This document shows positions 1 through 64,000 of a stretch of DNA of 64,000 nucleotides, piece after piece. Made by a program: the position numbers and the translations under genes. The notes beneath the pieces were generated by a model, which did no database searches, was not told where the DNA came from, and was given only the letters and a program-made list of their open reading frames with translations. This stretch comes from an uncultured Bacteroidales bacterium (GTDB lineage Bacteria; Bacteroidota; Bacteroidia; Bacteroidales; VadinHA17). Positions within the stretch are counted from its first letter, which is position 1; each line of letters opens with the position of its first letter. The DNA lies in NCBI GenBank assembly GCA_963840965.1, contig CAWJAW010000009.1, positions 256,487 to 320,486 of the forward strand, written 5' to 3'.

Positions 1-158
1 CCGATTTCTTTTGAAACTCCCGACGATTTAGGATTGTCTTTTTTCCCCGGTCTGTGATCCTGGTCCTGTTCATTCAGACCCTGGAAAAATTTTACGATTG
101 GTCTTAAAAGAAGATAGATTATAATGCTGATTAATACAAAGCGGATTAAAATTGTCAT
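1..158 (-). CDS. small membrane protein; its C-terminal part runs off the window edge
   Basis: ATG at 158-156 on the minus strand. Translation MTILIRFVLISIIIYLLLRPIVKFFQGLNEQDQDHRPGKKDNPK.. gives one hydrophobic helix followed by a charged tail. Resembles small DUF4834-like Bacteroidota proteins, from memory only. Confidence 0.35.
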   Translation of the reverse strand, partial: MTILIRFVLISIIIYLLLRPIVKFFQGLNEQDQDHRPGKKDNPKSSGVSKEI

Positions 159-208
159 TTCGTTTTGAAGTTATTCTGTTTAAGTTATTCAATAATCATT
201 GTCTCCAA

Positions 209-2887
209 TTATCTGACCGAACTATCGATCCTATAGTTATAAAGGAACCTGTCGGATCCTCCCACTATAAGATTCCAACCCGGAGCAGAGGACAATTTTC
301 CTATTGAGAACATCGATGCTCCCCTGAGCGGGAATCCGTTCATTACCGTTCCCTTGCTGTCGACAAGCCATATCAGGTTACGACCGGCATCAAAAACCCC
401 GATCTTCCTGTCGGAAGAGGAGAATGTGAAACTGATCGGGCCCATGAGGGCTGGAGAATCGAAATCCTTAGAAAACATCTCTTTCTGATTGTGATCATAA
501 AGATACAGCATACTGCTGTCAATGAAAACATATTCACCAAAACCATCTCCATCCACATCAAAAAAATCGAATGAATGATCAAAACTAAACTTCCTGAAGC
601 TGAATTTTTTAACTTCTCCGTTGAATGACACTGTCTGGACCGTTCCGTCAGGTGCGGTACAAACGAGCGAAGAACCCGATCCGGACGAGAGTCTCAGGGC
701 CGATCCCGGAGCTTTGGTGACCGCATCATCAGGGGTAAGTCTGATCTTTCCGGTACGGTCGAGGAAGTATATGGAGGATTCATCAACCACAACAATAAAG
801 TCCTTTCCCGAGACTTTAAAGAAGCCGGCCTCGGATGTCACCGTTCCTGCCGTCCTGAACGGTTCCCATCCCTTCACCACACTTCCCGACTTATCGTAGG
901 AATAAACGTACTTATCCTCGCCAGCTATCACCAGCCTGTAGGTCCCGTTGTTCTCATAGTCAAAAAGGGCAAGCGGGCTTGTAGCCGGGGATCGAAGCCT
1001 CACCGGGTATCTGTCGACATAATTCCCGTTACGGTCGATAAGATGGAGGTTGTTCTTTCCGGCAAAGAGCAGCTGATATTTGCCGTTCCTGTAATAGTCG
1101 ATCATATACACAGATCCGTTTATTCTTTCCCTGAGAGGAAGCTTCCACAGCACCCTTCCCGCGGTGTTTATCAGATAGGCATTGTTTCCCGAATCCTGGA
1201 TAAATATCTCCTTCACTCCGGTGTTATGGTTGGTGAAGAAGAAGGGTTTGATTGCTGCAGTCGTATCAAGAAGTGTCTCCCATTCAGTAGTCGACTCTTC
1301 CATTACAAGTTCCTTATAACTTATTGTCAGATTATTATAGACCATTCCGTTAACGGATGCAAGCTGGTAGCCGATCGATTGTACCTTATCGAGAAGAGTT
1401 TTGTTGTCATTGAGTCCTTCAGCCAGTTCAAGTCCGAAGTAACCTGAAAAATAGTCGAGGCTTTTTGCCGGCACACAATAGAACAGATAACCTGCTCTGG
1501 AGGGGATCCCCTTCTCAAATTCCCTGTAAAGTAAATCATTTGCAAGAGTCTTGTTAAGCATATTGTCGTAGAGGAGGCGGGATATTGCGGCATATGAATT
1601 TCCGGTAATCATATAATTATCGTGGAAGGCGAAGCAGGAGTCGTCGAATCCTGGGGCAAAACCAGGTTCAAGTTCCAGCAACAATCCCGGTTTTCCGGTA
1701 AGATACACCGGTACTTTTGTCTGATCATCAGGTCTGAAATATGCTTTTTCCGACCTGCTGCCCGCTATTTCGAGGAAGATATTTTCGCACTGCACCCGGT
1801 TTTTAAGTTTGTAGATTACCAGGGTGTTCCGGTTTACCGGATTATTTCTGATGTCAATCCAGGCTTTGGTGATCTCATCGCCCAGGAAGGGCCTCAGCCT
1901 GCGTGCAAGGGTTGCGGCCTGGCCTTCTGTCGCTCCTCCGGCTGTTGCCGTCCCGTCACGGGGAGTCAGCACCATTGTTTCAAACATCGAAGTGGCAGAG
2001 GGAAGTATCCTGTAAGTCTGGAAGGCAATAGGTTCAACCGACCTGAAGCGGGAAAGCCGTTCGGAGTTTTCACTGCTCTCGATGTAACCGCTTATGGTAA
2101 GGCCGTCTTCCTTTATGAAGATATCACCTCCTGCGATGCCTCCAAGCTTTGAAATCCTGGCTGCAAGAGATGATTTTTCTTCCGGAAAAATCCTTTCAGC
2201 AGTTTTCAGTAGATTCCCCATTACAATAAAGATCTTGTCCTCGTTTTTCCCTGACGAAACAAGAATCTTCGAAAATCCGGGAGTATTTCTTATATCCGTT
2301 TCAGCAGTATTCTGCGACAGTGCCCTGGTAACAAGCTGACGGGATGTAGTGCATACAAGAAGTCCGGAGTTCAGGGTCACAAACAGGGTGTCGGTCCGGC
2401 CTCCAATCCGGAAAGGCAGCAAGGTCAGTCTTTTTCCCGAATTCCTTTCCTCTGTGATCTGGCTGATTCCTGCCTCCCCAATGGCTTCCCTGAGGTGTCT
2501 GTATCCTGTCTCGGCAGGGATCACCTTTGAGAGAAAAGGGGTAAGCCGGCCGTCCTCCCCGGAATGAAACGATATAACTGCTGTTCCGTCCTGGAGAAGC
2601 TTCCTGAAACCGGGTTTGTTTATCTGGTCGGCAATGTACTTAAGCCCTGAACTGAAGCCGGCCAGTTCCTTTATCTTTTCTAATTCTGAGAAAAGACCTT
2701 TTCCTGTGGTTAAGGAATTTACCAGATTCCGGAGATCGATTGTCTCAATTGCAATACCTGCATCCTGTCCGATAAGCTTCCATGGATCGGCAGCCATGGT
2801 CTTTCTGCTCTGATGCAGGAAATAAACCGCCAGTGTTACCGCTGCGAGAAGCAGGACAATAAAAGATATGGCAATCCGTCTCGACAT
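209..2887 (-). CDS. large membrane-anchored protein with beta-propeller/FG-GAP-like C-terminal repeats
   Basis: ORF 209..2908. The preferred start MSRRIAISFIVLLLAAV (2887) gives an N-terminal TM anchor. The C-terminal half has repeated Gly/Asp/aromatic motifs (FDVDGDGFGEYVF, YENNGTYRLVIAG). Family not recognised with certainty. Confidence 0.7.
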   Translation of the reverse strand: MSRRIAISFIVLLLAAVTLAVYFLHQSRKTMAADPWKLIGQDAGIAIETIDLRNLVNSLTTGKGLFSELEKIKELAGFSSGLKYIADQINKPGFRKLLQDGTAVISFHSGEDGRLTPFLSKVIPAETGYRHLREAIGEAGISQITEERNSGKRLTLLPFRIGGRTDTLFVTLNSGLLVCTTSRQLVTRALSQNTAETDIRNTPGFSKILVSSGKNEDKIFIVMGNLLKTAERIFPEEKSSLAARISKLGGIAGGDIFIKEDGLTISGYIESSENSERLSRFRSVEPIAFQTYRILPSATSMFETMVLTPRDGTATAGGATEGQAATLARRLRPFLGDEITKAWIDIRNNPVNRNTLVIYKLKNRVQCENIFLEIAGSRSEKAYFRPDDQTKVPVYLTGKPGLLLELEPGFAPGFDDSCFAFHDNYMITGNSYAAISRLLYDNMLNKTLANDLLYREFEKGIPSRAGYLFYCVPAKSLDYFSGYFGLELAEGLNDNKTLLDKVQSIGYQLASVNGMVYNNLTISYKELVMEESTTEWETLLDTTAAIKPFFFTNHNTGVKEIFIQDSGNNAYLINTAGRVLWKLPLRERINGSVYMIDYYRNGKYQLLFAGKNNLHLIDRNGNYVDRYPVRLRSPATSPLALFDYENNGTYRLVIAGEDKYVYSYDKSGSVVKGWEPFRTAGTVTSEAGFFKVSGKDFIVVVDESSIYFLDRTGKIRLTPDDAVTKAPGSALRLSSGSGSSLVCTAPDGTVQTVSFNGEVKKFSFRKFSFDHSFDFFDVDGDGFGEYVFIDSSMLYLYDHNQKEMFSKDFDSPALMGPISFTFSSSDRKIGVFDAGRNLIWLVDSKGTVMNGFPLRGASMFSIGKLSSAPGWNLIVGGSDRFLYNYRIDSSVR

Positions 2888-2965
2888 ATGAATTAATTTG
2901 GCACGCAATTTGAATTACCCTAAGTACACAGGCAATCTCAATATATCCTTGATCCTTCAAGGTCA

Positions 2966-2996
2966 GCCAGGTCAAAAGCCTGGCTTTTATTTTTTT
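2966..2996. terminator. hairpin plus T-run between divergent/convergent genes
   Basis: GCCAGG-TCAAAAG-CCTGGC followed by TTTTATTTTTTT on the + strand. It lies immediately 3' of trpS (minus strand), where it reads as an A-run plus hairpin, so orientation and function are ambiguous. Confidence 0.3.
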
Positions 2997-3988
2997 CAGA
3001 AAGGCTTGTAGCCAATAAGTTCCCTGACTTCTCTGACGGTGCGTGCCGCGCTTTCCCGGGCTTTTTCCCCGCCTTCCCTGACCACTTTTGCAAGATACTC
3101 ATTATCTGCAAGTATCTCGTTCAGTTTTTCGCGAATAGGAGTCAGTGCAATTATAATATCTTCAGCAAGTTGTTTCTTGAGGTCTCCGTAACGTATTTCG
3201 CAGGAGGCATGCTTTTCGCGGAAATGATCAACGACCTGTTTTTCCGACACGACCTCCAGTATTGTGAACAGGTTCTTTACCGGTTCCGACATAGCCTGTC
3301 GCATTTCAGTCGGACCTGCATCGGTGACTGCGCTCATTACCTTTTTTCTTATCGCCTGCGGAGTATCTGACAGATAGATGCCGTTGCCTTCGCTCTTCCC
3401 CATTTTCCCGCTTCCGTCGAGTCCCGGGATCTTGATCAGCTCCATACCGAAATTATAGGCATCGGGTTCCGGAAAGTATTCAACTCCGTATATGGAGTTG
3501 AACCGTCTGGCAAAACGCCTCGTCATTTCGAGATGCTGCTCCTGGTCCTTTCCCACCGGAACCTTGGTTGCCTTATGGATTATAATATCCGCAGCCATCA
3601 GTACGGGGTAAGTTAGCAAACCGGCGTTAATATTGTCGGGATGTTTCCTTATTTTTTCCTTGAATGAAGCAGTGCGTTCCAGTTCTCCGACATAAGCGTT
3701 CATATTAAGGAGCAGGTAGAGTTCCGAGACCTCGGGAACATCGCTCTGGATAAAAAGGGTGGCTGCTTCCGGGTCGATTCCGCATGCCAGGTATTCAGCC
3801 AGCACCTGCTTTATGTTTCCATGAAGGTCGTCGGGTTTGGGATGAGTAGTAAGGGCATGATAGTCGGCTATGAAGAAGTAGCATCTGTTCTCCTTCTGCA
3901 TTTTTATAAAGTTTCTTATCGCACCGTAATAATTCCCCAGGTGAAGTTTCCCTGTCGATCTGATCCCGCTCACAACTGTTTCCATCAT
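2996..3988 (-). CDS. trpS: tryptophan--tRNA ligase
   Basis: Class I motifs HLGNYYG (HIGH-like) and KMGKSEGN (KMSKS). A TrpS-like N-terminus MMETVVSGIRSTGKLHLGNY starts at 3988. The ORF itself extends to 4054. Confidence 0.9.
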   Translation of the reverse strand: MMETVVSGIRSTGKLHLGNYYGAIRNFIKMQKENRCYFFIADYHALTTHPKPDDLHGNIKQVLAEYLACGIDPEAATLFIQSDVPEVSELYLLLNMNAYVGELERTASFKEKIRKHPDNINAGLLTYPVLMAADIIIHKATKVPVGKDQEQHLEMTRRFARRFNSIYGVEYFPEPDAYNFGMELIKIPGLDGSGKMGKSEGNGIYLSDTPQAIRKKVMSAVTDAGPTEMRQAMSEPVKNLFTILEVVSEKQVVDHFREKHASCEIRYGDLKKQLAEDIIIALTPIREKLNEILADNEYLAKVVREGGEKARESAARTVREVRELIGYKPF

Positions 3989-4066
3989 CGCATCAATAAA
4001 ATTCCCCGCAAAATTAATTCTTTTTCCGAAAATCGTACCTTTGCCTGTCCACAATACAAGAAGGCC

Positions 4067-4405
4067 ATGGAATCAACGAGACAGAAAAAAGTATCCAGGC
4101 TCCTGCAAAAGGAGGCGGCCGATCTCTTTTTAAGGAAGGGAAATGAATTTGCACACGGCAAGATGATCTCCGTGACAAAGGTCAGGATAAGTCCCGATCT
4201 TTCCGTTGCCCGGATCTATCTGAGCATCTTTCCTTCAGAAGGACAGGACGGTATTCTGAAGGGTATACAGGAGCACTCGCCCAAGATCAGGTACGAGTTA
4301 GGCCAGAAAGTGGGAAAACAACTCCGCATCGTGCCTGAAATAGCCTTTTTCATCGACGATAGCCTTGATTACATTGACCACATCGACCAGCTTCTGAAAT
4401 CCTGA
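4067..4405 (+). CDS. rbfA: ribosome-binding factor A
   Basis: MESTRQKKVSRLLQKEAADLFL...VTKVRISPDLSVARIYLSIFP...LRIVPEIAFFIDDSLDY is a typical RbfA. ATG at 4067. The upstream part of ORF 3821.. is antisense to trpS. Confidence 0.85.
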   Translation: MESTRQKKVSRLLQKEAADLFLRKGNEFAHGKMISVTKVRISPDLSVARIYLSIFPSEGQDGILKGIQEHSPKIRYELGQKVGKQLRIVPEIAFFIDDSLDYIDHIDQLLKS

Positions 4406-4409
4406 GGAA

Positions 4410-5219
4410 ATGCATTACGATCCGGTCAAAAAAACGGTTGGAAGGATCTTTTCGGGTCCGGCAGCAATGAGGAAATTGTTTTACTTTTCCCTCGACATGC
4501 TGCTTCTGAGGGCCTGGCATGTAAGAAAGGCTCTTAAGTCGCTGGCAGATAAGTATCCGGGTGAGGCGAACATCCTCGATGCCGGCTCCGGTTTCGGCCA
4601 GTACACATGGCGGATGAGCAGGATGAACCGGCTTTGGAAGATAAAGGCCGTGGATATCGACCCGGAACATATTGAAAGCACAAGGGAATTTTTCAGGAAG
4701 TCAGGACTGGCCGGGAGGGTGAGCTGTGAGAAGCTTGACCTTACTGAACTGAAAGAATCGGAGATGTTCGATTTCATCCTGTCGGTTGACGTGATGGAAC
4801 ATATTGAAAGGGATGAGCTTGTTTTCAGGAATTTCTTCAAGGCTCTCAAACCGGGTGGTTCACTTCTGATATCAACCCCTTCCGACATGGGCGGATCGGA
4901 TGTTCATGGTGAAGGTGAAACATCATTCATTGAAGAGCATGTCAGGAACGGATACGGGATCGGTGATATCACCAGGAAGCTGGAGGGAGCAGGGTTCAGG
5001 AAAATCCGGACAGCCTACACCTACGGCAAACCCGGATCCATATCATGGCTCCTCTCGATGAAATACCCGATCAGGATGCTCAACACTTCGAAGCTGTTCA
5101 TCATTATTCTTCCGATATATTACATGTTCACCTTCCCGGTTGCTGTGGTTCTTAACTTTTTTGATCTCTTTCTGACTCATAAAACAGGAACCGGTCTGCT
5201 GGTTTCGGCAATCAGGTAA
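4410..5219 (+). CDS. class I SAM-dependent methyltransferase with C-terminal TM segment
   Basis: Motif I ILDAGSGFGQYT, a post-I acidic residue, LKPGGSLLISTP, and a hydrophobic C-terminus. Confidence 0.8.
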   Translation: MHYDPVKKTVGRIFSGPAAMRKLFYFSLDMLLLRAWHVRKALKSLADKYPGEANILDAGSGFGQYTWRMSRMNRLWKIKAVDIDPEHIESTREFFRKSGLAGRVSCEKLDLTELKESEMFDFILSVDVMEHIERDELVFRNFFKALKPGGSLLISTPSDMGGSDVHGEGETSFIEEHVRNGYGIGDITRKLEGAGFRKIRTAYTYGKPGSISWLLSMKYPIRMLNTSKLFIIILPIYYMFTFPVAVVLNFFDLFLTHKTGTGLLVSAIR

Positions 5220-5222
5220 AAA

Positions 5223-6443
5223 GTGAAACTTCCCCTTTACATAGCAAAAAGATATCTGTTTGCGAAGAAGTCGCGGAATGCAATCAATGTAATCTCTTCG
5301 ATATCAGTTGCAGGGGTGACTGTCGGCACCATGGCTCTGATAATCGTGCTTTCGGTTTTCAACGGCCTCGAAACCCTTGTCAGGTCCATCTTCAATACCT
5401 TTGATCCCGATCTTAAGATCACACCTGCGGAAGGGAAAACATTCATCCCCGACTCCCTTACCCTCAACCTGCTGGCCAGCGTAAACGGCGTGGCCTGCTA
5501 TTCGCTCTGCCTGGAGGAAAATGCCCTGCTGAGATACGGCGACAGGCAGTTTGTTGCCACAATAAAGGGAGTTGACGGGAATTATGCAGAAGTTACAGGC
5601 ATCGACAGCTCGATGTGGGACGGAGAATTCATTCTCAGGTCGGATCAGGGAAGGCCCTATGCAATCCCGGGAATCGGAGTAGCCAATTACCTGGGGATGA
5701 GAGTCAATTTCGTAACACCGCTTAACATCTATGTCCCGAAACGGACTGGTTCCGTTGATCTCGATCCCGGGAATGCCTTTATAAGGAATTATATTTTCCC
5801 TTCAGGCATCTACCAGGTGGAACAGGAATTCGACTCGAAGTATGTGTTTGTACCTGTTGACTTTGCGCGTGAGCTTCTCGAATACCAGTCAGAAGTGACC
5901 TCGATGGAGATAAAATTTGAAGAAGGAGCCCGGGAGGCTGATGTCCAGAGGGATGTCATGAAAATTTTCGGGCAGGGTTACGTCGTTCAGAACAAATATG
6001 AACAACAGGAGATCTTCTACAAGGTGATGCGGTCGGAACGGATCGCCATCTTCTTTATCCTCACACTGATACTGATAATTGCATCATTCAGCATTATCGG
6101 ATCTCTTACCATGCTCATCATTGAAAAGGAAAGGGACATCGGGATACTAAGGAGTCTGGGAGCCGACAATTTGCTGATCAGGAAGATATTTATTTTTGAA
6201 GGATGGCTGATCTCAATAATAGGCGCAATTGCAGGAATCATTCTGGGCTTCCTGATATGCTGGATCCAGCAGAAATACGGCATTGTAACCCTCCAGAGCG
6301 ACTCGCTTATTGTAAATGCCTATCCGGTGGAGATGAAGGTCAGGGATTTCATTATCGTTCCGCTCACCGTACTCCTCATAGGATTCTGGGCAGCATGGTA
6401 TCCTGTAAGATTCCTTACAAAAAAGTACCTTGCAAATGATTAA
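5223..6443 (+). CDS. FtsX/LolC-LolE family ABC transporter permease
   Basis: GTG start. MKLPLYIAKRYLFAKKSRNAINVISSISVAGVTVG.. is the canonical LolC/E-type N-terminus. Four TM segments and a large periplasmic loop. Confidence 0.85.
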   Translation: MKLPLYIAKRYLFAKKSRNAINVISSISVAGVTVGTMALIIVLSVFNGLETLVRSIFNTFDPDLKITPAEGKTFIPDSLTLNLLASVNGVACYSLCLEENALLRYGDRQFVATIKGVDGNYAEVTGIDSSMWDGEFILRSDQGRPYAIPGIGVANYLGMRVNFVTPLNIYVPKRTGSVDLDPGNAFIRNYIFPSGIYQVEQEFDSKYVFVPVDFARELLEYQSEVTSMEIKFEEGAREADVQRDVMKIFGQGYVVQNKYEQQEIFYKVMRSERIAIFFILTLILIIASFSIIGSLTMLIIEKERDIGILRSLGADNLLIRKIFIFEGWLISIIGAIAGIILGFLICWIQQKYGIVTLQSDSLIVNAYPVEMKVRDFIIVPLTVLLIGFWAAWYPVRFLTKKYLAND

Positions 6444-6452
6444 ATTCGGGCC

Positions 6453-7232
6453 ATGAGTTCTGTCAGACGGCATATTATTCCTGCGATGCTCATCATTCTG
6501 ATGGCTGCAGTCTCATGCTCTGGCCGCAGAAATAAGGCTGAGCACAAGGACATTATACCCGTTGACGATCTGACAGCAATTCTCACTGACTCATATCTTG
6601 CCGACGGTCTTCTGGCCATACCGGAGATCAGGTATAAATTCAATGAGGGCGACACCTTGCAGTCGTACGTCGACATCATTGAGGATCACGGCTACACCAA
6701 GGACGAGATGGACAGGACCATGAGGTACTATTTCATCCGGAAGCCCAAGAAGCTTGTAAAGATCTACGACAAGGTGCTGGGAAAGCTCAGCGAAATGGAG
6801 TCGATTGCCGACAAGGATCTTCTTGAATTCAGCTCCATAAACCTGAATCTGTGGCCCGGCGAGCGCTTCTTCCATCTGCCCGGACCCGACAGCACCGACA
6901 TTCCCTGGGTCGACATCAAAGGAGACTTCTACGGAACAATACATCTGAGTTTCACAATAACAATTTATCCCGGCGATCCAACTGCTGATCCGCACGTCGG
7001 ACTCTATTTCTCCCAGCTCGATTCGGGAGCAATTGAGAAAAGGGCAGGCTTCACTCCCATCAGGCTTTTGAAGGACGGACGTCCTCACAGCTACAGCCTC
7101 ACCATGGTGAATCCCTTTCCCGGCACGAGCCGTCTTAGGGGATGGTTTACCGGAGAGGCGCTCGCCCCTTACCTGAATTACCATCAGTGGATAAGCAACA
7201 TTGTACTCGCCCGTTCGAGAATAGTAAAATGA
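6453..7232 (+). CDS. hypothetical lipoprotein
   Basis: Signal peptide with lipobox LMAAVSC. No catalytic motifs recognised. Confidence 0.6.
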   Translation: MSSVRRHIIPAMLIILMAAVSCSGRRNKAEHKDIIPVDDLTAILTDSYLADGLLAIPEIRYKFNEGDTLQSYVDIIEDHGYTKDEMDRTMRYYFIRKPKKLVKIYDKVLGKLSEMESIADKDLLEFSSINLNLWPGERFFHLPGPDSTDIPWVDIKGDFYGTIHLSFTITIYPGDPTADPHVGLYFSQLDSGAIEKRAGFTPIRLLKDGRPHSYSLTMVNPFPGTSRLRGWFTGEALAPYLNYHQWISNIVLARSRIVK

Positions 7233-8404
7233 AGCACTTTTCAGCCCAGTATATTTTCACCAACGAAGGTCCGCCGCTGAAACGGGGGATAATATCCGTT
7301 AAAACCGACGGAACCATTGCGGGTATTGAGGATTCAGGAGGAAAACTTTCGGAAAGAGAATCGGCTGAATTCCACAACGGTATTATTATCCCGGGATTTG
7401 TCAACTGCCACTGCCACCTGGAACTCTCGCACATGAAGGGGCGGACAGCTCCGGGAAAGGGACTGGCGGAGTTCCTTAAAAATTTCCGGACCAAACGGGA
7501 AAACGGAAATGAAACCATACTCTTTTCAGCCGCTGAAGCTGACAGGGAGATGTATTCCGGAGGAGTTATGTTGTGTGCCGATATCTGCAACACAAGGATG
7601 ACCTTCGACATCAAGAAGAAAAGCAGGATAAAGTATATCAGCCTTCTGGAGGTCTTCGGGCTTCAGCCGGAAAAAGCCGGTCGCCGCATGGATGAAGTAC
7701 TGCAGCTTGCTGCCATTGCGCACGATTATAATCTCCCGTTTTCAATAGTCCCTCATGCAGCTTACTCGATATCTCTTACCCTTTTCAGACTTCTGAAGGA
7801 GGCAACGGCAAAAAACAGGATCACTTCGCTTCATTTCATGGAGACAAAAGCGGAGAAGACATTCCTGAAGTACTACGACGGACCGCTTATGGAATCGTAC
7901 CGTGATTCGGAACTGCTTCCTGAAAATCAGGCTTTCGTCAGAGACCATGCGGAGGCGGTTCTGGAGGAAGTAACTCCATCCGGAAACCTGATACTGGTAC
8001 ATAACACCTTTGTCGACCGGACCACAATCAGGAAAGTCAGGAACAGGAAAAATCTTTACTGGTGTCTTTGTCCACGGGCCAATCTCTATATTGAAGACCA
8101 TGTGCCTCCGGTTGATCTGCTCACCGGGGAAGGCTGCAGGATAGTAATTGGTACCGACAGTCTTGCCTCCAACGACAGTCTGAACATACTTGCTGAGCTA
8201 AAGGTACTTCAGGCGCATTTTCAGGAAATCCCGCTGGAGGAGCTTGTACGATGGGCCACACTCAACGGTGCGGCGGCCCTCAGGCAAGAAAATACATACG
8301 GCAGTATCCGGCGCGGGAAGAAACCAGGGTTGCTTCTTTTACAGGATGTTGATCTGCAAAAAATGAGGCTGCTGCCTCAGACGAGAGTAACGAGGCTGGT
8401 GTGA
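7229..8404 (+). CDS. amidohydrolase family (metal-dependent hydrolase/deaminase-like) protein
   Basis: PGFVNCHCHLELSH metal-binding HxH motif and a later IGTDSLASN motif. The ATG at 7229 overlaps the upstream stop (ATGA). Confidence 0.8.
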   Translation: MKHFSAQYIFTNEGPPLKRGIISVKTDGTIAGIEDSGGKLSERESAEFHNGIIIPGFVNCHCHLELSHMKGRTAPGKGLAEFLKNFRTKRENGNETILFSAAEADREMYSGGVMLCADICNTRMTFDIKKKSRIKYISLLEVFGLQPEKAGRRMDEVLQLAAIAHDYNLPFSIVPHAAYSISLTLFRLLKEATAKNRITSLHFMETKAEKTFLKYYDGPLMESYRDSELLPENQAFVRDHAEAVLEEVTPSGNLILVHNTFVDRTTIRKVRNRKNLYWCLCPRANLYIEDHVPPVDLLTGEGCRIVIGTDSLASNDSLNILAELKVLQAHFQEIPLEELVRWATLNGAAALRQENTYGSIRRGKKPGLLLLQDVDLQKMRLLPQTRVTRLV

Positions 8405-8414
8405 TTAAGATGAG

Positions 8415-8652
8415 TGGGAGAAAAGGAGAAGGGGAGAAGAGGAGAGAATGAATTAACTCCGTGAGAATCTGTGATTAACTCCGTGTTACTCCGTGTTTAA
8501 CATCTTGATAACCAGCGGTTATATTTGTATGACCACGTGGTTGAAGAACCCCCTTTTGGGGCAGGGGGTAAAACAGGCAGGGGGGTGAAACGGTTTCAGG
8601 GAGTCTCTTCGTCTCCCCTTCTCCCCTTCTCCCCTTCTCCCCTTCTTTCCTC
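8415..8652. repeat. inverted purine-rich/pyrimidine-rich arms enclosing AACTCCGTG modules and a GC palindrome
   Basis: GGGAGAAAAGGAGAAGGGGAGAAGAGGAGAGAA (8415-8447) faces (CCCCTTCT)x4 within 8604-8652. The interior has AACTCCGTG x3 and CCCCCTTTTGGGGCAGGGGGTA (8549-8570). Confidence 0.8.
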
Positions 8653-8702
8653 AGCCTGTTTGCAAATTTCTGTTATCTTTGCCCCGTTCAGTAACCGGGG
8701 AA

Positions 8703-9485
8703 ATGTCCACATTCTTATTTGACAAAATAATATTCGGTCCCGTCAGGAGCAGAAGGCTCGGGGTATCTCTTGGCATCAACCTTCTTCCGCTTAACCGGAA
8801 GGTCTGCAACTTTAATTGCATTTACTGCGAATGCGGCTGGACGGCCGGCGGATCAGATGAGAAAAGTCCGCTGCCCTCAAGGGAAGAAGTGTACAGGGCG
8901 CTCGAGACAAAGCTCGCTGAAATGAAGATCAGAGGTCTGGCTCCCGATGTAATCACCTTTGCAGGTAACGGAGAACCCACGCTTCATCCTGACTTCCCCG
9001 GTATAGTTGATGATTCCATCGAAATCCGCAACAGGTATTTCCCAGAAGCCAGGATAGCCGTCCTTTCAAACTCCACGAACATAACAGTTCCAAAGATAAG
9101 GGAAGCCCTGCTGAAAGTTGACCAGAACATCCTGAAACTCGATTCCGGATTTGACCTTACCGTCAGGGTTCACAACCAGCCGCGTGTCAATGTAAAAGTG
9201 AAGGAGCTCATTGAGAATCTTAGAGACTTCAACGGGCAGCTCATTATCCAGACCCTTTTCCTGAGAGGAAAACATGACGGCATAACAATCGACAACACCA
9301 CCCCCGAAGAGATTGAGGTATGGCTGAAGGCACTGGCTCTGATCCGGCCGGCCGAGGTGATGATATACACAATCTCAAGGGACACTCCCCAGGGGGACGC
9401 CCTTCACAAGGTACCTCTTGCCGATCTTAACCGGATAGCTGAAAAGGTCAGGAGGCTGGGAATAAAAACTGTTGTATCTGACTAG
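8703..9485 (+). CDS. radical SAM protein
   Basis: CNFNCIYCECGW matches the CxxxCxxC cluster motif near the N-terminus. ATG at 8703 (ORF starts at 8679). Confidence 0.8.
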   Translation: MSTFLFDKIIFGPVRSRRLGVSLGINLLPLNRKVCNFNCIYCECGWTAGGSDEKSPLPSREEVYRALETKLAEMKIRGLAPDVITFAGNGEPTLHPDFPGIVDDSIEIRNRYFPEARIAVLSNSTNITVPKIREALLKVDQNILKLDSGFDLTVRVHNQPRVNVKVKELIENLRDFNGQLIIQTLFLRGKHDGITIDNTTPEEIEVWLKALALIRPAEVMIYTISRDTPQGDALHKVPLADLNRIAEKVRRLGIKTVVSD

Positions 9486-9487
9486 CA

Positions 9488-10579
9488 TTGGATAAAATCA
9501 AAAATATACTTATTTGTCCGCTTGAATGGGGACTTGGTCATGCCGGACGCATGATACCGCTTGCAAAGGAGCTTCAGAAACGTAATTACAATGTTATAAC
9601 AGGATGCGGAAAGGTTCATCAGGAGCTGTTCAGCCGTGAACTGCCCGGTGCAGGGCACATCTATTTTCCGGGTTTCAGGCCAGGTTATTCGAGGTTCATC
9701 CCGCAATGGATTTTTCTTCTTCTCAAAACGCCTCTTCTCTTTTATCATATTGTTTCGGAACATATAAGGCTCAGACGGATCATCCGAAAGCACGAAATCG
9801 ACCTTGTGATAAGCGATAACCGTTTCGGGGCATGGAGCAGGAAAGTAAAAAGCGTATATGTCACCCACCTTCCTGTCATCCCGCTGCCCGACAGTCTGAG
9901 ATATCTCGAGTGGATCGGAGTACTGTTCCACAGGTTCTTCATCAACAGGTATTCGTACTGCCTTATTCCCGACCTTCCGGGCAAAATAAACCTGTCGGGC
10001 CGTCTCACACACGGGATAAAGCTTCCCAGGAACGTCAGGTTCATCGGGATACTGTCGAGGTTTTCAGGCATGACACCTACGGAATCGAATAATTTCAGTT
10101 TCCCTCACAACACCGTAGTATTATCGGGACCTGAACCACAGCGAGGCATCCTCAGGCGTAAAGTAACAAATGCCCTGAACCACTGGGATACAACCACAGT
10201 TGTGCTGGAAGGGAAGCCCGGTCACGAAACCAGGTCTGCAGCTAACGGAAAGGTAATCTCATACAATCACCTGGCAACCGAAGAAATGAGGGATGTTCTG
10301 GTCTCAAGCAGCAGTATCATCACCCGTTCGGGCTATTCTTCGATAATGGAGCTCATAAGCATCAGGTGCAGTGCAATGCTGATACCCACTCCGGGCCAGA
10401 CTGAGCAGGAGTACCTTGCCAGGCATCTTGCAGCAAAGGGATGGTTCCTCACAATCACTCAGAGACAGATCGATAAAATGATAACCCTTCCTCATCCTGA
10501 GCCGGCATGGCCCGACCTGATAATTGAAGAGAGCAGGGATCTGCTTGAGAAAGCTCTTGATGAGATCCTAAATCAGTAA
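9488..10579 (+). CDS. glycosyltransferase (GT-B, MurG/GT28-like)
   Basis: N-terminal ICPLEWGLGHAGRMIPLAKEL (G-rich loop) and C-terminal ITRSGYSSIMEL...PTPGQTEQ nucleotide-sugar-binding-like motif. Confidence 0.7.
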   Translation: MDKIKNILICPLEWGLGHAGRMIPLAKELQKRNYNVITGCGKVHQELFSRELPGAGHIYFPGFRPGYSRFIPQWIFLLLKTPLLFYHIVSEHIRLRRIIRKHEIDLVISDNRFGAWSRKVKSVYVTHLPVIPLPDSLRYLEWIGVLFHRFFINRYSYCLIPDLPGKINLSGRLTHGIKLPRNVRFIGILSRFSGMTPTESNNFSFPHNTVVLSGPEPQRGILRRKVTNALNHWDTTTVVLEGKPGHETRSAANGKVISYNHLATEEMRDVLVSSSSIITRSGYSSIMELISIRCSAMLIPTPGQTEQEYLARHLAAKGWFLTITQRQIDKMITLPHPEPAWPDLIIEESRDLLEKALDEILNQ

Positions 10580-11200
10580 AATAAACAGAATTATAATCAG
10601 GAAACCTGTCAGGTAGCCGGTCCAGACCTGTAAAGGATCGTGGGAATTCAGTTTAAGCCTTGCTGCGAGGATAAACCCGCTTGCTGCCAGCACCGCAAAA
10701 AGGTACCATGGTATAGGTGTGTACATCTTAACCCAAAGAGAGAAAACCGTTGCGGTGAGCGCTCCAGCCCCGGCTGCATGTATCGAGATTTTCCACCAGA
10801 AGTTGATCATCGACACCACGATCGACAGTACCGCTGTGGCAAAGATGAATGACTTGAGAAAGAACGGGATCTGATACCTGAGAACTATAAATGAGGTGGT
10901 GAAATACAGCATTGAGGCCGTCAGCATTGGAATAATACGTTCCCTTCTGTCCTCGAGGTGGTAAGAACTGATGAAGTTCCTCATCCTTAAAAAAGGAAGG
11001 AGCAGAAGCGGAATAAGAACATTGTTTACAAGCACCACGAGTAAGAGGACTCTTTTGGCTGAAGGAGGAAGGTATTTCAGGAATGTGGGAGCCGATATAA
11101 GAATTACCAGTCCGTACAATGGCATGAATAACGGGTGGAAGATGAACGAAAGGATTCTTGCCAGCTTGTCGGTTAAAGTGATATTGTTAAGGTTATTCAT
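10568..11200 (-). CDS. polytopic membrane protein, PAP2-like
   Basis: About 6 TM helices. Degenerate PAP2 motifs ISIHAAG and ARLKLNSHDPLQV. Confidence 0.55.
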   Translation of the reverse strand: MNNLNNITLTDKLARILSFIFHPLFMPLYGLVILISAPTFLKYLPPSAKRVLLLVVLVNNVLIPLLLLPFLRMRNFISSYHLEDRRERIIPMLTASMLYFTTSFIVLRYQIPFFLKSFIFATAVLSIVVSMINFWWKISIHAAGAGALTATVFSLWVKMYTPIPWYLFAVLAASGFILAARLKLNSHDPLQVWTGYLTGFLIIILFILLI

Positions 11201-11217
11201 TCGTGGTCTGGAGTAAT

Positions 11218-12678
11218 TCAGATTTCCCTTCTTAGCCTGGCAACGGGTATGTTGAGTTGTTCACGGTATTTGGCAACGGTTCTGCGGGCTATCTGATATC
11301 CCTTTTCCTGCAATATCTCGGTAAGCCTCTCATCGGTAAGAGGTCTTCTCTTCTCCTCATTCTCGATGCAGTCCTGCAGAATTCTCTTGATCTCCCTTGT
11401 TGACACCTCTTCACCGCTGTCGGTCTGTAGCCCTTCCGAGAAGAAATATTTCAGAGGCATAATACCGAAATGTGTCTGGATATATTTGCTGTTGGCAACC
11501 CTCGACACGGTTGAAATGTCAAGTCCGGTCATCTCGGCAACATCCTTCAGGATCATCGGCTTGAGCCTTGTTTCATCGCCGTCGATGAAATATTCCTCCT
11601 GATAATTAAGGATGGCGTTCATGGTGAGCAGCAGTGTATTCTGCCTTTGCCTTATGGCATCGATAAACCAGCGGGCCGAGTCGATTTTCTGTTTCACGAA
11701 CAAAACCGCCTCCTTCATCTCCTTTTTTTGTCCCTTGTCTCTGACGTACGACTGAAGCATCTCGTTATAGGAGGAATTAAGGCGCAATTCGGGGAGGTTT
11801 CTTGAATTAAGGTGGAGGTCGAACCCTTCCTCCGTATGCTCGAGAATGAAGTCGGGTATGATTGGCTGTGACGATCTGTTGAAGGAATCGCTGTAAAGGC
11901 TTCCCGGCTTGGGATTAAGCTTCAGGATCTCATCGATGGCAGCCTTGAGCTGTGTTTCGGTGATCCCCATTTTTGAAGTTATCTTGTCGTAGTGTCTTTT
12001 GCTAAACTCCTCAAAATACAGATCGATCAGGGTGTAGGCTGTCTTCAGCGCAGGCTGGGTCCGGTCCTTAATGGCAAGCTGGATCAGCAGGCACTCCCTC
12101 AGGGTTCTTGCTCCAACGCCAGAGGGATCAAGATCCTGGATTATCTCAAGGACCTCTTCCAGCTCTTTTTCAGTTGTGGTAACATTCTGAAGAAAAGCAA
12201 GGTCGTCGACGATGTTTACAAGTTCGCGCCTCAGGTATCCGTCTTCGTCGATATTTCCCAGGATATATTCACCCAGGATGTTCTGTTTTTCAGTAAGGTC
12301 CCTTAGTCTGAGCTGAGCTTCGAGGTGTTCCTGGAATGTTGATCCGACCGAGAACGGTATCTCGCTTCTTTTTTCGTCTTCCTTGCTGTAGTTGTTTGTC
12401 TGCAGGCGGTACTCGGGGATTTCGTCTTCCTGTATATAGTCGTCGATTGTGAATTCTTCCTGGTCCTTATCATTATCCTCATACTGATCCTCTTCAGCCT
12501 CCAGCGGGGAGACGTCATCATCTTCCTCGGAGCCTTCTTCGAGGGCAGGATTCTCCTCCAGTTCTTTCTTGATCCTCTGTTCGATCTGAAGAGTGGGAAT
12601 CTCCAGCAGCTTGATCATCTGGATCTGCTGCGGAGAGAGTTTCTGGAGAAGCTTCTGCTGTAATTTCTGCTTTAGCAT
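11218..12678 (-). CDS. rpoN: RNA polymerase sigma-54 factor
   Basis: MLKQKLQQKLLQKLSPQQIQMIKLLE.. N-terminus, an acidic region, and a C-terminal RpoN box ARRTVAKYREQL. The ATG at 12678 avoids overlap with asnS. Confidence 0.9.
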   Translation of the reverse strand: MLKQKLQQKLLQKLSPQQIQMIKLLEIPTLQIEQRIKKELEENPALEEGSEEDDDVSPLEAEEDQYEDNDKDQEEFTIDDYIQEDEIPEYRLQTNNYSKEDEKRSEIPFSVGSTFQEHLEAQLRLRDLTEKQNILGEYILGNIDEDGYLRRELVNIVDDLAFLQNVTTTEKELEEVLEIIQDLDPSGVGARTLRECLLIQLAIKDRTQPALKTAYTLIDLYFEEFSKRHYDKITSKMGITETQLKAAIDEILKLNPKPGSLYSDSFNRSSQPIIPDFILEHTEEGFDLHLNSRNLPELRLNSSYNEMLQSYVRDKGQKKEMKEAVLFVKQKIDSARWFIDAIRQRQNTLLLTMNAILNYQEEYFIDGDETRLKPMILKDVAEMTGLDISTVSRVANSKYIQTHFGIMPLKYFFSEGLQTDSGEEVSTREIKRILQDCIENEEKRRPLTDERLTEILQEKGYQIARRTVAKYREQLNIPVARLRREI

Positions 12679-12692
12679 GCCTGTCCGCTGAA

Positions 12693-14081
12693 TTAAAATT
12701 CCGCGTTTCTGGGTGTTCTTGGAAACGGAATTACGTCCCTTATATTTGACATACCTGTCATAAATAGTATCATTCGCTCGAATCCCAGTCCGAATCCGCT
12801 GTGAGGTGCCGTTCCGAATTTTCTTGTCTCGAGGTACCACCAGAGATCCTTTTCGGGAAGTCCGAGTTCCCTAATCCTGCCGATAAGTCTTTCGTAATCC
12901 TCTTCTCTCTGCGAACCGCCGATAATCTCTCCTATTCCCGGGAAGAGTACATCCATTGCCTTGACCGTCTTTCCGTCGTCATTTTGTTTCATGTAGAATG
13001 CCTTGATCTCCCTGGGATAATTTATAAGGATCACCGGTCTTTTGAAATGCTCCTCGACTAGGTATCTTTCGTGTTCTGCCTGCAGATCTCTTCCCCAACC
13101 CACAGGGAACTCCCATTTTTTATCTGCGGAAATGAGGATATCAACTGCCTCGGTGTATGTAAGTCTCACAAATTCGTTTGAAACTACAAAATTAAGCCTT
13201 TCAAGCAGTTCTTTGTCAATCATGCTGTTAAGGAACTTCAGGTCATCGCTGCAATTGTCGAGCGCATACCTGATGAGGTATTTCAGGAAATCCTCGGCAA
13301 GGTCCATATTGTCCTTAAGGTCGTAGAATGCCATTTCGGGCTCTATCATCCAGAATTCGGCCAGATGTCTGGGGGTATTAGAATTTTCGGCCCTGAAAGT
13401 TGGTCCGAATGTGTATATTTCTCCGAGGGCGAGCGCTCCCAGTTCTCCCTCAAGCTGACCGGACACCGTAAGATTGGTTGGCTTCCCGAAGAAGTCCTGA
13501 GTGTAGTCAATCGCTCCCTCTTCATTCCTCGGGGGATTGCCGGGTTCAAGAGTTGTAACCTGGAACATTTCGCCGGCGCCTTCAGCATCGCTTCCGGTAA
13601 TTATCGGAGTATGAAGATAGAAGAACCCCTTATCGTTAAAATACTTGTGAATGGCAAAGGCCATTGCATGTCTTATCCTGAATACGGCTCCGAAGGTGTT
13701 TGTCCTGAAGCGGAGATGAGCATGCTCCCTGAGAAATTCCATAGAATGGCCTTTCTTCTGAAGAGGATAGGTCTCAGCATCGCATTTCCCGTAAACTTCG
13801 ATTGCCGAGGCATTAATTTCCACATTCTGACCCTGTCCCTGCGATTCCACAAGCTCTCCTGTCACTGCTATGCATGCGCCGGTTGTAATATCCCTGAGCT
13901 GGCGCTCATCGAAATTGGCCATATCGGCCACCACCTGAATGTTGTTAATCGTTGAACCGTCGTTGAGGGCAATGAATGAGATATTCTTATTTCCTCTCCG
14001 TGTCCTGACCCAACCCTTTACCAGGACTACCTTTCCGACCACAGGGTCTGAAAGAAGCTCCTTAACTTTTTTTCTTTCCAT
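12693..14081 (-). CDS. asnS: asparagine--tRNA ligase
   Basis: Class II ligase with an OB fold ([23 protein letters not shown]) and motif 3/C-terminus [20 protein letters not shown]. Start MERKKV preferred (ORF extends to 14099). Confidence 0.92.
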
Positions 14082-14316
14082 ACCAGAAATAGATGTCACA
14101 AAATTTTCCCCCGCAAAAGTAATAAAATGTTAACCTTAAACTCCAATGTCATAGTCAGAATTTTATCAAGTGACTTCCTGCTAATGAGATAATTTGCCTA
14201 AAATGATAATATTTCTGTCCTAATTCAGTTTTATGATAGGCTGAAATCAGACGTTTTGCCCATCCTTTCAGGAAAATGAATAACTTTGAATATATAACAG
14301 TAAACCGATTGTCAAT

Positions 14317-15174
14317 ATGGAAGAGAAAAAGAAACTCGTAGTAGTGCCATGGGATTTTACAAAAGTTGCAGAATCGGCTTTGGCACATGCTGTCAAGATA
14401 GGGCGCCAGGTGCGTGCTGACATCTGTCTTCTTCATGTGGTCGATCCAGGGATCAAGACGAGGGAAGAAGGAGAGAAAAAAAGTCTCCTGAAGCATATTG
14501 CTGGTGAGAATGCCGTGAAATACAACATTGCAATTTTGTCGGAGGTGGTAAGGGGAAGCATTTTCTCGGCCATTACTGATTTTTCAAATGATGAAGACAG
14601 GAACACAAGCCTTGTTGTAATGGGAACCCATGGCATGAAAGGGATGCAGAAGCTAACCGGAAGCTGGGCCCTCAAGGTGATAGTCCACTCGAAGGTACCC
14701 TTTATCGTTGTTCAGGATCCCCCGGTTGATCAGAACAGGTATCACAACATCGTTTTCCCTGTCGATTTCAGGGTTGAGGATAAGGAAAAGATGGGAATGG
14801 CCATCTTCATGGGGAAATACTTCGATTCAAAGATCCACATTCTGAAGACCATGCCGTCGGACAAGGGGCTTTCGGCCAAGGTAAACAAGAACCTCAATTT
14901 TGCCATCAAATATCTGATCCAGAACAATGTTGAATATGAGATCCATGAGACGAAGTCGGGAAAAATGGCACAGAAAACAATCGACTTTGCGAATAAAATC
15001 AATGCCGATCTCATTCTCATAGTCACCACCAAGAGTCCGACTTTTGCCGATTACATGCTCGGGGCGTCGGAGCAGGAGATCATTGCCAACAGTTCGAGGC
15101 TTCCGGTTTGCTGCGTAAATCCGAAGGCATCATTTGCGAACACTTCGCAGTTTATGGGAGGCTGGCAGGCTTAG
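14317..15174 (+). CDS. universal stress protein (tandem Usp domains)
   Basis: VVMGTHGMKGMQKLTGSWALKVIVHSKVPFIVV and a second Usp-like half. Confidence 0.8.
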   Translation: MEEKKKLVVVPWDFTKVAESALAHAVKIGRQVRADICLLHVVDPGIKTREEGEKKSLLKHIAGENAVKYNIAILSEVVRGSIFSAITDFSNDEDRNTSLVVMGTHGMKGMQKLTGSWALKVIVHSKVPFIVVQDPPVDQNRYHNIVFPVDFRVEDKEKMGMAIFMGKYFDSKIHILKTMPSDKGLSAKVNKNLNFAIKYLIQNNVEYEIHETKSGKMAQKTIDFANKINADLILIVTTKSPTFADYMLGASEQEIIANSSRLPVCCVNPKASFANTSQFMGGWQA

Positions 15175-16825
15175 GAGCCGGTTTTACCAGAAACGTTGCG
15201 AGCACTGCTGCAATCAGCGAGAAGAAAAAAGTCGTCAGACGCGCGGGGACTCCCTTGTGCATAAAGGCCGCGGAAATTACCTGCAGTCTGCCGTCGTTGC
15301 CGGAGAACCCGGCTTTTTCTTTTATAGCTGATTCAAACCGCGACAGTTTTACAAACCTTTCCCCTTCAAGCGCCAGCAGAGGCTGGCTTTCTTCCATTGC
15401 TATCACATTTCTGTCAATAAGAGTCTGCACCTTTTCCCCGGTAATCCTGTAGTTCTGTTCATAGCCTCCGCTTATCCAGAATATTGTGAACAGCATTCCG
15501 GCCACAACGGTTATGATTGCGGCCCTCCCGTGGTATCTCTTCCAGAAAAGGGTAAGGAGCACCACGACCGAGAAGGTGCATCCGATTCCGGCCCAGACAT
15601 AGCTAACAATAGTAAAAATAAGGTCCGACGGTGATATATAGGAAAGGCCCAGGGCGACAACCGCCAGCAAAGCCGTTGTTATCCTGTGATGTCTGAGGGT
15701 AAGAACAGGAGCTTTTTCTTCATCATCCGTTTCCTTTTTCTTCATCACATTCTCAGTGAGTTCAGTAGCTGAAAGGATAAGAAGCGAATCGGCTGTCGAG
15801 ACCATTGCAGCTATGGCGCCGGTGATCATTATTCCTGCAAGCACGGGATGGAACAGCTTCAGCATCACGCTTGGCATAACATATTCGGGGTCGCTGAGTC
15901 CCGACGGTCCGAACATTGCAAGGCCTATCCATCCTATCATCAGGGCTCCGGCGTATGCGATGATTGTCCAGGCAATTCCTATGTTCCTGGCCTTTTTTGC
16001 CTGCCGGGCATCCCTTATCGACATGAACCTCACGCTCAGCTGGGGCTGGCCTCCAAGGTATCCGAAAAACCAGCTGAAGCCTCCGGCTATCAGCAGGCCG
16101 GCTCCAAATCCACTTGCGGTTCCCTTGAGAGAAACATAGCTGCTGCCTGCCTTCGAAAGGGCTTCACTTATTCCCGTGGCATAAAGCTCAGGATGGTCCG
16201 TAAGGTAAATGATACCTGCTATCGGTCCTGCAACAAGAATAATTATCATCAGTATCCCCTGTATAACATCGGTGTAAACGACGCTGCGGAATCCGCCGTA
16301 CACTGTGTATGGAACTATAATCGCAGCCGTGAGTATGGCTCCTTCCCAGGGTTTTATTCCAAACAGAGTATGGAGAGTCTTTCCTCCTCCGAGAAACTGA
16401 GCCCCGACGTAGAAAAAGAAGAAAAACACTATCACCAGGCTTGAGATCATCCGCAACATCCTGCCTGTTTCGCCGTGCCTGGCGGCAATGAATCCGGTGA
16501 AGGTGGTCACGTTGTATTTCTCTGCTTCATCTCGGAGCCGCCAGGCAAGCAAAGCCCATGCTGAAATTATCCCTGCAACGCATCCGGCCGCTGTCCATAT
16601 CTCAGTCAATCCCATTGCATAAGCTGCCCCGGGGAGTCCCAGGAGCGCCCATGATGATTCACCTGTAGCTCTTTCCGAGAGAGCCGCCACCCACCCGGGG
16701 AGTCTTCTTCCGGCTATGGCAAAATCCTGACCTGTTTTCACCTTTCTTCCCTGATACACTCCCCACAGGATAAGAAGGGATAAATAGCTGATCATGACGA
16801 TTATCAGAATGGTCTGGTTTCCCAT
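15152..16825 (-). CDS. sodium:solute symporter family transporter
   Basis: About 13 TM helices with an SSF-like N-terminal pattern (GRKVKTGQDFAIAGRRLPGWVAALSERATGESSW). Confidence 0.85.
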   Translation of the reverse strand: MGNQTILIIVMISYLSLLILWGVYQGRKVKTGQDFAIAGRRLPGWVAALSERATGESSWALLGLPGAAYAMGLTEIWTAAGCVAGIISAWALLAWRLRDEAEKYNVTTFTGFIAARHGETGRMLRMISSLVIVFFFFFYVGAQFLGGGKTLHTLFGIKPWEGAILTAAIIVPYTVYGGFRSVVYTDVIQGILMIIILVAGPIAGIIYLTDHPELYATGISEALSKAGSSYVSLKGTASGFGAGLLIAGGFSWFFGYLGGQPQLSVRFMSIRDARQAKKARNIGIAWTIIAYAGALMIGWIGLAMFGPSGLSDPEYVMPSVMLKLFHPVLAGIMITGAIAAMVSTADSLLILSATELTENVMKKKETDDEEKAPVLTLRHHRITTALLAVVALGLSYISPSDLIFTIVSYVWAGIGCTFSVVVLLTLFWKRYHGRAAIITVVAGMLFTIFWISGGYEQNYRITGEKVQTLIDRNVIAMEESQPLLALEGERFVKLSRFESAIKEKAGFSGNDGRLQVISAAFMHKGVPARLTTFFFSLIAAVLATFLVKPAPKPASLP

Positions 16826-17040
16826 GATATCAGATTTAGAGGTTTATCAAATTTATAAATTTTTTCGCGCCGTTCATAAAGCTATATGTTCGGATCTGAT
16901 CCAGCCCGTGACTCCACCCCAACACCCGCCTTCAGGATTTCACCCCCACACTCCCCAGGAGGGCCTTAATAGTCTTTTTATGTTGTAAAACCCAACCCCA
17001 TCCACTATCTTCGCATTCACAAACTCATATCCACTGGTTC

Positions 17041-17955
17041 ATGTCAATTGTAGTACAGGGCGTTACAAAGCTATATGGCAGTCAGAAAGCCCTCGATAAT
17101 GTTTCGTTTGAGATAAAGACAGGCGAGATCGTCGGATTTCTCGGTCCCAATGGTGCGGGCAAGTCGACCATGATGAAGATCATCACCGGCTTCATGCCCC
17201 CTACATCGGGAAAGGTGTTTGTGAACGGCATTGATACAGCCGGCGGGTCGCTCGAGATCAAGAAGAGGATCGGCTATCTGCCCGAAAACAATCCTCTCTA
17301 TCCCGAGATGTATGTAAGGGAATACCTTAAGTTTGCTGCCACACTGTACAAATCAGTACTTCCCGTAAAGGATCAGATTGACAACATCATAAAGATTACC
17401 GGGCTGGAGCCGGAGCAAAAAAAGAAAATAGGTTCACTTTCTAAAGGCTACCGTCAGAGAGTTGGTCTGGCGCAGGCTCTTATTCATAATCCCGATGTGC
17501 TGATACTGGACGAAGCCACCACAGGTCTAGATCCGAACCAGATAGTTGAGATAAGGAATCTCATCCGGGATGCCGGGCAGGAAAAGACAGTAATGCTGTC
17601 CACTCACATAATGCAGGAAGTAGAAGCGATCTGCGGCAGGGTGATTATCATCGACAAGGGAGTCATAGTGGCCGATGAAGAAAAGAGTGACATCTATTCG
17701 AAGATCAGCAGGGCACGGCAGACCATCCTGGTGGAGTTTGACAGGGATACAGATGAAGCTCTCCTGAGTGCGATCCCCGGAGCCGGAACGGTCAGAAAGG
17801 CAAAGGACAGGATCTGGATAATCGAGGCGCCGGGTGAAGCCGATGTCCGTCCGGCAATATTCTCATTTGCAGTCAGTAACAATCTTACAGTGCTGTCGCT
17901 TCAGAAACAGGAAAGCAATCTGGAGGAGGTGTTCAGGATGCTGACTAAGGCGTGA
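17041..17955 (+). CDS. gldA: ABC transporter ATP-binding protein, GldA-like
   Basis: Walker A GPNGAGKST, signature LSKGYRQR, Walker B LILDEATTGLD. N-terminus and length match the gliding-motility GldA as I recall it. The symbol is tentative. Confidence 0.75.
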   Translation: MSIVVQGVTKLYGSQKALDNVSFEIKTGEIVGFLGPNGAGKSTMMKIITGFMPPTSGKVFVNGIDTAGGSLEIKKRIGYLPENNPLYPEMYVREYLKFAATLYKSVLPVKDQIDNIIKITGLEPEQKKKIGSLSKGYRQRVGLAQALIHNPDVLILDEATTGLDPNQIVEIRNLIRDAGQEKTVMLSTHIMQEVEAICGRVIIIDKGVIVADEEKSDIYSKISRARQTILVEFDRDTDEALLSAIPGAGTVRKAKDRIWIIEAPGEADVRPAIFSFAVSNNLTVLSLQKQESNLEEVFRMLTKA

Positions 17956-17966
17956 GGGCATGAATG

Positions 17967-18011
17967 TCTTGCAAGTCGTGCAGGTCATGCAGGTCGTGCA
18001 GGTCGTGCAGG
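17967..18011. repeat. 9-nt tandem array (GTCKTGCAR) x5
   Basis: gtcttgcaa gtcgtgcag gtcatgcag gtcgtgcag gtcgtgcag. Confidence 0.9.
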
Positions 18012-18021
18012 CTTTGCACTT

Positions 18022-18122
18022 CGTAGCTTTCTTTGAACACCGTAGCTTTAGCGAAGGTGTTAGCGAAGAAGTGTCATTTCTCTGCGAAAACTCTGCGGTT
18101 TTCCTCTGCGAAACTCTGCGAG
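18022..18122. repeat. dispersed composite element; inverted copy at 43467-43592
   Basis: The reverse complement of 18022-18068 matches 43467-43513 at 46/47 positions by hand alignment. 18080-18122 is similar to the reverse complement of 43551-43592. Confidence 0.85.
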
Positions 18123-18292
18123 AAATTCTTGTTTTTCTAGCTTCTTTTTCCTTCCTTTGCCCCTCAGAATATGGTGGAGAAATTTGAGCTGATTGCAACC
18201 ACAGGAAAAAATGCTAAAATGCCTCTGATCCCGTCTTTCCAGTCAACCATTATTCCCACCAAATGTTGATATGTTAACTTAACAATTAAGAT

Positions 18293-19639
18293 ATGGGTTA
18301 TCTATTTACATCCGAATCAGTTTCGGAAGGGCATCCTGATAAGGTTGCCGATCAGATATCAGACGCTCTTCTTGATGAGTTCCTCAAGTGGGATCCCGAA
18401 TCAAAAGTGGCATGCGAGACTTTTGTAACGACCGGTCTTGTCCTTTGCGGCGGGGAAGTCCGCACCGAAGGCTGGGTCGATGTTCAGGAGACGGCGCGCC
18501 GCGTTATAAGGGAAATCGGCTATACAAAGGCCGAATACAGGTTCGACTGCGATTCGTGCGGAGTGATTTCCACAATTCATGAGCAGTCGCAGGACATCCG
18601 ACAGGGAGTTGACAGGGAAAAGCCCGAGGATCAGGGAGCCGGCGACCAGGGCATGATGTTCGGCTTCGCATGCCGCGAGATGGACAATTACATGCCTCTC
18701 AGCATCGAACTGGCTCAGACTCTTCTGAAGCAGCTTGCCGCGATCAGGAAAGAAGGGAAACAGATGAAATACCTCAGGCCCGACAGCAAATCGCAGGTTA
18801 CCATTGAATACGATGACAACAACAAACCTGTCAGGATCGACACCATAGTCATCAGCACCCAGCACGATGAATTCGTTCTTCCCGAAAATAAATCTGCAAA
18901 GGCAGCTAAAAAGGCCGAGCAGGAAATGCAGAATAAGATAAAGGATGATCTGAAGAAAACCCTGCTTCCCCGGGTCAAAAAGCTTCTCCCTAAAGAAATT
19001 GGCAAACTCATCAATGACGATGTGAAGCTACTGGTCAACCCTACGGGCAAGTTCGTTATCGGCGGACCTCACGGGGACACCGGGCTCACGGGCAGGAAGA
19101 TCATAGTCGACACCTACGGCGGACATGGAGCTCATGGCGGAGGCGCTTTTTCAGGGAAAGATTCATCTAAAGTCGACAGGTCGGCAGCCTATGCCGCCAG
19201 GCATATCGCCAAGAACCTGGTGGCTTCGGGAGTCTGCGACCAGGCACTGATCCAGATAGCATATGCAATCGGGGTGGCACAGCCGGTTGGGCTTTATGTA
19301 AACACTTACGGAACGGCAAAGGTAAAGGACAAGAAAGACAGGATACTGCACGACAGCGAGATAGCAGCCGTGCTGAATAAGCTGTTCGACCTCAGGCCTT
19401 ATTCAATTGTTGAACGTTTCGGACTGAAGAACCCGGTGTTCCTTTCTACAGCAACCTACGGTCACTTCGGACGCATCAATGAAACCAGGGAGGTAGAGGT
19501 TTACTACCCTGTCAAAGACTCAAAACCTGTCGGAACCAACGGAAACGGCAAGGAAGTCTATAGAAAGAAAGTTGAGTTCTTCGCGTGGGAGAAGCTGGAT
19601 TATGTTGACAGGATAAGGAAGGCGTTCGGGTTGGTTTAG
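18293..19639 (+). CDS. metK: S-adenosylmethionine synthase
   Basis: [25 protein letters not shown].., [42 protein letters not shown]. Carries a Lys-rich insertion. Confidence 0.95.
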
Positions 19640-19662
19640 TTTTACAGGTCTTGCAGGTCAGT

Positions 19663-19694
19663 ACGACTTGCACGACTTGCACGACTTGCACGAC
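19663..19694. repeat. 9-nt tandem array (ACGACTTGC) x3.5, inverse of the 17967 array
   Basis: acgacttgc x3 plus acgac. The reverse complement is GCAAGTCGT. Confidence 0.9.
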
Positions 19695-19715
19695 AAAACT
19701 CCCGGCTTTGCCGCT

Positions 19716-20670
19716 TTAAAACGCCGCTTTCACAATCCTTGCAACATTATCCGACCTGCCCAGCGTGTAGTAGTGTATCCCCGGAACTCCTTCAGCGATA
19801 AGATCTTTAGACTGCTGCACGGCCCATTCGATGCCCACTTCACGGGCTTCATTATCGTTCTTGCATTTTCTCAGGGCTGCCACGAGGTCGTTCGGCATAT
19901 CAATATGAAAAGTCTGGGGAAGAAGATTGATGTCATTCACCGCCGATATGGGTTTAATCCCTGCAATGATCGGAACATCAATTCCTATCGATCTGCATTC
20001 ATCCCTGAACCTGTAGAATTTCCTGTTGTCGAAGAACATCTGGGTCACTATGTAACTTGCTCCCGTTTCAACCTTGAGCTTTAAATTCTCAAGGTCAACC
20101 TGCCTGTTGGGGGCTTCAAAGTGCTTCTCGGGGTAACCGGCCACGCCGACGCAGAAAGATGCGGGCGCCGTATCCTGAAGTGATTCCTCAAGATATTTTC
20201 CGTTATTCATATCAACGATCTGCTGAACCAGCTCCCAGGTATGTGAGTGTCCGTCCTTTTCAGGAATAAAGCTGCGGCTTCCCCTCTGGGGATCGCCCCT
20301 CAGGGCAAGCACATCATTTATCCCGAGGAAGTTCATCTCGATAAGTACGTTCTCGGTCTCTTCCTTTCGTAAAACCGCCGCAAAGGACATGAGGAACCAC
20401 CGGGATGTCGTATTTATATTTCACCGCCGCCGCAAGGGCAAAGGTACCCGGACGTTTCCTCACCACCCTTTTCTCGAGCAGTCCGTCAGGACGCTCACGG
20501 TAAACAGTCTCATTACGGTGGGAAGTGAAATTTATATAGGCCGGACTGAATTCCATCAGCCGGTCGATTGTGGCATAAACCCTTTCAATACTGTGCCCTT
20601 TCAGGGGCGGAAGCAGTTCAAAAGTGAATAATGTACCTTTTGCGCTTCGGATCTTTTCAATAACACTCAT
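19716..20670 (-). pseudogene. metF: methylenetetrahydrofolate reductase, frame-broken
   Basis: Two ORFs (20314..20670 and 19716..20390) join as ..PHVLCGGFTK|EETENVLIEMNFLGINDVLALRGDP if one extra G in the coding-strand AAAGG (+ strand about 20363-20364) is removed. Confidence 0.85.
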
Positions 20671-20679
20671 ACAAACCTC

Positions 20680-23600
20680 TTATAAATTAGGGGCAAGCCA
20701 CCTGGCAGCCTCTTCAACAGTCATGTTCTTCCGTGATGCATAATCCCTGAGCTGATCTTCACCTATCTTACCCACGTTGAAGTAGGAAGAAAAAGGGTGT
20801 GAGAAGATGTAACCACTCACGGCAGCCGGAGGTATCATTGCAAAATTCTCAGTCAGCCGGGCTCCGGTGTTCCCTTCCGCGTCAAGGAGGTCAAATATAA
20901 TGCGTTTTTCTGTATGATCGGGACATGCCGGATAACCGGGCGCCGGTCTGATTCCCCTGTAGCGGATCTTCAGAAGGTCATCAAGTGTCAGATCCTCCCC
21001 TGCCGCAAATCCCCATTGCTCTTTCCTCACACGTTCGTGGAGATACTCAGCAGCCGCCTCGGCAATCCGGTCGCTCAGAATTCTGATCATTATGGTTGCA
21101 TAATCATCATTTTTGTAGCTGAGCATGGCTTCATCATCGAGAGCGGCCGAAACTACAAATGCTCCGATCCAGTCGGTGAGACCGGATGACTCCGGCGCAA
21201 TATAATCTGCCAGGCAAAGATTCGGGACACCCTTCTCCTTCAGCTCCTGGTTACGGAGGAAGGTGAACACCTTCTTCACAGTCCTGCCGTTTGAGTCATC
21301 AAGAACAAGAACATCATCCCCTGATGAGACTGCCGGGAAAAGTCCGAGCACACCATTGGCTTTCAGTAGTTTCTTGTCAATGATCTCTTTCAGATACTGT
21401 TGCGCATCATCATACAGCTTTCTCGCTTCCTCTCCTTTTACAGGATCATCGAATATCGCAGGGAATTTTCCCGAGACCTTCCATGCGAAGAAGAAGAAAG
21501 TCCAGTCGATGTAATTAGCAAGGACATCCAGATCAAATTCTTCAAAAACATGGATCCCCTTTTCGGTGGGTTCTGATATCTCTTCCTGACGCCATTCAGT
21601 TACAAGCCGGTTGCTCCGGGCTTCTACCAAAGAAAGGAGCTTCTTTTCGGATTTCCTTGAATTGTGGTCGCTTAGCATCTGCCTGTACTTCTCCCTTATC
21701 GAACCTGCATAAGCAGAATTGTCTGCCTGAAGCAGCGACGACATCACTCCCGCAGCCTTGGAAGCATCCTTCACATGGATCACAGATTTGGAATAAGCTG
21801 GGGCTATCTTCACTGCCGCATGTATCTCCGATGTGGTTGCACCGCCTATAAGCAGGGGCAGACCAACATTTCTTCTTTCCATTTCCGAAGCCACATGGAC
21901 CATCTCCTCGAGCGAGGGAGTGATCAGTCCGCTAAGCCCTATCACATCGGCCTTTTCAGTTATTGCAGCATCAATTATTTTATCAGCCGGCACCATAACG
22001 CCAAGGTCGACAACCTGGTAGTTGTTGCACGACAGGACAACACCAACAATGTTCTTTCCGATATCGTGCACATCACCCTTAACTGTTGCAAGAAGGATTT
22101 TTCCGGCACTCTTTTTTTCTTCCCCTTCGCTTTCAAGTTCGATATACGGCGCAAGTACGGCCACTGCCTTTTTCATCACCCTGGCGCTCTTCACCACCTG
22201 GGGGAGGAACATCTTACCTGATCCGAAAAGATCGCCCACCTCGTTCATCCCGTCCATCAGGGGTCCTTCTATTATATCGATTGACCTTCTGAACAACGGC
22301 CTTGCTTCCTCTATATCAGTTTCGATGAACTCATCGAGTCCGCGTTTCAGCGAATGCCTAATCCTGTCGAGGACAGGACGCGAGCGCCATTCATCCGCCT
22401 TCTCTTCCTTTTTCCCCTCGCTTTTAAGGCTCTCGGCATACTTCACCAGCCGTTCGGTGGAATCCTTCCGGCGGTTCAGCACCACATCCTCGGCAAGCTG
22501 AAGGAGCCCGGGCTCTATTTCGGTGTATACCTGGAGCATGCCCGGATTTACTATTGCCATATCGAGGCCAGCCTTTATGGCATGATAAAGAAACACCGAG
22601 TGCATTGCCTCGCGGACCCTGTCGTTACCCCTGAATGAGAATGACAGGTTGCTTATGCCTCCGCTGACCTTGCAGTGCGGGAGGTTATGCTTTATCCATT
22701 CCGTGGCCTTAATGAAATTGACTGCATAGTTGTTGTGCTCCTCAATGCCGGTCGCAACCGCAAGCACATTGGGATCGAATATTATATCCTCGGGCGGGAA
22801 ACCGATTTTTTCAGTCAGGATATCGTACGATCTGCGGGCAACTGCGATTCTCTTCTCATATGTATCGGCCTGGCCCTTTTCGTCGAACAGCATAACAACT
22901 GCTGCCGCCCCGTATTTTCTAATAAGACGGGCATGTTTGAGGAACACCTCCTCCCCTTCCTTGAGGCTTATCGAGTTAACAACCGATTTCCCCTGGATGC
23001 ATTTCAGAGCTGATTCTATTATGCTCCATTTCGACGAATCGATCATCAGGGGAAGCTTTGCAATGTCGGGTTCCGACATCACCAGGTTAACGAATTTCAC
23101 CATTGCCTTCTCAGAATCGAGCATGGCCTCATCCATGCAGATATCTATTATCTGCGCGCCGCCCTCAACCTGGTTCCGGGCAATGGCAAGAGCCTCATCG
23201 TACTTCTCTTCTCTGATGAGCCTTGCAAACTTGATCGAGCCCGACACATTGGTGCGTTCGCCTATATTGACGAAGTTGGTCCGGGGAGTTATCACAAGCG
23301 CCTCGAGCCCGCTGAGTCTTGTATATCTGGTAATTTCCGGACTTTTCCTTGGCTGATAAAGTTTTGCCTTTTCAGCTATTCTCCGGATATGTTCCGGAGT
23401 TGTGCCGCAGCATCCTCCGATTATGTTCACCCAGCCCTCCTTCATAAACTCCTCAGACAACAGATGCCATGAATGAGGCCGACTGATCATATTCTCCAAA
23501 CTGGTTGGGCAGACCGGCATTGGGATGAACCGAAACATTAAAATCCGTAAGAGCCGACAATTCCTGAATATAAGGTCTTAGCTGTTCGGCACCCAGGGCA

Positions 23601-24343
23601 CAGTTCAGCCCGATGCTGAAGAGCGGAAAATGAGACACCGACACCAGGAAGGCCTGGAGAGTCTGTCCGGTGAGTGTTCTTCCGCTTGCGTCGGTAATCG
23701 TTCCGGAAACCATCACCGGAAGACGGATTCCCCTCTCCTCGAAGATTGTCTCAATGGCATACAGGGCTGCCTTGCAGTTCAGTACATCAAAGATCGTCTC
23801 AACCATCAGGATATGTACCCCGCCGTCAATAAGTCCTGCTGCCTGTTCCCTGTAGGCCTCGGCAAGCTGGTCAAAACTGACCAGTCTGGCACCAGGATCA
23901 TTCACATCCGACGACATCGAGGCCGTGCGGTTCGTTGGACCGAGGGTTCCGACAATGAAATGGAAAGCGGGCTTCTCCGAGTTCTCAAAAAGGGTTATAG
24001 CCTTTTCAGCAAGCTTCGCCGAATAGAAATTCATATCATAAACCTGATCCTCCATGCCGTAGTCGGCCATCGATATCCTGTTTGAATTGAAGGTGTTCGT
24101 GGTGATCAGGTCGGCACCTGCTTCAAGATAGCCCTTGTGAATCTCCAGGATAACATCAGGCTTCGTTATTGAAAGGATGTCATTGTTCCCTTTCAGCGGA
24201 AGGGGATGATCCCTGAATTTTTCACCCCGGTAATCGGCCTCCTGAAGCTTGTACTTCTGAATCATCGTACCCATGGCTCCGTCGAGAACCAGGATTCGGT
24301 TGGTGATCAGGGATTCGAGTTTTTGTTTCATAATTAATTTCAT
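20680..24343 (-). pseudogene. metH: cobalamin-dependent methionine synthase, frame-broken
   Basis: The Hcy-binding N-terminal ORF (23453..24343, ..[20 protein letters not shown]) continues in another frame as [26 protein letters not shown] (20680..23538). The break is one extra nucleotide near 23467-23468. Pterin, B12 (DVHDIGKN) and AdoMet-activation domains are present. Confidence 0.9.
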
Positions 24344-24381
24344 TATTCAGGTTATACACCTTTTGCCGTTCAACTTCCTTT

Positions 24382-24512
24382 TACCCCCTGCCCCCCAAGG
24401 GGGGTTCTTCTTGCCCCCCTTGGGGGGTTGGGGGTTAGCCACCACTCCGGGGGGTTGAGGGAACTGTTTGTTGTTGATGACTCACATCCCATTGCACCCA
24501 CCCCCTGCCCCC

Positions 24513-24520
<8 letters not shown>
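24382..24520. repeat. GC-rich palindrome cluster
   Basis: TACCCCCTGCCCCCCAAGGGGGG (24382-24404), CCCCCCTTGGGGGG (24414-24427) and CCCCCTTAGGGGG (24508-24520, overlapping the hom stop). Confidence 0.85.
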
Positions 24521-27068
<2,548 letters not shown>

Positions 27069-27135
27069 GGCGTGCGGTATGCGGCTTGCGGCGCGAGGCG
27101 TGTGGCATTAGGAGCGAAGCATGCGGTGAATGAAT

Positions 27136-27168
27136 TACCGCGTACCGCGTACCTCGTACCGCGAACCG
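27136..27168. repeat. 7-nt tandem array (TACCGCG-like) x4.5
   Basis: taccgcg taccgcg tacctcg taccgcg aaccg. Confidence 0.85.
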
Positions 27169-27201
27169 TAAACACAAATACCGGATCGATATTGTCAAGG
27201 C

Positions 27202-27294
27202 TTACTGCCCCATGCCCATAGGCATGAGCGGCTTTTGAAGGTCCTGACTGATCTGAAAAAAATGTTTCATTGTCATAGTGTTCATTTTTATCAT
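27202..27294 (-). CDS. candidate Met-rich upstream ORF (30 codons)
   Basis: MIKMNTMTMKHFFQISQDLQKPLMPMGMGQ has 7 Met in 30 residues. The first AUG lies inside the 3' strand of riboswitch helix P1 (GAUGAUAA). There is no homology evidence. Confidence 0.3.
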   Translation of the reverse strand: MIKMNTMTMKHFFQISQDLQKPLMPMGMGQ

Positions 27295-27397
27295 CTCCCG
27301 TTTTGCCGGGATTAGGTTTTGGCACCTTTCTCCCGATTGGCCGGGATTGGTTGCCAGGGTTTCACAGAGCCTAATCTCTCCGCCCTTCTTAATAAAA
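27286..27397 (-). promoter_or_regulatory. SAM-I (S-box) riboswitch
   Basis: The minus strand reads UUAUUAAGAAGGGCGGAGAGAUUAGGCUCUGUGAAACCCUGGCAACC-AAUCCCGGCCAAUCGGGAGAAA-GGUGCCAAAACCUAA-UCCCGGCAAAACGGGA-GAUGAUAA. This matches the S-box core (GGnGGAGnGA, UGAAaCCC, GGCAACC, GGUGCYAA) with P1-P4 pairings. It lies upstream of metY-hom-metH-metF. Confidence 0.8.
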
Positions 27398-27439
27398 ATC
27401 AAACACCCTTAAATGGAAGGAATATTTGATTTGTGGCCA

Positions 27440-27470
27440 CAAATGTAAGAATGATTTTGGAAAAAACAAA
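27440..27470 (-). promoter_or_regulatory. candidate Bacteroidota sigma-A promoter (-33 TTTG / -7 TACATTTG)
   Basis: On the minus strand TTTG (27470-27467), a 19-nt spacer, then TACATTTG (27447-27440). It sits about 40 nt upstream of the riboswitch. Consensus is recalled from Bacteroides promoter studies. Confidence 0.4.
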
Positions 27471-27475
27471 AAAAC

Positions 27476-27579
27476 GGTACGCGGTATGCGGTACGCGGTA
27501 TGCGGTACAGCGGTATGCGGTATGCGGTATGCGGTACGCGGTATGCGGTATGCGGTATGCGGTACGCGGTAAGCGGTAA
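27476..27579. repeat. 7-nt tandem array (GGTAYGC) about x14
   Basis: ggtacgc/ggtatgc units run without interruption apart from one 8-nt unit. This is the left arm flanking the four-helix-bundle gene. Confidence 0.9.
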
Positions 27580-27628
27580 GAAGTACAAAGGTTGGTGACC
27601 TGCTGGTTAATTTCCAAAAGAAAATTCC

Positions 27629-27982
27629 TTACTTTTTTCTTGATAAGATTAACCTTGTTAGCATCGATGATATTTTATCGCATTCATCAACCAGTTGTTC
27701 CTGAGTTGACTTATCAACATATCCAATTTCAGATGCTATGATAAGCTGAGTCATCAGTTCAGCGGTAGATCCTTTTGCAATAAATAAGTATCGTATTGAA
27801 AGTCTGTTCGATCCCGATTCGTCTCCTTCAGCAATATTGCTGGAAATACTAACAGCGGCTCTTTGAATCTGATCCCTGAATCCAAAATCTCTCTTAAAAA
27901 ATTGATTTTGTGTTAGTTTATAGATCTTAACGGCAAGATCCCTGGCAATTTGCCAAACCTTAAGTTCCATGAAGTTTCCCAT
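27629..27982 (-). CDS. four-helix-bundle protein (23S rRNA intervening-sequence protein / S23p / Avd-like family)
   Basis: ELKVWQIARDLAVKIYKLT..FGFRDQIQRAAVSISSNIAEG....YLFIAKGSTAELMTQLIIA is the hallmark pattern of this family. 117 aa. Confidence 0.85.
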   Translation of the reverse strand: MGNFMELKVWQIARDLAVKIYKLTQNQFFKRDFGFRDQIQRAAVSISSNIAEGDESGSNRLSIRYLFIAKGSTAELMTQLIIASEIGYVDKSTQEQLVDECDKISSMLTRLILSRKK

Positions 27983-28065
27983 GATGCAGCGATTTAAAGA
28001 TTAATAAATTAATTAGCACGATATCCAAATATAATAAGAAACTTCACGCCGAGTACCACGCACAT

Positions 28066-28165
28066 CTTAATTCTTACCGCGTACCGCGTACCTCTTAACT
28101 CTTACCGCGTACCGCACACCGCGTACCGCGTACCTCTTAATTCTTGCCGCGTACCGCGTACCGCT
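28066..28165. repeat. higher-order array built on CGCGTACC (inverse of GGTAYGC)
   Basis: Three units of CTTAAYTCTTRCCGCGTACCGCGTACC(T). This is the right arm flanking the four-helix-bundle gene. Confidence 0.9.
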
Positions 28166-28218
28166 CTCAGTACAAAACTTAAAATTTTACACTACTTTTG
28201 CCTTAAATACCGGCATTA

Positions 28219-29688
28219 ATGCAACACTTATTATCGATCTACAACAGCCTTACCCGGCAAAAAGAAATCTTTGAGCCTCTTCACCCGCCTTTTGCGGGGA
28301 TGTATGTCTGCGGACCAACGGTTTACAGCAACGCTCATCTCGGACATGCACGTCCTGCGATAACCTTCGACCTGCTGTTCCGTTACCTGTCGCATCTGGG
28401 ATACAGGGTGAGGTATGTCAGGAATATAACCGATGTGGGTCACCTCGAGAATGATGCCGATGAAGGTGAGGACAAGATTGAAAAGACAGCAAGGCTTCAG
28501 AATCTCGAGCCCATGGAAGTGGTTCAGAACTATATGAACACCTTTCACAAGAACATGGATCAGCTCAACACCCTTAAGCCTTCGATCGAGCCAAGGGCAT
28601 CGGGACATATCATCGAACAGCAGGAATTCATCAGGCAGCTGCTGGATAAAGGCTATGCCTATGAAGTGAACGGATCGGTATATTTTGATGTTGAGAAGTA
28701 TAACAAGCAGTACAGGTACGGCAAGCTTTCGGGAAGGATACTCGAGGACCTGATGGCAAATACGAGGGTACTCGAGGGACAGCAGGAGAAACGCAATCCG
28801 GTTGACTTTGCCCTCTGGAAGAAGGCCACTCCGGAGCATCTCATGAGATGGCCTTCGGAATGGAGCGCAGGATATCCCGGCTGGCACCTCGAATGCTCGG
28901 CGATGAGTATTAAATATCTCGGGGATGTTTTCGATATACATGGCGGAGGGATGGATCTCCAGTTCCCGCATCACGACTGCGAGATAGCGCAATCGACGGC
29001 TGCACTTGGAAAGGAATCAGTAAGGTACTGGGTTCACAATAACATGATCACCATCAACGGCCAGAAGATGGCCCGTTCGCTGGGTAATTTCATCACACTC
29101 GACCAGTTCTTCAGCGGCGATCACCCCCTGCTCGAACAGGCTTTCAGTCCGATGACAGTCAGGTTCTTCATCCTTCAGGCGCATTACCGCAGCACGCTCG
29201 ATTTCTCGAACGAAGCCCTCGGGGCAGCCGGGAAGGGATACCAGAAGCTGATGAAAGCCATTGAGACACTCAACACCCTTAAACCCACCGCCAATCCCAC
29301 CGTGGATGTTAAAGATCTATCCTTAAGATGCTCCGAAGCAATGAATGACGACCTCAACACACCCATTCTTATCTCGCACCTTTTTGACGGAGTAAGGATC
29401 ATCAATTCCGTGAATGACGGAACGGAGACGATTGACGAGAAGGGTATCGAATCACTCAGGAAAATTTTTGATAATTATGTATTTCAGATTCTGGGGCTCA
29501 GGGACGAGACAAAAGACACCAAGTCCGATGATCTTGCAGATGAACTAATGAAGATAATCATTGATCTCCGTCAGGACGCCAGAACCAAAAAGGATTTCGG
29601 CACATCAGATAAGATAAGGGATGAACTGAAAAAAGCAGGTATTATCCTTAAGGATATGAAAGAGGGGGTCAGGTGGTCAATGGAGTAG
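28219..29688 (+). CDS. cysS: cysteine--tRNA ligase
   Basis: [18 protein letters not shown] (HIGH), KMARSLGN (KMSKS), and Zn-binding residues in [19 protein letters not shown]. Confidence 0.95.
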
Positions 29689-30272
29689 AAACGGATCCCC
29701 TCCTCGGAGGGGTTGGGGGTGGGTTAAGACAATGTGAGAGTGAGAGCGGGAGTGAGTAGAAAAACGTAATGGTAAACGGATCCCCTCCTCGGAGGGGTAG
29801 GGGTGGGTTAATAGTTATTATATAAATAATTATATGTCAAAAAAACGCAAAATCATCCCATATAATCCGGAACTTAAAGACCTGGCAAGTCAGCTCAGAA
29901 AGAATATGACTCTTTCAGAGGTTTTGCTCTGGATCGAGCTGAAAAATAAACAAATTCTTGGTTATGATTTTGACCGTCAGATTCCAATTGGGGATTACAT
30001 TGTCGATTTTTATTGCAAGGATTTAAGTCTGGCCGTTGAGATTGACGGGGATACTCATATATTCAAGTACGACGATGATGAGGTGAGGCAAAAGAATCTG
30101 GAGAAACTGGGTGTTCATTTTCTGAGATTTGAGGATATTGAGGTAAAAAAGAATATGGGGAATGTTCTGAGGGTTATTGAGGATTGGATTGAAAGAAGAA
30201 GACCCACCCCTACCCCTCCAAAGGAGGGGATCCTTAGAGAACCCACACCGAGCCCTCCAAAGGAGGGGATCC
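29689..30272 (+). mobile_element. DUF559-endonuclease mini-cassette bounded by duplicated terminal inverted repeats
   Basis: Left side: AAACGGATCCCCTCCTCGGAGGGGTWGGGGTGGGTTAA x2 (29689-29727, 29774-29811). Right side: the inverse copies ACCCACMCCKASCCCTCCAAAGGAGGGGATCC x2 (30202-30233, 30241-30272). The DUF559 ORF lies between them. Confidence 0.55.
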
Positions 30273-31795
30273 TTAGAGGACATATTTCTGCACCTGTTTT
30301 TGTTGGAAAACTTGCCATTGGCGGCACAAATCCTATCCGTATTCAGTCAATGACCAACACCGACACTCTCGACACCAAAGCCTCCGTTGCACAATGCATC
30401 AGAATAATTGAAGCCGGTGCCGACCTGGTGCGCCTTACTGCCCAGGGGATGAGGGAGGCGGCTTATCTTGCAAACATTAAAGCGGAACTGAGGAAGGCCG
30501 GATTTGAGACACCGCTTGTTGCGGATATTCATTTCAATCCCTCGGCCGCTGAACTTGCAGCAAGTATTGTCGAAAAGGTAAGGGTTAATCCGGGTAACTA
30601 TGCCGACAAGAGAGCATCATTCATAAAAGTGGAGTTCTCCGAACAGGAATACCGCGAGGAACTCGAAAGGATACACAAAAGGATATTGCCGCTTATCAAC
30701 ATATGCCACGAACACGGTACGGCTGTAAGGATAGGGGTCAATCACGGTTCACTGTCCGACAGGATAATGACCCGCTATGGCAACACCCCCGAGGGGATGG
30801 CAGTGTCGGCAATGGAATTCATAAGAATATTCCGGGCGGAGAATTTTCATAAGCTGGTACTGTCGATGAAATCGAGCGATACCGGCATAATGATAAAGTC
30901 TACCCACCGTTTGGTTGAGATGATGAAGGAGGAAGGATTCGCGTATCCTCTTCACCTGGGAGTGACCGAGGCAGGCGAAGGTGAGGATGGAAGGATAAGA
31001 TCATCGGCCGGCATCGGAGCGCTGCTGGCTGAAGGTATTGGCGATACTATCAGGGTTTCGCTGTCGGAAGCTCCCGAGAAAGAGATACCGGTGGCAAGGG
31101 AAATCCTGAATTTCCTTGCAGGTTCAGCCGGACGGGTAACAGATCCTGACAGCATCCTTGATTTCAAAACACACACTAAGCCATATAAGCCGGAAGTGGT
31201 GACTAATAATGACGGCATGTTTTCAGGAGAAGAAAATCAATGTTATAACAATGTTATAACGTTGTCAAAAGACAGTTTACCGCCTCCAGATATATTTAAA
31301 TATGAAGATGTTATCCTGAACGGAGAATTCAACGAGGATAACCCGGAAAAGCTGGCAATCGACTCAGCCGCCCTTCTTGGAAGATACTTCATCACACGTC
31401 AGGCTGGCGGAATATGCATCACGAACAAGGGAAAAATCAAAGGAGACAAGCTGAAGGAGCTTTCATTTTCAATTCTGCAGGCAACCGGAGCAAGGATTAC
31501 AAGGGTGGTTTATCTGTCATGTCCCACCTGCGGCCGGACCAGGTTCGATCTTCAGGAGGCGGTGAGGGAGGTGAAGGCTGTAACCGGTCACCTGACAGGA
31601 CTGAAGATTGCAGTGATGGGATGCATAGTGAACGGTCCGGGCGAAATGGCCGATGCGGATTACGGATACGTTGGGGCGGGGAACGGGAAGGTGCATATCT
31701 ACCGGGGAACAACCCAGGTGTTAAAGAACATTCCGCAGGAATCGGCTGCTGAAGCTTTACTGGCTCTTATTGAGAATGATCAGAGAGCGACGTGA
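29834..31795 (+). CDS. ispG: in-frame fusion ORF: N-terminal DUF559 (Vsr-fold endonuclease-like) domain + 4-hydroxy-3-methylbut-2-enyl diphosphate synthase
   Basis: Residues 1-125 (LRKNMTLSEVLLWIELKNKQILGYDFDRQIPIGDYIVDFYCKDLSLAVEIDGDTH..LRFEDIEV) are DUF559. The linker PTPTPPKEGILREPTPSPPKEGILRG is a translated repeat. Then IGGTNPIRIQSMTNTDT...GCIVNGPGEMADADYGYVG is IspG with the long Bacteroidota-type insert. There is no ATG/GTG/TTG between the repeat and the IspG core. Confidence 0.85.
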   Translation: MSKKRKIIPYNPELKDLASQLRKNMTLSEVLLWIELKNKQILGYDFDRQIPIGDYIVDFYCKDLSLAVEIDGDTHIFKYDDDEVRQKNLEKLGVHFLRFEDIEVKKNMGNVLRVIEDWIERRRPTPTPPKEGILREPTPSPPKEGILRGHISAPVFVGKLAIGGTNPIRIQSMTNTDTLDTKASVAQCIRIIEAGADLVRLTAQGMREAAYLANIKAELRKAGFETPLVADIHFNPSAAELAASIVEKVRVNPGNYADKRASFIKVEFSEQEYREELERIHKRILPLINICHEHGTAVRIGVNHGSLSDRIMTRYGNTPEGMAVSAMEFIRIFRAENFHKLVLSMKSSDTGIMIKSTHRLVEMMKEEGFAYPLHLGVTEAGEGEDGRIRSSAGIGALLAEGIGDTIRVSLSEAPEKEIPVAREILNFLAGSAGRVTDPDSILDFKTHTKPYKPEVVTNNDGMFSGEENQCYNNVITLSKDSLPPPDIFKYEDVILNGEFNEDNPEKLAIDSAALLGRYFITRQAGGICITNKGKIKGDKLKELSFSILQATGARITRVVYLSCPTCGRTRFDLQEAVREVKAVTGHLTGLKIAVMGCIVNGPGEMADADYGYVGAGNGKVHIYRGTTQVLKNIPQESAAEALLALIENDQRAT

Positions 31796-31810
31796 ATTGC
31801 TTCTGAAAAC

Positions 31811-31846
31811 GTCTTGCGGTCTTGCTGTCCTGCAGTCCTGCGGTCG
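31811..31846. repeat. GTCYTGCRG-type short repeats
   Basis: gtcttgcggtcttgctgtcctgcagtcctgcggtcg. The related 16-mer array at 46169-46204 is in inverse orientation. Confidence 0.7.
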
Positions 31847-31954
31847 TTACAGATTGTTTATCAGCATAAATCTGTGGGATTTCACTCTACGTAAAATGCG
31901 AGAAGCTTTTTCTTTTTCGTATTCACACCCTGAGGCCTTAATGCCTTAACGCCC

Positions 31955-33925
31955 TTATGCAAACCTGAAATCCAGTTGCTTCTTCTGCAGGTCGGCTTTC
32001 ACAACTTCAATTTTAACCCTGTCGCCCAGGGTGTAGATTTTTCCTGTCGATTTTCCACGGATACAGTAGTTCTCTTCATCGTACTCATAGTAGTCATCCG
32101 ACAGATCCCTGACGCTCACCATTCCCTCGCACTGGTTCTCGATGATCTCCACGTAGATCCCCCACTCGGTAACTCCCGAAATGACCCCGTCGAACGCCTG
32201 ACCCATTTTGTCGCTCATGAATTCAACCTGTTTGTACTTCACAGAAGCTCTTTCGGCTTCAGCGGCCACTCGTTCCATCTTTGAGGAGTGGTCGCACAGT
32301 TTCCCGATTTTCTCCTTGTTTCCGGGATCGTCGTGGTTCAGGTAAGCGGTGAGCAGCCGGTGCACCATCATATCGGGGTACCTCCGGATCGGTGAGGTGA
32401 AATGGGTGTAGTGCTTGAAAGCAAGTCCGTAGTGTCCTATGTTGTCGGTTGAATAGACTGCCTTTGCCATTGCCCTGAGCGCTATTGTCTCGATGATGTT
32501 TTGCTCGCTCCTGCCTGCAACTTCCTTCATCAGCCTGTTCATTGCTTTAGGAAGGTTATTCTCATCTGAAGTCAGCTTGTATCCGAAGCGGGTAATAAAG
32601 GTCCTGAAGTTGGATATCTTCTCAGGATCGGGCTTATCGTGAATCCTGTATACGAATGTTTTTCCGTGAAGCTTCTTGCCTACGTATTCTGCAACCCGGC
32701 GGTTAGCCAGGAGCATAAACTCTTCAATCAGCTGGTTTGCGGTTCCCATATCCCTGAATTTCACTCCCAGGGGTTTACCATTCTCGTCAAGTTCGAACTG
32801 CACCTCTGACCTCTCGAATGAAAAAGCCCCGTAAGCAAATCGTTTTGCACGCAGTTTCTGTGCAAGGTCGTGAAGCAGGAGTATCTGCTCCTTCATATCC
32901 CCCTCGCCCGTGTCGATCACCATCTGGGCTTCGTTGTACGAGAATCTTCTGTCGGAATTGATTATTGTCCGGCCAAACCACTCGTTCAGCACCTCTCCAT
33001 TCTCATCAAGCTCAAAGACAGCCGAATAGGTAAGCTTATCCTCCGCCGGCCGGAGTGAACATATTTCATTTGAGAGTCGTTCGGGAAGCATCGGGACCAC
33101 GCGGTCGACCAGGTAGACGGATGTAGCCCTTTGTTTTGCTTCTTCCTCGGTCAGCGATCCGGGTCGGACATAATAAGTGACATCGGCAATATGTACACCG
33201 GCTTCCCAGTTGCCGTTTTCAAGTTTCCTCAGTGACAGGGCATCATCGAAATCCTTGGCATCCGCCGGATCGATTGTGAAGGTAGGCACATCCCTGAAAT
33301 CCCTTCTATCGAGGATATCCTTTTCAGTTATTTCACCGCTGATTCGGGCTGCATCATTCTCAACTTCCTCAGTGAAAGTGTAAGGCAGCTCAAATTCAGC
33401 AAGTATTGCATGCATCTCGGTCGAATGTAGTCCGGGCTCCCCGAGGACATTAATAATCTCCCCTACCGGATTCTTCGAGCTTGGTTTCCATTCGACAATC
33501 CGTGCAACGGCCTTCTGCCCCTGTTTTCCGCCGTTAAGAGCCGACGTCGGGATGAAAATGTCAAAAGGCATATTCTTGTTATCGGGCATGAGGAATGCAA
33601 AACCTGGCATTACCTCAAGGGTGCCGACGAAGCTGGTTCTCCAGCGCTCCAGTATCTCCACAACCTCACCTTCGGGCCTGGCGCCTTTTCTCCTGGCATA
33701 AAGCCATACCTTCACCTTATCTCCGTGAAGGGCGGTGTTCAGGTTCCTGGCTGCAACGAAAACATCATCCTCCATGTCGTCAGAGCTGATGAATCCGTAT
33801 CCCATCCTCGTCATATCGACAGTTCCCGTGATATATATCCTTTCCTCGTGCCTTCCGCCGTGTTTCGAATTTTTCTTCCCTCCGAAGGACTCCTTAGCCT
33901 TCCTTCTGGTGTTCTTTCTTCCCAT
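31955..33925 (-). CDS. rnr: ribonuclease R
   Basis: Basic N-terminus, cold-shock-like domains, an RNB core (FTIDPADAKDFDDALS, HYGLAFKHYTHFTSPIRRYPD) and a C-terminal S1 domain. ATG at 33925 (ORF extends to 34027). Confidence 0.9.
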   Translation of the reverse strand: MGRKNTRRKAKESFGGKKNSKHGGRHEERIYITGTVDMTRMGYGFISSDDMEDDVFVAARNLNTALHGDKVKVWLYARRKGARPEGEVVEILERWRTSFVGTLEVMPGFAFLMPDNKNMPFDIFIPTSALNGGKQGQKAVARIVEWKPSSKNPVGEIINVLGEPGLHSTEMHAILAEFELPYTFTEEVENDAARISGEITEKDILDRRDFRDVPTFTIDPADAKDFDDALSLRKLENGNWEAGVHIADVTYYVRPGSLTEEEAKQRATSVYLVDRVVPMLPERLSNEICSLRPAEDKLTYSAVFELDENGEVLNEWFGRTIINSDRRFSYNEAQMVIDTGEGDMKEQILLLHDLAQKLRAKRFAYGAFSFERSEVQFELDENGKPLGVKFRDMGTANQLIEEFMLLANRRVAEYVGKKLHGKTFVYRIHDKPDPEKISNFRTFITRFGYKLTSDENNLPKAMNRLMKEVAGRSEQNIIETIALRAMAKAVYSTDNIGHYGLAFKHYTHFTSPIRRYPDMMVHRLLTAYLNHDDPGNKEKIGKLCDHSSKMERVAAEAERASVKYKQVEFMSDKMGQAFDGVISGVTEWGIYVEIIENQCEGMVSVRDLSDDYYEYDEENYCIRGKSTGKIYTLGDRVKIEVVKADLQKKQLDFRFA

Positions 33926-33988
33926 AATATTTGGTTTTCGCGAAGGTAAGAAAACGAACCGTTTATTTTGTACATTTGCCCTATAGTT

Positions 33989-34285
33989 ATGAATAAGTTG
34001 ACGACAAACGGACCGGTATATTCCCACTCCCCGAACATAGTCACCCGGAAGACGGGAAGCGAGTATGTGCTTATACCAGTGGCGAATAACATCGCCGATA
34101 TGAACAGTGTCTATACCCTTAACGAATCGGGAGCCTTTATCTGGGAACTGATCGACGGGAAGAGAAGCACCGGCGAAATAGTCGATGCGCTGGTCGAAGA
34201 ATACAATGTCGACAGGGGTGTGGCTGAGTCAGACGTCAATTCTTTCATGAGTGACATGAGTAAATATCTCATCATCAACATTTAG
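33989..34285 (+). CDS. PqqD-family protein (RiPP recognition element-like)
   Basis: ..VTRKTGSEYVLIPVAN..VYTLNESGAFIWELIDGKRSTGEIVDALVEEYNVDRGVAESDVNSFMSDM is the canonical PqqD/RRE pattern. About 98 aa from the ATG at 33989. Confidence 0.8.
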   Translation: MNKLTTNGPVYSHSPNIVTRKTGSEYVLIPVANNIADMNSVYTLNESGAFIWELIDGKRSTGEIVDALVEEYNVDRGVAESDVNSFMSDMSKYLIINI

Positions 34286-34398
34286 AATAATATTTTCCCC
34301 TTCCCCACGTTATCCTTCAGAGATTACGTTTAACTGAAAAACAATCTGAAGTGTATAACAGTGTAGGTTACCGGGAAAGCAGCGTGGGATTTTACAAC

Positions 34399-35310
34399 AT
34401 GCTGAAACAGCCAGCGATAAGAATGAGAGACTATACTCTTAACATAGCCGGATACAATATCAGGCTCGAGTCCCAGGAAGACGGACCCGATCTGATCCCT
34501 TCTCCCAGGTTTCTGCAGAGTATTGTCAGAGCCCTTGACTATGATGTCCTTATCAGGGTACATCATGGAAGGATCAGACCCGACGAGGATGCCGAAAGGC
34601 TTTTTGTGGCTCCCTATGTTGTTGAGGTAAAAGGCTATAAGGTAACAAAAAGTGATAATTTCTGGAGTGTTTACAAGCAGAACGGCGATCTTCTTATAAT
34701 TACAAATTTCCCCGATTCTCCCGGTAAAAAGGCAACTTTGAAACTGTCACTTGCATTGAGAGAATGGGATCTTTATATAGAGAATGCAGGCCGGAGCACC
34801 GATCCGATGGAATACCCGCTCGACGGACTAATTCTTTATTATCTCACGGCCATAAATGCCGACATTATGATCCATGCATCGGGAGTATCGTACAATGGCC
34901 GCGGCTACCTGTTCAGCGGGGTTTCAGGCAAAGGTAAGACAACAATGTCGTTATTGTGGGACAATATAGGCGCGCAGGTCATTCACGACGACAGGCTGAT
35001 AATAAGGAACACCGGCGGGATATACAGGATGCACAACACTCCCGTTTACAGGAATGATGTACCCCGGAGCGCTCCAATCGACAGGATCTTCCTTATCAGT
35101 CATGGCAATGAGAATGAAATGATTCAGATAAGGGAAGCATCAGCAGTCAGCATGGTAGTTGCCAACTGCATCCAGCATAATTACAGTCCGGATATGATAG
35201 CCCGCTTCCTTGGATCCATCTCGATGATGTGTTCGAAGGTTCCGGTGTCGACCCTTTCGTTTCGTCCCGACAGGAGCGTAATAGAATACATTCTCCGGAA
35301 TGACCAGTAA
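34399..35310 (+). CDS. HPr-kinase-like P-loop kinase (HprK C-terminal domain homologue)
   Basis: IHASGVSYNGRGYLFSGVSGKGKTTMSLLW...QVIHDDRLIIRN parallels the HprK catalytic core (lHG..v...G.GvLi.G.SG.GKS..al.L...GH.LvaDD). The ORF opens at 34351 (GTG). Confidence 0.7.
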   Translation: MLKQPAIRMRDYTLNIAGYNIRLESQEDGPDLIPSPRFLQSIVRALDYDVLIRVHHGRIRPDEDAERLFVAPYVVEVKGYKVTKSDNFWSVYKQNGDLLIITNFPDSPGKKATLKLSLALREWDLYIENAGRSTDPMEYPLDGLILYYLTAINADIMIHASGVSYNGRGYLFSGVSGKGKTTMSLLWDNIGAQVIHDDRLIIRNTGGIYRMHNTPVYRNDVPRSAPIDRIFLISHGNENEMIQIREASAVSMVVANCIQHNYSPDMIARFLGSISMMCSKVPVSTLSFRPDRSVIEYILRNDQ

Positions 35311-35764
35311 CAGACTGTCCCATACCGTACTCAATGATATCGGATTCATGCTTCTTGCCGAAGGAAAGACCATCAGGGTCAGGGCCGATGGCATGAGCAT
35401 GCACCCTTCAATAAAATCTGGATCTGTAATCTTTATCGAACCATACGAACCGGGAGCAAAACCACGTCCGGGCGAGATAATCGCATGGAAAAAAGACATG
35501 GGGATCGTTGTGCACCGGCTGGTAAATGCTTACATGCAGAAGATGCAAATGCATTACGTTACCCGCGGCGACAGCTGTATGGGTGAGGATGATCCGATAG
35601 TCTTTGAACAGATTGCGGGGAAGGTTGTCAGGATCGAATATCCTGAAGGGAAACAGGTGCCTGCTCATAAATATGCAGGTATCAGGCCGAATTACAGACT
35701 AAACAGGATATTGGTACGGATAATTTCGCAAATTTACAGGGTGAAGAGAGTTTTTGATCCCTGA
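35300..35764 (+). CDS. S24/S26-fold serine peptidase (SipW/archaeal-type signal-peptidase-like)
   Basis: ADGMSMHPSIKSGSVIFIEP (GxSMxP nucleophile motif), GEIIAW..GIVVHRLV (His), and YVTRGDSCMGEDDP..IAGKVV. Overlaps the kinase ORF by 11 nt. Confidence 0.7.
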   Translation: MTSNRLSHTVLNDIGFMLLAEGKTIRVRADGMSMHPSIKSGSVIFIEPYEPGAKPRPGEIIAWKKDMGIVVHRLVNAYMQKMQMHYVTRGDSCMGEDDPIVFEQIAGKVVRIEYPEGKQVPAHKYAGIRPNYRLNRILVRIISQIYRVKRVFDP

Positions 35765-35880
35765 CCCCCCTTCCCCCAGGAAGACTACCCCCCAACCCCC
35801 CCAGGGGGGGGCTCACTCCCTGGACCCGACCCCCCTTGGGGGGCAGGGGGTAGGGGGCCAGGGGTAGGGTCTTGGGGGTA
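35765..35880. repeat. GC-rich palindrome cluster inside the PqqD-to-ABC gene string
   Basis: CCCCCCCAGGGGGGGG, and CCCCCCTTGGGGGGCAGGGGGTA (35830-35852), which is the exact inverse of 24382-24404. Confidence 0.85.
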
Positions 35881-35906
35881 AAAAACTCTATGGTAACCAT
35901 TTCTTG

Positions 35907-37688
35907 ATGAACGGAAAGATCAAACTATTCAGGAAAGCCCTGGCCCTTGTCTATGACAGCGCGCCCGGGTGGGCCACGGTGAACATCGTGATCTCGGTCC
36001 TGCAGAGCATTTTTCCCCTTGCCCTTGTCTGGCTGATTAAGCTTCTGATAGATGAAATTACCAATGCTGCTCAAGCCGGCACGGGAGCGGTCAATATAGT
36101 GCCGATGGTGATCGCAGTGGTAGTCGTTTACTTCCTGGATGAGGTATGTTCCGATTCGGGCAACTTTGTGCGCAGCAAGCAGTCGGTGAAACTCGAGGGA
36201 TATATGTACAACCTGCTTCACTCGAAAGCTGTGAGGCTCGACCTTATCAACTTTGAGCATCCCGGATATTACGACTGTCTGTCGAGGGCAACATCCGAAG
36301 CTCCATGGAGGCCAAACAACATACTGAACAACATAGTATCGATGTTCCGGGGATTGCTGTCGCTGCTGCTGATGGCCGGACTTCTGTTCACCCTGCACTG
36401 GGGGGTTGCCCTGATGCTGCTGGTGGTGAACATTCCGGGGATATGGCTCAGGCTGCACTATGCCGATATTCTTTATAACTTTCAGAGGGAACAGACACCC
36501 GAAGCCAGAAAGTCGGCGTATTTCAGCTGGCTCCTTACCGGCGACAGGCCTTCAAGAGAGATCAGGCTGTTCGGGTTGGGTAACTACTTCATCTCGCTGT
36601 TTAAGAAATCCTTTAACAGGCAGAAGGAAGAAGAACTGAACATCCTCAGAAAAAGGACAGTTATTGAACTGATATCGGATGTGGTCAAGGCTTCCGCAAT
36701 ACTTGTACTGCTCCTGGTGATAGCCAGGCATACGGTTTCGGGAGATCTCAGTCTTGGACAGATGGCCATGTTCCTGCTGGCATTCAGGCAGGGTATGACC
36801 TACATAAAGGATCTGTTCGTTTCGGTGGCCGGGCTTTATGAAGACGGGCTGTATATAGGCGACACATTCGAATTCCTCGATCTGAAGGAAAGCGTAGTGG
36901 CCAATCCGCCGGTCACGGTTCCCACTGAGCTGAAATCGGAGATCAAAGTTGAAGATATTTCGTTCACCTATCCCGGGAATGACTATGCAACCTTAAACAA
37001 GGTTTCGTTTGAGATAAAGAAGGGTGAGATAATTGCGCTGGTTGGTCCCAACGGAGCCGGGAAAAGCACCCTTGTGAGGCTGCTCACCCGTCTTTACGAT
37101 CCGGATACAGGCAGTGTGAGATGGGACGGAAATGATATTAAAACAATGGATCCTGATCAGTTCAGACTTTTCTTTTCGGTTGTTTTTCAGGATTTCATGC
37201 TATATAACCTTCCGGCCGGGGAGAACATCAGGATGGGAAATATTGATGCACCGGACCCGGATGAAAAGATCAGGAAGGCTGCCGCAAACTCGGGTGTTCA
37301 TGAACTTCTGAACAATCTGCCGAAGGGCTACGACACCACAATCGGGACCCTCTTTGACGACAGCAGGGAGCTGAGCTGGGGCGAATGGCAAAAGATAGCG
37401 CTTGCGAGGGCCTTGTTCCGCGAGTCGCCGGTTCTGATCCTCGATGAACCCTCCAGTTCGCTCGATGCGGATACGGAGCATGAGATATTTAGCCGTTTCA
37501 GGGAGATAGTCAACGGACGTACCTCCATTCTTATAACTCACAGATTTACCAATGTAACCCTGGCTGACAGGATAATTGTGCTGGAGCACGGAAGCATAAC
37601 GGAAACCGGATCGCATGAGGAGTTGATGAAGATGAAGGGGAGATATTGGGAGATGTTTAGGAAGCAGGCGGGTAGGCATGGGGCGTGA
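35907..37688 (+). CDS. ABC exporter, fused permease/ATPase (MsbA/McjD-like architecture)
   Basis: Six-TM N-terminal half. Walker A GPNGAGKST, signature LSWGEWQKIALARA, Walker B ILDEPSSSLD. About 593 aa. Confidence 0.85.
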   Translation: MNGKIKLFRKALALVYDSAPGWATVNIVISVLQSIFPLALVWLIKLLIDEITNAAQAGTGAVNIVPMVIAVVVVYFLDEVCSDSGNFVRSKQSVKLEGYMYNLLHSKAVRLDLINFEHPGYYDCLSRATSEAPWRPNNILNNIVSMFRGLLSLLLMAGLLFTLHWGVALMLLVVNIPGIWLRLHYADILYNFQREQTPEARKSAYFSWLLTGDRPSREIRLFGLGNYFISLFKKSFNRQKEEELNILRKRTVIELISDVVKASAILVLLLVIARHTVSGDLSLGQMAMFLLAFRQGMTYIKDLFVSVAGLYEDGLYIGDTFEFLDLKESVVANPPVTVPTELKSEIKVEDISFTYPGNDYATLNKVSFEIKKGEIIALVGPNGAGKSTLVRLLTRLYDPDTGSVRWDGNDIKTMDPDQFRLFFSVVFQDFMLYNLPAGENIRMGNIDAPDPDEKIRKAAANSGVHELLNNLPKGYDTTIGTLFDDSRELSWGEWQKIALARALFRESPVLILDEPSSSLDADTEHEIFSRFREIVNGRTSILITHRFTNVTLADRIIVLEHGSITETGSHEELMKMKGRYWEMFRKQAGRHGA

Positions 37689-37875
37689 GGCGTGAGTCGT
37701 GAGGCGTGAGACGAAGGGACGAAGAGACGGAGGGACGAAGGGACGGCGTGAGTCGTGAGGCGTGAGGGAGTAAAGCCAGGCTCAGGGCTCAGGGCTCAGG
37801 GCGCAGGGTTCGGCTGAAGGGGAGATAACTCCGTGTTACTCTTTTTTTACTTCGTGCGACTCCGTGTTTAAACTC
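37682..37875. repeat. mosaic of 7-8-nt tandem arrays
   Basis: (GGCGTGAG/TCGTGAG)n, (ACGAAGGG/ACGGAGGG)n, GGCGTGAG again, (GGCTCAG)x3-4, then the AACTCCGTG..ACTCCGTGTTTAAAC module. The first unit supplies the ABC exporter's TGA stop. Confidence 0.9.
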
Positions 37876-38060
37876 CTGGATTTCATGGCAAAAAATTACC
37901 AGTATTCCTGCCGGTTTTGCAAAAAAGTAGCAATTCTGCCTAAAAATATTAACCCATAAAAAAAATTCTAAAAAAATTCTAAATTTTTTTGGTAAATTCC
38001 TGAATATTTGCTATGTTTAGTGTTGAAAGTCAGTGCGTGCTAATTTAAATTTTTTAGGTT

Positions 38061-38270
38061 ATGACAAGGATTTACAGAGAAAATCTGAAAGTCAGGATCC
38101 TAAAGCTGGCCGATATGCAAAGTACCGGTTCCCCTGATGATCTTGCATTCAGATTCAGTGTCAGTAAAAGAACGGTCAAGCGGATAGTAAACGAGATCCG
38201 CGGTGAAGGCTTTAACATAAGATACAGTCCGTCAAAGAAGTCGTATGTGACGGAGAAGGAATGTGTTTAG
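38061..38270 (+). CDS. small HTH-domain protein
   Basis: 69 aa. LAFRFSVSKRTVKRIVNEIRGEGFNI resembles an HTH_11/DeoR-N type helix-turn-helix. Sits between two repeat mosaics. Confidence 0.55.
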   Translation: MTRIYRENLKVRILKLADMQSTGSPDDLAFRFSVSKRTVKRIVNEIRGEGFNIRYSPSKKSYVTEKECV

Positions 38271-38441
38271 GATAGGTGTTTGCAATAAGGTTTTACGGGT
38301 ACGTCTCGCTGCCAATATCCTCGTACCTGGTTAATCCGTTCAAAGCGGATGGGTCGCCCTGACCCCTCGGGTCCCCGGAGTTCGCTGATTTTCCTCCGGG
38401 GATCTTCTATTCGTCGTGAGGGGTGAGGCGTGCGACAAAAG

Positions 38442-38480
38442 GTCATGCAGGTCGTGCAGGTCTTGCAGGTCGTGCAGGTC
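38442..38480. repeat. 9-nt tandem array (GTCNTGCAG) x4
   Basis: gtcatgcag gtcgtgcag gtcttgcag gtcgtgcag gtc. Same family as 17967 and 44697. Confidence 0.9.
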
Positions 38481-38570
38481 ATTCTCAAAAGCTGACAGAT
38501 GTTAGTGATTTTCTGCCAACTGGTTAGTGGTTGCCTTTACGCCGTAATGCCTTTACGCCTTTGCGCCTTC

Positions 38571-39041
38571 TTAAAACATCCTGTCCGACTCCTCGAGGAA
38601 TATATCGAAGTAGCCGTCGGTTATCATCAGGGAGTCCAGGGGATCAATGGTGTTTTTCACCTTGAAGAAGAAGTCGCCGCGAAGGTTTCCATGTTCGGTT
38701 CCCAGGATGCGGAATTGTCCGGATACAGCGTTATATGTAACGGAGCGGCCTCCTCCGAGTTCCCGTTTCCAGGTGGCTGTGAATTCAGGGAAGGTGAAGG
38801 TTGTTTTGGTGAAGGTATCATCGTAGGCTTCGATGCTGAGTGAATTGAACTCGTTGTTGAAGACCCGGTATTCGATGCCGGTTTTTTGTCCGGCCGTATA
38901 ATCGTTGTATTTTCTGGCTATTCCGGTGAAGGTATAGAGCTGTCCGCCGACAGTTGCCTCCAGGAGGCGGTTTTTCTCCGGCTCTTCGGTACAGGAAGGG
39001 AGGAGGAGGATCAATATAAGAAGCAGACTGAGCTTGCTCAT
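38571..39041 (-). CDS. hypothetical lipoprotein
   Basis: MSKLSLLLILILLLPSCTEEP signal/lipobox. A small beta-rich protein. Confidence 0.65.
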   Translation of the reverse strand: MSKLSLLLILILLLPSCTEEPEKNRLLEATVGGQLYTFTGIARKYNDYTAGQKTGIEYRVFNNEFNSLSIEAYDDTFTKTTFTFPEFTATWKRELGGGRSVTYNAVSGQFRILGTEHGNLRGDFFFKVKNTIDPLDSLMITDGYFDIFLEESDRMF

Positions 39042-39129
39042 TGATTGTGGTTTTCATATATAACTGTGGGGAGGGGGGGATTAGTATGTCCGGGGATCGT
39101 CTGTATTATGTGTATAACCCTGGTTGCTT

Positions 39130-39245
39130 TAACCCTGGCTTTAAAGCCAGGGTTTGAGCAGCCAGGGTTTGAGCAGCCAGGGTTAGGCAGCCAGGGTTAG
39201 GCAGCCAGGGTTAGGCAGCCAGGGTTAGGCAGCCAGGGTTATACA
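39130..39245. repeat. perfect 24-nt palindrome followed by a 14-15-nt tandem array x7
   Basis: AACCCTGGCTTTAAAGCCAGGGTT (39130-39153). Then GCCAGGGTTTGAGCA x2, GCCAGGGTTAGGCA x4 and GCCAGGGTTATACA x1 (39146-39245). Confidence 0.9.
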
Positions 39246-39311
39246 GCCCAAGATCGTGAGCTGAGATTATGTAGCAGATACAGGTTATGATATACTCATG
39301 AAGGGATAGGA

Positions 39312-39752
39312 TCAGGTCTGACTATTATACTGGGTGAAGCCGTGTTGCCTGATATACTCCTCGCACTCCTGATCCCAGGTTTTCGATCTGTGATGAGATT
39401 CCTGATTACGGATATAGTTCCTTACTCTGTTGATGTGTGATTCGCTGATCGAGGCGGCATAGTATTCGTCGGCCCACTCGAATCTGGTTTTGATAAGCTG
39501 GATCTTGTTTATCCAATGTGCGGATTCCCCCTTGATCAATTGCATCACTTTCGACAGCGCCTGATCACAGCCGAGCATAAGCAGACAGTGAAGGTGTTCG
39601 GTGTGTCCGTTCAGGAAATCAATATGTATGTCTTTCGAAGCTGCATTGGTACGGATGTGGTTTATCACTTCATACTTCCTTCCGGGATAGAGGCAAGGTA
39701 CCCGGTTTTTGGTGCCCCACACGCAGTGGATCCAGATTTTTACGTAGGACAT
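39312..39752 (-). CDS. IS200-like Y1 (HUH) transposase / REP-associated tyrosine transposase-like
   Basis: IWIHCVWGTKNR.., HUH motif in GHTEHLHCLL, catalytic Tyr context RVRNYIRNQESHH. 146 aa. No IS605-type tnpB partner. Confidence 0.85.
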   Translation of the reverse strand: MSYVKIWIHCVWGTKNRVPCLYPGRKYEVINHIRTNAASKDIHIDFLNGHTEHLHCLLMLGCDQALSKVMQLIKGESAHWINKIQLIKTRFEWADEYYAASISESHINRVRNYIRNQESHHRSKTWDQECEEYIRQHGFTQYNSQT

Positions 39753-39884
39753 GAGGATTGGGGTTAGTAGTTATACTGGTGGTGAGCTTCGTATGTCTGC
39801 GCCCCGCCCCCGCTGGGCAGCCGGGGTTGGGCAGCAGGGGTCAGATAGCATATGATGGGCAGCAGGGCAGATGGCAGACATGGT

Positions 39885-40469
39885 TCAGAAGCTAATATTG
39901 AGACCCGCTCTGGCAGTGGCGACGACGATCCCCCGGGTGTCGTTCTGGTAGACGCCTTTGAGGCTGATGCCGCTTCGTGGACCGGTCTTCATGATGGCTC
40001 CGAGGGAGACGGTGTAACCCGGAGCCGCGACGATATAATCACCGTGGGATCCTCCTCCAAGCTGAAGCTCTGTAGAATGGTATTGAACGTCAGGACCGGT
40101 GGCAACTACCCAGTGATATCTCCTTACATAGAATCCCAGTCCGGCCTCCAGATCGAAAACATCCGTCCTGACGGGATAGAAATAACCTGTCAGATCGAGA
40201 CCGGCGGCCTTTATATCCTTAAGTAAATCTATATCCACGTCATTATTGAAAAAACTGTAGAAACCTATCGAAGGGGCGACACTGAACCAGGAGGTCAGCG
40301 GCTGGATAAACTCGTTGTAATAGCAGAATCCGTCAATATCGCCCGATCCGGTAAAGGCATAGCCGGTTTCAAGGCGTAGGGAATTCATGCCAAATACACC
40401 TTCCTGCGAAATAGCAGATGCTGCCGGTAAAAACAGCATTAAAGTCACGAAATAGGATCTGATTTTCAT
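39885..40469 (-). CDS. outer-membrane beta-barrel protein
   Basis: Signal peptide MKIRSYFVTLMLFLPAASAISQ, alternating beta-strand pattern, C-terminal ..AGLNISF. Confidence 0.7.
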   Translation of the reverse strand: MKIRSYFVTLMLFLPAASAISQEGVFGMNSLRLETGYAFTGSGDIDGFCYYNEFIQPLTSWFSVAPSIGFYSFFNNDVDIDLLKDIKAAGLDLTGYFYPVRTDVFDLEAGLGFYVRRYHWVVATGPDVQYHSTELQLGGGSHGDYIVAAPGYTVSLGAIMKTGPRSGISLKGVYQNDTRGIVVATARAGLNISF

Positions 40470-40513
40470 TTTTTAAGAGTTAAGAATATGATTATGTTAA
40501 CATTATGTCCATA

Positions 40514-40700
40514 TTAAAACCTGAATCCAAATATCGGGGTTATCGAAAGACCTTCAAAGCCAAGAGCCCAGATAACATTCGAATCTGCCCTCAGGCCAAG
40601 GTAGAAATTGCTTTCGAACTGGTAGTAGTAATCGAGACAGATGGTGAAGCCGATTTCGTAAAAATCTCACTATAATCTAGTATTGATAATAAGTACCATC
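40514..40700 (-). pseudogene. C-terminal fragment of an OMP beta-barrel gene
   Basis: The minus frame reads ..YEIGFTICLDYYYQFESNFYLGLRADSNVIWALGFEGLSITPIFGFRF* with no start codon. It has a terminal aromatic residue like the neighbouring OMP. Confidence 0.35.
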
Positions 40701-40828
40701 ATTATATGCTTCAGCAATGTCAGGCCTTAAAAAACAATCTCTTTTAAGTTTGAATCCCACACCAGGTTCAATAAAATTGTTGCCCTTTAATTTTACCTGT
40801 CTCGAAAAAACCATATCGACCATTTGCC

Positions 40829-41104
40829 TTATTTCAAATGTCTTAAATCCTCAAAAGCTCCACCGTCCATATTGTCCATTCCATTGTTGCCATTGATAAT
40901 CTTGCCGTTAATGATAATGCCTGTTTTAAATTTATAACCACCTTCCAACCAATAGATTGGCCCATCTACAGCAGTAAATAACATCCATATAATATCCAGC
41001 TCCTGATCTGAATTGTAAACCTTTTCTCCTGTGAATTGCATATGACAGTAAAGGAGAGTAATAAAATGCTTATAAATTCCTTTTTCATACTGTAATCTGA
41101 TCAT
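40829..41104 (-). CDS. hypothetical ORF in AT-rich region (possibly a gene remnant)
   Basis: 91 aa with Gly/Asn-rich repeats (GIIINGKIINGNNG). Protein-like reading continues past the stop in another frame (NGRYGFFETGKIKG). Confidence 0.25.
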   Translation of the reverse strand: MIRLQYEKGIYKHFITLLYCHMQFTGEKVYNSDQELDIIWMLFTAVDGPIYWLEGGYKFKTGIIINGKIINGNNGMDNMDGGAFEDLRHLK

Positions 41105-42318
41105 TCATAAATTTTAACTTCAAACAACTGCATATACTGGTAAACAGATATTTATAAGGTGCTCGAAAATCAATTGCAGAATTTTACAAGGTAAATTCAT
41201 AATTTAAAACACAGGCCTGTACCAACAAAAAAGAAACTTCCATTATTCATATCATGTATCCTTGAATTAAGCTGAATACCATGTTTTTGAACAAATAAAA
41301 TGTAATATCTATGCCTGCGTGGTAACCGAAATGGTTATTACGAACATAATGATAATCATTAAAAATATATGTAAAGCTTCTTCCTCAAGATCATATTCAT
41401 ATTCAATGTTTTTTATGAAAGAAGCTTTTTGCTCTTGCCATAGATGCACCAGCAATGACATCCATTGTAATCCATTTCTTTTCAATTGGCCTGAGGAAAC
41501 TGAAATACTGCACCTAAATTCATTAATGACATTTCTGGGTATTTATATCTCAAGCGATCCTCCTATTTCACTATATGGAACTTCAAAGACAGATAATATT
41601 GAGAATTGTAAATGTCCAAATAGAACCTTTACTCCATACCACGATAAATGAAAATGAAGATTCTCCAGAAAACAGATTACCGCCTCCATAAGTATCGGAC
41701 AGATCTATTGAATAATTGAATAGAAACACTAATTTTTAGTTGAGTCAGTAGCCTTTGTAGATTCGACATTGGTTAACACAAAAAATCGAATAATATTGTT
41801 ACATTTTAATAAATAGTTCTTCATTTTCTATCATTTTTAAAACCATCCCTTTAGTTACTATCTTCACCAAAGGGATGGATAGCATATAAATTACTTAATA
41901 GAGAATCCTTAAAGGAGTTGTCAATTTAAAGACTTAGCACACGTTTTCCTTACAGTCCAACCATCTTTTACTTCATCACCTGGTTCAGGATTTGAATTTG
42001 TTCTCATAAACCAATCTCTATCCCATTCAGACAAGTCCTAAAAAATCCCCACCATAAGACACTTTGAATGTTGCAGTTACAGTTGGACTTAAGATTATCT
42101 GTTTTATAACCGACGATGTGCTTATACTAGCTTTCTTTGACAGTGTCATATTCATAAACTAGACATACACTGTTGTATTTTTTCGGCTCTCCAATTAGTA
42201 TCCCAACTAATATTAACAGTATACCAACCACCATTTGAATGAACAGTCCAATCATTAATAGCAGCTTTTGCATATGATCTAGGATAACTTAATTGGAATT
42301 ACTGTTGTAAATTTGCCG

Positions 42319-43074
42319 TTAACTGCTCCAGTTGTATAGATTATATTCTGGATAACCTCTAGATATTCTCAATTCTAGATCTCCTTCGAACAGACCACCA
42401 CAATAATCAGCACATCTTACTTTACCAACTTTTACTTCATATATTGGATCACCTTTTACACCAGCTATGGCATCAGTTAAGATTCCCTTAGTATCACCAT
42501 CCTCATCCTTCGGCATGACCAGCAGCACCATATTTTTATCAGCGTACTCTTCATTTACTCTTACCTGAACCATCTTTCTTCCCTCGAAGCGGTAGCCGGT
42601 GTTTTCAACATCGTTGTCGATGGGATGGGCGGCGACGGTGAAGGAAAGGGTACCTTTCGGGTAGAAGCTCGAAGGATAGGGGCAGTAGATATAGCAGTCA
42701 TTCTTTGAAAGGAAGTTAATCAGATCACTGGTATTGCCCTTGGACTCCGATGAGGTGCATCCTTTAATAAAGCCGGTCCGGAGGTTTCTGAATGATCCGG
42801 CGACACTCTTGGATTCATCCATAAGGTCGCTGAAGGGCAGGCTGTAGCATTCACGGTCTTCCCTTGAAAGGGAAACAAGTTCGTTAAGCACGGCTTCATC
42901 CTGTATAACATCGGCAAGGATTTGTGCTGCCTGATCAAGATTGGTCTTGAGAAGCGTTTCAGAATCGGTGAGGGCTCTCCTGCCGATCAGATCCTGATTA
43001 ATGGGTCCTGAATCATATTTTTCGCAGCTTGCCAGAGTAAGGCAAACAGCTATAACACAGACAATCTTTTTCAT
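42319..43074 (-). CDS. hypothetical lipoprotein
   Basis: MKKIVCVIAVCLTLASCEKYDSG lipobox (ORF opens at 43101). Protein-like reading continues beyond the stop at 42319. Confidence 0.6.
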   Translation of the reverse strand: MKKIVCVIAVCLTLASCEKYDSGPINQDLIGRRALTDSETLLKTNLDQAAQILADVIQDEAVLNELVSLSREDRECYSLPFSDLMDESKSVAGSFRNLRTGFIKGCTSSESKGNTSDLINFLSKNDCYIYCPYPSSFYPKGTLSFTVAAHPIDNDVENTGYRFEGRKMVQVRVNEEYADKNMVLLVMPKDEDGDTKGILTDAIAGVKGDPIYEVKVGKVRCADYCGGLFEGDLELRISRGYPEYNLYNWSS

Positions 43075-43466
43075 TTTAGAAAAATGTTTTGAATTGAACA
43101 TTTGGGTTATAAGCCCTTTGTTATATTTAAGGTTGCGACCTGTGGGGTAAGATCCCGGCGGATTGGCCGCTTTATCCCCGGGAGATGAGTCAGTTCTGTT
43201 TCATAGGCACGAGGTTTTACATGCAGTGAGACATTATGTTTATTCCACAAACAACATTAATTCAGTTTAAAATCAACCGCACCGTACTCCCTTTCACTGT
43301 ATTGCAATAGCAATATTAAAATGCGCCGGGGCCAGAATAAAATTTTTTTGCAATTATTTTTCGAAAAAATGAAAAAAATTTTCCGCGGGGGTATATATAA
43401 TAAAAAGGTATGGTTTGAAACACGAGGGGGAAGGGTATGAGGTATGAGGCGTGAGGCGTGAACCAC

Positions 43467-43592
43467 CTTCGCTAAAACCTTCGCTAAAGCTACGGTGTTC
43501 AAAGAAAGCTACGGCGGTCGAAGGGCGTGAAGGCGAAGAAGAAGAAGTTTCTCGCAGATTTGCGCAGAGGAAAACCGCAGATTTCCGCAGAG
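43467..43592. repeat. dispersed composite element, inverse copy of 18022-18122
   Basis: CTTCGCTAAAACCTTCGCTAAAGCTACGGTGTTCAAAGAAAGCTACG ... CTCGCAGATTTGCGCAGAGGAAAACCGCAGATTTCCGCAGAG. Confidence 0.85.
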
Positions 43593-43625
43593 GGCTTAAC
43601 CACGGTGTAACACGGAGTGTCAAAG

Positions 43626-43768
43626 AGATGCGTAAATCCCGAGCGCAGTTTCGGGGCAAGTCATCGAACTCATAAAACTCCGTGCGACTCCGCGGTTAAA
43701 TTATTGATTATAAATGAATAACTTCGTGTTACTCCGTTCCTAACTCCGTGCGACTCCGTGGTTAAACC
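43626..43768 (+). repeat. ~143-bp element, left direct repeat flanking HEPN-MNT
   Basis: GATGCGTAAATCCCGAGCGCAGTTTCGGGGCAAGTCA..CATAAAACTCCGTG..ATTATTGA..AACTCCGTGCGACTCCGTGGTTAAAC. Roughly 80-85% identical by eye to 44743-44886. Confidence 0.8.
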
Positions 43769-43885
43769 AATGGGCAAAGCCCTTCCGTGGTTAAGTCCCT
43801 GTGATTCCGTGGTTAAAGCAAGGGACAGGGGGTGAAGCTAAGCAAAAAACTGTGTGGGTGGGGAAAGGCAATTACATACGCCATC

Positions 43886-44296
43886 CTACTTACCTGTATT
43901 ATTTTTCTGGTCTATCAGCAATTCTATCTTTTCGATAAGTATTGCGACAGGCTGGAAAAGCGGCATTGTTTTTTCCTGATCAAAATCAAAGAAATCACCG
44001 TAGTCTCCCTTTTGTCTCCAGTCAAAGAGTTCAACGAAAAGCCTGCCTGATTCCTTATCAATCAATCCAGTTTTAATAAAATGAAGAGTGAATTGATGCT
44101 TCAGTCCTGCATGTGAGCTTGCATAAATATCAAATTTATAAAGAAGAGCTGATATAGCATAGAAGCAAGAATAATATAGTCTGTTGATTGAAGAATTCCA
44201 ATGTCCGTTTGTTGCAAGCAGTTTAGCAGCCTCCAGAGTCTCCCTGGAGATTTTCAAACGATAGCTGATGTAATCCGGATTTATTGATCGGGTCAT
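43886..44296 (-). CDS. HEPN domain protein (toxin-like partner of MNT)
   Basis: 136 aa, helical. ..INRLYYSCFYAISALL.. and WRQKGDYGD, an HEPN R-x4-6-(H/Y)-type motif. Overlaps the upstream NTase by 4 nt. Confidence 0.8.
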   Translation of the reverse strand: MTRSINPDYISYRLKISRETLEAAKLLATNGHWNSSINRLYYSCFYAISALLYKFDIYASSHAGLKHQFTLHFIKTGLIDKESGRLFVELFDWRQKGDYGDFFDFDQEKTMPLFQPVAILIEKIELLIDQKNNTGK

Positions 44297-44610
44297 AACC
44301 TGACACCTTCTCTTTTAATAGTCCGATAGAGAGGAGTTACCTTATGTAAGCTATTCCAGACCTGTTTCTGGTAAACGAAAGTAGAAAATACTTCACCTGT
44401 CTCGATCTCAATTTCAAAAAGACTATTCCGAAATGATCTTTCGATTTCCGTCGATACAGCATATTGTGTCAGGATCAGAATGTCCCAGTCAGATTCATTC
44501 CTGGCATCACCCCTGGCCCGCGAACCAAAAAGTATGACCTGAGCTTTAGGATCAATGATCTTAATGCTGCTTTTAATCCGCTTTAATATTTCGTCGTTTT
44601 TGAGGGTCAT
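44293..44610 (-). CDS. minimal nucleotidyltransferase (MNT) domain protein
   Basis: ILFGSRARGDARNESDWDILIL matches the GSxxRG...DxD pol-beta NTase motif. 105 aa. Confidence 0.85.
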   Translation of the reverse strand: MTLKNDEILKRIKSSIKIIDPKAQVILFGSRARGDARNESDWDILILTQYAVSTEIERSFRNSLFEIEIETGEVFSTFVYQKQVWNSLHKVTPLYRTIKREGVRL

Positions 44611-44742
44611 AATGCAAATCTACAAAATAAATGGATTGGCTGAATGGATGAAACCACTTATCGCTGATTTTAAGGCGACAAGGCGTGAAAGAGGAGAGGT
44701 CGTGCAGGTCATGCAGGCGCAGGTCAAGCAGGTCGTGTTAAA

Positions 44743-44886
44743 GTGATGCGTAAACCCCGAGCGTAGCGTCGGGGCAAGTCACCGGATTCATAAAACTCCG
44801 TGTTACTCCACAGATAAATTATTGAATATCAATAATTAACTCCGTGTTCCTCCTTTCTTAACTCCGTGCGACTCCGTGGTTAACTC
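44743..44886 (+). repeat. ~143-bp element, right direct repeat flanking HEPN-MNT
   Basis: GTGATGCGTAAACCCCGAGCGTAGCGTCGGGGCAAGTCA..CATAAAACTCCGTG..ATTATTGA..AACTCCGTGCGACTCCGTGGTTAAC. Confidence 0.8.
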
Positions 44887-44915
44887 CTTGCGACTCCGTG
44901 GTTAAAGAACCCCCT

Positions 44916-45635
44916 TCAAGGGGCAAAGGTTCTTACAACTGCATCCTTAATTGAGATTTTACCGGCGCCAAGCGAATTGTCCGATCCCAGGAGAAAATCA
45001 TTTGCAATTGTTGTGATGGATCTGCCTAACTGATCAATATCGACCGGCCTTATATGCCAGTCAGATTTCTGAAAAAGAAAAACCGGGAAGCTTTTAATAC
45101 GTTGTTCCACGTCAATCTCGTTGATTATTGCCTTGTTTTTAGCTTCGCCGAAAACCTCCATCCAGTTAAAGCTGTAGTTCTGAGATATCATGCATATATC
45201 AAAGACATCCTTTGGTTCATCGCGGCTGACAACAGCTGTAAGCTTATTTGTCAGTATATTAAGAGGTGTATCTATAAAACCATATTCATATTTATTGGCG
45301 ACACCACACCTGTAAGCAGTATCATTTACAAATTCAATCTTAAGCGCTCCTTCTTCGTCTTCAATATAAAAACGAACAAAATCCTCGTAAATAGTGCTTT
45401 GTTCCTTTAGCAGCGAAACTTGTCTTGCCAGGACTGTCTCAATATCCTTTACAAGAACATGAAACTCATGACTTTTATTCAGAAAAAAATACAGATCCTC
45501 ACTGAAGCGGTGGTTGAGATAAAATCTCCCCAGTGCAGTCCCGCCGGTCAGGTAAAAGTTACCAATTACCGGCTTCAAAGCCTGAAGCACCTTATCCTGC
45601 GTCCGGTAAAGCCTCCTGTAATCTTTTCCTGACAT
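44916..45635 (-). CDS. AbiEii/AbiGii-family nucleotidyltransferase toxin-like protein
   Basis: FYLTGGTALGRFYLNHRFSEDLYFF matches the family's N-terminal motif (GGTAL...RxSxDlDf) as recalled. Confidence 0.75.
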   Translation of the reverse strand: MSGKDYRRLYRTQDKVLQALKPVIGNFYLTGGTALGRFYLNHRFSEDLYFFLNKSHEFHVLVKDIETVLARQVSLLKEQSTIYEDFVRFYIEDEEGALKIEFVNDTAYRCGVANKYEYGFIDTPLNILTNKLTAVVSRDEPKDVFDICMISQNYSFNWMEVFGEAKNKAIINEIDVEQRIKSFPVFLFQKSDWHIRPVDIDQLGRSITTIANDFLLGSDNSLGAGKISIKDAVVRTFAP

Positions 45636-45897
45636 ACTTGTATTTTTTACGGACTGATTCCGGCCATAACGATGCGATAACCTTCTCAGTCATCATCTCC
45701 TTAACCTTTTCAACAGGTACAAGTTGGATGACTGTGAACCACGGTAAACCCGTCAGCATTCTGGTAAATAACTGCTCACGGCTTAAATGACCGGCTTCTT
45801 TAATCCTGCCGTCAAGCAAGCCATCCAATTCGGCGGGTGATATGGAGTAATCCCACATGACGGATTTGAGAATTTTATGACGCTGCCGTTTATCCAT
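45592..45897 (-). CDS. small upstream partner ORF (putative antitoxin)
   Basis: 101 aa, directly upstream of and overlapping the AbiEii-like ORF by 44 nt. No family recognised. Confidence 0.5.
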   Translation of the reverse strand: MDKRQRHKILKSVMWDYSISPAELDGLLDGRIKEAGHLSREQLFTRMLTGLPWFTVIQLVPVEKVKEMMTEKVIASLWPESVRKKYKYVRKRLQEALPDAG

Positions 45898-46168
45898 TCA
45901 TTAAAATGCTGCATTTCAACAAATATACTCAATATTTCGCATTTACGGGAAGGAGGAAAGGCAAGAAGGCGTGAGGATTAAGGCGTGAAGCGTGCTCCGT
46001 GTTACAAATGGTTAAACTCTTGCAATTCATATCGTTTCAGGGCAAATAATTATCGTTTTACGATATCCGGGTTATTGTAAGCAATGCCAGACGGGGCGTT
46101 GCCCCGCCCTATACTATTCCAGGCCTACGGCCTGAGTAAGAGATGGAAAATTCTGCAGCCCTGTCAGC

Positions 46169-46204
46169 GACCGCAAGACTGCAGGACCGCAAGACTGCAA
46201 GACC
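46169..46204. repeat. 16-nt tandem repeat x2.25
   Basis: GACCGCAAGACTGCAR x2 plus GACC. Inverse relative of 31811-31846. Confidence 0.8.
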
Positions 46205-46221
46205 TTCTTGCCGTCATGCCT

Positions 46222-46535
46222 TTACTGCAGCAGCGTCACGTTTCCGACTATCTTGAACGGCTTCCCGTCGGCATATTTGCCTTCGACGTACCAGACATAC
46301 ACTCCCTGCGGACAGAGCTGGCCCTTGTAATAACCGTTCCACGGAATGTTGATATCCCTGCTTTCGAATATCAGCACGCCAAGTCTGTTGAAGATCTGAA
46401 GCTTGTAGTTGATCACCTTCTGCCTGATCGGCGGATAGAAGAACTGGTCTACCTCGGTGCCGCCCGTCGGGAGGTCGCTCCTTTCGATCGGACCGGTCTT
46501 GTTCGGGGTAAACACCGTCGCAAACCTGATCTCCC
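46222..46535 (-). other. T9SS type-B C-terminal sorting domain (gliding-motility-associated CTD) coding segment
   Basis: ..FTPNKTG...FYPPIRQKVINYKLQIFNRLGVLIFESRDINIPWNGYYKGQLCPQGVYVWYVEGKYADGKPFKIVGNVTLLQ* matches the CHU_C/type-B CTD pattern as recalled. Confidence 0.75.
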
Positions 46536-49500
46536 CTACCGGCTCGACAGTCACTGCCGGCGACAGCTTGTACATGTCGGTACAGCCGTTCGTCGAATAA
46601 GCCCAGAGGGTTATGTCGTAGTCGCCTTCATCCATATACCTGTGATACGGCTCCTTCACCTTCGAGGTGTCGCCGTCGCCAAAGTCCCACAGATACGATG
46701 TGGCACCCTGACTAAGGTTGAAACATCTCACCCTTTCATCATTCACATATACCAACGGCGGGGCGATCTCGAAGTAAGCCTTCGGGGAAGGCCATGCTTC
46801 CACCACCTGGGTGTACATCGAGTTGCCGCCCGGACCGGTAACCACAAGTTCTATCCTGTATGTGCCGGGAGTGAAGTATGTATAGGTCGGGTTTTTCGCC
46901 GTCGATATACTTCCGTCTCCGAAATCCCAGCGGTATGTTGTTCCGGGAACTTCGGTGTTCAGGGATGTGTTGTTTATGGTGACATATAACGGTGCGCATC
47001 CCGATGGTATCGAATCGAACAACGCCACAGGTGCCGGAGGAACAACCGATACGTCATGACTTACGCTGTCGGAGCAGTTTGCGTTCGAGGCTATAAGAGT
47101 TACGGTATAGGTACCTACATCATTATAGCTGTGAACCGGATTCTCGTCGGTGGAAGTACCACTATCGCCGAACCTCCAGAGCCAGTTCCATGTGCCGTCA
47201 CTGGTCTCATTGGTAAACTGAACCGGATTTCCGGCCGGATCAAAGATCTGGGTTACCGGATCGGCGGTAAACTGAGGCAGAGGCACCGGCATCACCGTTA
47301 TGTCGAAGGTCTTTGTATCGACACAGTTGTAGAATGATGTCGTCGTGAGCCTTACAGTGTGCACCACAGGCGCTGTTGTAAGGTTGACGTAAAGATGAGA
47401 TGACACATTGGTGGCATATCCCGACACACCGTCGCCATACTCCCAGAAGTACCTTGTAGCACCCGGCAGCGCGGTGAAGGTTATTGAATTGCCGGAGCAG
47501 ATGACATCTACATTGGGTGTGAAGGTTGCATCAACAGCCGGATAAACTGTTACCAGCCGGGTATATTCTGCCGAACATCCTCCGGGCGACTCCACTGTCA
47601 GCTTCACATTGTGATATTCAATCGATCCCGGATTACTGTTTACAAACACATGAACAGGGCTGGCATCAACCGTGTTGGTTGTTCCATCGTCAAAGTCCCA
47701 GGTGAAGCTTGTTATTCCTGTCATATCCTTCGAGAATGTCACGCTAACCGGAGTGCAGCCATAATCAACATCCTGTGTGAACTGCGCCGACGGACTGTCA
47801 ACGACTACTGCAACATCATCATTTGAGGTACATCCGTTGCTGTCGGTTACCCTGTAGTTCATGTTGTAAGTACCCGAAATGAACGAAGTGAAGGCGGGTG
47901 ACTGAACCGTGTAGCTGTTCAAAGGACCCACATCGCCTGTCCAGCGGTGCTGTGTATAAATACCTGAACCACCGGTCGGATTGCCATCTATCACTATAGG
48001 CACTCCTCCACAGGCTGCTACCGGATCGATAGCGCTGAAGTCGACAACCGGATTGGCATTAACAGTCAGAGTTGCAGGATTCGTATACGTCGTTGCACAA
48101 CCTGTTATCAGGGCAAGCCTGTACTGGTTGGTGTTTAGTGCAACAGGTGCATTCATTATTGCAAGCTGCTGTGTATTAGTACCTATGTAAGTTGCATTAT
48201 CCGTAAGGTTGGTCCATACTCCTCCTGAGAATACCTGCCATTGCAGTGAGGTATATCCTGTACCGTTGCCGAGTAAGGTTATTGAACCGTTTTCGCAAAT
48301 GGGCGGGGCCGTTGGATGAAGAGTCACAGCCGGAGGATTGACAACCCTCAGAACCGCAAAGTTAGTATTGACAGGAACTCCGCAGATCCCGGCTGCAACT
48401 GCCCTGAATACCCAGTTGTTATGTATTGCCTGGGCATTTGTTACAGAAAGCGTACTGGTTGTTGAGCCTGTGATATGGGCATCATCAGTCGAGAGTATGA
48501 AACCCGCTCCCTTGTTCACATACCACTGCCAGGTTACGCCGTCACCGTCGGCATCAGCTTCAAAAATGGCATCCTGCCCGAGGCATACGGTTGAATCCTT
48601 CGGATGAATTGTTATCTCGGGAGCCGTGTTTACAGTCAGTGTTGCATCGGCCGAAGTAACAGTTGTTCCACAGCCGGTCACCTCAACATGATATACGAAT
48701 CCGTCCATTCCCCTTATTGTATTGAATATCTGAAGAGTCGGAGTCATGGATCCGAAATAGGTGCCGCCGTCGGTAGTAGGAACGGGTCCTGAACCATCAT
48801 TGACAAACCACTGGTAAGTAAGATTAGTGCCTGTTGCAGTTACCCTGAAGCTTGCCAGGTTGAATTCGCATACTGCAGGCGACGGTGTGAATGAAGTTAT
48901 CACAGGCAGGTCGCTTACTATCACAGTGGCGGTACCACTGAGGTTAGGCGAAGGCTCAGTGACATTGCATCCATTGGCATCCGTTACGCTGATAAGACTG
49001 TAGGTTGTGGTGACAGCAGGGAAAGGGGTGACAATGATATCGTCGCCGCTGTCGTAGCTATTGACAACACCATGGTTGGCAATATTAACTGTGAACGGAC
49101 CCGTGCCGCTTAGCATTGTTACTCTTATAACAGAGCTTTCTCCGGGGCAGATCGTTGCACCTCCGGTGAGGAAGGCAACGGGACGCGGGTTGACAAGCAC
49201 TTCCACCACGTTGCTGTACACCGGCATGCATGTTCCGGAAGTAACCATTCTCCTGTAGTGCTGGGTATAAGTAGCTCCCGACGGCGGTGTATACCCGCTC
49301 AAATTCGCATTAGCCGCAATGTTCACGAACGGACCTGCTGCATTGGCAGACGACTGCCACTGGTAGATGTATGCACCGGGACCGCCTGCAGGACCAGTCA
49401 CTTGCGTGATGGGTACAGGGTTGTTGCCATAGCATACCACCTGGTTGTCCTCTATTGAACCCGGGGTAAGATCAGCGGGTTGGGTGATGTTGATCACTGC

Positions 49501-51693
49501 CTGTGCGGAGCAGCCGTTGATATCGACAACCGTAACTCTCACAAATCCAGCTCCTGCATTGAAGAAGGTCTTGGAATTGAATCCGGACGCTGCCACAGTG
49601 CCTCCTGTGGTATTATCATCCACAATGAAGGTGTAAGGCATAGTACCGCCTGCAGCATAGAAAGTGCCCATGCCGTCGTTATCGCCGAAGCAGTCGAGAA
49701 CGACATCTCCGGTCGACGACAGAGAAAGTGTGAGTGGCTCGGTTATCAGCAGGTTCGGATAAAGTATTACCGAACAGGCTATGTGAGCTGCATCTCTCAT
49801 CCTGACATCATAGGTGCCGGGTGCGAGGTTATTAAAGGTGCTGGTTCCATGCCATGAAACGCCTCCGGTAACTGAATACTCATAGGTACCATAACCACCA
49901 ACAGGATTAGTAATGGTAATCGTCCCGTCATCAAATCCGTTGCACGACACTTCGGTCTTGCTGACCGTTGCCGAAAGCATTGCCGGCTGTGTGATAACAT
50001 AGGCGTTGTTAAGAACAATTATGCATCCGGGATGAGCGGCATCCCTTATAAGGATGTTGTAGGCGCCGGCTATAAGGTTTGTAAATATGCCGGTCGAATT
50101 CCATGAACCTCCGCCGTTGATGCTGTATTCATACGTACCGTAGCCGCCCGTTGCACCGCTTATCGTTATTGTGCCGTCATTTCCGCCGAAACAACTGACG
50201 TTCGTGCTGTTGATAGTGGCCGAAAGGACTGCCGGTTCTGTGATCTCAAGCGCCGGATCCAGGATCATAACGCACAGAGGATTGGCGGCATCCCTTATAC
50301 TGACTTCGTAGGTTGCAGGTACAAGGTTGCTGAAGGTACCGAATCCCTGCCAGGTGGTACCATTTATGCTGTACTGGTAAGTACCATAGCCGCCTGACGG
50401 ATTGGTTATGCTGATTGTACCGTTATTGGCTCCGAAGCAGGTCACATCGGTCTTGTCAACCGTTGCTGAAAGAACAGCAGGTTCGTTGATGACAAGTGCC
50501 GGGTTCAAGGTTATAACGCATCCGGGATTGGCTGCATCACTGATCCTTACGTCGTATGTTCCAGGTTCAAGGTTGGCAAATGTGCCTGGTCCCTGCCATG
50601 ATGCACCACCGTCAATACTGTAAGCATATGTTCCATAACCGCCATTGGGCGATGTTATGGTTATAGTACCATTGTCCGCTCCGAAGCAGGTCACATGAGT
50701 CCTGTTTACCTGTGCCGTAAGCACTGCGGGTTCACTTATCCTGAACGATCCGTCGAGTATAACCACACAAAGAGGATTGGCTGCATCGCGTATCTGGACA
50801 TTGTAATAACCAGGGGCAAGTGAGCTGAAACTTCCTGATGCCTGCCAGTTAAGACCGCCGTTAATACTGTATCCGTATGTTCCGTAGCCTCCCGTTGCAC
50901 CGCTAATGGTTATTGTACCATTATTTGCACCAAAACAGGTTACATTGGTACCGGCCAGGTCCGCGGCCAGCCTGTCCGGCTGGGTGATGATCAGGGACGG
51001 ATCGAGAATTATCGAGCATGCAATGTTGTTTGCATCCCTTATCCTTACATCGTAGCTTCCGGGAGTAAGGTAATTGAATACTCCTGACGACTGCCATGCT
51101 GCACCGCCGTTTACTGTGTACTGGTAAGTTCCGTAACCGCCGGCAGCGCCGGTGATCTCAATCCTGCCGTCATTGGCGCCGTTACATGTCACCATTGAGG
51201 CTGTGACCGTTGCAGAAAGAACAGGAGGTTCGGTAATCACAAGGGCCGGATCGAGTATCATTACGCAGGCCGGATGTGCCCGGTCGCGGATCCTGACATC
51301 ATAGGAGCCCGGAGCCAGACCGCTGAAGGTACCTGATGTCTGCCAGTTAATGCCTCCATCGACACTGTAATCATAAGTACCATAGCCTCCGGAAGGTGAT
51401 GATATTATTATCGTGCCGTCATTTGCTCCGAAACAGGTGATCCCTGTTTTGCTGACTGCGGCTGAAAGAACGACCGGTTCGGTTATGACAACCGAAGGAT
51501 TGAGGATTATGACACAGGTCTGATTGACAGCATCCCTGATCCTGACATCATAAGTACCGGGAGCAAGGCCGGTGAATGATCCGGAAGCCTGCCAGTTGGA
51601 ACCGCCATCGCGGCTGTACTCATAGCTTCCATAGCCGCCCGTCGCATTGGTAATGGTTATTGTACCGTTATTAGCACCGTTGCAGGTGACCAT
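46222..51693 (-). CDS. giant T9SS adhesin, C-terminal fragment (SprB repeats, Ig-like, PKD-like, type-B CTD)
   Basis: 1823 aa. About 8 SprB-type repeats (VTCxGANDGTITI..GGYGTYxYS.DGG..WQ..G.F..L.PG.Y.V.IRDA...C), then Ig-like modules, PKD-like modules (W.FGDG..S), then the CTD. The reading frame continues upstream after a 1-nt shift. Confidence 0.9.
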   Translation of the reverse strand: MVTCNGANNGTITITNATGGYGSYEYSRDGGSNWQASGSFTGLAPGTYDVRIRDAVNQTCVIILNPSVVITEPVVLSAAVSKTGITCFGANDGTIIISSPSGGYGTYDYSVDGGINWQTSGTFSGLAPGSYDVRIRDRAHPACVMILDPALVITEPPVLSATVTASMVTCNGANDGRIEITGAAGGYGTYQYTVNGGAAWQSSGVFNYLTPGSYDVRIRDANNIACSIILDPSLIITQPDRLAADLAGTNVTCFGANNGTITISGATGGYGTYGYSINGGLNWQASGSFSSLAPGYYNVQIRDAANPLCVVILDGSFRISEPAVLTAQVNRTHVTCFGADNGTITITSPNGGYGTYAYSIDGGASWQGPGTFANLEPGTYDVRISDAANPGCVITLNPALVINEPAVLSATVDKTDVTCFGANNGTISITNPSGGYGTYQYSINGTTWQGFGTFSNLVPATYEVSIRDAANPLCVMILDPALEITEPAVLSATINSTNVSCFGGNDGTITISGATGGYGTYEYSINGGGSWNSTGIFTNLIAGAYNILIRDAAHPGCIIVLNNAYVITQPAMLSATVSKTEVSCNGFDDGTITITNPVGGYGTYEYSVTGGVSWHGTSTFNNLAPGTYDVRMRDAAHIACSVILYPNLLITEPLTLSLSSTGDVVLDCFGDNDGMGTFYAAGGTMPYTFIVDDNTTGGTVAASGFNSKTFFNAGAGFVRVTVVDINGCSAQAVINITQPADLTPGSIEDNQVVCYGNNPVPITQVTGPAGGPGAYIYQWQSSANAAGPFVNIAANANLSGYTPPSGATYTQHYRRMVTSGTCMPVYSNVVEVLVNPRPVAFLTGGATICPGESSVIRVTMLSGTGPFTVNIANHGVVNSYDSGDDIIVTPFPAVTTTYSLISVTDANGCNVTEPSPNLSGTATVIVSDLPVITSFTPSPAVCEFNLASFRVTATGTNLTYQWFVNDGSGPVPTTDGGTYFGSMTPTLQIFNTIRGMDGFVYHVEVTGCGTTVTSADATLTVNTAPEITIHPKDSTVCLGQDAIFEADADGDGVTWQWYVNKGAGFILSTDDAHITGSTTSTLSVTNAQAIHNNWVFRAVAAGICGVPVNTNFAVLRVVNPPAVTLHPTAPPICENGSITLLGNGTGYTSLQWQVFSGGVWTNLTDNATYIGTNTQQLAIMNAPVALNTNQYRLALITGCATTYTNPATLTVNANPVVDFSAIDPVAACGGVPIVIDGNPTGGSGIYTQHRWTGDVGPLNSYTVQSPAFTSFISGTYNMNYRVTDSNGCTSNDDVAVVVDSPSAQFTQDVDYGCTPVSVTFSKDMTGITSFTWDFDDGTTNTVDASPVHVFVNSNPGSIEYHNVKLTVESPGGCSAEYTRLVTVYPAVDATFTPNVDVICSGNSITFTALPGATRYFWEYGDGVSGYATNVSSHLYVNLTTAPVVHTVRLTTTSFYNCVDTKTFDITVMPVPLPQFTADPVTQIFDPAGNPVQFTNETSDGTWNWLWRFGDSGTSTDENPVHSYNDVGTYTVTLIASNANCSDSVSHDVSVVPPAPVALFDSIPSGCAPLYVTINNTSLNTEVPGTTYRWDFGDGSISTAKNPTYTYFTPGTYRIELVVTGPGGNSMYTQVVEAWPSPKAYFEIAPPLVYVNDERVRCFNLSQGATSYLWDFGDGDTSKVKEPYHRYMDEGDYDITLWAYSTNGCTDMYKLSPAVTVEPVGEIRFATVFTPNKTGPIERSDLPTGGTEVDQFFYPPIRQKVINYKLQIFNRLGVLIFESRDINIPWNGYYKGQLCPQGVYVWYVEGKYADGKPFKIVGNVTLLQ

Positions 51694-51712
51694 GGTAGTC
51701 GTAATGACTCCG

Positions 51713-53593
51713 TTAAGAACGGCGCGGCTGGGTTATCTGAAGAGCGTTATTGAGCACTATCAGGCATGAAGGATGGGCCGCATCGCGTGTTATAACATTG
51801 TAATAACCCGGTCCGAGACCAGTGAAGCTGCCTGACGACTGCCATGCACCGCCTCCGTTGATGCTGAATTCATAAGTGCCGTAACCGCCTGTCGGGTTTG
51901 TGATGGTGATAGTACCATCGGCGCTGCCGAAACAGGTCACGTTGGTCCTGGCAACATCAGCATTTAAAACAGAGGGCTGGGTTATATCAAGGGCCGGATC
52001 AAGTGTAAGCTCGCATGTCGGATGAATTGCATCGCGCATTCTGACATCATAGGTGCCGGGAGCAAGGTTTGAGAAGGTGTTCAGACCTGACCAGTTGACT
52101 CCGCCATTGATTGAATATTCATAGCTTCCGTATCCGCCTGTTGAATTTGTGATGGTGATGATGCCGTTATTCGCACCGAAACATGTCACCATTGTGGGTG
52201 TCACCGTGGCCGAAAGAATTGCCGGTTCGGTAATGACAAGTGCCGGGTTCAAGGTTATAACGCATCCTGGATTTGCAGCATCTCCGATCATTACATCATA
52301 TGTTCCGGGTTCGAGGTTACTAAATATGCCTGATCCCTGCCATGTTGTACCGCCGTCAATACTGTAAGCATAAGTTCCGTAACCTCCCGTTGCACCGCTA
52401 ATAGTAATCCTTCCATCATCGGCACCGTTGCATGTAACGTTCATGCTGGTGACGTTAGCCGAAAGAACCGGAGGTTCCGTTATCCTGAGCGATCCGTTGA
52501 GCGTTACCATACATGTCGGGAAGGCTGCATCCCTTATCATCACATTGTAGAAGCCCGGAGCAAGGGCGATGAAGTTTCCGCTTGTCTGCCAGTTGGTTCC
52601 GCCATCGGTGCTGTATTCGTAAGTTCCGTATCCGCCCCGGGGATTTATTATTGTTATTGTTCCGTCGTTCGCCCCGTAGCAGGTTACATTGGTGCTTGCC
52701 ACATCCGCGGCCAGCTTGTCCGGCTGAGTTATTTCAAGGGCCGGATCAAGAACTATCTCGCATGTTATATCGGCTGCATCCCTTATCCTTACATTATAGG
52801 TTCCGGGAGCCAGGCCGGTGAAAGTACCGGATGTCTGCCACGATGAACCGCCGTTCACAGTGTAGGAATAAGCTCCGGACCCGCCAAGAGGATTGGATAT
52901 TGTTATCGTTCCGTTAATTGCGCCGTTACATGTAACGTTTGTCGATGCAAGGTCGGCGCTTATCGGGTCGGGCTGGGTGATCGTTGCCGCGGGAAGCGTT
53001 ACCACGCACAATGGATTGGCCCTGTCCCTGATCCTTACATCATATATACCCGGAGCCAGATTGCTGAACGTACCTGTCAGCTGCCAGTTGCTTCCTCCAT
53101 CGGCTGAATATTCATAAGTGCCGTAACCGCCTGTTGGATTCGATATTATTATTCTGCCGTTGTTCGATCCGTTGCAGGTTATATTAACTGCTGTAACCAC
53201 AGCATTGAGTTCTGCCGGTTCTGTTATAACAAGTTGCGGGTTCAATATAACGAAGCATCCGTTATACAGGGCATCTCTCATCCTTACGTCATATGTTGCC
53301 GGTTGCTGGTTGGTAAATGTGCCCGATCCCTGCCAGGTTGAACCACCATCAATACTGTATTCATAAGTTCCGTATCCGCCGAGCGGGTTGGTAATGGTTA
53401 TTATCCCGTTGTTGGCTCCGAAACAGGTCACCATGGTGGTTGTTATGGTTGCCCTGAGTATTGCCGGCTGGGTAATGCCAAGCGCATTATTGAGGACAAT
53501 TACACAACCCTGATGGGCCGCATCCCTGATCTGGACGTTGTAGGTTCCCTGGCTGAGCCCGGTGAAACTTCCCGACGCCTGCCATGCAGCCAC
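51713..53593 (-). CDS. giant adhesin fragment (8 SprB repeats)
   Basis: 626 aa made purely of SprB-type repeats. Joined to its neighbours by single-nucleotide frame breaks at about 51721-51727 and about 53590. Confidence 0.85.
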   Translation of the reverse strand: MAAWQASGSFTGLSQGTYNVQIRDAAHQGCVIVLNNALGITQPAILRATITTTMVTCFGANNGIITITNPLGGYGTYEYSIDGGSTWQGSGTFTNQQPATYDVRMRDALYNGCFVILNPQLVITEPAELNAVVTAVNITCNGSNNGRIIISNPTGGYGTYEYSADGGSNWQLTGTFSNLAPGIYDVRIRDRANPLCVVTLPAATITQPDPISADLASTNVTCNGAINGTITISNPLGGSGAYSYTVNGGSSWQTSGTFTGLAPGTYNVRIRDAADITCEIVLDPALEITQPDKLAADVASTNVTCYGANDGTITIINPRGGYGTYEYSTDGGTNWQTSGNFIALAPGFYNVMIRDAAFPTCMVTLNGSLRITEPPVLSANVTSMNVTCNGADDGRITISGATGGYGTYAYSIDGGTTWQGSGIFSNLEPGTYDVMIGDAANPGCVITLNPALVITEPAILSATVTPTMVTCFGANNGIITITNSTGGYGSYEYSINGGVNWSGLNTFSNLAPGTYDVRMRDAIHPTCELTLDPALDITQPSVLNADVARTNVTCFGSADGTITITNPTGGYGTYEFSINGGGAWQSSGSFTGLGPGYYNVITRDAAHPSCLIVLNNALQITQPRRS

Positions 53594-54527
53594 CTCCGTT
53601 AATTGAATATTGATACGTGCCGTAACCGCCGGTCGGATTGGTAATTGTTATAGTTCCATCGGACCCGCCGAAACAGGTCACATTTGTGCTGGCTATATCG
53701 GCATCAAGCACGACCGGCTGGGTGATTTCCAGGGCCGGATCGAGAATCGCTTCGCATGTAATATTAGCAGCATCCCTGATCCTGACATCATAATTGCCGG
53801 GTAAAAGTCCGGTGAAATTGCCGACCATGGTCCATGTGACACCACCGTTTATGCTGTACTGATAAGTACCATAACCTCCGGCCGGATCGCTGATGGTAAT
53901 AATGCCGTTATTTGCTCCGAAACAGGATATCATTGTCGGTGTAACGGTAGCGGACAGAGGCAGAGGCTCGGTTATAACGAGTCCCGGGTTCAAAGTAATA
54001 ACGCATCCGGGATTTGCGGCATCTCCGATCCTTACGTCATATGTTCCGGGTACAAGGTTAATAAATGTGCCTGATCCCTGCCAGGTTGTACCACCATCAA
54101 TACTGTATCTGTAAGTTCCGTAACCGCCCATCGGATTGGTGATGGTTATCCTGCCGTCATCGGCGCCATAGCATGTTATGGCGCTACCGGCAACGCTTGC
54201 CGACAGCACTGCCGGTTGGGTAATCTGAAGAGCCGGACGAAGTGTGATCTCGCAAGTGATGTTTGCAGCATCCCTTATTTTTACATTATAGAAACCCGGG
54301 GCAAGGCCGGTGAAGATGTTTCCGTTCTGCCAAACTGTGCCGCCGTCTATGGTATACTGATAGGTCCCGTATCCGCCCAATGGGTTTGTGATCGTTATAG
54401 TACCATCAGCCGCCCCGTTGCAGGTAACATTGGCACTGGTCACTGTTGCCGACAGAACCGGAGGTTCCGTTATCTGAAGTGCAGGATTGAGGGTTATAAA
54501 GCAGGCAGGATTGACCCTGTCACGCAT
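53487..54527 (-). CDS. giant adhesin fragment (SprB repeats)
   Basis: 346 aa of SprB-type repeats. The upstream part of the same repeat is readable after a frame break at about 54719-54720. Confidence 0.85.
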   Translation of the reverse strand: MRDRVNPACFITLNPALQITEPPVLSATVTSANVTCNGAADGTITITNPLGGYGTYQYTIDGGTVWQNGNIFTGLAPGFYNVKIRDAANITCEITLRPALQITQPAVLSASVAGSAITCYGADDGRITITNPMGGYGTYRYSIDGGTTWQGSGTFINLVPGTYDVRIGDAANPGCVITLNPGLVITEPLPLSATVTPTMISCFGANNGIITISDPAGGYGTYQYSINGGVTWTMVGNFTGLLPGNYDVRIRDAANITCEAILDPALEITQPVVLDADIASTNVTCFGGSDGTITITNPTGGYGTYQYSINGGGCMAGVGKFHRAQPGNLQRPDQGCGPSGLCNCPQ

Positions 54528-54657
54528 TCTGACATCGTATGTTCCCGGGGCCAGGTTACTGAAATTGCCTGTCAGATGCCAGCTGCCACCTGCATTGACT
54601 GTGTATTCATAGGTACCATAGCCGCCTGTTGCTCCGCTGACGGTTATGGTACCATTG

Positions 54658-57600
54658 TTAGCGCCGTAACAGGTAACGTTGGTACTGCCAACTGTTGCTG
54701 CCAGCTGAGCCGGTTCTGTTAATAACGACTGCCGGACTGAGGATCACCACGCAAAGCGGAAATGCCCTGTCGCGTATCCTGACGTCGTAGGTACCGGCTG
54801 AAAGTCCGGTGAAAACGGGCGTGTCCTGCCAGTTGCTTCCACCGTCGTGGCTGTACTGGAAAGTTCCGTAACCGCCTGAAGGATTGGTTATGGTTATGGT
54901 ACCATTACCGGCTCCGAAACAGGTAATATCTGTTTTGGAAACGGTACCCGTCAGCTGTGCCGGACCGGTTATCTGTAAGCCCGGATTGAGCGTCATCATG
55001 CATGTCGGATTGACAAGATCCCTAATCACTATCACATAGGTTCCGGGAGCAAGTCCGGTGAACAATCCCGATCCATCCCATGTAGTGCCTCCGTCGATGC
55101 TGTACTCCCATGTTCCCGAGCCTCCTGTTGAGCCCGTGATGCTTATCGTGCCATCGTCGGCACCATAACATGTTACGTTTGTACGGGCCACAGCGGCATT
55201 CAGCGGCTGAGGCTGGGTAAGGGTGGTGTTAGCTGTTGCGGAACATCCCTTCGAGTCGGAGACGGTAACGCCATAATAGCCTGCATTGAGTCCTGCTATA
55301 TCTTCCGTTGGAGCCGTAAACCCGTTCGGACCGGTCCATGAAATCCCGAACGGAGCAGTTCCGCCCGTGATGGTCATGTCGATTGATCCGGTCGGAACAT
55401 TGTGACATATCAGATTGGTTCCTGTAAGAGAAAGCGAAGGCGGCTGGTTTACGGTGATAGTTGCAGTTCCCGAAAGCACTCCGTCGCAGTTGTTAAAGTC
55501 GGTGAGCGAAGTGAGAGTGTAGGTTGTGCTGACCAGCGGCGATACGTTCACCGTGTAAACATTGTTCGGATAGTTGGTCACCGGAATCGTTGTAGTTCCG
55601 TCGCTGTATGTGAAGGTGAAGGGAGCGACGCCTGTAAACGTCATGGTGAGCGTTAGCGAACCACCCCGGCAAAGTTCTCCAAGGCCGCTTATTATTCCGG
55701 TCGGTTTCGGGAAGTAGGTTATTGTCGTGCTTCCGGTTCCGGTTGCGGTGCATCCGGTGGCATCGGTTATATTCACTATGGTATATGTACCGGCCAGAGT
55801 TGCATTTATGATATAGGGATTATCGCTCGTAGTGACAGGGTCCTGAGCTACGCCATTAATGGCGTAGTTGAAGGAGAATGGAGCTGTACCTATGAACGAG
55901 ACGTTCAGCGGTCTTGTTCCTCCGTCGCACATGTTGCCGCCGTTGCTGATGTTGGCTGAAGGCTGCGGATTTACAGTTACTGAGAACGGATTATGGTTGG
56001 TGACGCATCCGGCGATGTTGGTTTCGCGGACCATTATGGTGCCGCCCACATTACCGAAGAGCACCGATATGCTGCTTGCCGAAGGATTACCTATTATCGC
56101 GGCTCCCCCTGGAAGTGTCCAGCTGTAGGTCGATCCAACCCTGTTTGTAACGCTGTAGGTATGAGTTGTGTAAGCGCAGACTACAGCATCGCCTGTTATA
56201 TCTTCTTTGGCAGGACTTTCCCATACCTGAACAGGCAGGATGAAGGGATCGCCCGAACATCCCAGCGAGTTAGTCTCGAAAACGGTAATATTGCCCGTTC
56301 CCGGTGTTAAGGAAGCTGATATCATTATGGCGTTGGTATTGAAGTCGAATGTCTTCATGCCAACAGCCGGATCGACTGTCCAGGTGAAAGATGAACCACC
56401 GACAGGAGGGACAGTATAAACAACAGGGTTGTCTCCGACGCAGAGGTCGTCCCTTCCGGAAATTGCCGGGGGTAGCGGCTCCTGATTTATTGTAATGACA
56501 ACAGGCACAGCATTACCGGCACAGCCGTCAGCGCTTGTGGGGATGATGTTGTATGTTGCGGTTATCGGAGCTGAGCCGTAGTTGGTGATCACATCGGCAA
56601 TATGAATTGTACCTGAAGGATCAGCGTCAACAAAGACGCCGGCAGTGCCCTGAGGTGATGAATCGGACATCGAGGGAGCGTCCCAGTTGAAGATGGTGCC
56701 GGCAGGAGTGTTAGCGGGAACAAGCAATATTTCATAATCAATCGGAACTCCGGAGCAGACGGTCCCGGTCTGGCCGGGGACTATCACCGGCTGGGGACGG
56801 ATCGTCATTACCACATCGACCGGATCGCCGAAACAGTCGGGAGCCAATACGGGCTGCACACGATATGTTACAGTCTTGTTGACGCCCGTAAGGTTGCTGT
56901 AGATATCGCCCGACAGGAAGGTTGCCGGTGCTGTTCCATTCGGAATAACAGCATTTGTTCCGGCCGGTGTCAGTCCGGTTTCATAATTGACCGATATGAT
57001 ATTATAATGCGAAGGTGTTACCGATCCGGCAGCTTCCTTAAGCACCAGGCCAATCGGAACGTTACTGCATGCAAAGTCATTGAGGTCCGGATCGAGGACC
57101 GGTTCGGAGCCGATCAGGAAAACAATATCTTCAGGTTCGCCGGCACAGCCGTTGTAATACGGAGTGACGGTATAGGTAGCTGTACCTACAAGGCCGAGAG
57201 TATTTATGAAAGTGTCGGTGATATTGGCTGATGAAGCGCTGTTCCTTGCCGTTCCTCCCGTGAAGGCAGGATTGACCGGATTAAGGACGGGGGCATCCCA
57301 TCTGAATGTAACTCCTGCGGCAGGATTGGTGAAATTATCGAGCTGAATTTCGAAGTCAAGGGCATTGCCCGAACAGGCGTTTTCCGTCTGACCCGGAGTA
57401 ATGACGGGTTCAGGTTTCACAACAATGGTGATGTCGGCCGGATTACCTTCGCAGCCTGCTGCGCTGACCGGAACGACAGTGTAGACCACATTAACGTTGG
57501 CGGAGGTGACATTGATCCAGGCATCGTCCGAGATGGATGAAGACGGAAGACCGGAGCCCGAAGACGGAAGTCCGGCTGAAGCGGTCAATCCGTTAGAATT

Positions 57601-57840
57601 GATGTTTGTTATATTATAGGAAGCTGCCGCAACACCTCCAGCGTTTACGGCCAGGGTTATGCCTGTTGCTTCACGACTGCATACCGTTGTTCCCGGAGTA
57701 GCCATTACCGGCTCCGGATTGACGGTTATGGTCATTGTAGTCGGATTGCCGGTACAGTTTGAAGCGCTGACCGGTACTACTGTGTAGATTACATTTACGG
57801 GGACGGGGGTGGTATTTCTCCAGGCATCGTCAGCTATCAC
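54658..57840 (-). CDS. giant adhesin fragment (Ig-like modules then first SprB repeats)
   Basis: 1060 aa with recurring ..C.G.....ITVNP.P modules and a C-terminal onset of SprB repeats. Confidence 0.85.
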   Translation of the reverse strand: MIADDAWRNTTPVPVNVIYTVVPVSASNCTGNPTTMTITVNPEPVMATPGTTVCSREATGITLAVNAGGVAAASYNITNINSNGLTASAGLPSSGSGLPSSSISDDAWINVTSANVNVVYTVVPVSAAGCEGNPADITIVVKPEPVITPGQTENACSGNALDFEIQLDNFTNPAAGVTFRWDAPVLNPVNPAFTGGTARNSASSANITDTFINTLGLVGTATYTVTPYYNGCAGEPEDIVFLIGSEPVLDPDLNDFACSNVPIGLVLKEAAGSVTPSHYNIISVNYETGLTPAGTNAVIPNGTAPATFLSGDIYSNLTGVNKTVTYRVQPVLAPDCFGDPVDVVMTIRPQPVIVPGQTGTVCSGVPIDYEILLVPANTPAGTIFNWDAPSMSDSSPQGTAGVFVDADPSGTIHIADVITNYGSAPITATYNIIPTSADGCAGNAVPVVITINQEPLPPAISGRDDLCVGDNPVVYTVPPVGGSSFTWTVDPAVGMKTFDFNTNAIMISASLTPGTGNITVFETNSLGCSGDPFILPVQVWESPAKEDITGDAVVCAYTTHTYSVTNRVGSTYSWTLPGGAAIIGNPSASSISVLFGNVGGTIMVRETNIAGCVTNHNPFSVTVNPQPSANISNGGNMCDGGTRPLNVSFIGTAPFSFNYAINGVAQDPVTTSDNPYIINATLAGTYTIVNITDATGCTATGTGSTTITYFPKPTGIISGLGELCRGGSLTLTMTFTGVAPFTFTYSDGTTTIPVTNYPNNVYTVNVSPLVSTTYTLTSLTDFNNCDGVLSGTATITVNQPPSLSLTGTNLICHNVPTGSIDMTITGGTAPFGISWTGPNGFTAPTEDIAGLNAGYYGVTVSDSKGCSATANTTLTQPQPLNAAVARTNVTCYGADDGTISITGSTGGSGTWEYSIDGGTTWDGSGLFTGLAPGTYVIVIRDLVNPTCMMTLNPGLQITGPAQLTGTVSKTDITCFGAGNGTITITNPSGGYGTFQYSHDGGSNWQDTPVFTGLSAGTYDVRIRDRAFPLCVVILSPAVVINRTGSAGSNSWQYQRYLLRR

Positions 57841-59900
57841 ACTGCCTGCGAAGTCCGTTGCCGGGCGCAGGGGAATCCGCTGATGCGATAAGATCCGTTG
57901 GGATTTATTGATGTTATATTATATGAAGACGCAGCGACACTTCCGGAGGCAGTTGCCAGATTGAAGTTCAGAGGGGCATCGCTGCAGAGGGTAGTATTGA
58001 GGTTTGCAAGTACGGGTTCTGGATTGACAGTTATTGTGACAGTCATCGGATTGCCAGGGCAACCAGATGCACTCACCGGCACAACTGTATAGACTACATC
58101 GACGGGACCGGATGTCGTGTTGGTCCACGCATCGTTTGCTATGACGTTGGCCGCGAGCCCGTTGCCGGGGGCAGGGGAACCTGCAGATGCGGTTAATCCG
58201 TTTGCATTGATTGAGGTGATATTATAAGAAGAAGCTGCCACGCTTCCTGCTGCAGTTGCAAGGCTGAATCCCAGTGCCTCGTCGCTGCACCTGGTAGTAT
58301 TCAGGGATGCAAGGACAGGCTCGGGATTGATAGTGATAGTCATCGTATAGGTATCGCCGGAACAGCCGTTAACCCCCACCGGAACGATTGAATAGACGAC
58401 ATTCACGGGAGCGTTGGTGGTGTTGGTCCAGGCATCATCTGCAATGACAGTGGCCGCAAGCCCCGTGCCGCTCGCCGGTGAGCCCGCTGACGCCGTAAGT
58501 CCATTAGCATTGATAGCTGTTATATTATAGCTGGCAGCAGGTGAACTACCCAGTGCAAGGCTCAGATTGAATCCGAAGGCGGCGTCGCTGCAGATGCTTC
58601 TGTCGAGGTTTGCCAGCACTGGTTCAGGCCGTACCGTAAGGGTTACATCGACCGGGTTGCCGGCACAACCGGCAGCGCTTACCGGAACAACAGTATAGAC
58701 CACGTTAACATTGGCGGCGGTCTTGTTGGTCCATGCATCATCAGCAATTACGCCTGCAAGCAGGCCGTTGCCAACGGCAGGGGAACCTGCTGAGGAAATA
58801 AGTCCGCCGTCGTTTATGGATGTGATATTGTACGCAGCGGCCGGAACGCTCGTCCCTGCAACCGCAAGGGTTATTCCCGAGGGAGCATCGCTGCACACCG
58901 CGTTTGAAAGATTAGCAAGCGAAGGTTCCGGATTTACAGTAATGGTTATTGTGCGCGGATCGCCCAGGCACCCTGCAGCGCTGACCGGGACTACAGTATA
59001 GATTACGTTGACGGGACTGGCCGTGGTGTTGGTCCAGGCGTCATTGGCAATGACGTTGGCAGGGAGCACGGAGCCCGTGGCAGGTGAGCCTGCTGAAGCG
59101 GTTAATCCGTTTGCATTTATTGAAGTTATATTGTATGAAGCTGCAGGGACGCTTCCTGTTGCAACTGCAAGGTTGAATCCCAGCGGCTCGTCGCTGCACC
59201 TGGTTGCATTGAGAGTTGCAAGAGAAGGCTCCGGATTTACGGTGATAGTCATTGAATAAGTATCACCCGTGCAGCCGTTAGTACCAACAGGAACGATTGA
59301 ATAGACGACGTTCACGGGAGCATTGCTCAGGTTCCTCCATGCATCATCAGCAATAACATTGGCAGCGAGCGCGGTACCGATCGCCGGAGATCCCGCTGAC
59401 GCCGTAAGCCCGTTGTTATTTATGGCGGTGATATTATAAGATGCCGCAGGAGAACTTCCTGCTGCAACCGAGAGACTGAACCCAAGAGCCTCATCGCTGC
59501 ACTTTGAAGTACTTAGATTTGCAAGAACAGGTTCGGGCCTTACTGTCAGGGTTACATTCTCCGCATTTCCGGCACAGCCCTGCGAGCTTACCGGCACCAC
59601 CGAATATATAACGTTTACGTTGGCAGAAGTCTTGTTTGTGTATGCATCATCAGCGATCACATTGGCCGCGAACGCCGTACCGGTCGCCGGAGATCCCGCC
59701 GACGGAGTAAGACTATTCATACTGATGGACGCGATATTGTATGTGAGTCCGGTTATTGTTGCACCCGGATTGGAAATTGAAAAAGTGATTGCCGAAACCT
59801 CATCACTGCAGACGGTATTGCTCAATGAAGCAAGATCGGGGATATCATTTATGTTAAAGGAATGTGCAGGTGTCATCCATGGACCTGTGCCGCATCCGTT
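57400..59900 (-). repeat. tandem array of about 9 ~95-aa coding modules with a 3-module higher-order period
   Basis: Module subtypes recur every third unit (SPAASYNITAIN..VVYSIVPVG.NGC.GDTY.MTIT / ..ANVIANDAWTNTT.. / ..TLTVRPEPVLANL..). Boundaries are approximate. Confidence 0.7.
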
Positions 59901-61202
59901 CGAACCCGCAACAGTGACGGTATAGGTTCCGGGAGCTAGGCCGGTAAGAACTATTGAAATCTCACTGGTTGTGGTTGTTGCATTGTCTGTTCCCGCGATC
60001 CACGAGAAATCCCAGATATATTCGATTGCTGTGGCAACATTTGAAACATCGAGGTTAAGGGTTCCGTTGCGGCAGATGTTCGTTGCCCCCGATACGAATG
60101 CCGGAGCTGTTGTGGGCGGACCAGGGTTGACTGTTACCGGATAGGGAGTTGTTGTTCTGTTACATCCTGTAGCTGTGATTGTCTCAGTGACGGTAACGCT
60201 TCCGTTGCCAACGGTACTCCATCTTATGGTTACCGAATTGCCGGTAGAAGCTCCAACGAATGTTCCGAGAGAGGTTGACCATGAATAAGTATGGTTCGCA
60301 ATGAAAGGAGTGGTGTAGGTTTCCTCGTCATTCTGGCAGACATTGTTAGGGCCGGAGATAACAGGATCGGGCAGCGGATTGACGACCACGTTGACAGTTG
60401 TGGTTACCGGCGATCCGCATCCGAATGTTGCTGTACGGCGGTAGCGGTAAGTCCCCGGAGTGTTCATTGTCTCGCTGAAAGTGGCTGCCGAGCCGGTCAG
60501 CGATGTCCATGAAGTGTATGGAGAAACAGCTCTTTCCCAGCTGTATACCGGACCGGATGATGCCGGTGTTCCGGTAAATGCTGATGTTGAATTCGTTATG
60601 CTGACCGTACCCCCGGCGCATATTTGAGCTCCGCTTATTGCACCCGCATTATGTGTAATGGAATACACTGTTACATCGGCTGTGGTGCTTACAGGCGATC
60701 CGCAGCCGAATGCAGCTGTGCGCCGGTAGCGGTAATAACCGGGTGTTGCGATTGTCTCGGTAATGGTGGCTCCTGTACCCGGACGTGCCGTCCATACCGT
60801 GAAAGCCGGACCGGGCGCTCTTTCCCAGCTGTATGTTGGTCCCGATGATGCAGGTGTACCGGTTGAAGCATCTGAAGCGCTTGGTATGGTGAACGAGCTT
60901 CCGGCGCAGGCGGTGGTATTGGAAATGGAGCCGGGATTATGAGTTGTTGAAAAGACATTGTATGTCTGTTGTTGTGGACACAGTCGAACCGCATCCGAAG
61001 GTTGCCCTGCGCTGGTACCTGTAAGTACGCCGGAGTATTCAGGGTTTCGGTGTAAGTCCTCGCCGGAACCAGCAGGTTTGTCCATGTTGAAAACGGACCC
61101 GGCGCCCTTCTCCAGCTGTAGGTTGGTCCTGCCGAGGCAGGGGTGCCTGTGTTGCGGCGTAACTTTGCTATAGTGATCAGATTTCGCCGGGACAGACATC
61201 AT
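57837..61202 (-). CDS. giant adhesin fragment (~95-aa tandem modules)
   Basis: 1121 aa with about 8 modules ..CSD..LGF.L.....S..A.SYNIT.IN.NGLTASAGSPA.G..L.A.VIADDAWTN.T..PVNVVY.VVPV...GC.G....MTITVNPEP. Confidence 0.85.
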   Translation of the reverse strand: MMSVPAKSDHYSKVTPQHRHPCLGRTNLQLEKGAGSVFNMDKPAGSGEDLHRNPEYSGVLTGTSAGQPSDAVRLCPQQQTYNVFSTTHNPGSISNTTACAGSSFTIPSASDASTGTPASSGPTYSWERAPGPAFTVWTARPGTGATITETIATPGYYRYRRTAAFGCGSPVSTTADVTVYSITHNAGAISGAQICAGGTVSITNSTSAFTGTPASSGPVYSWERAVSPYTSWTSLTGSAATFSETMNTPGTYRYRRTATFGCGSPVTTTVNVVVNPLPDPVISGPNNVCQNDEETYTTPFIANHTYSWSTSLGTFVGASTGNSVTIRWSTVGNGSVTVTETITATGCNRTTTPYPVTVNPGPPTTAPAFVSGATNICRNGTLNLDVSNVATAIEYIWDFSWIAGTDNATTTTSEISIVLTGLAPGTYTVTVAGSNGCGTGPWMTPAHSFNINDIPDLASLSNTVCSDEVSAITFSISNPGATITGLTYNIASISMNSLTPSAGSPATGTAFAANVIADDAYTNKTSANVNVIYSVVPVSSQGCAGNAENVTLTVRPEPVLANLSTSKCSDEALGFSLSVAAGSSPAASYNITAINNNGLTASAGSPAIGTALAANVIADDAWRNLSNAPVNVVYSIVPVGTNGCTGDTYSMTITVNPEPSLATLNATRCSDEPLGFNLAVATGSVPAASYNITSINANGLTASAGSPATGSVLPANVIANDAWTNTTASPVNVIYTVVPVSAAGCLGDPRTITITVNPEPSLANLSNAVCSDAPSGITLAVAGTSVPAAAYNITSINDGGLISSAGSPAVGNGLLAGVIADDAWTNKTAANVNVVYTVVPVSAAGCAGNPVDVTLTVRPEPVLANLDRSICSDAAFGFNLSLALGSSPAASYNITAINANGLTASAGSPASGTGLAATVIADDAWTNTTNAPVNVVYSIVPVGVNGCSGDTYTMTITINPEPVLASLNTTRCSDEALGFSLATAAGSVAASSYNITSINANGLTASAGSPAPGNGLAANVIANDAWTNTTSGPVDVVYTVVPVSASGCPGNPMTVTITVNPEPVLANLNTTLCSDAPLNFNLATASGSVAASSYNITSINPNGSYRISGFPCARQRTSQAV

Positions 61203-61539
61203 TGCCGTCTATTGCGCCGGCATTACGGGCTGTTGAAAACACGGTTACATCGACTGTTGTTGTAACGGGAGTTCCGCATCCGAAGGTTGCAGTACGGCGG
61301 TATCTGTAGACACCTGGGGTGTTCATTGTCTGGCTGAAGGAGGCGTTGGTGCCGGTAAGACGTGTCCATGTGCCGAAATGGGATACGGTAGCCCGGTGCC
61401 AGCTGTAATACGGGACCCGATGATGCCGGTGTGCCTGTTGTGGCTCTGCATCATTTGCAATAGACGACCGTTTGTCCTCTGCATATGTCTGAGCTTGTAA
61501 TCGAACCGGCGTTATGGCTTGTCGAATATACGGGGACAT
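61177..61539 (-). CDS. giant adhesin fragment
   Basis: Contains ..YRYRRTATFGCGTPVTTTVDVTV.., a motif repeated in the flanking fragments. A short frame island between breaks. Confidence 0.6.
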   Translation of the reverse strand: MSPYIRQAITPVRLQAQTYAEDKRSSIANDAEPQQAHRHHRVPYYSWHRATVSHFGTWTRLTGTNASFSQTMNTPGVYRYRRTATFGCGTPVTTTVDVTVFSTARNAGAIDGNDVCPGEI

Positions 61540-62983
61540 CGACAGTGGTGGTTACCGGTGTGCCGCATCCAAAAGTTGCAGTACGGCGGTAGCGGTACAC
61601 TACCCGATGTTGCCATGGTTTCACTGAAGGTTGCGTTGGTGCCCGTGAGAGCTGTCCAGACTTGTATAAGGGCGACACGGACCGGTGCCAGCTGTAAGTG
61701 GGTCCGGATGATGCCGGAGTGCCTGTGGAAGCGGCTGTGGTACTTGTTATATTGACGACGCTCCCCGGACAAACGCCCGATCCGGCTATTGTACCCGGAT
61801 TATGAGTGGTTGAATAGACAGCAAGCGTTATGTCTCTGTCATTCGAGTTACACCTTGGATCCGTGACATAACGCAGGAAAACGCTTATGTCCCTGTTTCC
61901 GGTTGTTGATCCGACATTTACGGTGATCTGGCGGGTGCCCTGTCCTGATGCTATGGTAAGGCCCGGACCGACGCTCCATACATACTCCATGGCCCCTCCG
62001 ATGGGCTTTGTCATTATTACGGCCGGAACGCTGTAAACAAGACCGTTTACATTCGGGCAGGTGCCGGTGGGACCGGTTATCGGACCGGGACGCTCGATTT
62101 CTTCCCTGATGGTAAGAGTGACCTCTGTGGCGGGGCTCATGCAGAACAGGCCGCTGGTTTCCTGGTCGGTTACCCAGAAAGTGTATACACCCGGGGCTGT
62201 TTGTGTAGGAATGTAAGTGTCGCCTGTTCCGACATCGTTTGTAAGAGCGGCATCCGAATACCATGTGAAAGTGCCTGCCGGGGCGCTTGTAACCTCGAGG
62301 GTCCGGTCCTCGCCAAAGCATATTGTGCGGCTTGGCGCTGTGGGGGCATCGGGAGCATCGACCACAAGTATCCTTATATGCGTAAAAACCGGCGGGTCGG
62401 CCGGGTAGGGGTTACACTTGTTCCAGTTGCGCAGGTAGACATCGAAGTATTCAGCTGCGCGGCAGTCGTCAGGGATAAGTATTGTCTGGCTGAGTTGGCC
62501 CGTGGCCGTTATCGGTCCTATTACCGGTAACTGCTCATAACCGTTGGCCGTTGTGGCAGGGTTAGCACCCCCGATGATTACGGGGGCGAGAGTGCCGAGT
62601 GTTGTTCCGATTGTGTTTTGGATGCCGCCTCCGTCGTCCTCACCGTACACCCACTGGATCGTTCTGGGTTCATCGTTCGGAGGAGCAGGAGTACCATCGG
62701 GGAAAGTAGGGTCCTGGCAGTTCCAGTCGCTTATATCCCTGAGGGTAATAATGTGCTGTGAGCCTTCGCAGACCTCAACAACAGCAGTCTCGCCTGAGGC
62801 AACATCCTCAATTATAATCTGACCGTCGTTGTCGCCCTGGTCGCGGCCATGGACATCGATCGGATAGGTTACAAGGCTTACCTCACCGCAGGGATTCCTG
62901 ACTGTAAGAGTGACATTATAAACGCAGTTGGATGCTGTTGTGTAGGTGTGTGTGAAAAAGCCAATGTGCTGTCGGAATATCAT
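61451..62983 (-). CDS. giant adhesin fragment (N-proximal)
   Basis: 510 aa of Ig/PKD-like content. The upstream sequence (..TTWSLNWGDGTTNTYTSTA) continues in another frame. Confidence 0.8.
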   Translation of the reverse strand: MIFRQHIGFFTHTYTTASNCVYNVTLTVRNPCGEVSLVTYPIDVHGRDQGDNDGQIIIEDVASGETAVVEVCEGSQHIITLRDISDWNCQDPTFPDGTPAPPNDEPRTIQWVYGEDDGGGIQNTIGTTLGTLAPVIIGGANPATTANGYEQLPVIGPITATGQLSQTILIPDDCRAAEYFDVYLRNWNKCNPYPADPPVFTHIRILVVDAPDAPTAPSRTICFGEDRTLEVTSAPAGTFTWYSDAALTNDVGTGDTYIPTQTAPGVYTFWVTDQETSGLFCMSPATEVTLTIREEIERPGPITGPTGTCPNVNGLVYSVPAVIMTKPIGGAMEYVWSVGPGLTIASGQGTRQITVNVGSTTGNRDISVFLRYVTDPRCNSNDRDITLAVYSTTHNPGTIAGSGVCPGSVVNITSTTAASTGTPASSGPTYSWHRSVSPLYKSGQLSRAPTQPSVKPWQHRVVYRYRRTATFGCGTPVTTTVDVPVYSTSHNAGSITSSDICRGQTVVYCK

Positions 62984-63142
62984 TGTCTAGCCGTTGAAGT
63001 ATATGTGTTTGTGGTTCCGTCGCCCCAGTTAAGGCTCCATGTGGTTCCGGCAAATATACCGGTTTTGTTTACATCTGTTTGTTTCCCGGGTGTTAAAGGA
63101 TCGGTATCAGGCAATTCGATTGTAAAAATTGCCAGCTGGCCT

Positions 63143-63388
63143 TTATTTACGCAGACCGAAGGAATGGGGAAGCCGGTAAGGAGGTAGACGGGGGGGCAGG
63201 GTGTAGTAGTTGCTCAAAACCTTACTGATGATGCTTGCAACAACACCAGATGAATTTGCTGCAACAAAAAAAACGGTATGAGTAGTATTTGCAAATGATT
63301 GATATTCAAAACCAGATTGAAGAACAGTATTTAGCCTGACCATCCACGTAATTGATATAACTGCTGTTAGATACAACCTGATAGGCAT
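63143..63388 (-). CDS. giant adhesin fragment (near N-terminus)
   Basis: An 81-aa frame island. Further upstream, a signal-peptide-like KVRRIILFLILFSLYSSAITFGQA is encoded from about 63634, with an ATG one frame off at 63644-63642. Confidence 0.45.
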   Translation of the reverse strand: MPIRLYLTAVISITWMVRLNTVLQSGFEYQSFANTTHTVFFVAANSSGVVASIISKVLSNYYTLPPRLPPYRLPHSFGLRK

Positions 63389-64000
63389 GGTTGAGAATCC
63401 GTTACCTGCCAGAGCCTTATATTATCAGATGCCGCATCCAGTGAATTATAGCTAGATACGACAATATAACTGTCCCTTGCATATTAATCCCATAATTACA
63501 GGTTATAGATAGAGGACCAGTCTGAAGGAACAGATGGTGGTATCCTGAAACCCAGGATGGAGCCTGCCCAAAGGTTATAGCAGATGAATATAAACTAAAT
63601 AAAATTAGAAATAGAATAATTCTTCTTACTTTAAGAATAAAGCATTTTGTAATATTAAAGGAATCGATGCTCCCATGTCAGGTGTGTTTAGGTTGCCTAT
63701 AATAATTTAGCCCCGCGGGTTGGGCTCCGGGGCTGGAAAACATTAATTTAAGGGTACAATGTATTGTCTATAGGCGGCCTTTTGTTTGGTTAGATATTAA
63801 CGGACAATTAGCGGGATTATTATACTTGAAATGAAAGGCGTAACGGCATTAAGGAATGAGGCTGCATTAAGGAAAGAATAGGAGAAGTGGAGAAAGGGTG
63901 AAAGCGTGGTGACCATCGCTCTAATATTTTACTAATTTTACACTTACATCATTTTGAAATGCCTGACTTCACTCTGAATACTTATTACCAGCTTCTCAAG

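Follow-up and report, generated by a model that had tools for sequence, protein, structure and literature searches.

The SynChlorMet (SCM) cassette known from TIGRFAMs (NCBIfam TIGR04248–TIGR04251) combines ScmC and the PqqD-family protein ScmD with two radical SAM/SPASM enzymes. In lasso-peptide clusters, RRE-bound precursors are known to be tailored by HprK-like kinases and by nucleotidyltransferases (PMC8498205), and the lasso B1/RRE proteins recognize the leader motif YxxPxL (PMC10368454). The locus described here, located in a 64-kb stretch of DNA from an uncultured Bacteroidales bacterium (the window), comprises four adjacent, co-directional genes encoding a PqqD/RRE protein, a ScmC-family kinase, a Ser/His/Asp peptidase, and an MsbA-type ABC exporter (Table 1). 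Like SynChlorMet, it has a ScmC-family member (PF27840) alongside a chaperone of the PqqD family; however, radical SAM/SPASM genes are missing, with the peptidase and the exporter in their stead, and scores for TIGR04249 and TIGR04248 were only 30–32 bits versus cut-offs of 125 and 100. With the lasso clusters of paeninodin (PadeA/C/B1/B2/K/D) and pseudomycoidin (PsmK/PsmN) (PMC8498205), it shares a stand-alone PqqD-type RRE, a kinase of the HprK superfamily, and an ABC exporter, but it possesses neither the Asn-synthase-like cyclase nor the transglutaminase-like B2 protein, the enzyme presumed to remove the leader is a serine peptidase of the Sec11/SipW type, and its kinase falls into the ScmC family and not under the HprK-related kinase A/B models. 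On balance, we consider it probable, with considerable doubt remaining, that the quartet is a single operon whose products mature and export a peptide in a leader-dependent manner, without a macrocyclase.

Table 1. Features of the cassette and its flanking regions (positions refer to the window).
Feature	Position	Strand	Basis or remark
Divergent intergenic region, short	33926..33988		Separates the starts of rnr (RNase R, minus strand) and pqqD
PqqD-family RiPP recognition element, 98 aa	33989..34285	+	PF05402, 72.8 bits (cut-off 23.4)
ScmC-family P-loop kinase (PEPCK/HprK superfamily), 303 aa	34399..35310	+	PF27840; AlphaFold/Foldseek
Soluble Sec11/SipW-type serine peptidase (S26/S24 clan), 154 aa	35300..35764	+	TIGR02228, PF00717
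Palindromic repeat element, G+C-rich	35765..35900		Inverted repeats with 21-nt arms
ABC half-transporter (transmembrane domain + ATPase), MsbA/McjD-like, 593 aa	35907..37688	+	ABC_tran, ABC_membrane
Post-ABC gap	37689..38060		Short tandem repeats and A+T-rich promoter-like stretch only
HTH protein, 69 aa	38061..38270	+	Weak HTH_11 and HTH_Tnp_4 matches

Organization and Conservation of the Locus

The first-pass annotation described four co-directional genes at 33989–37688 and an 11-nt overlap between the kinase and peptidase ORFs. The ORF listing agrees, placing all four genes on the plus strand, and the overlap measures exactly 11 nt, the peptidase beginning at 35300 and the kinase ORF ending at 35310. 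The region upstream of pqqD, spanning 64–65 nt in close relatives, presumably contains the operon promoter and the 5′ UTR and is too short to house a precursor ORF. The palindromic element is an insertion in the peptidase–ABC gap and probably does not belong to the system; in many relatives, these two genes are separated by 8–50 nt or overlap. The gene for the 69-aa HTH protein was detected downstream in 38 out of 48 related loci, representing a conserved neighbor in the window's clade only, and was not found with distant and peptide-linked cassettes. It possibly encodes a regulator, its membership in the system being uncertain.

The cassette keeps its chromosomal place (cysS–ispG–rnr) in 80 Bacteroidales species (species-level genomes), so the quartet cannot be regarded as a set of chance neighbors. 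Within the related loci of these species, PqqD was present in 75/75, the peptidase in 73/76, and the ABC protein in 65/67 cases. A failure of the four families to co-occur elsewhere would have refuted the first-pass annotation; the quartet, however, also recurs in distant lineages amid entirely different neighbors. This recurrence of the identical gene set, together with the kinase/peptidase gene overlap and the kinase–peptidase and peptidase–ABC fusions described below, makes it quite unlikely that the genes are merely vertically inherited neighbors in a stable housekeeping region, with the ABC protein acting as a general lipid or drug exporter, even though the locus lies among housekeeping genes (cysS, ispG, rnr, and a met operon), synteny of the whole region is kept, and the top models of the ABC protein are MsbA-like.

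All four ORFs are intact in the window and evolve under purifying selection (ω about 0.05–0.28, computed versus relatives at dS 0.4–2.4), which is strongest for the kinase (ω ≈ 0.05–0.07), the exporter (0.04–0.08), and PqqD (0.06–0.14), the values of these three matching those of the neighboring cysS and ispG. In 26 related loci, a nucleotidyltransferase gene (NTP_transf_5, PF14907, E 3.8e-41; 390 aa) is located 3′ of the ABC gene. It is carried by more distant clade members, which in this respect resemble the paeninodin and pseudomycoidin clusters, and the window itself shows no remnant of it. The absence of this gene, the simple repeats in the window's gap, and the lack of a detectable precursor would fit a decaying remnant whose lineage lost nucleotidyltransferase and precursor and which is heading for pseudogenization; intact ORFs, invariant catalytic residues, and above all the low ω values, a strong counter-argument, render this hardly credible.

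Properties of the Encoded Proteins

The proteins were previously proposed to represent a PqqD-type peptide-binding module, an HPr-kinase-like P-loop kinase, a SipW-like Ser/His peptidase, and a McjD/MsbA-type exporter. These family assignments held, with the kinase now placed in the ScmC family. The PqqD product is identical to an NCBI 'PqqD family protein' of a Bacteroidales MAG, and its top NCBIfam match is lasso_PqqD_Bac (43 bits, below the cut-off of 80). Its β-strand/α1 stretch 'EYVLIPV..NIADMNSVYTLNE.GAFIWE.IDG' is common to the PqqDs of the peptide-linked cassettes. The protein is presumed to be a leader-peptide-binding chaperone, binding itself being inferred.

For the kinase ORF, candidate starts are present at 34351 (GTG), 34399 (ATG), and 34423 (ATG); gene callers pick 34399, and conservation begins at 34423. 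Precomputed annotation assigns the product and its homologues to PF27840 (ScmC), a newer Pfam family, and matches to the HprK_rel_B, ScmC, HprK_rel_A, HprK, and PEPCK models were all sub-threshold. The AlphaFold (AF2) model (pLDDT 93.6) retrieved PEPCK and HprK/P structures in Foldseek with a probability of 1.00. Loss of conserved HprK catalytic residues, which would have refuted the first-pass annotation, is not seen: the Walker A residues G166, G169, G171, and K172, as well as His151 and Asp189-Asp190-Arg191, are invariant over 138 sequences. The protein thus shares the P-loop fold, Walker A, and the DD(R) motif with HprK/P and ATP-dependent PEP carboxykinase, but differs in its low scores (TIGR00679, 13.5 versus 240; PF01293, 16.9 versus 26.5), an unlike N-terminal β-rich domain, and the lack of an HPr or PTS context. 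Phosphorylation of a substrate is deduced solely from the fold and the motifs, and the chemistry may differ from Ser/Thr phosphorylation, because the protein stays below the cut-off for every characterized kinase model.

The peptidase exceeded the cut-offs of PF00717 (26.2 versus 23.3) and of TIGR02228, the archaeal/ER-type signal peptidase I (57.1 bits versus 51.85), and remained below that of the SipW model (39.5). Its family profile matched human SEC11C and SEC11A (E 1.4e-9 and 1.2e-8, respectively) with aligned catalytic Ser, His, and Asp motifs, and residues G31, S33, M34, H72, R73, G90, D91, and D97 are invariant. In contrast to SipW, Sec11, and the TIGR02228 enzymes, it has no transmembrane anchor (max KD19 0.75, without any hydrophobic segment) and therefore acts in the cytoplasm; moreover, its genomic partners are cytoplasmic and RiPP-type, and it is presumed to cut a leader peptide instead of a Sec signal peptide. 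We presume it to be the leader peptidase of the system, the cleavage site being inferred.

The exporter (ABC_tran 114.9 bits, ABC_membrane 38.9 bits) has an MsbA-type top model, below the equivalog cut-off. Its gene was taken to start with ATG, the mechanical start being a TTG at 35904. Hydrophobic segments lie within residues 22–283, and the protein has no peptidase domain of its own. Its role in exporting a peptide is an inference.

Fusions, Missing Genes, and Candidate Precursor Peptides

In relatives, kinase and peptidase are fused in at least nine representative clusters, as well as in locus L057, and loci L088, L089, L091, and L093 encode peptidase–ABC fusion proteins about 745 aa long. 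The latter layout resembles the C39-ABC bacteriocin/NHLP exporters (TIGR01193, TIGR03796) in carrying the leader peptidase domain N-terminally on the ABC exporter, which implies that cleavage is coupled to export, and such a fusion protein scored 249 bits on TIGR03796 across its ABC part. In contrast to these exporters, the peptidase has a serine S26/S24-clan fold instead of that of a C39 cysteine peptidase, it is a separate protein in the window, and there is no double-glycine leader. As proposed earlier, a signal-peptidase-fold enzyme, here a dedicated and conserved one, stands in the place of B2.

The earlier statement that this locus lacks a cyclase and B2 was confirmed: a scan of the main ORFs of the 64-kb window revealed neither an Asn-synthase-like cyclase nor a transglutaminase-like B2, and it revealed no further RiPP enzyme. 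The operon gaps contain no plausible small ORF. Likewise, neither a precursor-like ORF, nor a leader motif, nor an associated cargo gene was detected in the window or, in the 80 relatives, within ±10 kb of the cassette. The substrate of the window's cassette is thus unidentified; to our knowledge, the same applies to the precursor of the SynChlorMet cassette. A cyclase/B2 pair adjacent to the cassette, which would have indicated a canonical lasso system, was absent from all close and distant relatives with Pfam-annotated neighborhoods.

An unannotated peptide family, mostly of 57–63 aa, adjoins distant cassettes (consensus MKT.IENTEKRTYsSPQIERIKLDNEISLVLES..PP.EP..W....E.FNNDPFKTNiG). It comprises 412 database members, has no Pfam or NCBIfam model, and lies within 9 kb of four out of six distant cassettes retrieved through the kinase. 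In three of these, it is directly adjacent, and in L092, it lies between pqqD and the kinase gene. Its leader motif, YxxPxI, is similar to the lasso motif YxxPxL (PMC10368454). Unlike lasso precursors, the candidates show no obvious ring-forming layout, and their genes are paired with type IX secretion system (T9SS) cargo genes, nearly always lying 3′ of one. Locus L113 unites two such cargo–peptide pairs with NTP_transf_5, ABC, peptidase, kinase, and PqqD. Most peptide copies in other genomes also sit apart from the cassette.

The known target of lasso kinases is a C-terminal Ser. Among the best 120 of the 412 peptides, 64 end in Gly and only 2 in Ser; thus, the paeninodin-style phosphorylation suggested by the first-pass annotation does not fit the candidates. 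The peptide-linked cassettes are only distantly similar to that of the window (kinase about 35–40% and PqqD 30–41% identity), and assigning their substrate to the window is therefore an inference at the family level. None of the best 120 matches came from a contig equal in length to one of the large contigs (several of megabase size) with window-clade cassettes, which is weak counter-evidence, because 292 of the 412 matches are not covered.

A split lasso pathway, with the cassette representing the B1/kinase/exporter half and cyclase, B2, and precursor encoded elsewhere in the genome, could account for the lasso B1 model as best NCBIfam match of PqqD, for kinase, nucleotidyltransferase, and exporter as known paeninodin/pseudomycoidin accessories, and for the YxxPxI leader with Ser at the equivalent of lasso Thr(-2). 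We nevertheless regard it as very unlikely, given the missing cyclase and B2 genes in the window and the Pfam-annotated cassette neighborhoods, a B2 role held by a dedicated peptidase fused to kinase or exporter, and lasso-specific models that all remain below cut-off. Furthermore, the candidate cores begin with V/A/T-L-E-S, and informal inspection of the alignment revealed no acidic residue for a 7–9-residue ring.

The linkage to T9SS cargo genes in other lineages, the large T9SS adhesin genes 8–25 kb away in the window, and the signal-peptidase clan of the peptidase also allow for a set that processes an extension at the N- or C-terminus of some larger secreted protein (e.g., a T9SS cargo or lipoprotein). 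This is unlikely as well: the peptidase is soluble and unanchored, the recurrent neighbor of the cassettes encodes a small peptide whose leader motif is of the RRE type, and neither the window nor the 80 related loci contain a homologue of the conserved cargo region.

Proposed Function of the Cassette

According to the operon model preferred here, the PqqD protein would bind a ribosomally synthesized peptide by its leader, and the ScmC-family kinase would modify the peptide with ATP, most likely by phosphorylating a hydroxyl. The soluble peptidase would then cut off the leader in the cytoplasm, and the ABC half-transporter may carry the product over the inner membrane. Since the peptide gene is outside the operon, the cassette would act in trans on at least one precursor encoded elsewhere; the peptide family of the distant cassettes is, by homology, the best putative substrate. 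The pathway of recognition, phosphorylation, cleavage, and export outlined in the first-pass annotation is supported in its general course by co-occurrence, fusions, and peptides, while its phosphorylation step is inferred and its substrate in this genome was not found. In agreement with the earlier statement that the architecture was not recognized as a described RiPP class, no published description of such a cassette was found in the literature searched. We interpret the locus as a new form of RRE-dependent peptide maturation that operates without a cyclase.

Composition of the Cassette

Four co-directional open reading frames (ORFs) span window positions 33989-37688 and encode a PqqD-type protein, a kinase-like protein, a peptidase, and an ABC exporter (see the table of features below). 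The cassette is flanked by housekeeping genes on one side, with the divergent rnr gene (RNase R) located 64 nt upstream of pqqD and ispG and cysS further out, and by a low-GC island and T9SS adhesin genes on the other side. The PqqD product was found to be an exact match to an NCBI 'PqqD family protein' from a Bacteroidales MAG. For the kinase, conservation within the family starts at the ATG at position 34423 and not at the start used by the gene callers (34399).

The PqqD protein matched PF05402 with 72.8 bits, and its nearest specific models (lasso B1, PqqD proper, ScmD, and GeoRSP) all scored below their cut-offs, the values for the lasso B1 models being 43 against a cut-off of 80 and 32 against a cut-off of 70. 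None of the curated models reached its threshold for the kinase (HprK_rel_B, 31 bits; ScmC, 30 bits; HprK_rel_A, 20 bits; PEPCK, 17 bits; HprK, 13.5 bits). Scores of 30.4 bits for TIGR04249, the SCM equivalog (cut-off 125), and 13.5 bits for TIGR00679, HPr kinase/phosphorylase (cut-off 240), were obtained, and no hit to PF07475 was reported in the family scan. Judged by these scores, the window kinase is not the SCM equivalog. The domain PF27840 ('ScmC') appears for the 303-aa product and its homologues in precomputed annotation only, as the model was not scanned directly.

A profile search of the kinase against the PDB was marginal (E ~0.6 to HprK), and structure prediction was therefore needed. 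The AlphaFold (AF2) model, calculated from an alignment of 138 sequences, reached a pLDDT of 93.6 and a pTM of 0.89. Its best PDB matches in Foldseek, at a probability of 1.00, were ATP-dependent PEP carboxykinases (E 3.6e-6) and HprK/P, the latter with E-values of 3e-5 to 1e-4 and a TM on the target of about 0.5. Invariant positions in the alignment comprise His151, Asp189-Asp190-Arg191, and the residues Gly166, Gly169, Gly171, and Lys172 of the Walker A motif 'GVSGKGKT'. The P-loop fold of the PEPCK/HprK superfamily is present together with the acidic DD motif and Walker A, and we conclude that the kinase is a P-loop phosphotransferase of this superfamily and not an HprK orthologue. At E ≤ 1e-3, its family comprises 9,686 representative clusters.

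The peptidase scored 57.1 bits against TIGR02228 (archaeal/ER-type signal peptidase I), exceeding the cut-off of 51.85, and a profile of 30 sequences retrieved human SEC11C (E 1.4e-9) and SEC11A (E 1.2e-8) in an alignment including the catalytic 'SM.P', 'vHR', and 'GD..D' motifs; Ser33, His72, Asp91, and Asp97 are invariant. It thus meets the family score and the Ser/His/Asp motifs of the Sec11/SipW signal peptidases I, but lacks their N-terminal membrane anchor. No 19-residue window reached a KD value of 1.6 (maximum 0.75), indicating a cytoplasmic enzyme that is functionally not a Sec signal peptidase. The fourth protein, carrying PF00664 (ABC_membrane, 38.9 bits), PF00005 (ABC_tran, 114.9 bits), and hydrophobic segments within residues 22-283, is a standard type IV fold half-transporter (transmembrane domain plus ATPase) of the MsbA-like exporter type, on which the domain scan detected no peptidase domain.

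The four domain types, the intact catalytic motifs, and the cytoplasmic nature of the peptidase are hence demonstrated. Models, motifs, and fold agree with the first-pass annotation, which had named PqqD, an HprK-like kinase, an S24/S26 SipW-like peptidase, and an ABC exporter and had noticed the 11-nt overlap of the kinase and peptidase ORFs (now located at 35300-35310). The term HprK-like is supported for the superfamily fold, Walker A, and the DD motif (AF2, Foldseek), but not at the level of the models, since HprK, TIGR04352, and TIGR04355 remained below cut-off.

Coordinates of the cassette, of further features of the window, and of features in related loci (L-numbers)
Feature	Position	Strand	Remarks
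pqqD	33989-34285	+	98 aa
Kinase-like gene	34399-35310	+	303 aa from the ATG used by gene callers
Peptidase gene	35300-35764	+	11-nt overlap with kinase gene
Palindromic element	35765-35900		G+C-rich, 21-nt arms, between peptidase and ABC genes
ABC gene	35907-37688	+	half-transporter
Tandem repeat runs, 7-8 nt	37682-37810		GGCGTGA / GGGACGAA / GGCTCAG; 3' of ABC gene
69-aa HTH protein	38061-38270	+	directly 3' of cassette in clade
SAM-II long-loop riboswitch	18168-18227	+	50.8 bits; upstream of SAM synthetase gene 18293-19639
Methionine synthase	20680-24343	-	appears split in two overlapping ORFs
Methionine synthase ORF	23453-24343	-	296-aa homocysteine S-methyltransferase part
Methionine synthase ORF	20680-23538	-	952 aa, remaining domains
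SAM riboswitch (S box)	27285-27398	-	70.7 bits; upstream of metY-hom-metH group
N-terminal part of ispG ORF	29834-30330	+	in-frame N-terminal DUF559-like endonuclease segment, then duplicated 'PTPPKEGILR' repeat
Mobile or toxin-antitoxin-type genes	39312-46000		low GC (0.36-0.42) at 40-46 kb
IS200-like Y1 transposase	39312-39752	-	
HEPN-domain protein	43886-44296	-	
AbiEii-type nucleotidyltransferase toxin	44916-45635	-	
101-aa ORF	45592-45897	-	upstream of AbiEii-type toxin, may be partner
SprB-repeat / PKD / CHU_C (T9SS) surface-protein genes	46222-62983	-	very large gene run
PD-(D/E)XK_3 gene	L048:5872-6262		129 aa, between pqqD and kinase gene
Candidate peptide	L088:5395-5574 and 8373-8555		
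Candidate peptide	L089:8149-8322		
Candidate peptide	L092:6741-6926		
Candidate peptide	L093:3169-3321		
Candidate peptide	L094-L175 loci		
Cargo protein with ~550-aa module	L088:3687-5369 and 6679-8346		
Cargo protein with ~550-aa module	L094:8165-9844		
Cargo protein with ~550-aa module	L095:8297-9976		

Regarding the other features of the window, the division of the methionine synthase could be genuine or could result from a frameshift or a sequencing error. The DUF559 part preceding ispG occurs in relatives as a separate ORF (L004), fused (L005), or not at all (L001, L006).

Conservation and Coupling of the Four Genes

Scanning one genome per species, a kinase relative was found to be encoded in 179 species. 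The loci of the best 80 of these, all uncultured Bacteroidales, keep the order cysS-ispG-rnr(-)-pqqD-kinase-peptidase-ABC, with kinase identities from 97% down to 56%. Counting only loci whose contig reaches far enough, PqqD was present in 75/75, the peptidase in 73/76, and the ABC protein in 65/67 cases, so that co-occurrence of the quartet, on which the initial interpretation depended, was borne out in these Bacteroidales in an unchanged gene order.

Pairwise dN/dS values (ω) between the window and five relatives ranged between 0.05 and 0.07 for the kinase, 0.04 and 0.08 for the ABC protein, 0.06 and 0.14 for PqqD, and 0.10 and 0.28 for the peptidase, compared to 0.06-0.10 for the neighbors cysS and ispG. 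Purifying selection on the kinase, exporter, and PqqD is therefore as strong as on these two genes. Conserved order and low ω values indicate a functional, vertically inherited cassette, being neither a mobile island nor in decay; interpretation as a decaying remnant, which is at odds with the ω values as well as with the invariant catalytic residues, is regarded as highly improbable.

Kinase and peptidase are fused into a single chain in at least nine representative clusters (50% identity) and in locus L057, and peptidase and ABC protein form one chain of about 745 aa in distant cassettes, with retained catalytic residues and a domain of the S24/S26 type. Operon-like packing, co-inheritance, purifying selection, and domain fusions are all observed, the fusions being independent evidence of functional coupling. 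Mere synteny of unrelated genes, by which the quartet would have no common function, is quite unlikely in view of these fusions and of the recurrence of the gene set in unrelated contexts.

A 390-aa NTP_transf_5 nucleotidyltransferase (PF14907, E 3.8e-41) is encoded 3' of the ABC gene in 26 more distant clade members and is absent from the sublineage of the window, where the corresponding 373-nt gap contains simple repeats only. The 69-aa HTH gene lies downstream in 38 of 48 related loci, is absent near distant cassettes, and has longer paralogues nearby in some relatives (L079); its product may be a regulator. In several relatives (L048, L066, L068, and L076), pqqD and the kinase gene are separated by an inserted gene of the PD-(D/E)XK_3 nuclease family (PF13366, E 3.8e-37), of which L082 and L087 carry degraded copies. 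Repeat elements coding for 'PPKGG' and similar to those of the window are found in intergenic gaps of related loci.

Comparison with Known Systems

What normally defines an RRE-dependent peptide pathway is a modifying enzyme specific to the class, together with a leader peptidase of known type. In the scan of the main ORFs of the 64-kb window, neither an Asn-synthetase-like lasso cyclase (PF00733-type) nor a transglutaminase-like B2 protease (PF13471-type) nor any other RiPP maturase was found, and cyclase and B2 were also absent from about 90 Pfam-annotated neighborhoods of close and distant relatives. The place of B2 in lasso clusters is taken in the cassette by the Sec11/SipW-type serine peptidase. 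Phosphorylated and phosphoglycosylated lasso clusters are the closest described systems, having in common the RRE, the HprK-like kinase, the exporter, and the nucleotidyltransferase, but the defining cyclase, B2, and lasso-type core are missing here; no layout of a 7-9-residue macrolactam was seen on inspecting the candidate cores of distant relatives in the peptide alignment. A split lasso pathway, its cyclase being encoded elsewhere in the genome, would account for the shared accessory genes, but the roughly 90 neighborhoods without cyclase or B2 and the assignment of the B2 role to a dedicated, fused serine peptidase make it very unlikely.

The cassette also recalls the ScmC/ScmD pairing of SynChlorMet, itself uncharacterised, but the two radical SAM/SPASM maturases are missing and the equivalog scores fall well short of the cut-offs. 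In the window as in relatives, neither the cassette nor its immediate surroundings contain a radical SAM gene; the only radical SAM ORF of the window is 25 kb away. The markers of the HPr-rel-A system, HprK-related kinase A (TIGR04352) and a PqqD protein (TIGR04353), did not reach their cut-offs either (TIGR04352, 19.8 against 200; TIGR04355, 31.4 against 200; TIGR04353, no hit at E ≤ 0.1). The peptidase-ABC fusions of relatives share the architecture of PCAT/C39-ABC bacteriocin exporters, with a serine instead of a cysteine peptidase. An anti-phage defence function was dismissed for want of a system-specific PADLOC match: PqqD, kinase, peptidase, and HTH protein gave none, and the ABC protein only generic ATPase hits.

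Within the incomplete coverage of the full-text literature searched, which cannot prove novelty, no description of the gene set, of the peptide family introduced below, or of any connection of PqqD to type IX secretion was found; neither was SynChlorMet mentioned, nor PqqD together with HPr kinase and signal peptidase, and the sole mention of PF14907 was in a study of phosphonates without relation to the subject. To this extent, the first-pass annotation was upheld in recognizing no described RiPP class, as it was, in the window and the approximately 90 neighborhoods, in reporting a peptidase in the place of B2 and neither cyclase nor B2. We classify the cassette as RRE-dependent peptide maturation/export, an already known kind, in a new gene combination.

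A Candidate Peptide Family next to Distant Cassettes

Six distant cassettes, 27-40% identical, were detected in Paludibacter, Tenuifilaceae, and other Bacteroidota. All six carry pqqD directly 5' of the kinase gene and no cyclase, and in 4/6 a small ORF of 50-61 aa occurs at a distance of up to 9 kb: in L088, with two copies, and in L089 it directly precedes pqqD, in L092 it separates pqqD from the kinase gene, and in L093 it lies 3.4 kb upstream of pqqD. A leader-bearing peptide family therefore adjoins distant cassettes. It comprises 412 database proteins at E ≤ 0.1, and the best 120 of these are 50-74 aa long (most 57-63 aa) and carry no Pfam domain; an NCBIfam model for the family does not exist.

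The consensus, MKT.IENTEKRTYsSPQIERIKLDNEISLVLES..PP.EP..W....E.FNNDPFKTNiG, contains YxxPxI in the N-terminal half, a motif seen only in peptides located beside distant cassettes. In lasso leaders, the motif recognized by the B1 RRE is YxxPxL, which occupies positions -17 to -12 (PMC10368454). If the leader were spaced as in lasso peptides, its last residues would be 'EIS(-2)L(-1)', whereas by the -3/-1 rule of signal peptidases it would end after 'LES'; the choice is undecided. Among the best 120 of the 412 matches, 64 end in Gly and only 2 in Ser, contrary to the Ser/Thr-terminated precursor that had been anticipated. Known lasso kinases phosphorylate a C-terminal Ser (PMC8498205), which cannot be the kinase target in peptides ending mostly in Gly; conserved internal Ser/Thr residues (EISL, LES, W-S-K, K-T) are alternative targets.

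A metagenome scan for the peptide yielded 78 loci. Of 70 peptide genes, 65 lie downstream of a gene for a large T9SS sorting-domain protein (median distance 43 nt), and such cargo-peptide pairs are often duplicated. The cargo proteins differ in their N-termini and have in common a C-terminal stretch of some 550 aa with 25-47% identity, for which no Pfam or NCBIfam model exists except for the terminal sorting domain; it is this module with which the peptide family is partnered. The cassette was also present in 4 of the 14 peptide loci having at least 5 kb on both sides. On one contig (L098, L111), cargo-peptide pairs lie beside the cassette and 65 kb away, suggesting that one cassette serves several dispersed precursors. 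NTP_transf_5 is encoded directly 3' of the peptide gene in L113 and L165, and L113 unites all six components.

Substrate of the Window's Cassette

A strand/helix-1 stretch is common to PqqD of the window and the peptide-linked PqqDs, the kinase and peptidase active sites are identical, and the optional NTP_transf_5 occurs in more distant members of the window clade and in some peptide-linked cassettes. On the basis of these sequence features, the cassette of the window belongs to the same family of systems. The candidate peptide was absent from six-frame translations of the window and of the 80 related loci at ±10 kb (full-length HMM, leader-only HMM, and leader regex), and the cargo C-terminal module was not found in these regions; nor do the window's own T9SS surface proteins resemble that module. 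The original statement that no precursor is visible accordingly extends to the 80 homologous loci, and the proposed search for ORFs of 60 aa or less was fruitless there but yielded candidates in 4/6 distant cassettes.

Several possible precursor sites were discarded. No plausible precursor-sized ORF lies in any operon gap of the window: the rnr-pqqD gap comprises only 64 nt, the pqqD-kinase gap has no out-of-frame ATG-initiated ORF, the peptidase-ABC gap is filled by the palindromic element, and simple repeats follow the ABC gene. The 69-aa HTH protein was rejected on account of its fold, its clade specificity, and its absence near distant cassettes. All-against-all clustering of small ORFs around the 80 cassettes returned only rnr/pqqD antisense shadows and NTP_transf_5. 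Long pqqD-kinase gaps of some relatives hold the PD-(D/E)XK_3 insertion gene and repeat elements but no precursors, and the genes that some relatives have inserted between rnr and pqqD code for a GH9 enzyme, which is secreted, and for further secreted proteins lacking annotation, none of them a maturase.

Absence near the cassette is no proof that the genome is without a precursor, because in those genomes that have the peptide, the majority of its copies are remote from the cassette. None of the best 120 of the 412 peptide matches could be traced to the large cassette contigs of the window clade, several of them of megabase size, a weak hint of a different or divergent substrate.

Proposed Pathway and Significance

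Taken together, the cassette is probably, though by no means certainly, a cyclase-less operon for leader-dependent peptide maturation and export. PqqD would bind a YxxPxI-type leader, an inference without binding data; the kinase would transfer phosphate to the peptide, the peptidase would take off the leader, and the ABC protein would carry the product into the periplasm. Decoration of the phosphate, known for PsmN in pseudomycoidin (PMC8498205), may fall to NTP_transf_5 in relatives. A system directed at proteins instead of peptides is possible, but it has less support than the peptide reading and is given only a small chance.

More tentatively, and with less than even confidence, the cassette, the peptide family, and its tie to T9SS cargo may represent an undescribed Bacteroidota RiPP class. 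Its products would be linear and not lasso-folded, in spite of the lasso-type YxxPxI leader and PqqD RRE; they would be modified by an ScmC-family kinase with or without NTP_transf_5 and released by a serine S26-type leader peptidase, often exporter-fused ('S26-PCAT'). The lineage of the window would run this machinery in trans on an unlinked substrate. The pairing of peptide and cargo genes suggests that the peptide serves the cargo as partner, ligand, or signal in the periplasm or at the surface and is not an antibiotic.

The accessory set known from lasso clusters (RRE, HprK-like kinase, exporter, and sometimes nucleotidyltransferase) is separated here from the cyclase and joined to a signal-peptidase-fold enzyme that is exporter-fused in relatives. 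If confirmed, this would add a type of leader peptidase and a peptidase-ABC architecture that are both new, and would assign a function to the uncharacterised ScmC family. Purifying selection, a chromosomal position that does not vary, and conservation of the candidate core all speak for a physiological role and not for a strain-specific antibiotic. The coupling of candidate peptide and T9SS cargo genes connects a RiPP-like pathway with type IX secretion in Bacteroidota in a concrete way that can be tested.

Follow-up and report, generated by a model that had tools for sequence, protein, structure and literature searches.

A HEPN/MNT gene pair between intergenic mosaic repeats, and not attC sites, in a Bacteroidales genome: a probable cassette body outside its array

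Intergenic repeats in fixed arrangements have been described in several forms, among them the REP/BIME mosaics, the REPIN-RAYT systems of Proteobacteria, the STRR heptamer arrays of cyanobacteria, and, in Neisseria, the NIME/dRS3 elements and the "minimal mobile elements" that lie between conserved genes. In these systems, dispersed imperfect palindromes and short tandem arrays occur in fixed order within intergenic DNA and turn over fast among strains, and accessory genes differ there between conserved flanks; each of these features recurs at the locus described here, in an uncultured Bacteroidales bacterium. Unlike those systems, the mosaic found here has a vocabulary of 11-nt CTCCGTG modules ending GGTTAA and of two types of spacer (a hairpin-bearing H type and a W type), its copy number is low, in the tens, and no cognate transposase was identified for it.

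Integrons offer a second comparison, for which the definitions of attC site, cassette and CALIN are those of IntegronFinder (PMC4889954). Cassettes are known to reach positions outside integrons by inserting at secondary sites (PMC4889954), and toxin-antitoxin cassettes occur in sedentary chromosomal integrons (PMC13108822; bioRxiv 10.1101/2024.07.02.601686). Another system is that of the pdif sites, 28-bp XerC/D sites of 11-6-11 structure that flank genes in inverse orientation on Acinetobacter plasmids (PMC7399989). As in pdif modules, the present locus combines a small module of a kind that includes toxin-antitoxin pairs with bracketing by short sequences of recombinase-site type and with occurrence in varied contexts (PMC7399989). 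Unlike them, it shows no 11-6-11 structure, its AT palindrome being 9-3-9 and degenerate in the left copy, and its repeats are direct.

The locus lies in a window of 64,000 nt, which is the whole stretch of DNA analyzed. A first-pass annotation had read it as a toxin-antitoxin cassette between direct repeats with attC-like ends, possibly part of a CALIN. The reading favored here, with a probability of roughly 0.6, is that the MNT-HEPN pair is a cassette body without attC, an interchangeable unit in a hypervariable slot, and that it stands between repeats belonging to an intergenic mosaic and not between attC sites.

The operon is on the minus strand and begins with a minimal nucleotidyltransferase (MNT, 105 aa, 44293-44610), which carries a GSx10DxD motif and matches PF01909 and PF18765. 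Its stop overlaps by 4 nt the start of a HEPN-domain protein of 136 aa (43886-44296; PF05168, 53.5 bits). Gene order, overlap, protein sizes, the MNT motif and the Pfam domains of both proteins are all as in type VII toxin-antitoxin systems of the HepT/MntA type. Unlike those systems, the MNT falls below the cut-off of the NCBIfam MntA model (34 versus 60 bits), and the canonical Rx4-6H motif is absent from the HEPN protein, where R94-x4-Y99 (RQKGDY), conserved in the cassette homologues, is found instead. Judged from its sequence, the unit would be a self-promoted toxin-antitoxin or abortive-infection module. A promoter with 5′ leader is predicted at 44611-44659 on the minus strand, including a Bacteroidetes-type TAGATTTG box at 44615-44622; the Bacteroidetes -7 consensus is TAnnTTTG. 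Promoters and terminators together showed only a weak excess over shuffled sequences when scanned for. The G+C content of the unit is 38.8%, versus about 45% for the genome.

The AbiEii pair that had been reported to adjoin in the same orientation does so (44916-45897, minus strand like HEPN and MNT). It consists of a 101-aa ORF that matched no family and, overlapping it downstream, an AbiEii-family nucleotidyltransferase of 239 aa (PF08843). In an exact-protein look-up, the HEPN protein was found on one contig and AbiEii had no match. A terminator-like hairpin, CCCCTTGAAGGGG, with a T-rich tail (44911-44923, minus strand) spans the AbiEii stop codon (44916-44918), and the hairpin and module part of the flanking repeat may itself serve as a terminator or insulator between units.

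The direct repeat flanking the operon is real and proved longer than first estimated (about 143 bp, about 80-85% identical). A repeat search of the window gave 162 nt at 83% identity (43604-43765 versus 44722-44883), and gapped alignment of 43626-43830 with 44744-44915 gave 141/168 identities (83.9%). With the repeat as query, a whole-genome search recovered the second copy (E = 6e-43), and the 4.06-Mb genome contains no further full-length one. Both copies contain the GC hairpin noted previously (CCCGA..TCGGG at 43638-43656; CCCCGA..TCGGGG at 44755-44774), a 37-nt motif with two matches observed and 0 expected, and the shared modules of ACTCCGTGGTTAA type are likewise there, with nine matches in the window versus 1.24 expected.

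Read from left to right, the region opens with a zone of short tandem repeats (43413-43593) made of GGTATGAGG/GGCGTGA 8-mers and of CTTCGCTAAA, AAAGCTACGG and CGCAGATTT units; conserved homology of the left flank stops at 43411-43420, or at 43460 in comparison with the closest MAG. A complete, REP-like, hairpin-bearing palindromic element of about 104 nt follows (43594-43699, plus strand), in which the GC hairpin stands between a TTAACCACGG.. arm and a ..CTCCGCGGTTAA arm. The left repeat copy, 3′ of the HEPN gene (43604-43765, plus strand), comprises an H-type spacer, the degenerate AT-rich palindrome and 11-nt CTCCGTG modules. Further CCGTGGTTAA modules (43766-43830, plus strand), the last ending GGTTAAAG, adjoin the 3′ end of the gene unit, a boundary that was constant in all strains compared. 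On the other side of the operon, a second zone of short tandem repeats (44660-44742; AAGGCGWSA 8-mers, then GTCGTGCAG/GTCATGCAG 9-mers) leads to the right repeat copy (44743-44910, plus strand), which holds the hairpin, the AT palindrome at 44816-44838 and CTCCGTG modules up to GGTTAAAG at 44907. The orthologue of the right third of this copy (44828-44910) is found in the 3′ flank of AbiE in a related genome, G015. Beyond the AbiE unit, a mosaic remnant (45898-46221; GGCGTGA arrays, a GCTCCGTGTTACAAATGGTTAAAC module and a GACCGCAAGACTGCAG tandem) reaches the stop codon of an adhesin gene.

The inverse module GCTTAACCACGGTGTAACACGGAGT at 43594-43618 was correctly identified and is complementary to 43743-43768 (26 nt, 85%), and the outer heptamers of this palindrome, GCTTAAC and GTTAAAC, fit the attC patterns RYYYAAC/GTTRRRY as proposed. 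Folding of single-stranded DNA places the left inverse module in the outer stem, with z = -2.0 on one strand and -2.35 on the other. The palindrome is confined to the left copy, however, because the right copy (44743-44910) lacks the inverse (TTAACCACGG) arm; folding of the right copy gave no long stem (z = -1.3). Likewise, the orthologous HEPN-side copy in G015 retains only the CTCCGTG..GGTTAA side, the other arm being missing.

The repeats are not integron attC sites. The two 25-nt arms of the left stem pair continuously, with four mismatches and no indels, so that there is neither an unpaired central spacer nor an asymmetry in length, whereas the real attC-like sites of this genome have spacers of 2-3 nt versus 6 nt and end in CCGTTAG or CCGTTAT, not in GTGGTTAA. 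A covariance model (R1), narrow in sequence because it was built from the genome's own seven, near-identical attC-like sites, scored 134-158 bits on the seven complete array sites and, with that narrowness, 6.2 bits on the repeat, with no score above 8.4 bits (E 0.27) between 42000 and 47000. An Rfam scan of 43000-46400 at E<=10 gave chance-level matches only. A regular-expression search of the window found neither TAACnCGGAC nor GCCGGGCCGTTA, motifs of the long-class sites, which in this genome are concentrated at C3:700-5630, apart from a few scattered matches that are probably due to chance. With one copy one-armed and the other symmetric in its stem, the repeats have the properties neither of attC-like sites nor of a CALIN, for which two or more attC sites on the same strand within 4 kb are needed and at most one palindromic site is present. 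A complete integron has an integrase nearby, and no recombinase lies within 4 kb of the unit. The earlier remark that the window lacks an integrase extends to its whole contig (C9), where no tyrosine recombinase occurs. Across the genome, the recombinase search found three tyrosine recombinases, on contigs C3 (388 aa), C6 and C10, no serine recombinases, and no match above the cut-off to the integron integrase model TIGR02249.

The direct repeat of about 160 nt is a single allele, present twice, of the polar mosaic that occurs between gene units in this genus. In this mosaic, GGCGTGA-type 8-mer arrays are followed by GTCGTGCAG-type 9-10-mer arrays, a spacer, and 11-nt CTCCGTG modules ending GGTTAAAG. 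Both mosaics beside HEPN/MNT have the H spacer, and the left one additionally holds the complete REP-like palindrome of a dispersed family. The mosaic recurs genome-wide and genus-wide. The same module order is found at C3:40165, C4:187819, C9:196837, C9:294315, C10:147067 and C2:599592; the genome has about 59 clusters of CTCCGTG type; and CCGTGGTTAA occurs 26 times versus 7.4 expected. Solo palindromes of about 99 nt (n = 18) all lie in ordinary spacers, half of them (9/18) between convergent genes, and the hairpin-bearing element stands solo in four other species (G005, G101, G013 and G092). Dispersed intergenic copies, shared modules, recurrent order and variability among close relatives are all observed, as expected of a mosaic of REP/BIME-like kind. 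As parts of the repeats belong to dispersed families and the flanks of the gene pair vary, near-identical strains carrying other mosaic alleles there, the repeats are generic intergenic mosaic, the fallback that the first-pass annotation had allowed for. Two genes of the Y1 (RAYT-like) type are present, at C4:77607 and at 39402-39743 of the window; the CTCCGTG cluster nearest the latter on its contig is about 1.5 kb off (C9:294315), and the repeat around this gene is presumably a different one (GCCAGGGTT..).

A family with terminal inverted repeats and dispersed copies might also suggest a composite transposon, in which two MITE-like elements mobilize the toxin-antitoxin genes in trans through a transposase encoded elsewhere. 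This is highly improbable given an incomplete right copy, a genome with only one DDE fragment and two RAYT-like genes, and HEPN/MNT homologues elsewhere that the element does not flank; in 100 genomes of the genus, the two elements were never found together with HEPN/MNT and a target duplication at some other, unrelated locus. TTAA was also considered as the target duplication of a MITE and rejected, since the ends of the 99-nt family differ (TTCACC/TTTACC versus GGTTAA).

For the genes themselves, the cassette idea fared better than for their flanks: the pair behaves in a cassette-like manner and its homologues are real cassettes, although the repeats on either side are not attC. These homologues are carried in arrays led by an Xer-like recombinase, of which one is present in this genome (contig C3), and attC-like sites flank them in G001 (L016) and in many arrays from metagenomes. 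Homology of the window to the cassettes spans only the interval from 44659 to 43896-43901, that is, from R′+6 nt to the HEPN stop codon. The R″ of the cassettes starts at the HEPN stop, which is the 3′ limit of homology, and the attC is missing from the unit in the window; at the other end, the operon leader and genuine integron-type cassettes share conserved sequence to within 6 nt of the GTTA in the R′ of the cassettes. Homology with these limits suggests, as the most likely interpretation, that the HEPN/MNT unit is an escaped cassette body without its attC. It would resemble integron cassettes in being a small self-promoted toxin-antitoxin, in being gained, lost and re-ordered as a whole, in having boundaries that match cassette boundaries, and in having homologues between structured R″-L″...L′-R′ sites beside a tyrosine recombinase. 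Searched by tblastn, metagenome cassette loci contained neither AbiEii nor the C3 recombinase.

Comparison among relatives shows how variable the position of the unit is. The slot, a hypervariable gap, has a conserved lipoprotein gene on one side and, on the other, a giant adhesin gene whose 3′ end faces it. The gap measures 430-670 nt in G003, G024 and G042, leaving no room for a gene pair, and holds another AbiE pair with a cupin gene in G005, ATPases in G064 and G091, and a methyltransferase-like ORF in G021. G015 has the same two pairs in reverse order, AbiE and then HEPN/MNT; and in the closest MAG, UBA6117, the AbiE unit is present and HEPN/MNT is missing from the slot. Elsewhere, with an identical MNT protein, the unit adjoins a DUF4143 ATPase (contig L111) or has W-type or other repeat flanks (L113 and L117). 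Near-identical copies occur in the sequencing runs ERR12035938, SRR29093024, SRR12132971, SRR8925814, SRR27197525, SRR21159523 and SRR29093060. The cassette-level polymorphism raised in the first-pass annotation therefore exists in that whole units vary among relatives; the flanking mosaic alleles differ between near-identical strains. Breakpoints recur at or beside the module end GTGGTTAAAG, at 44906 in L111 and at 43793 in L113, and the 3′ boundary of AbiE is such a breakpoint in three genomes.

A pattern of breakpoints at module ends is also what a site-specific system would be expected to produce. The possibility that the repeat element travels with HEPN/MNT was rejected because homologues of about 70% DNA identity (G007, G001 and G029) lack CTCCGTG modules.

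Another account of the two copies takes them as a long target-site duplication, made when HEPN/MNT inserted into a pre-existing mosaic beside the AbiE unit. The staggered cut would be of the kind made by a DUF559-derived element of about 790 nt, around which duplications of about 100-230 nt occur in this genome. At least eight copies of that element are flanked by duplications of 70-230 nt, and for two of these (149 and 104 nt) G015 supplies the proof in the form of empty sites in single copy; in G015, too, a remnant of the element lies directly beside the HEPN-side repeat. Yet the DNA between the copies lacks the terminal inverted repeats of the element, the two copies are 16% divergent, versus a smaller 11% between this genome (G000) and its G015 orthologue, the predicted empty site (a single H-type mosaic beside AbiE) occurs in no relative, and the unit stands without a duplication in other strains, so that this origin must be considered very doubtful.

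A further alternative, which we regard as unlikely, is that true site-specific recombination takes place at the TTAACCACGG...CCGTGGTTAA palindromes or at the module ends, these being an analogue of attC used by the Xer-like integron recombinase or by a XerC/D-type enzyme; units in the slot would then be cut out and put back as cassettes outside the integron. The module ends TTAAC-CACGG/CCGTG-GTTAA could, on that view, derive from or mimic Xer-type R boxes and be working recombination sites that shuffle escaped units. Such a system would account for two units swapped in order with orientation kept and for breakpoints at GGTTAAAG, and the genus does have a conserved system of recombinase plus array. 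The ends of the left palindrome match R″/R′ patterns, and the module TTAAC-CACGGA is weakly like the start of long-class sites (yTAAC-ACGGAC), although R1 finds no match and the terminal heptamers of real sites are others, as given above. The G005 cupin gene is found between two complete palindromes in direct orientation, whereas one arm is missing both from the right copy and from the HEPN-side copy of G015; the palindromes have no spacer or extrahelical asymmetry; members of the family are mostly solo in housekeeping spacers, often between convergent genes; and the flanks of the unit are quite different among strains. Were this alternative true, an integron-like system would have a second, dispersed tier, the recombinase that runs it would be one that lacks the IntI insertion, and escaped units (such as HEPN/MNT and AbiE) would still be shuffled as cassettes at chromosomal hot spots.

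If the pair is instead a cassette body without attC, the HEPN/MNT unit would have left an Xer-type integron array, such as that on contig C3, although the coincidence of boundaries alone does not fix the direction. It would then have landed in the hot spot and lost its attC, and later moves, losses and re-partnering would come from recombination with breakpoints in the mosaics. Copies of the mosaic could recombine with one another, homologously or illegitimately, or the events could stem from the process by which the mosaics are assembled.

For the attC claim the outcome is mostly deflationary, the repeats being ordinary mosaic of the lineage. The locus nevertheless offers a clean natural example of what is probably a cassette body outside an integron, while an array in a congener includes a homologue of the pair at 66% DNA identity and a sister species has the two units permuted. 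As such, it bears on the loss of cassettes to the chromosome or their recruitment from it, and it connects the poorly understood mosaics of Bacteroidales with gene shuffling at the level of units in a defense-type hot spot. Following the locus also exposed an integron-like platform, present in this genome and in 16 of 100 other genomes of the genus. Unlike that of integrons, its recombinase lacks the IntI-specific insertion that standard integron detection requires, so that by this criterion it would not be scored as an integrase (PMC4889954). The ORF-bearing cassettes of the platform have sites of 300-420 nt, longer than usual attC sites.

The HEPN gene (43886-44296, minus strand; PF05168) and the MNT gene (44293-44610, minus strand; PF01909 and PF18765) are enclosed by a 162-nt direct repeat (43604-43765 and 44722-44883) whose copies are 83% identical (83.9% with gaps), confirming the direct repeats that the first-pass annotation had placed around this operon. 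In the assembly under study (G000; 4.06 Mb in 10 contigs, 100% complete), where the window spans C9:256487-320486, a whole-genome search returns the second copy with E = 6e-43 and no third full copy. Common to both copies are a GC hairpin, an AT-rich palindrome, and 11-nt CTCCGTG modules with CCGTGGTTAA ends. The imperfect palindrome also described at this site holds for the left copy, in which an inverse arm (43594-43618) pairs with 43743-43768 to form an outer stem in both DNA strands; the right copy has no such arm. The neighboring unit carries AbiEii (44916-45635, minus strand; PF08843), overlapped by a 101-aa ORF (45592-45897, minus strand).

The MNT protein has the motif GSx10DxD. HEPN RNases usually carry the motif Rx4-6H, which this HEPN protein lacks; a conserved RQKGDY is present in its place, and "toxin-antitoxin" is therefore a designation by homology. 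The same RQKGDY is found in all of its cassette homologues. The operon is probably self-promoted, with a putative promoter box of Bacteroidetes type (TAGATTTG) lying 4 nt upstream of the ATG. The unit has a G+C content of 38.8% versus about 45% for the genome.

That the repeats might prove to be part of a generic intergenic mosaic, a fallback allowed for in the first-pass annotation, is correct. The genome contains 26 occurrences of CCGTGGTTAA, where 7.4 would be expected, and CTCCGTG-like clusters of at least three units each number 59. One order, running from GGCGTGA-type 8-mers through GACGAAG or GTCGTGCAG-type arrays and a spacer to CTCCGTG modules with a GGTTAAA end, recurs at C3:40165, C4:187819, C9:196837, C9:294315, C10:147067, and C2:599592 and is matched exactly at window positions 44672-44910. 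The spacer has at least two alleles: H, of the hairpin type, is present in both window copies, and W (GTCGTTTCCACTGATAATGACTGGCAG..AATAAAA) is found at C2:599540, beside AbiE in the related genome G015, and beside HEPN in contig L113. A related ~99-nt palindrome (TTCACCACGG...CAGTGGTTAA), composed of CACGG / CCGTG units of 9-11 nt, is present in 18 copies (for example, C4:183579-183677, C6:23453-23551, C9:66838-66935, and C10:61932-62030), all 18 in spacers and 9 between convergent genes; a CCCGATAGCCATCGGG mini-hairpin is inserted in two of them. Positions 43594-43699 form one member of a family of hairpin-bearing palindromes (~104-125 nt) that has solo copies in four further genomes of the genus: G005, G101, G013, and G092. 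Because TTTAC follows the hairpin on the gene strand and the AbiEii stop codon lies within a terminator-like hairpin, the mosaic may also insulate gene units.

The interpretation of the repeats as attC-like sites of a CALIN is rejected. The right copy has no R''/L'' arms, the left stem has neither an unpaired spacer nor unequal spacing, an Rfam search found nothing at the repeats, and none of the three tyrosine recombinases of the genome is on C9, the contig of the window, or scores above the TIGR02249 cut-off. R1, a covariance model built from short-class attC-like sites of the genome itself, matches only sites on contig C3 in G000 (134-158 bits; 66.5 bits for a copy cut by the contig end) and gives nothing meaningful on 42000-47000. 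The genome encodes no serine recombinase; it contains a pair of RAYT-like Y1 genes and a single DDE fragment. Movement of the unit as a MITE-based composite transposon seems very improbable.

The search for intI proposed earlier did uncover an integron-like system, but one sited on C3 and using different sites. This platform (C3:1-7945, outside the window; L096 is C3:4472-7603 and L007 is C3:5570-9103) encodes a 388-aa Xer/IntI-like tyrosine recombinase (C3:6779-7945, minus strand) that scores 209 bits against NF040815 (cut-off 220) and 197 bits against TIGR02249 (cut-off 265). The TIGR02249 alignment omits model positions 180-238, which we take to be the location of the IntI-specific insertion, and the enzyme appears from its sequence to lack that insertion. 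Its best relative of solved structure is the XerC-like 4a8e, with IntI4 (2a3v) third. The co-oriented array downstream contains short-class sites of ~126 nt, seven complete and one truncated by the contig end, of the form CCCTAAC-AAG-CCGGTAAATGCC...GGCACTTACCGG-CTGACC-GTTAGGG, whose consensus folds like an attC site, with an R stem, spacers of 2 nt versus 6 nt, and a long L stem. Five of these sites lie in tandem ORF-less cassettes of ~350 nt adjoining the recombinase gene. The ORF-bearing cassettes have terminal sites of 300-420 nt (the long class) that start with yTAAC-(A/T)CGGAC-L'', end with L'-GCCGGGCC-GTTAr, and have covarying L''/L' pairs (AATAAAGG/CCTTTATT, AATATGGG/CCCATATT, GGTTTAAT/ATTAAACC, and AATAAAATTA/TAATTTTATT). 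R1 has matches, in arrays, in 16 of 100 other genomes of the genus, and in G015 (C58), G064 (C5), and G060 (C5) the gene for an orthologous recombinase (60-88% identity) immediately precedes the array.

The unit and its AbiE neighbor occupy a slot between a conserved lipoprotein gene and the 3' end of a giant adhesin gene, where the left flank homologous among relatives ends at 43411-43420 (43460 for UBA6117, the closest MAG) and the homologous right flank begins at 46181-46223. The cassette-level polymorphism that the first-pass annotation proposed to look for is borne out here, as HEPN/MNT presence, order, and partners all vary between genomes. Only 433 nt separate the ends of flank homology in G003, and about 630-670 nt, including the promoter region, separate the lipoprotein and adhesin genes in G024 and G042. 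Other occupants include a different AbiEii/AbiEi-like pair with a cupin gene between two complete direct palindromes (G005), one ATPase (G064), two ATPases with a RAYT-like gene upstream of the lipoprotein gene (G091, the adhesin flank being outside the stretch read), and a methyltransferase-like ORF with another T9SS-type protein (G021). G015 has both the AbiE unit (86%) and the HEPN/MNT unit (89%), in the order opposite to that of G000 and with a DUF559-element remnant between them. In UBA6117 (flank 86.6%, AbiE 91%), the AbiE unit adjoins the left flank and the HEPN/MNT unit is absent from the slot; this incomplete MAG has HEPN/MNT only as a 70% match elsewhere. The RAYT-like Y1 transposase gene of the G091 slot lies at L031 3563-4015, and a RAYT-like gene of G000 (39402-39743) lies 3.7 kb left of the slot.

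Even contigs with an identical encoded MNT protein differ in the flanks of the unit. In L111 the unit and an H-type mosaic adjoin a DUF4143 ATPase; in L113 the HEPN side is a W-type mosaic and the MNT side consists of other tandem repeats; in L117 other tandem repeats again form the MNT side, and the HEPN side is an AT-palindrome-plus-module element like that of the window. The part constant among the compared contigs is about 43793-44689. Because of these differences, the H/H direct repeat belongs to the arrangement in G000 and not to the HEPN/MNT unit. Among the matches listed, the unit also forms separate ~1.03-1.08-kb Logan contigs from five public runs (L114-L116, L118, and L119), as expected if assembly graphs break at module repeats or alternative neighbors; both ends of L114 lie within near-identical CTCCGTG modules, and the contigs of 1,032-1,040 nt end just before modules on the MNT side.

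Units have come and gone, changed places, and acquired new partners; mosaic sequence makes up the variable DNA that separates them, and the junctions lie at or beside the GGTTAAAG end of module arrays. We infer that units are exchanged through the repeated mosaics; for example, the G000 order would become that of G015 if the DNA between the two H copies popped out and re-entered via shared GGCGTGA/GTCGTGCAG arrays. Site-specific use of the module ends, which the position of the junctions brings to mind, is unlikely. Less probable still is that the two copies arose as a long duplication of a target site, as seen around the DUF559 element. Such a mechanism exists in G000, where empty sites in G015 prove two duplications (149 nt and 104 nt), but it does not fit here because element ends are absent between the two copies, the copies diverge more than G000/G015 orthologues, and neither G015 nor UBA6117 showed a matching empty site.

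HEPN homologues (58-80% amino acid identity) occur in same-orientation arrays with a long-class site after each gene or gene pair and up to 7 sites in 8 kb; in one cassette of the same genus (G001:C16), MNT/HEPN lies between sites at 198-519 and 1295-1612. Homology between window and cassettes extends from 44659, 6 nt past the cassette R' GTTA, to 43896-43901 at the HEPN end. There, the R'' of the cassettes begins, overlapping the stop codon in L052; in the window and G015, ~63 nt of unrelated sequence and then TTTAACCACGGA modules take the place of the attC. The unit is probably a cassette body that departed from an array and lost its attC. The movement may also have gone the opposite way, with a chromosomal pair recruited into cassettes. 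What stands of the original cassette idea, in an unexpected form, is the cassette-like character of the gene pair, which resembles a former cassette now residing at a hot spot of the chromosome; the repeats are not its attC. Insertion at secondary sites has been discussed as a way for cassettes to end up outside integrons (PMC4889954). Integrons have been reported from Bacteroidota (PMC8618304), and chromosomal integrons typically carry toxin-antitoxin and defense cassettes (PMC13108822; 10.1101/2024.07.02.601686); each kind of element is therefore known, and their combination is a variant. In G015 (L022 4790-4830; compare window 44660-44672), the homology to the cassette body is immediately preceded by CGCCCTAAC, the R''-type core of the genus attC-like sites, where true cassettes carry the R' GTTA; this could be coincidence, since TTAGGGCG also occurs as an 8-mer of the mosaic.

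Other repeated elements were seen in the genome. The family to which the DUF559 cassette at window 29689-30300 belongs includes a ~790-nt element, bounded by TCCTGACTTGTGAC...GTCACAAGTCAGGA, that has at least eight copies of 89-96% identity (C2:503431-504225, C4:375374-376157, C3:128876-129664, C3:23149-23930, C3:38049-38839, C3:144318-145110, and C4:339651-340465, together with a 1.09-kb version at C2:76349-77436 whose DUF559-like ORF is intact), each with an unusually long direct target duplication of 70-230 nt; its deleted remnant in the G015 slot lies at L022 ~3590-3812. At C2:14046-15045, 96-nt direct repeats that are 100% identical enclose a tandem pair of GIY-YIG-type ORFs, which are identical to each other and 84 aa long.
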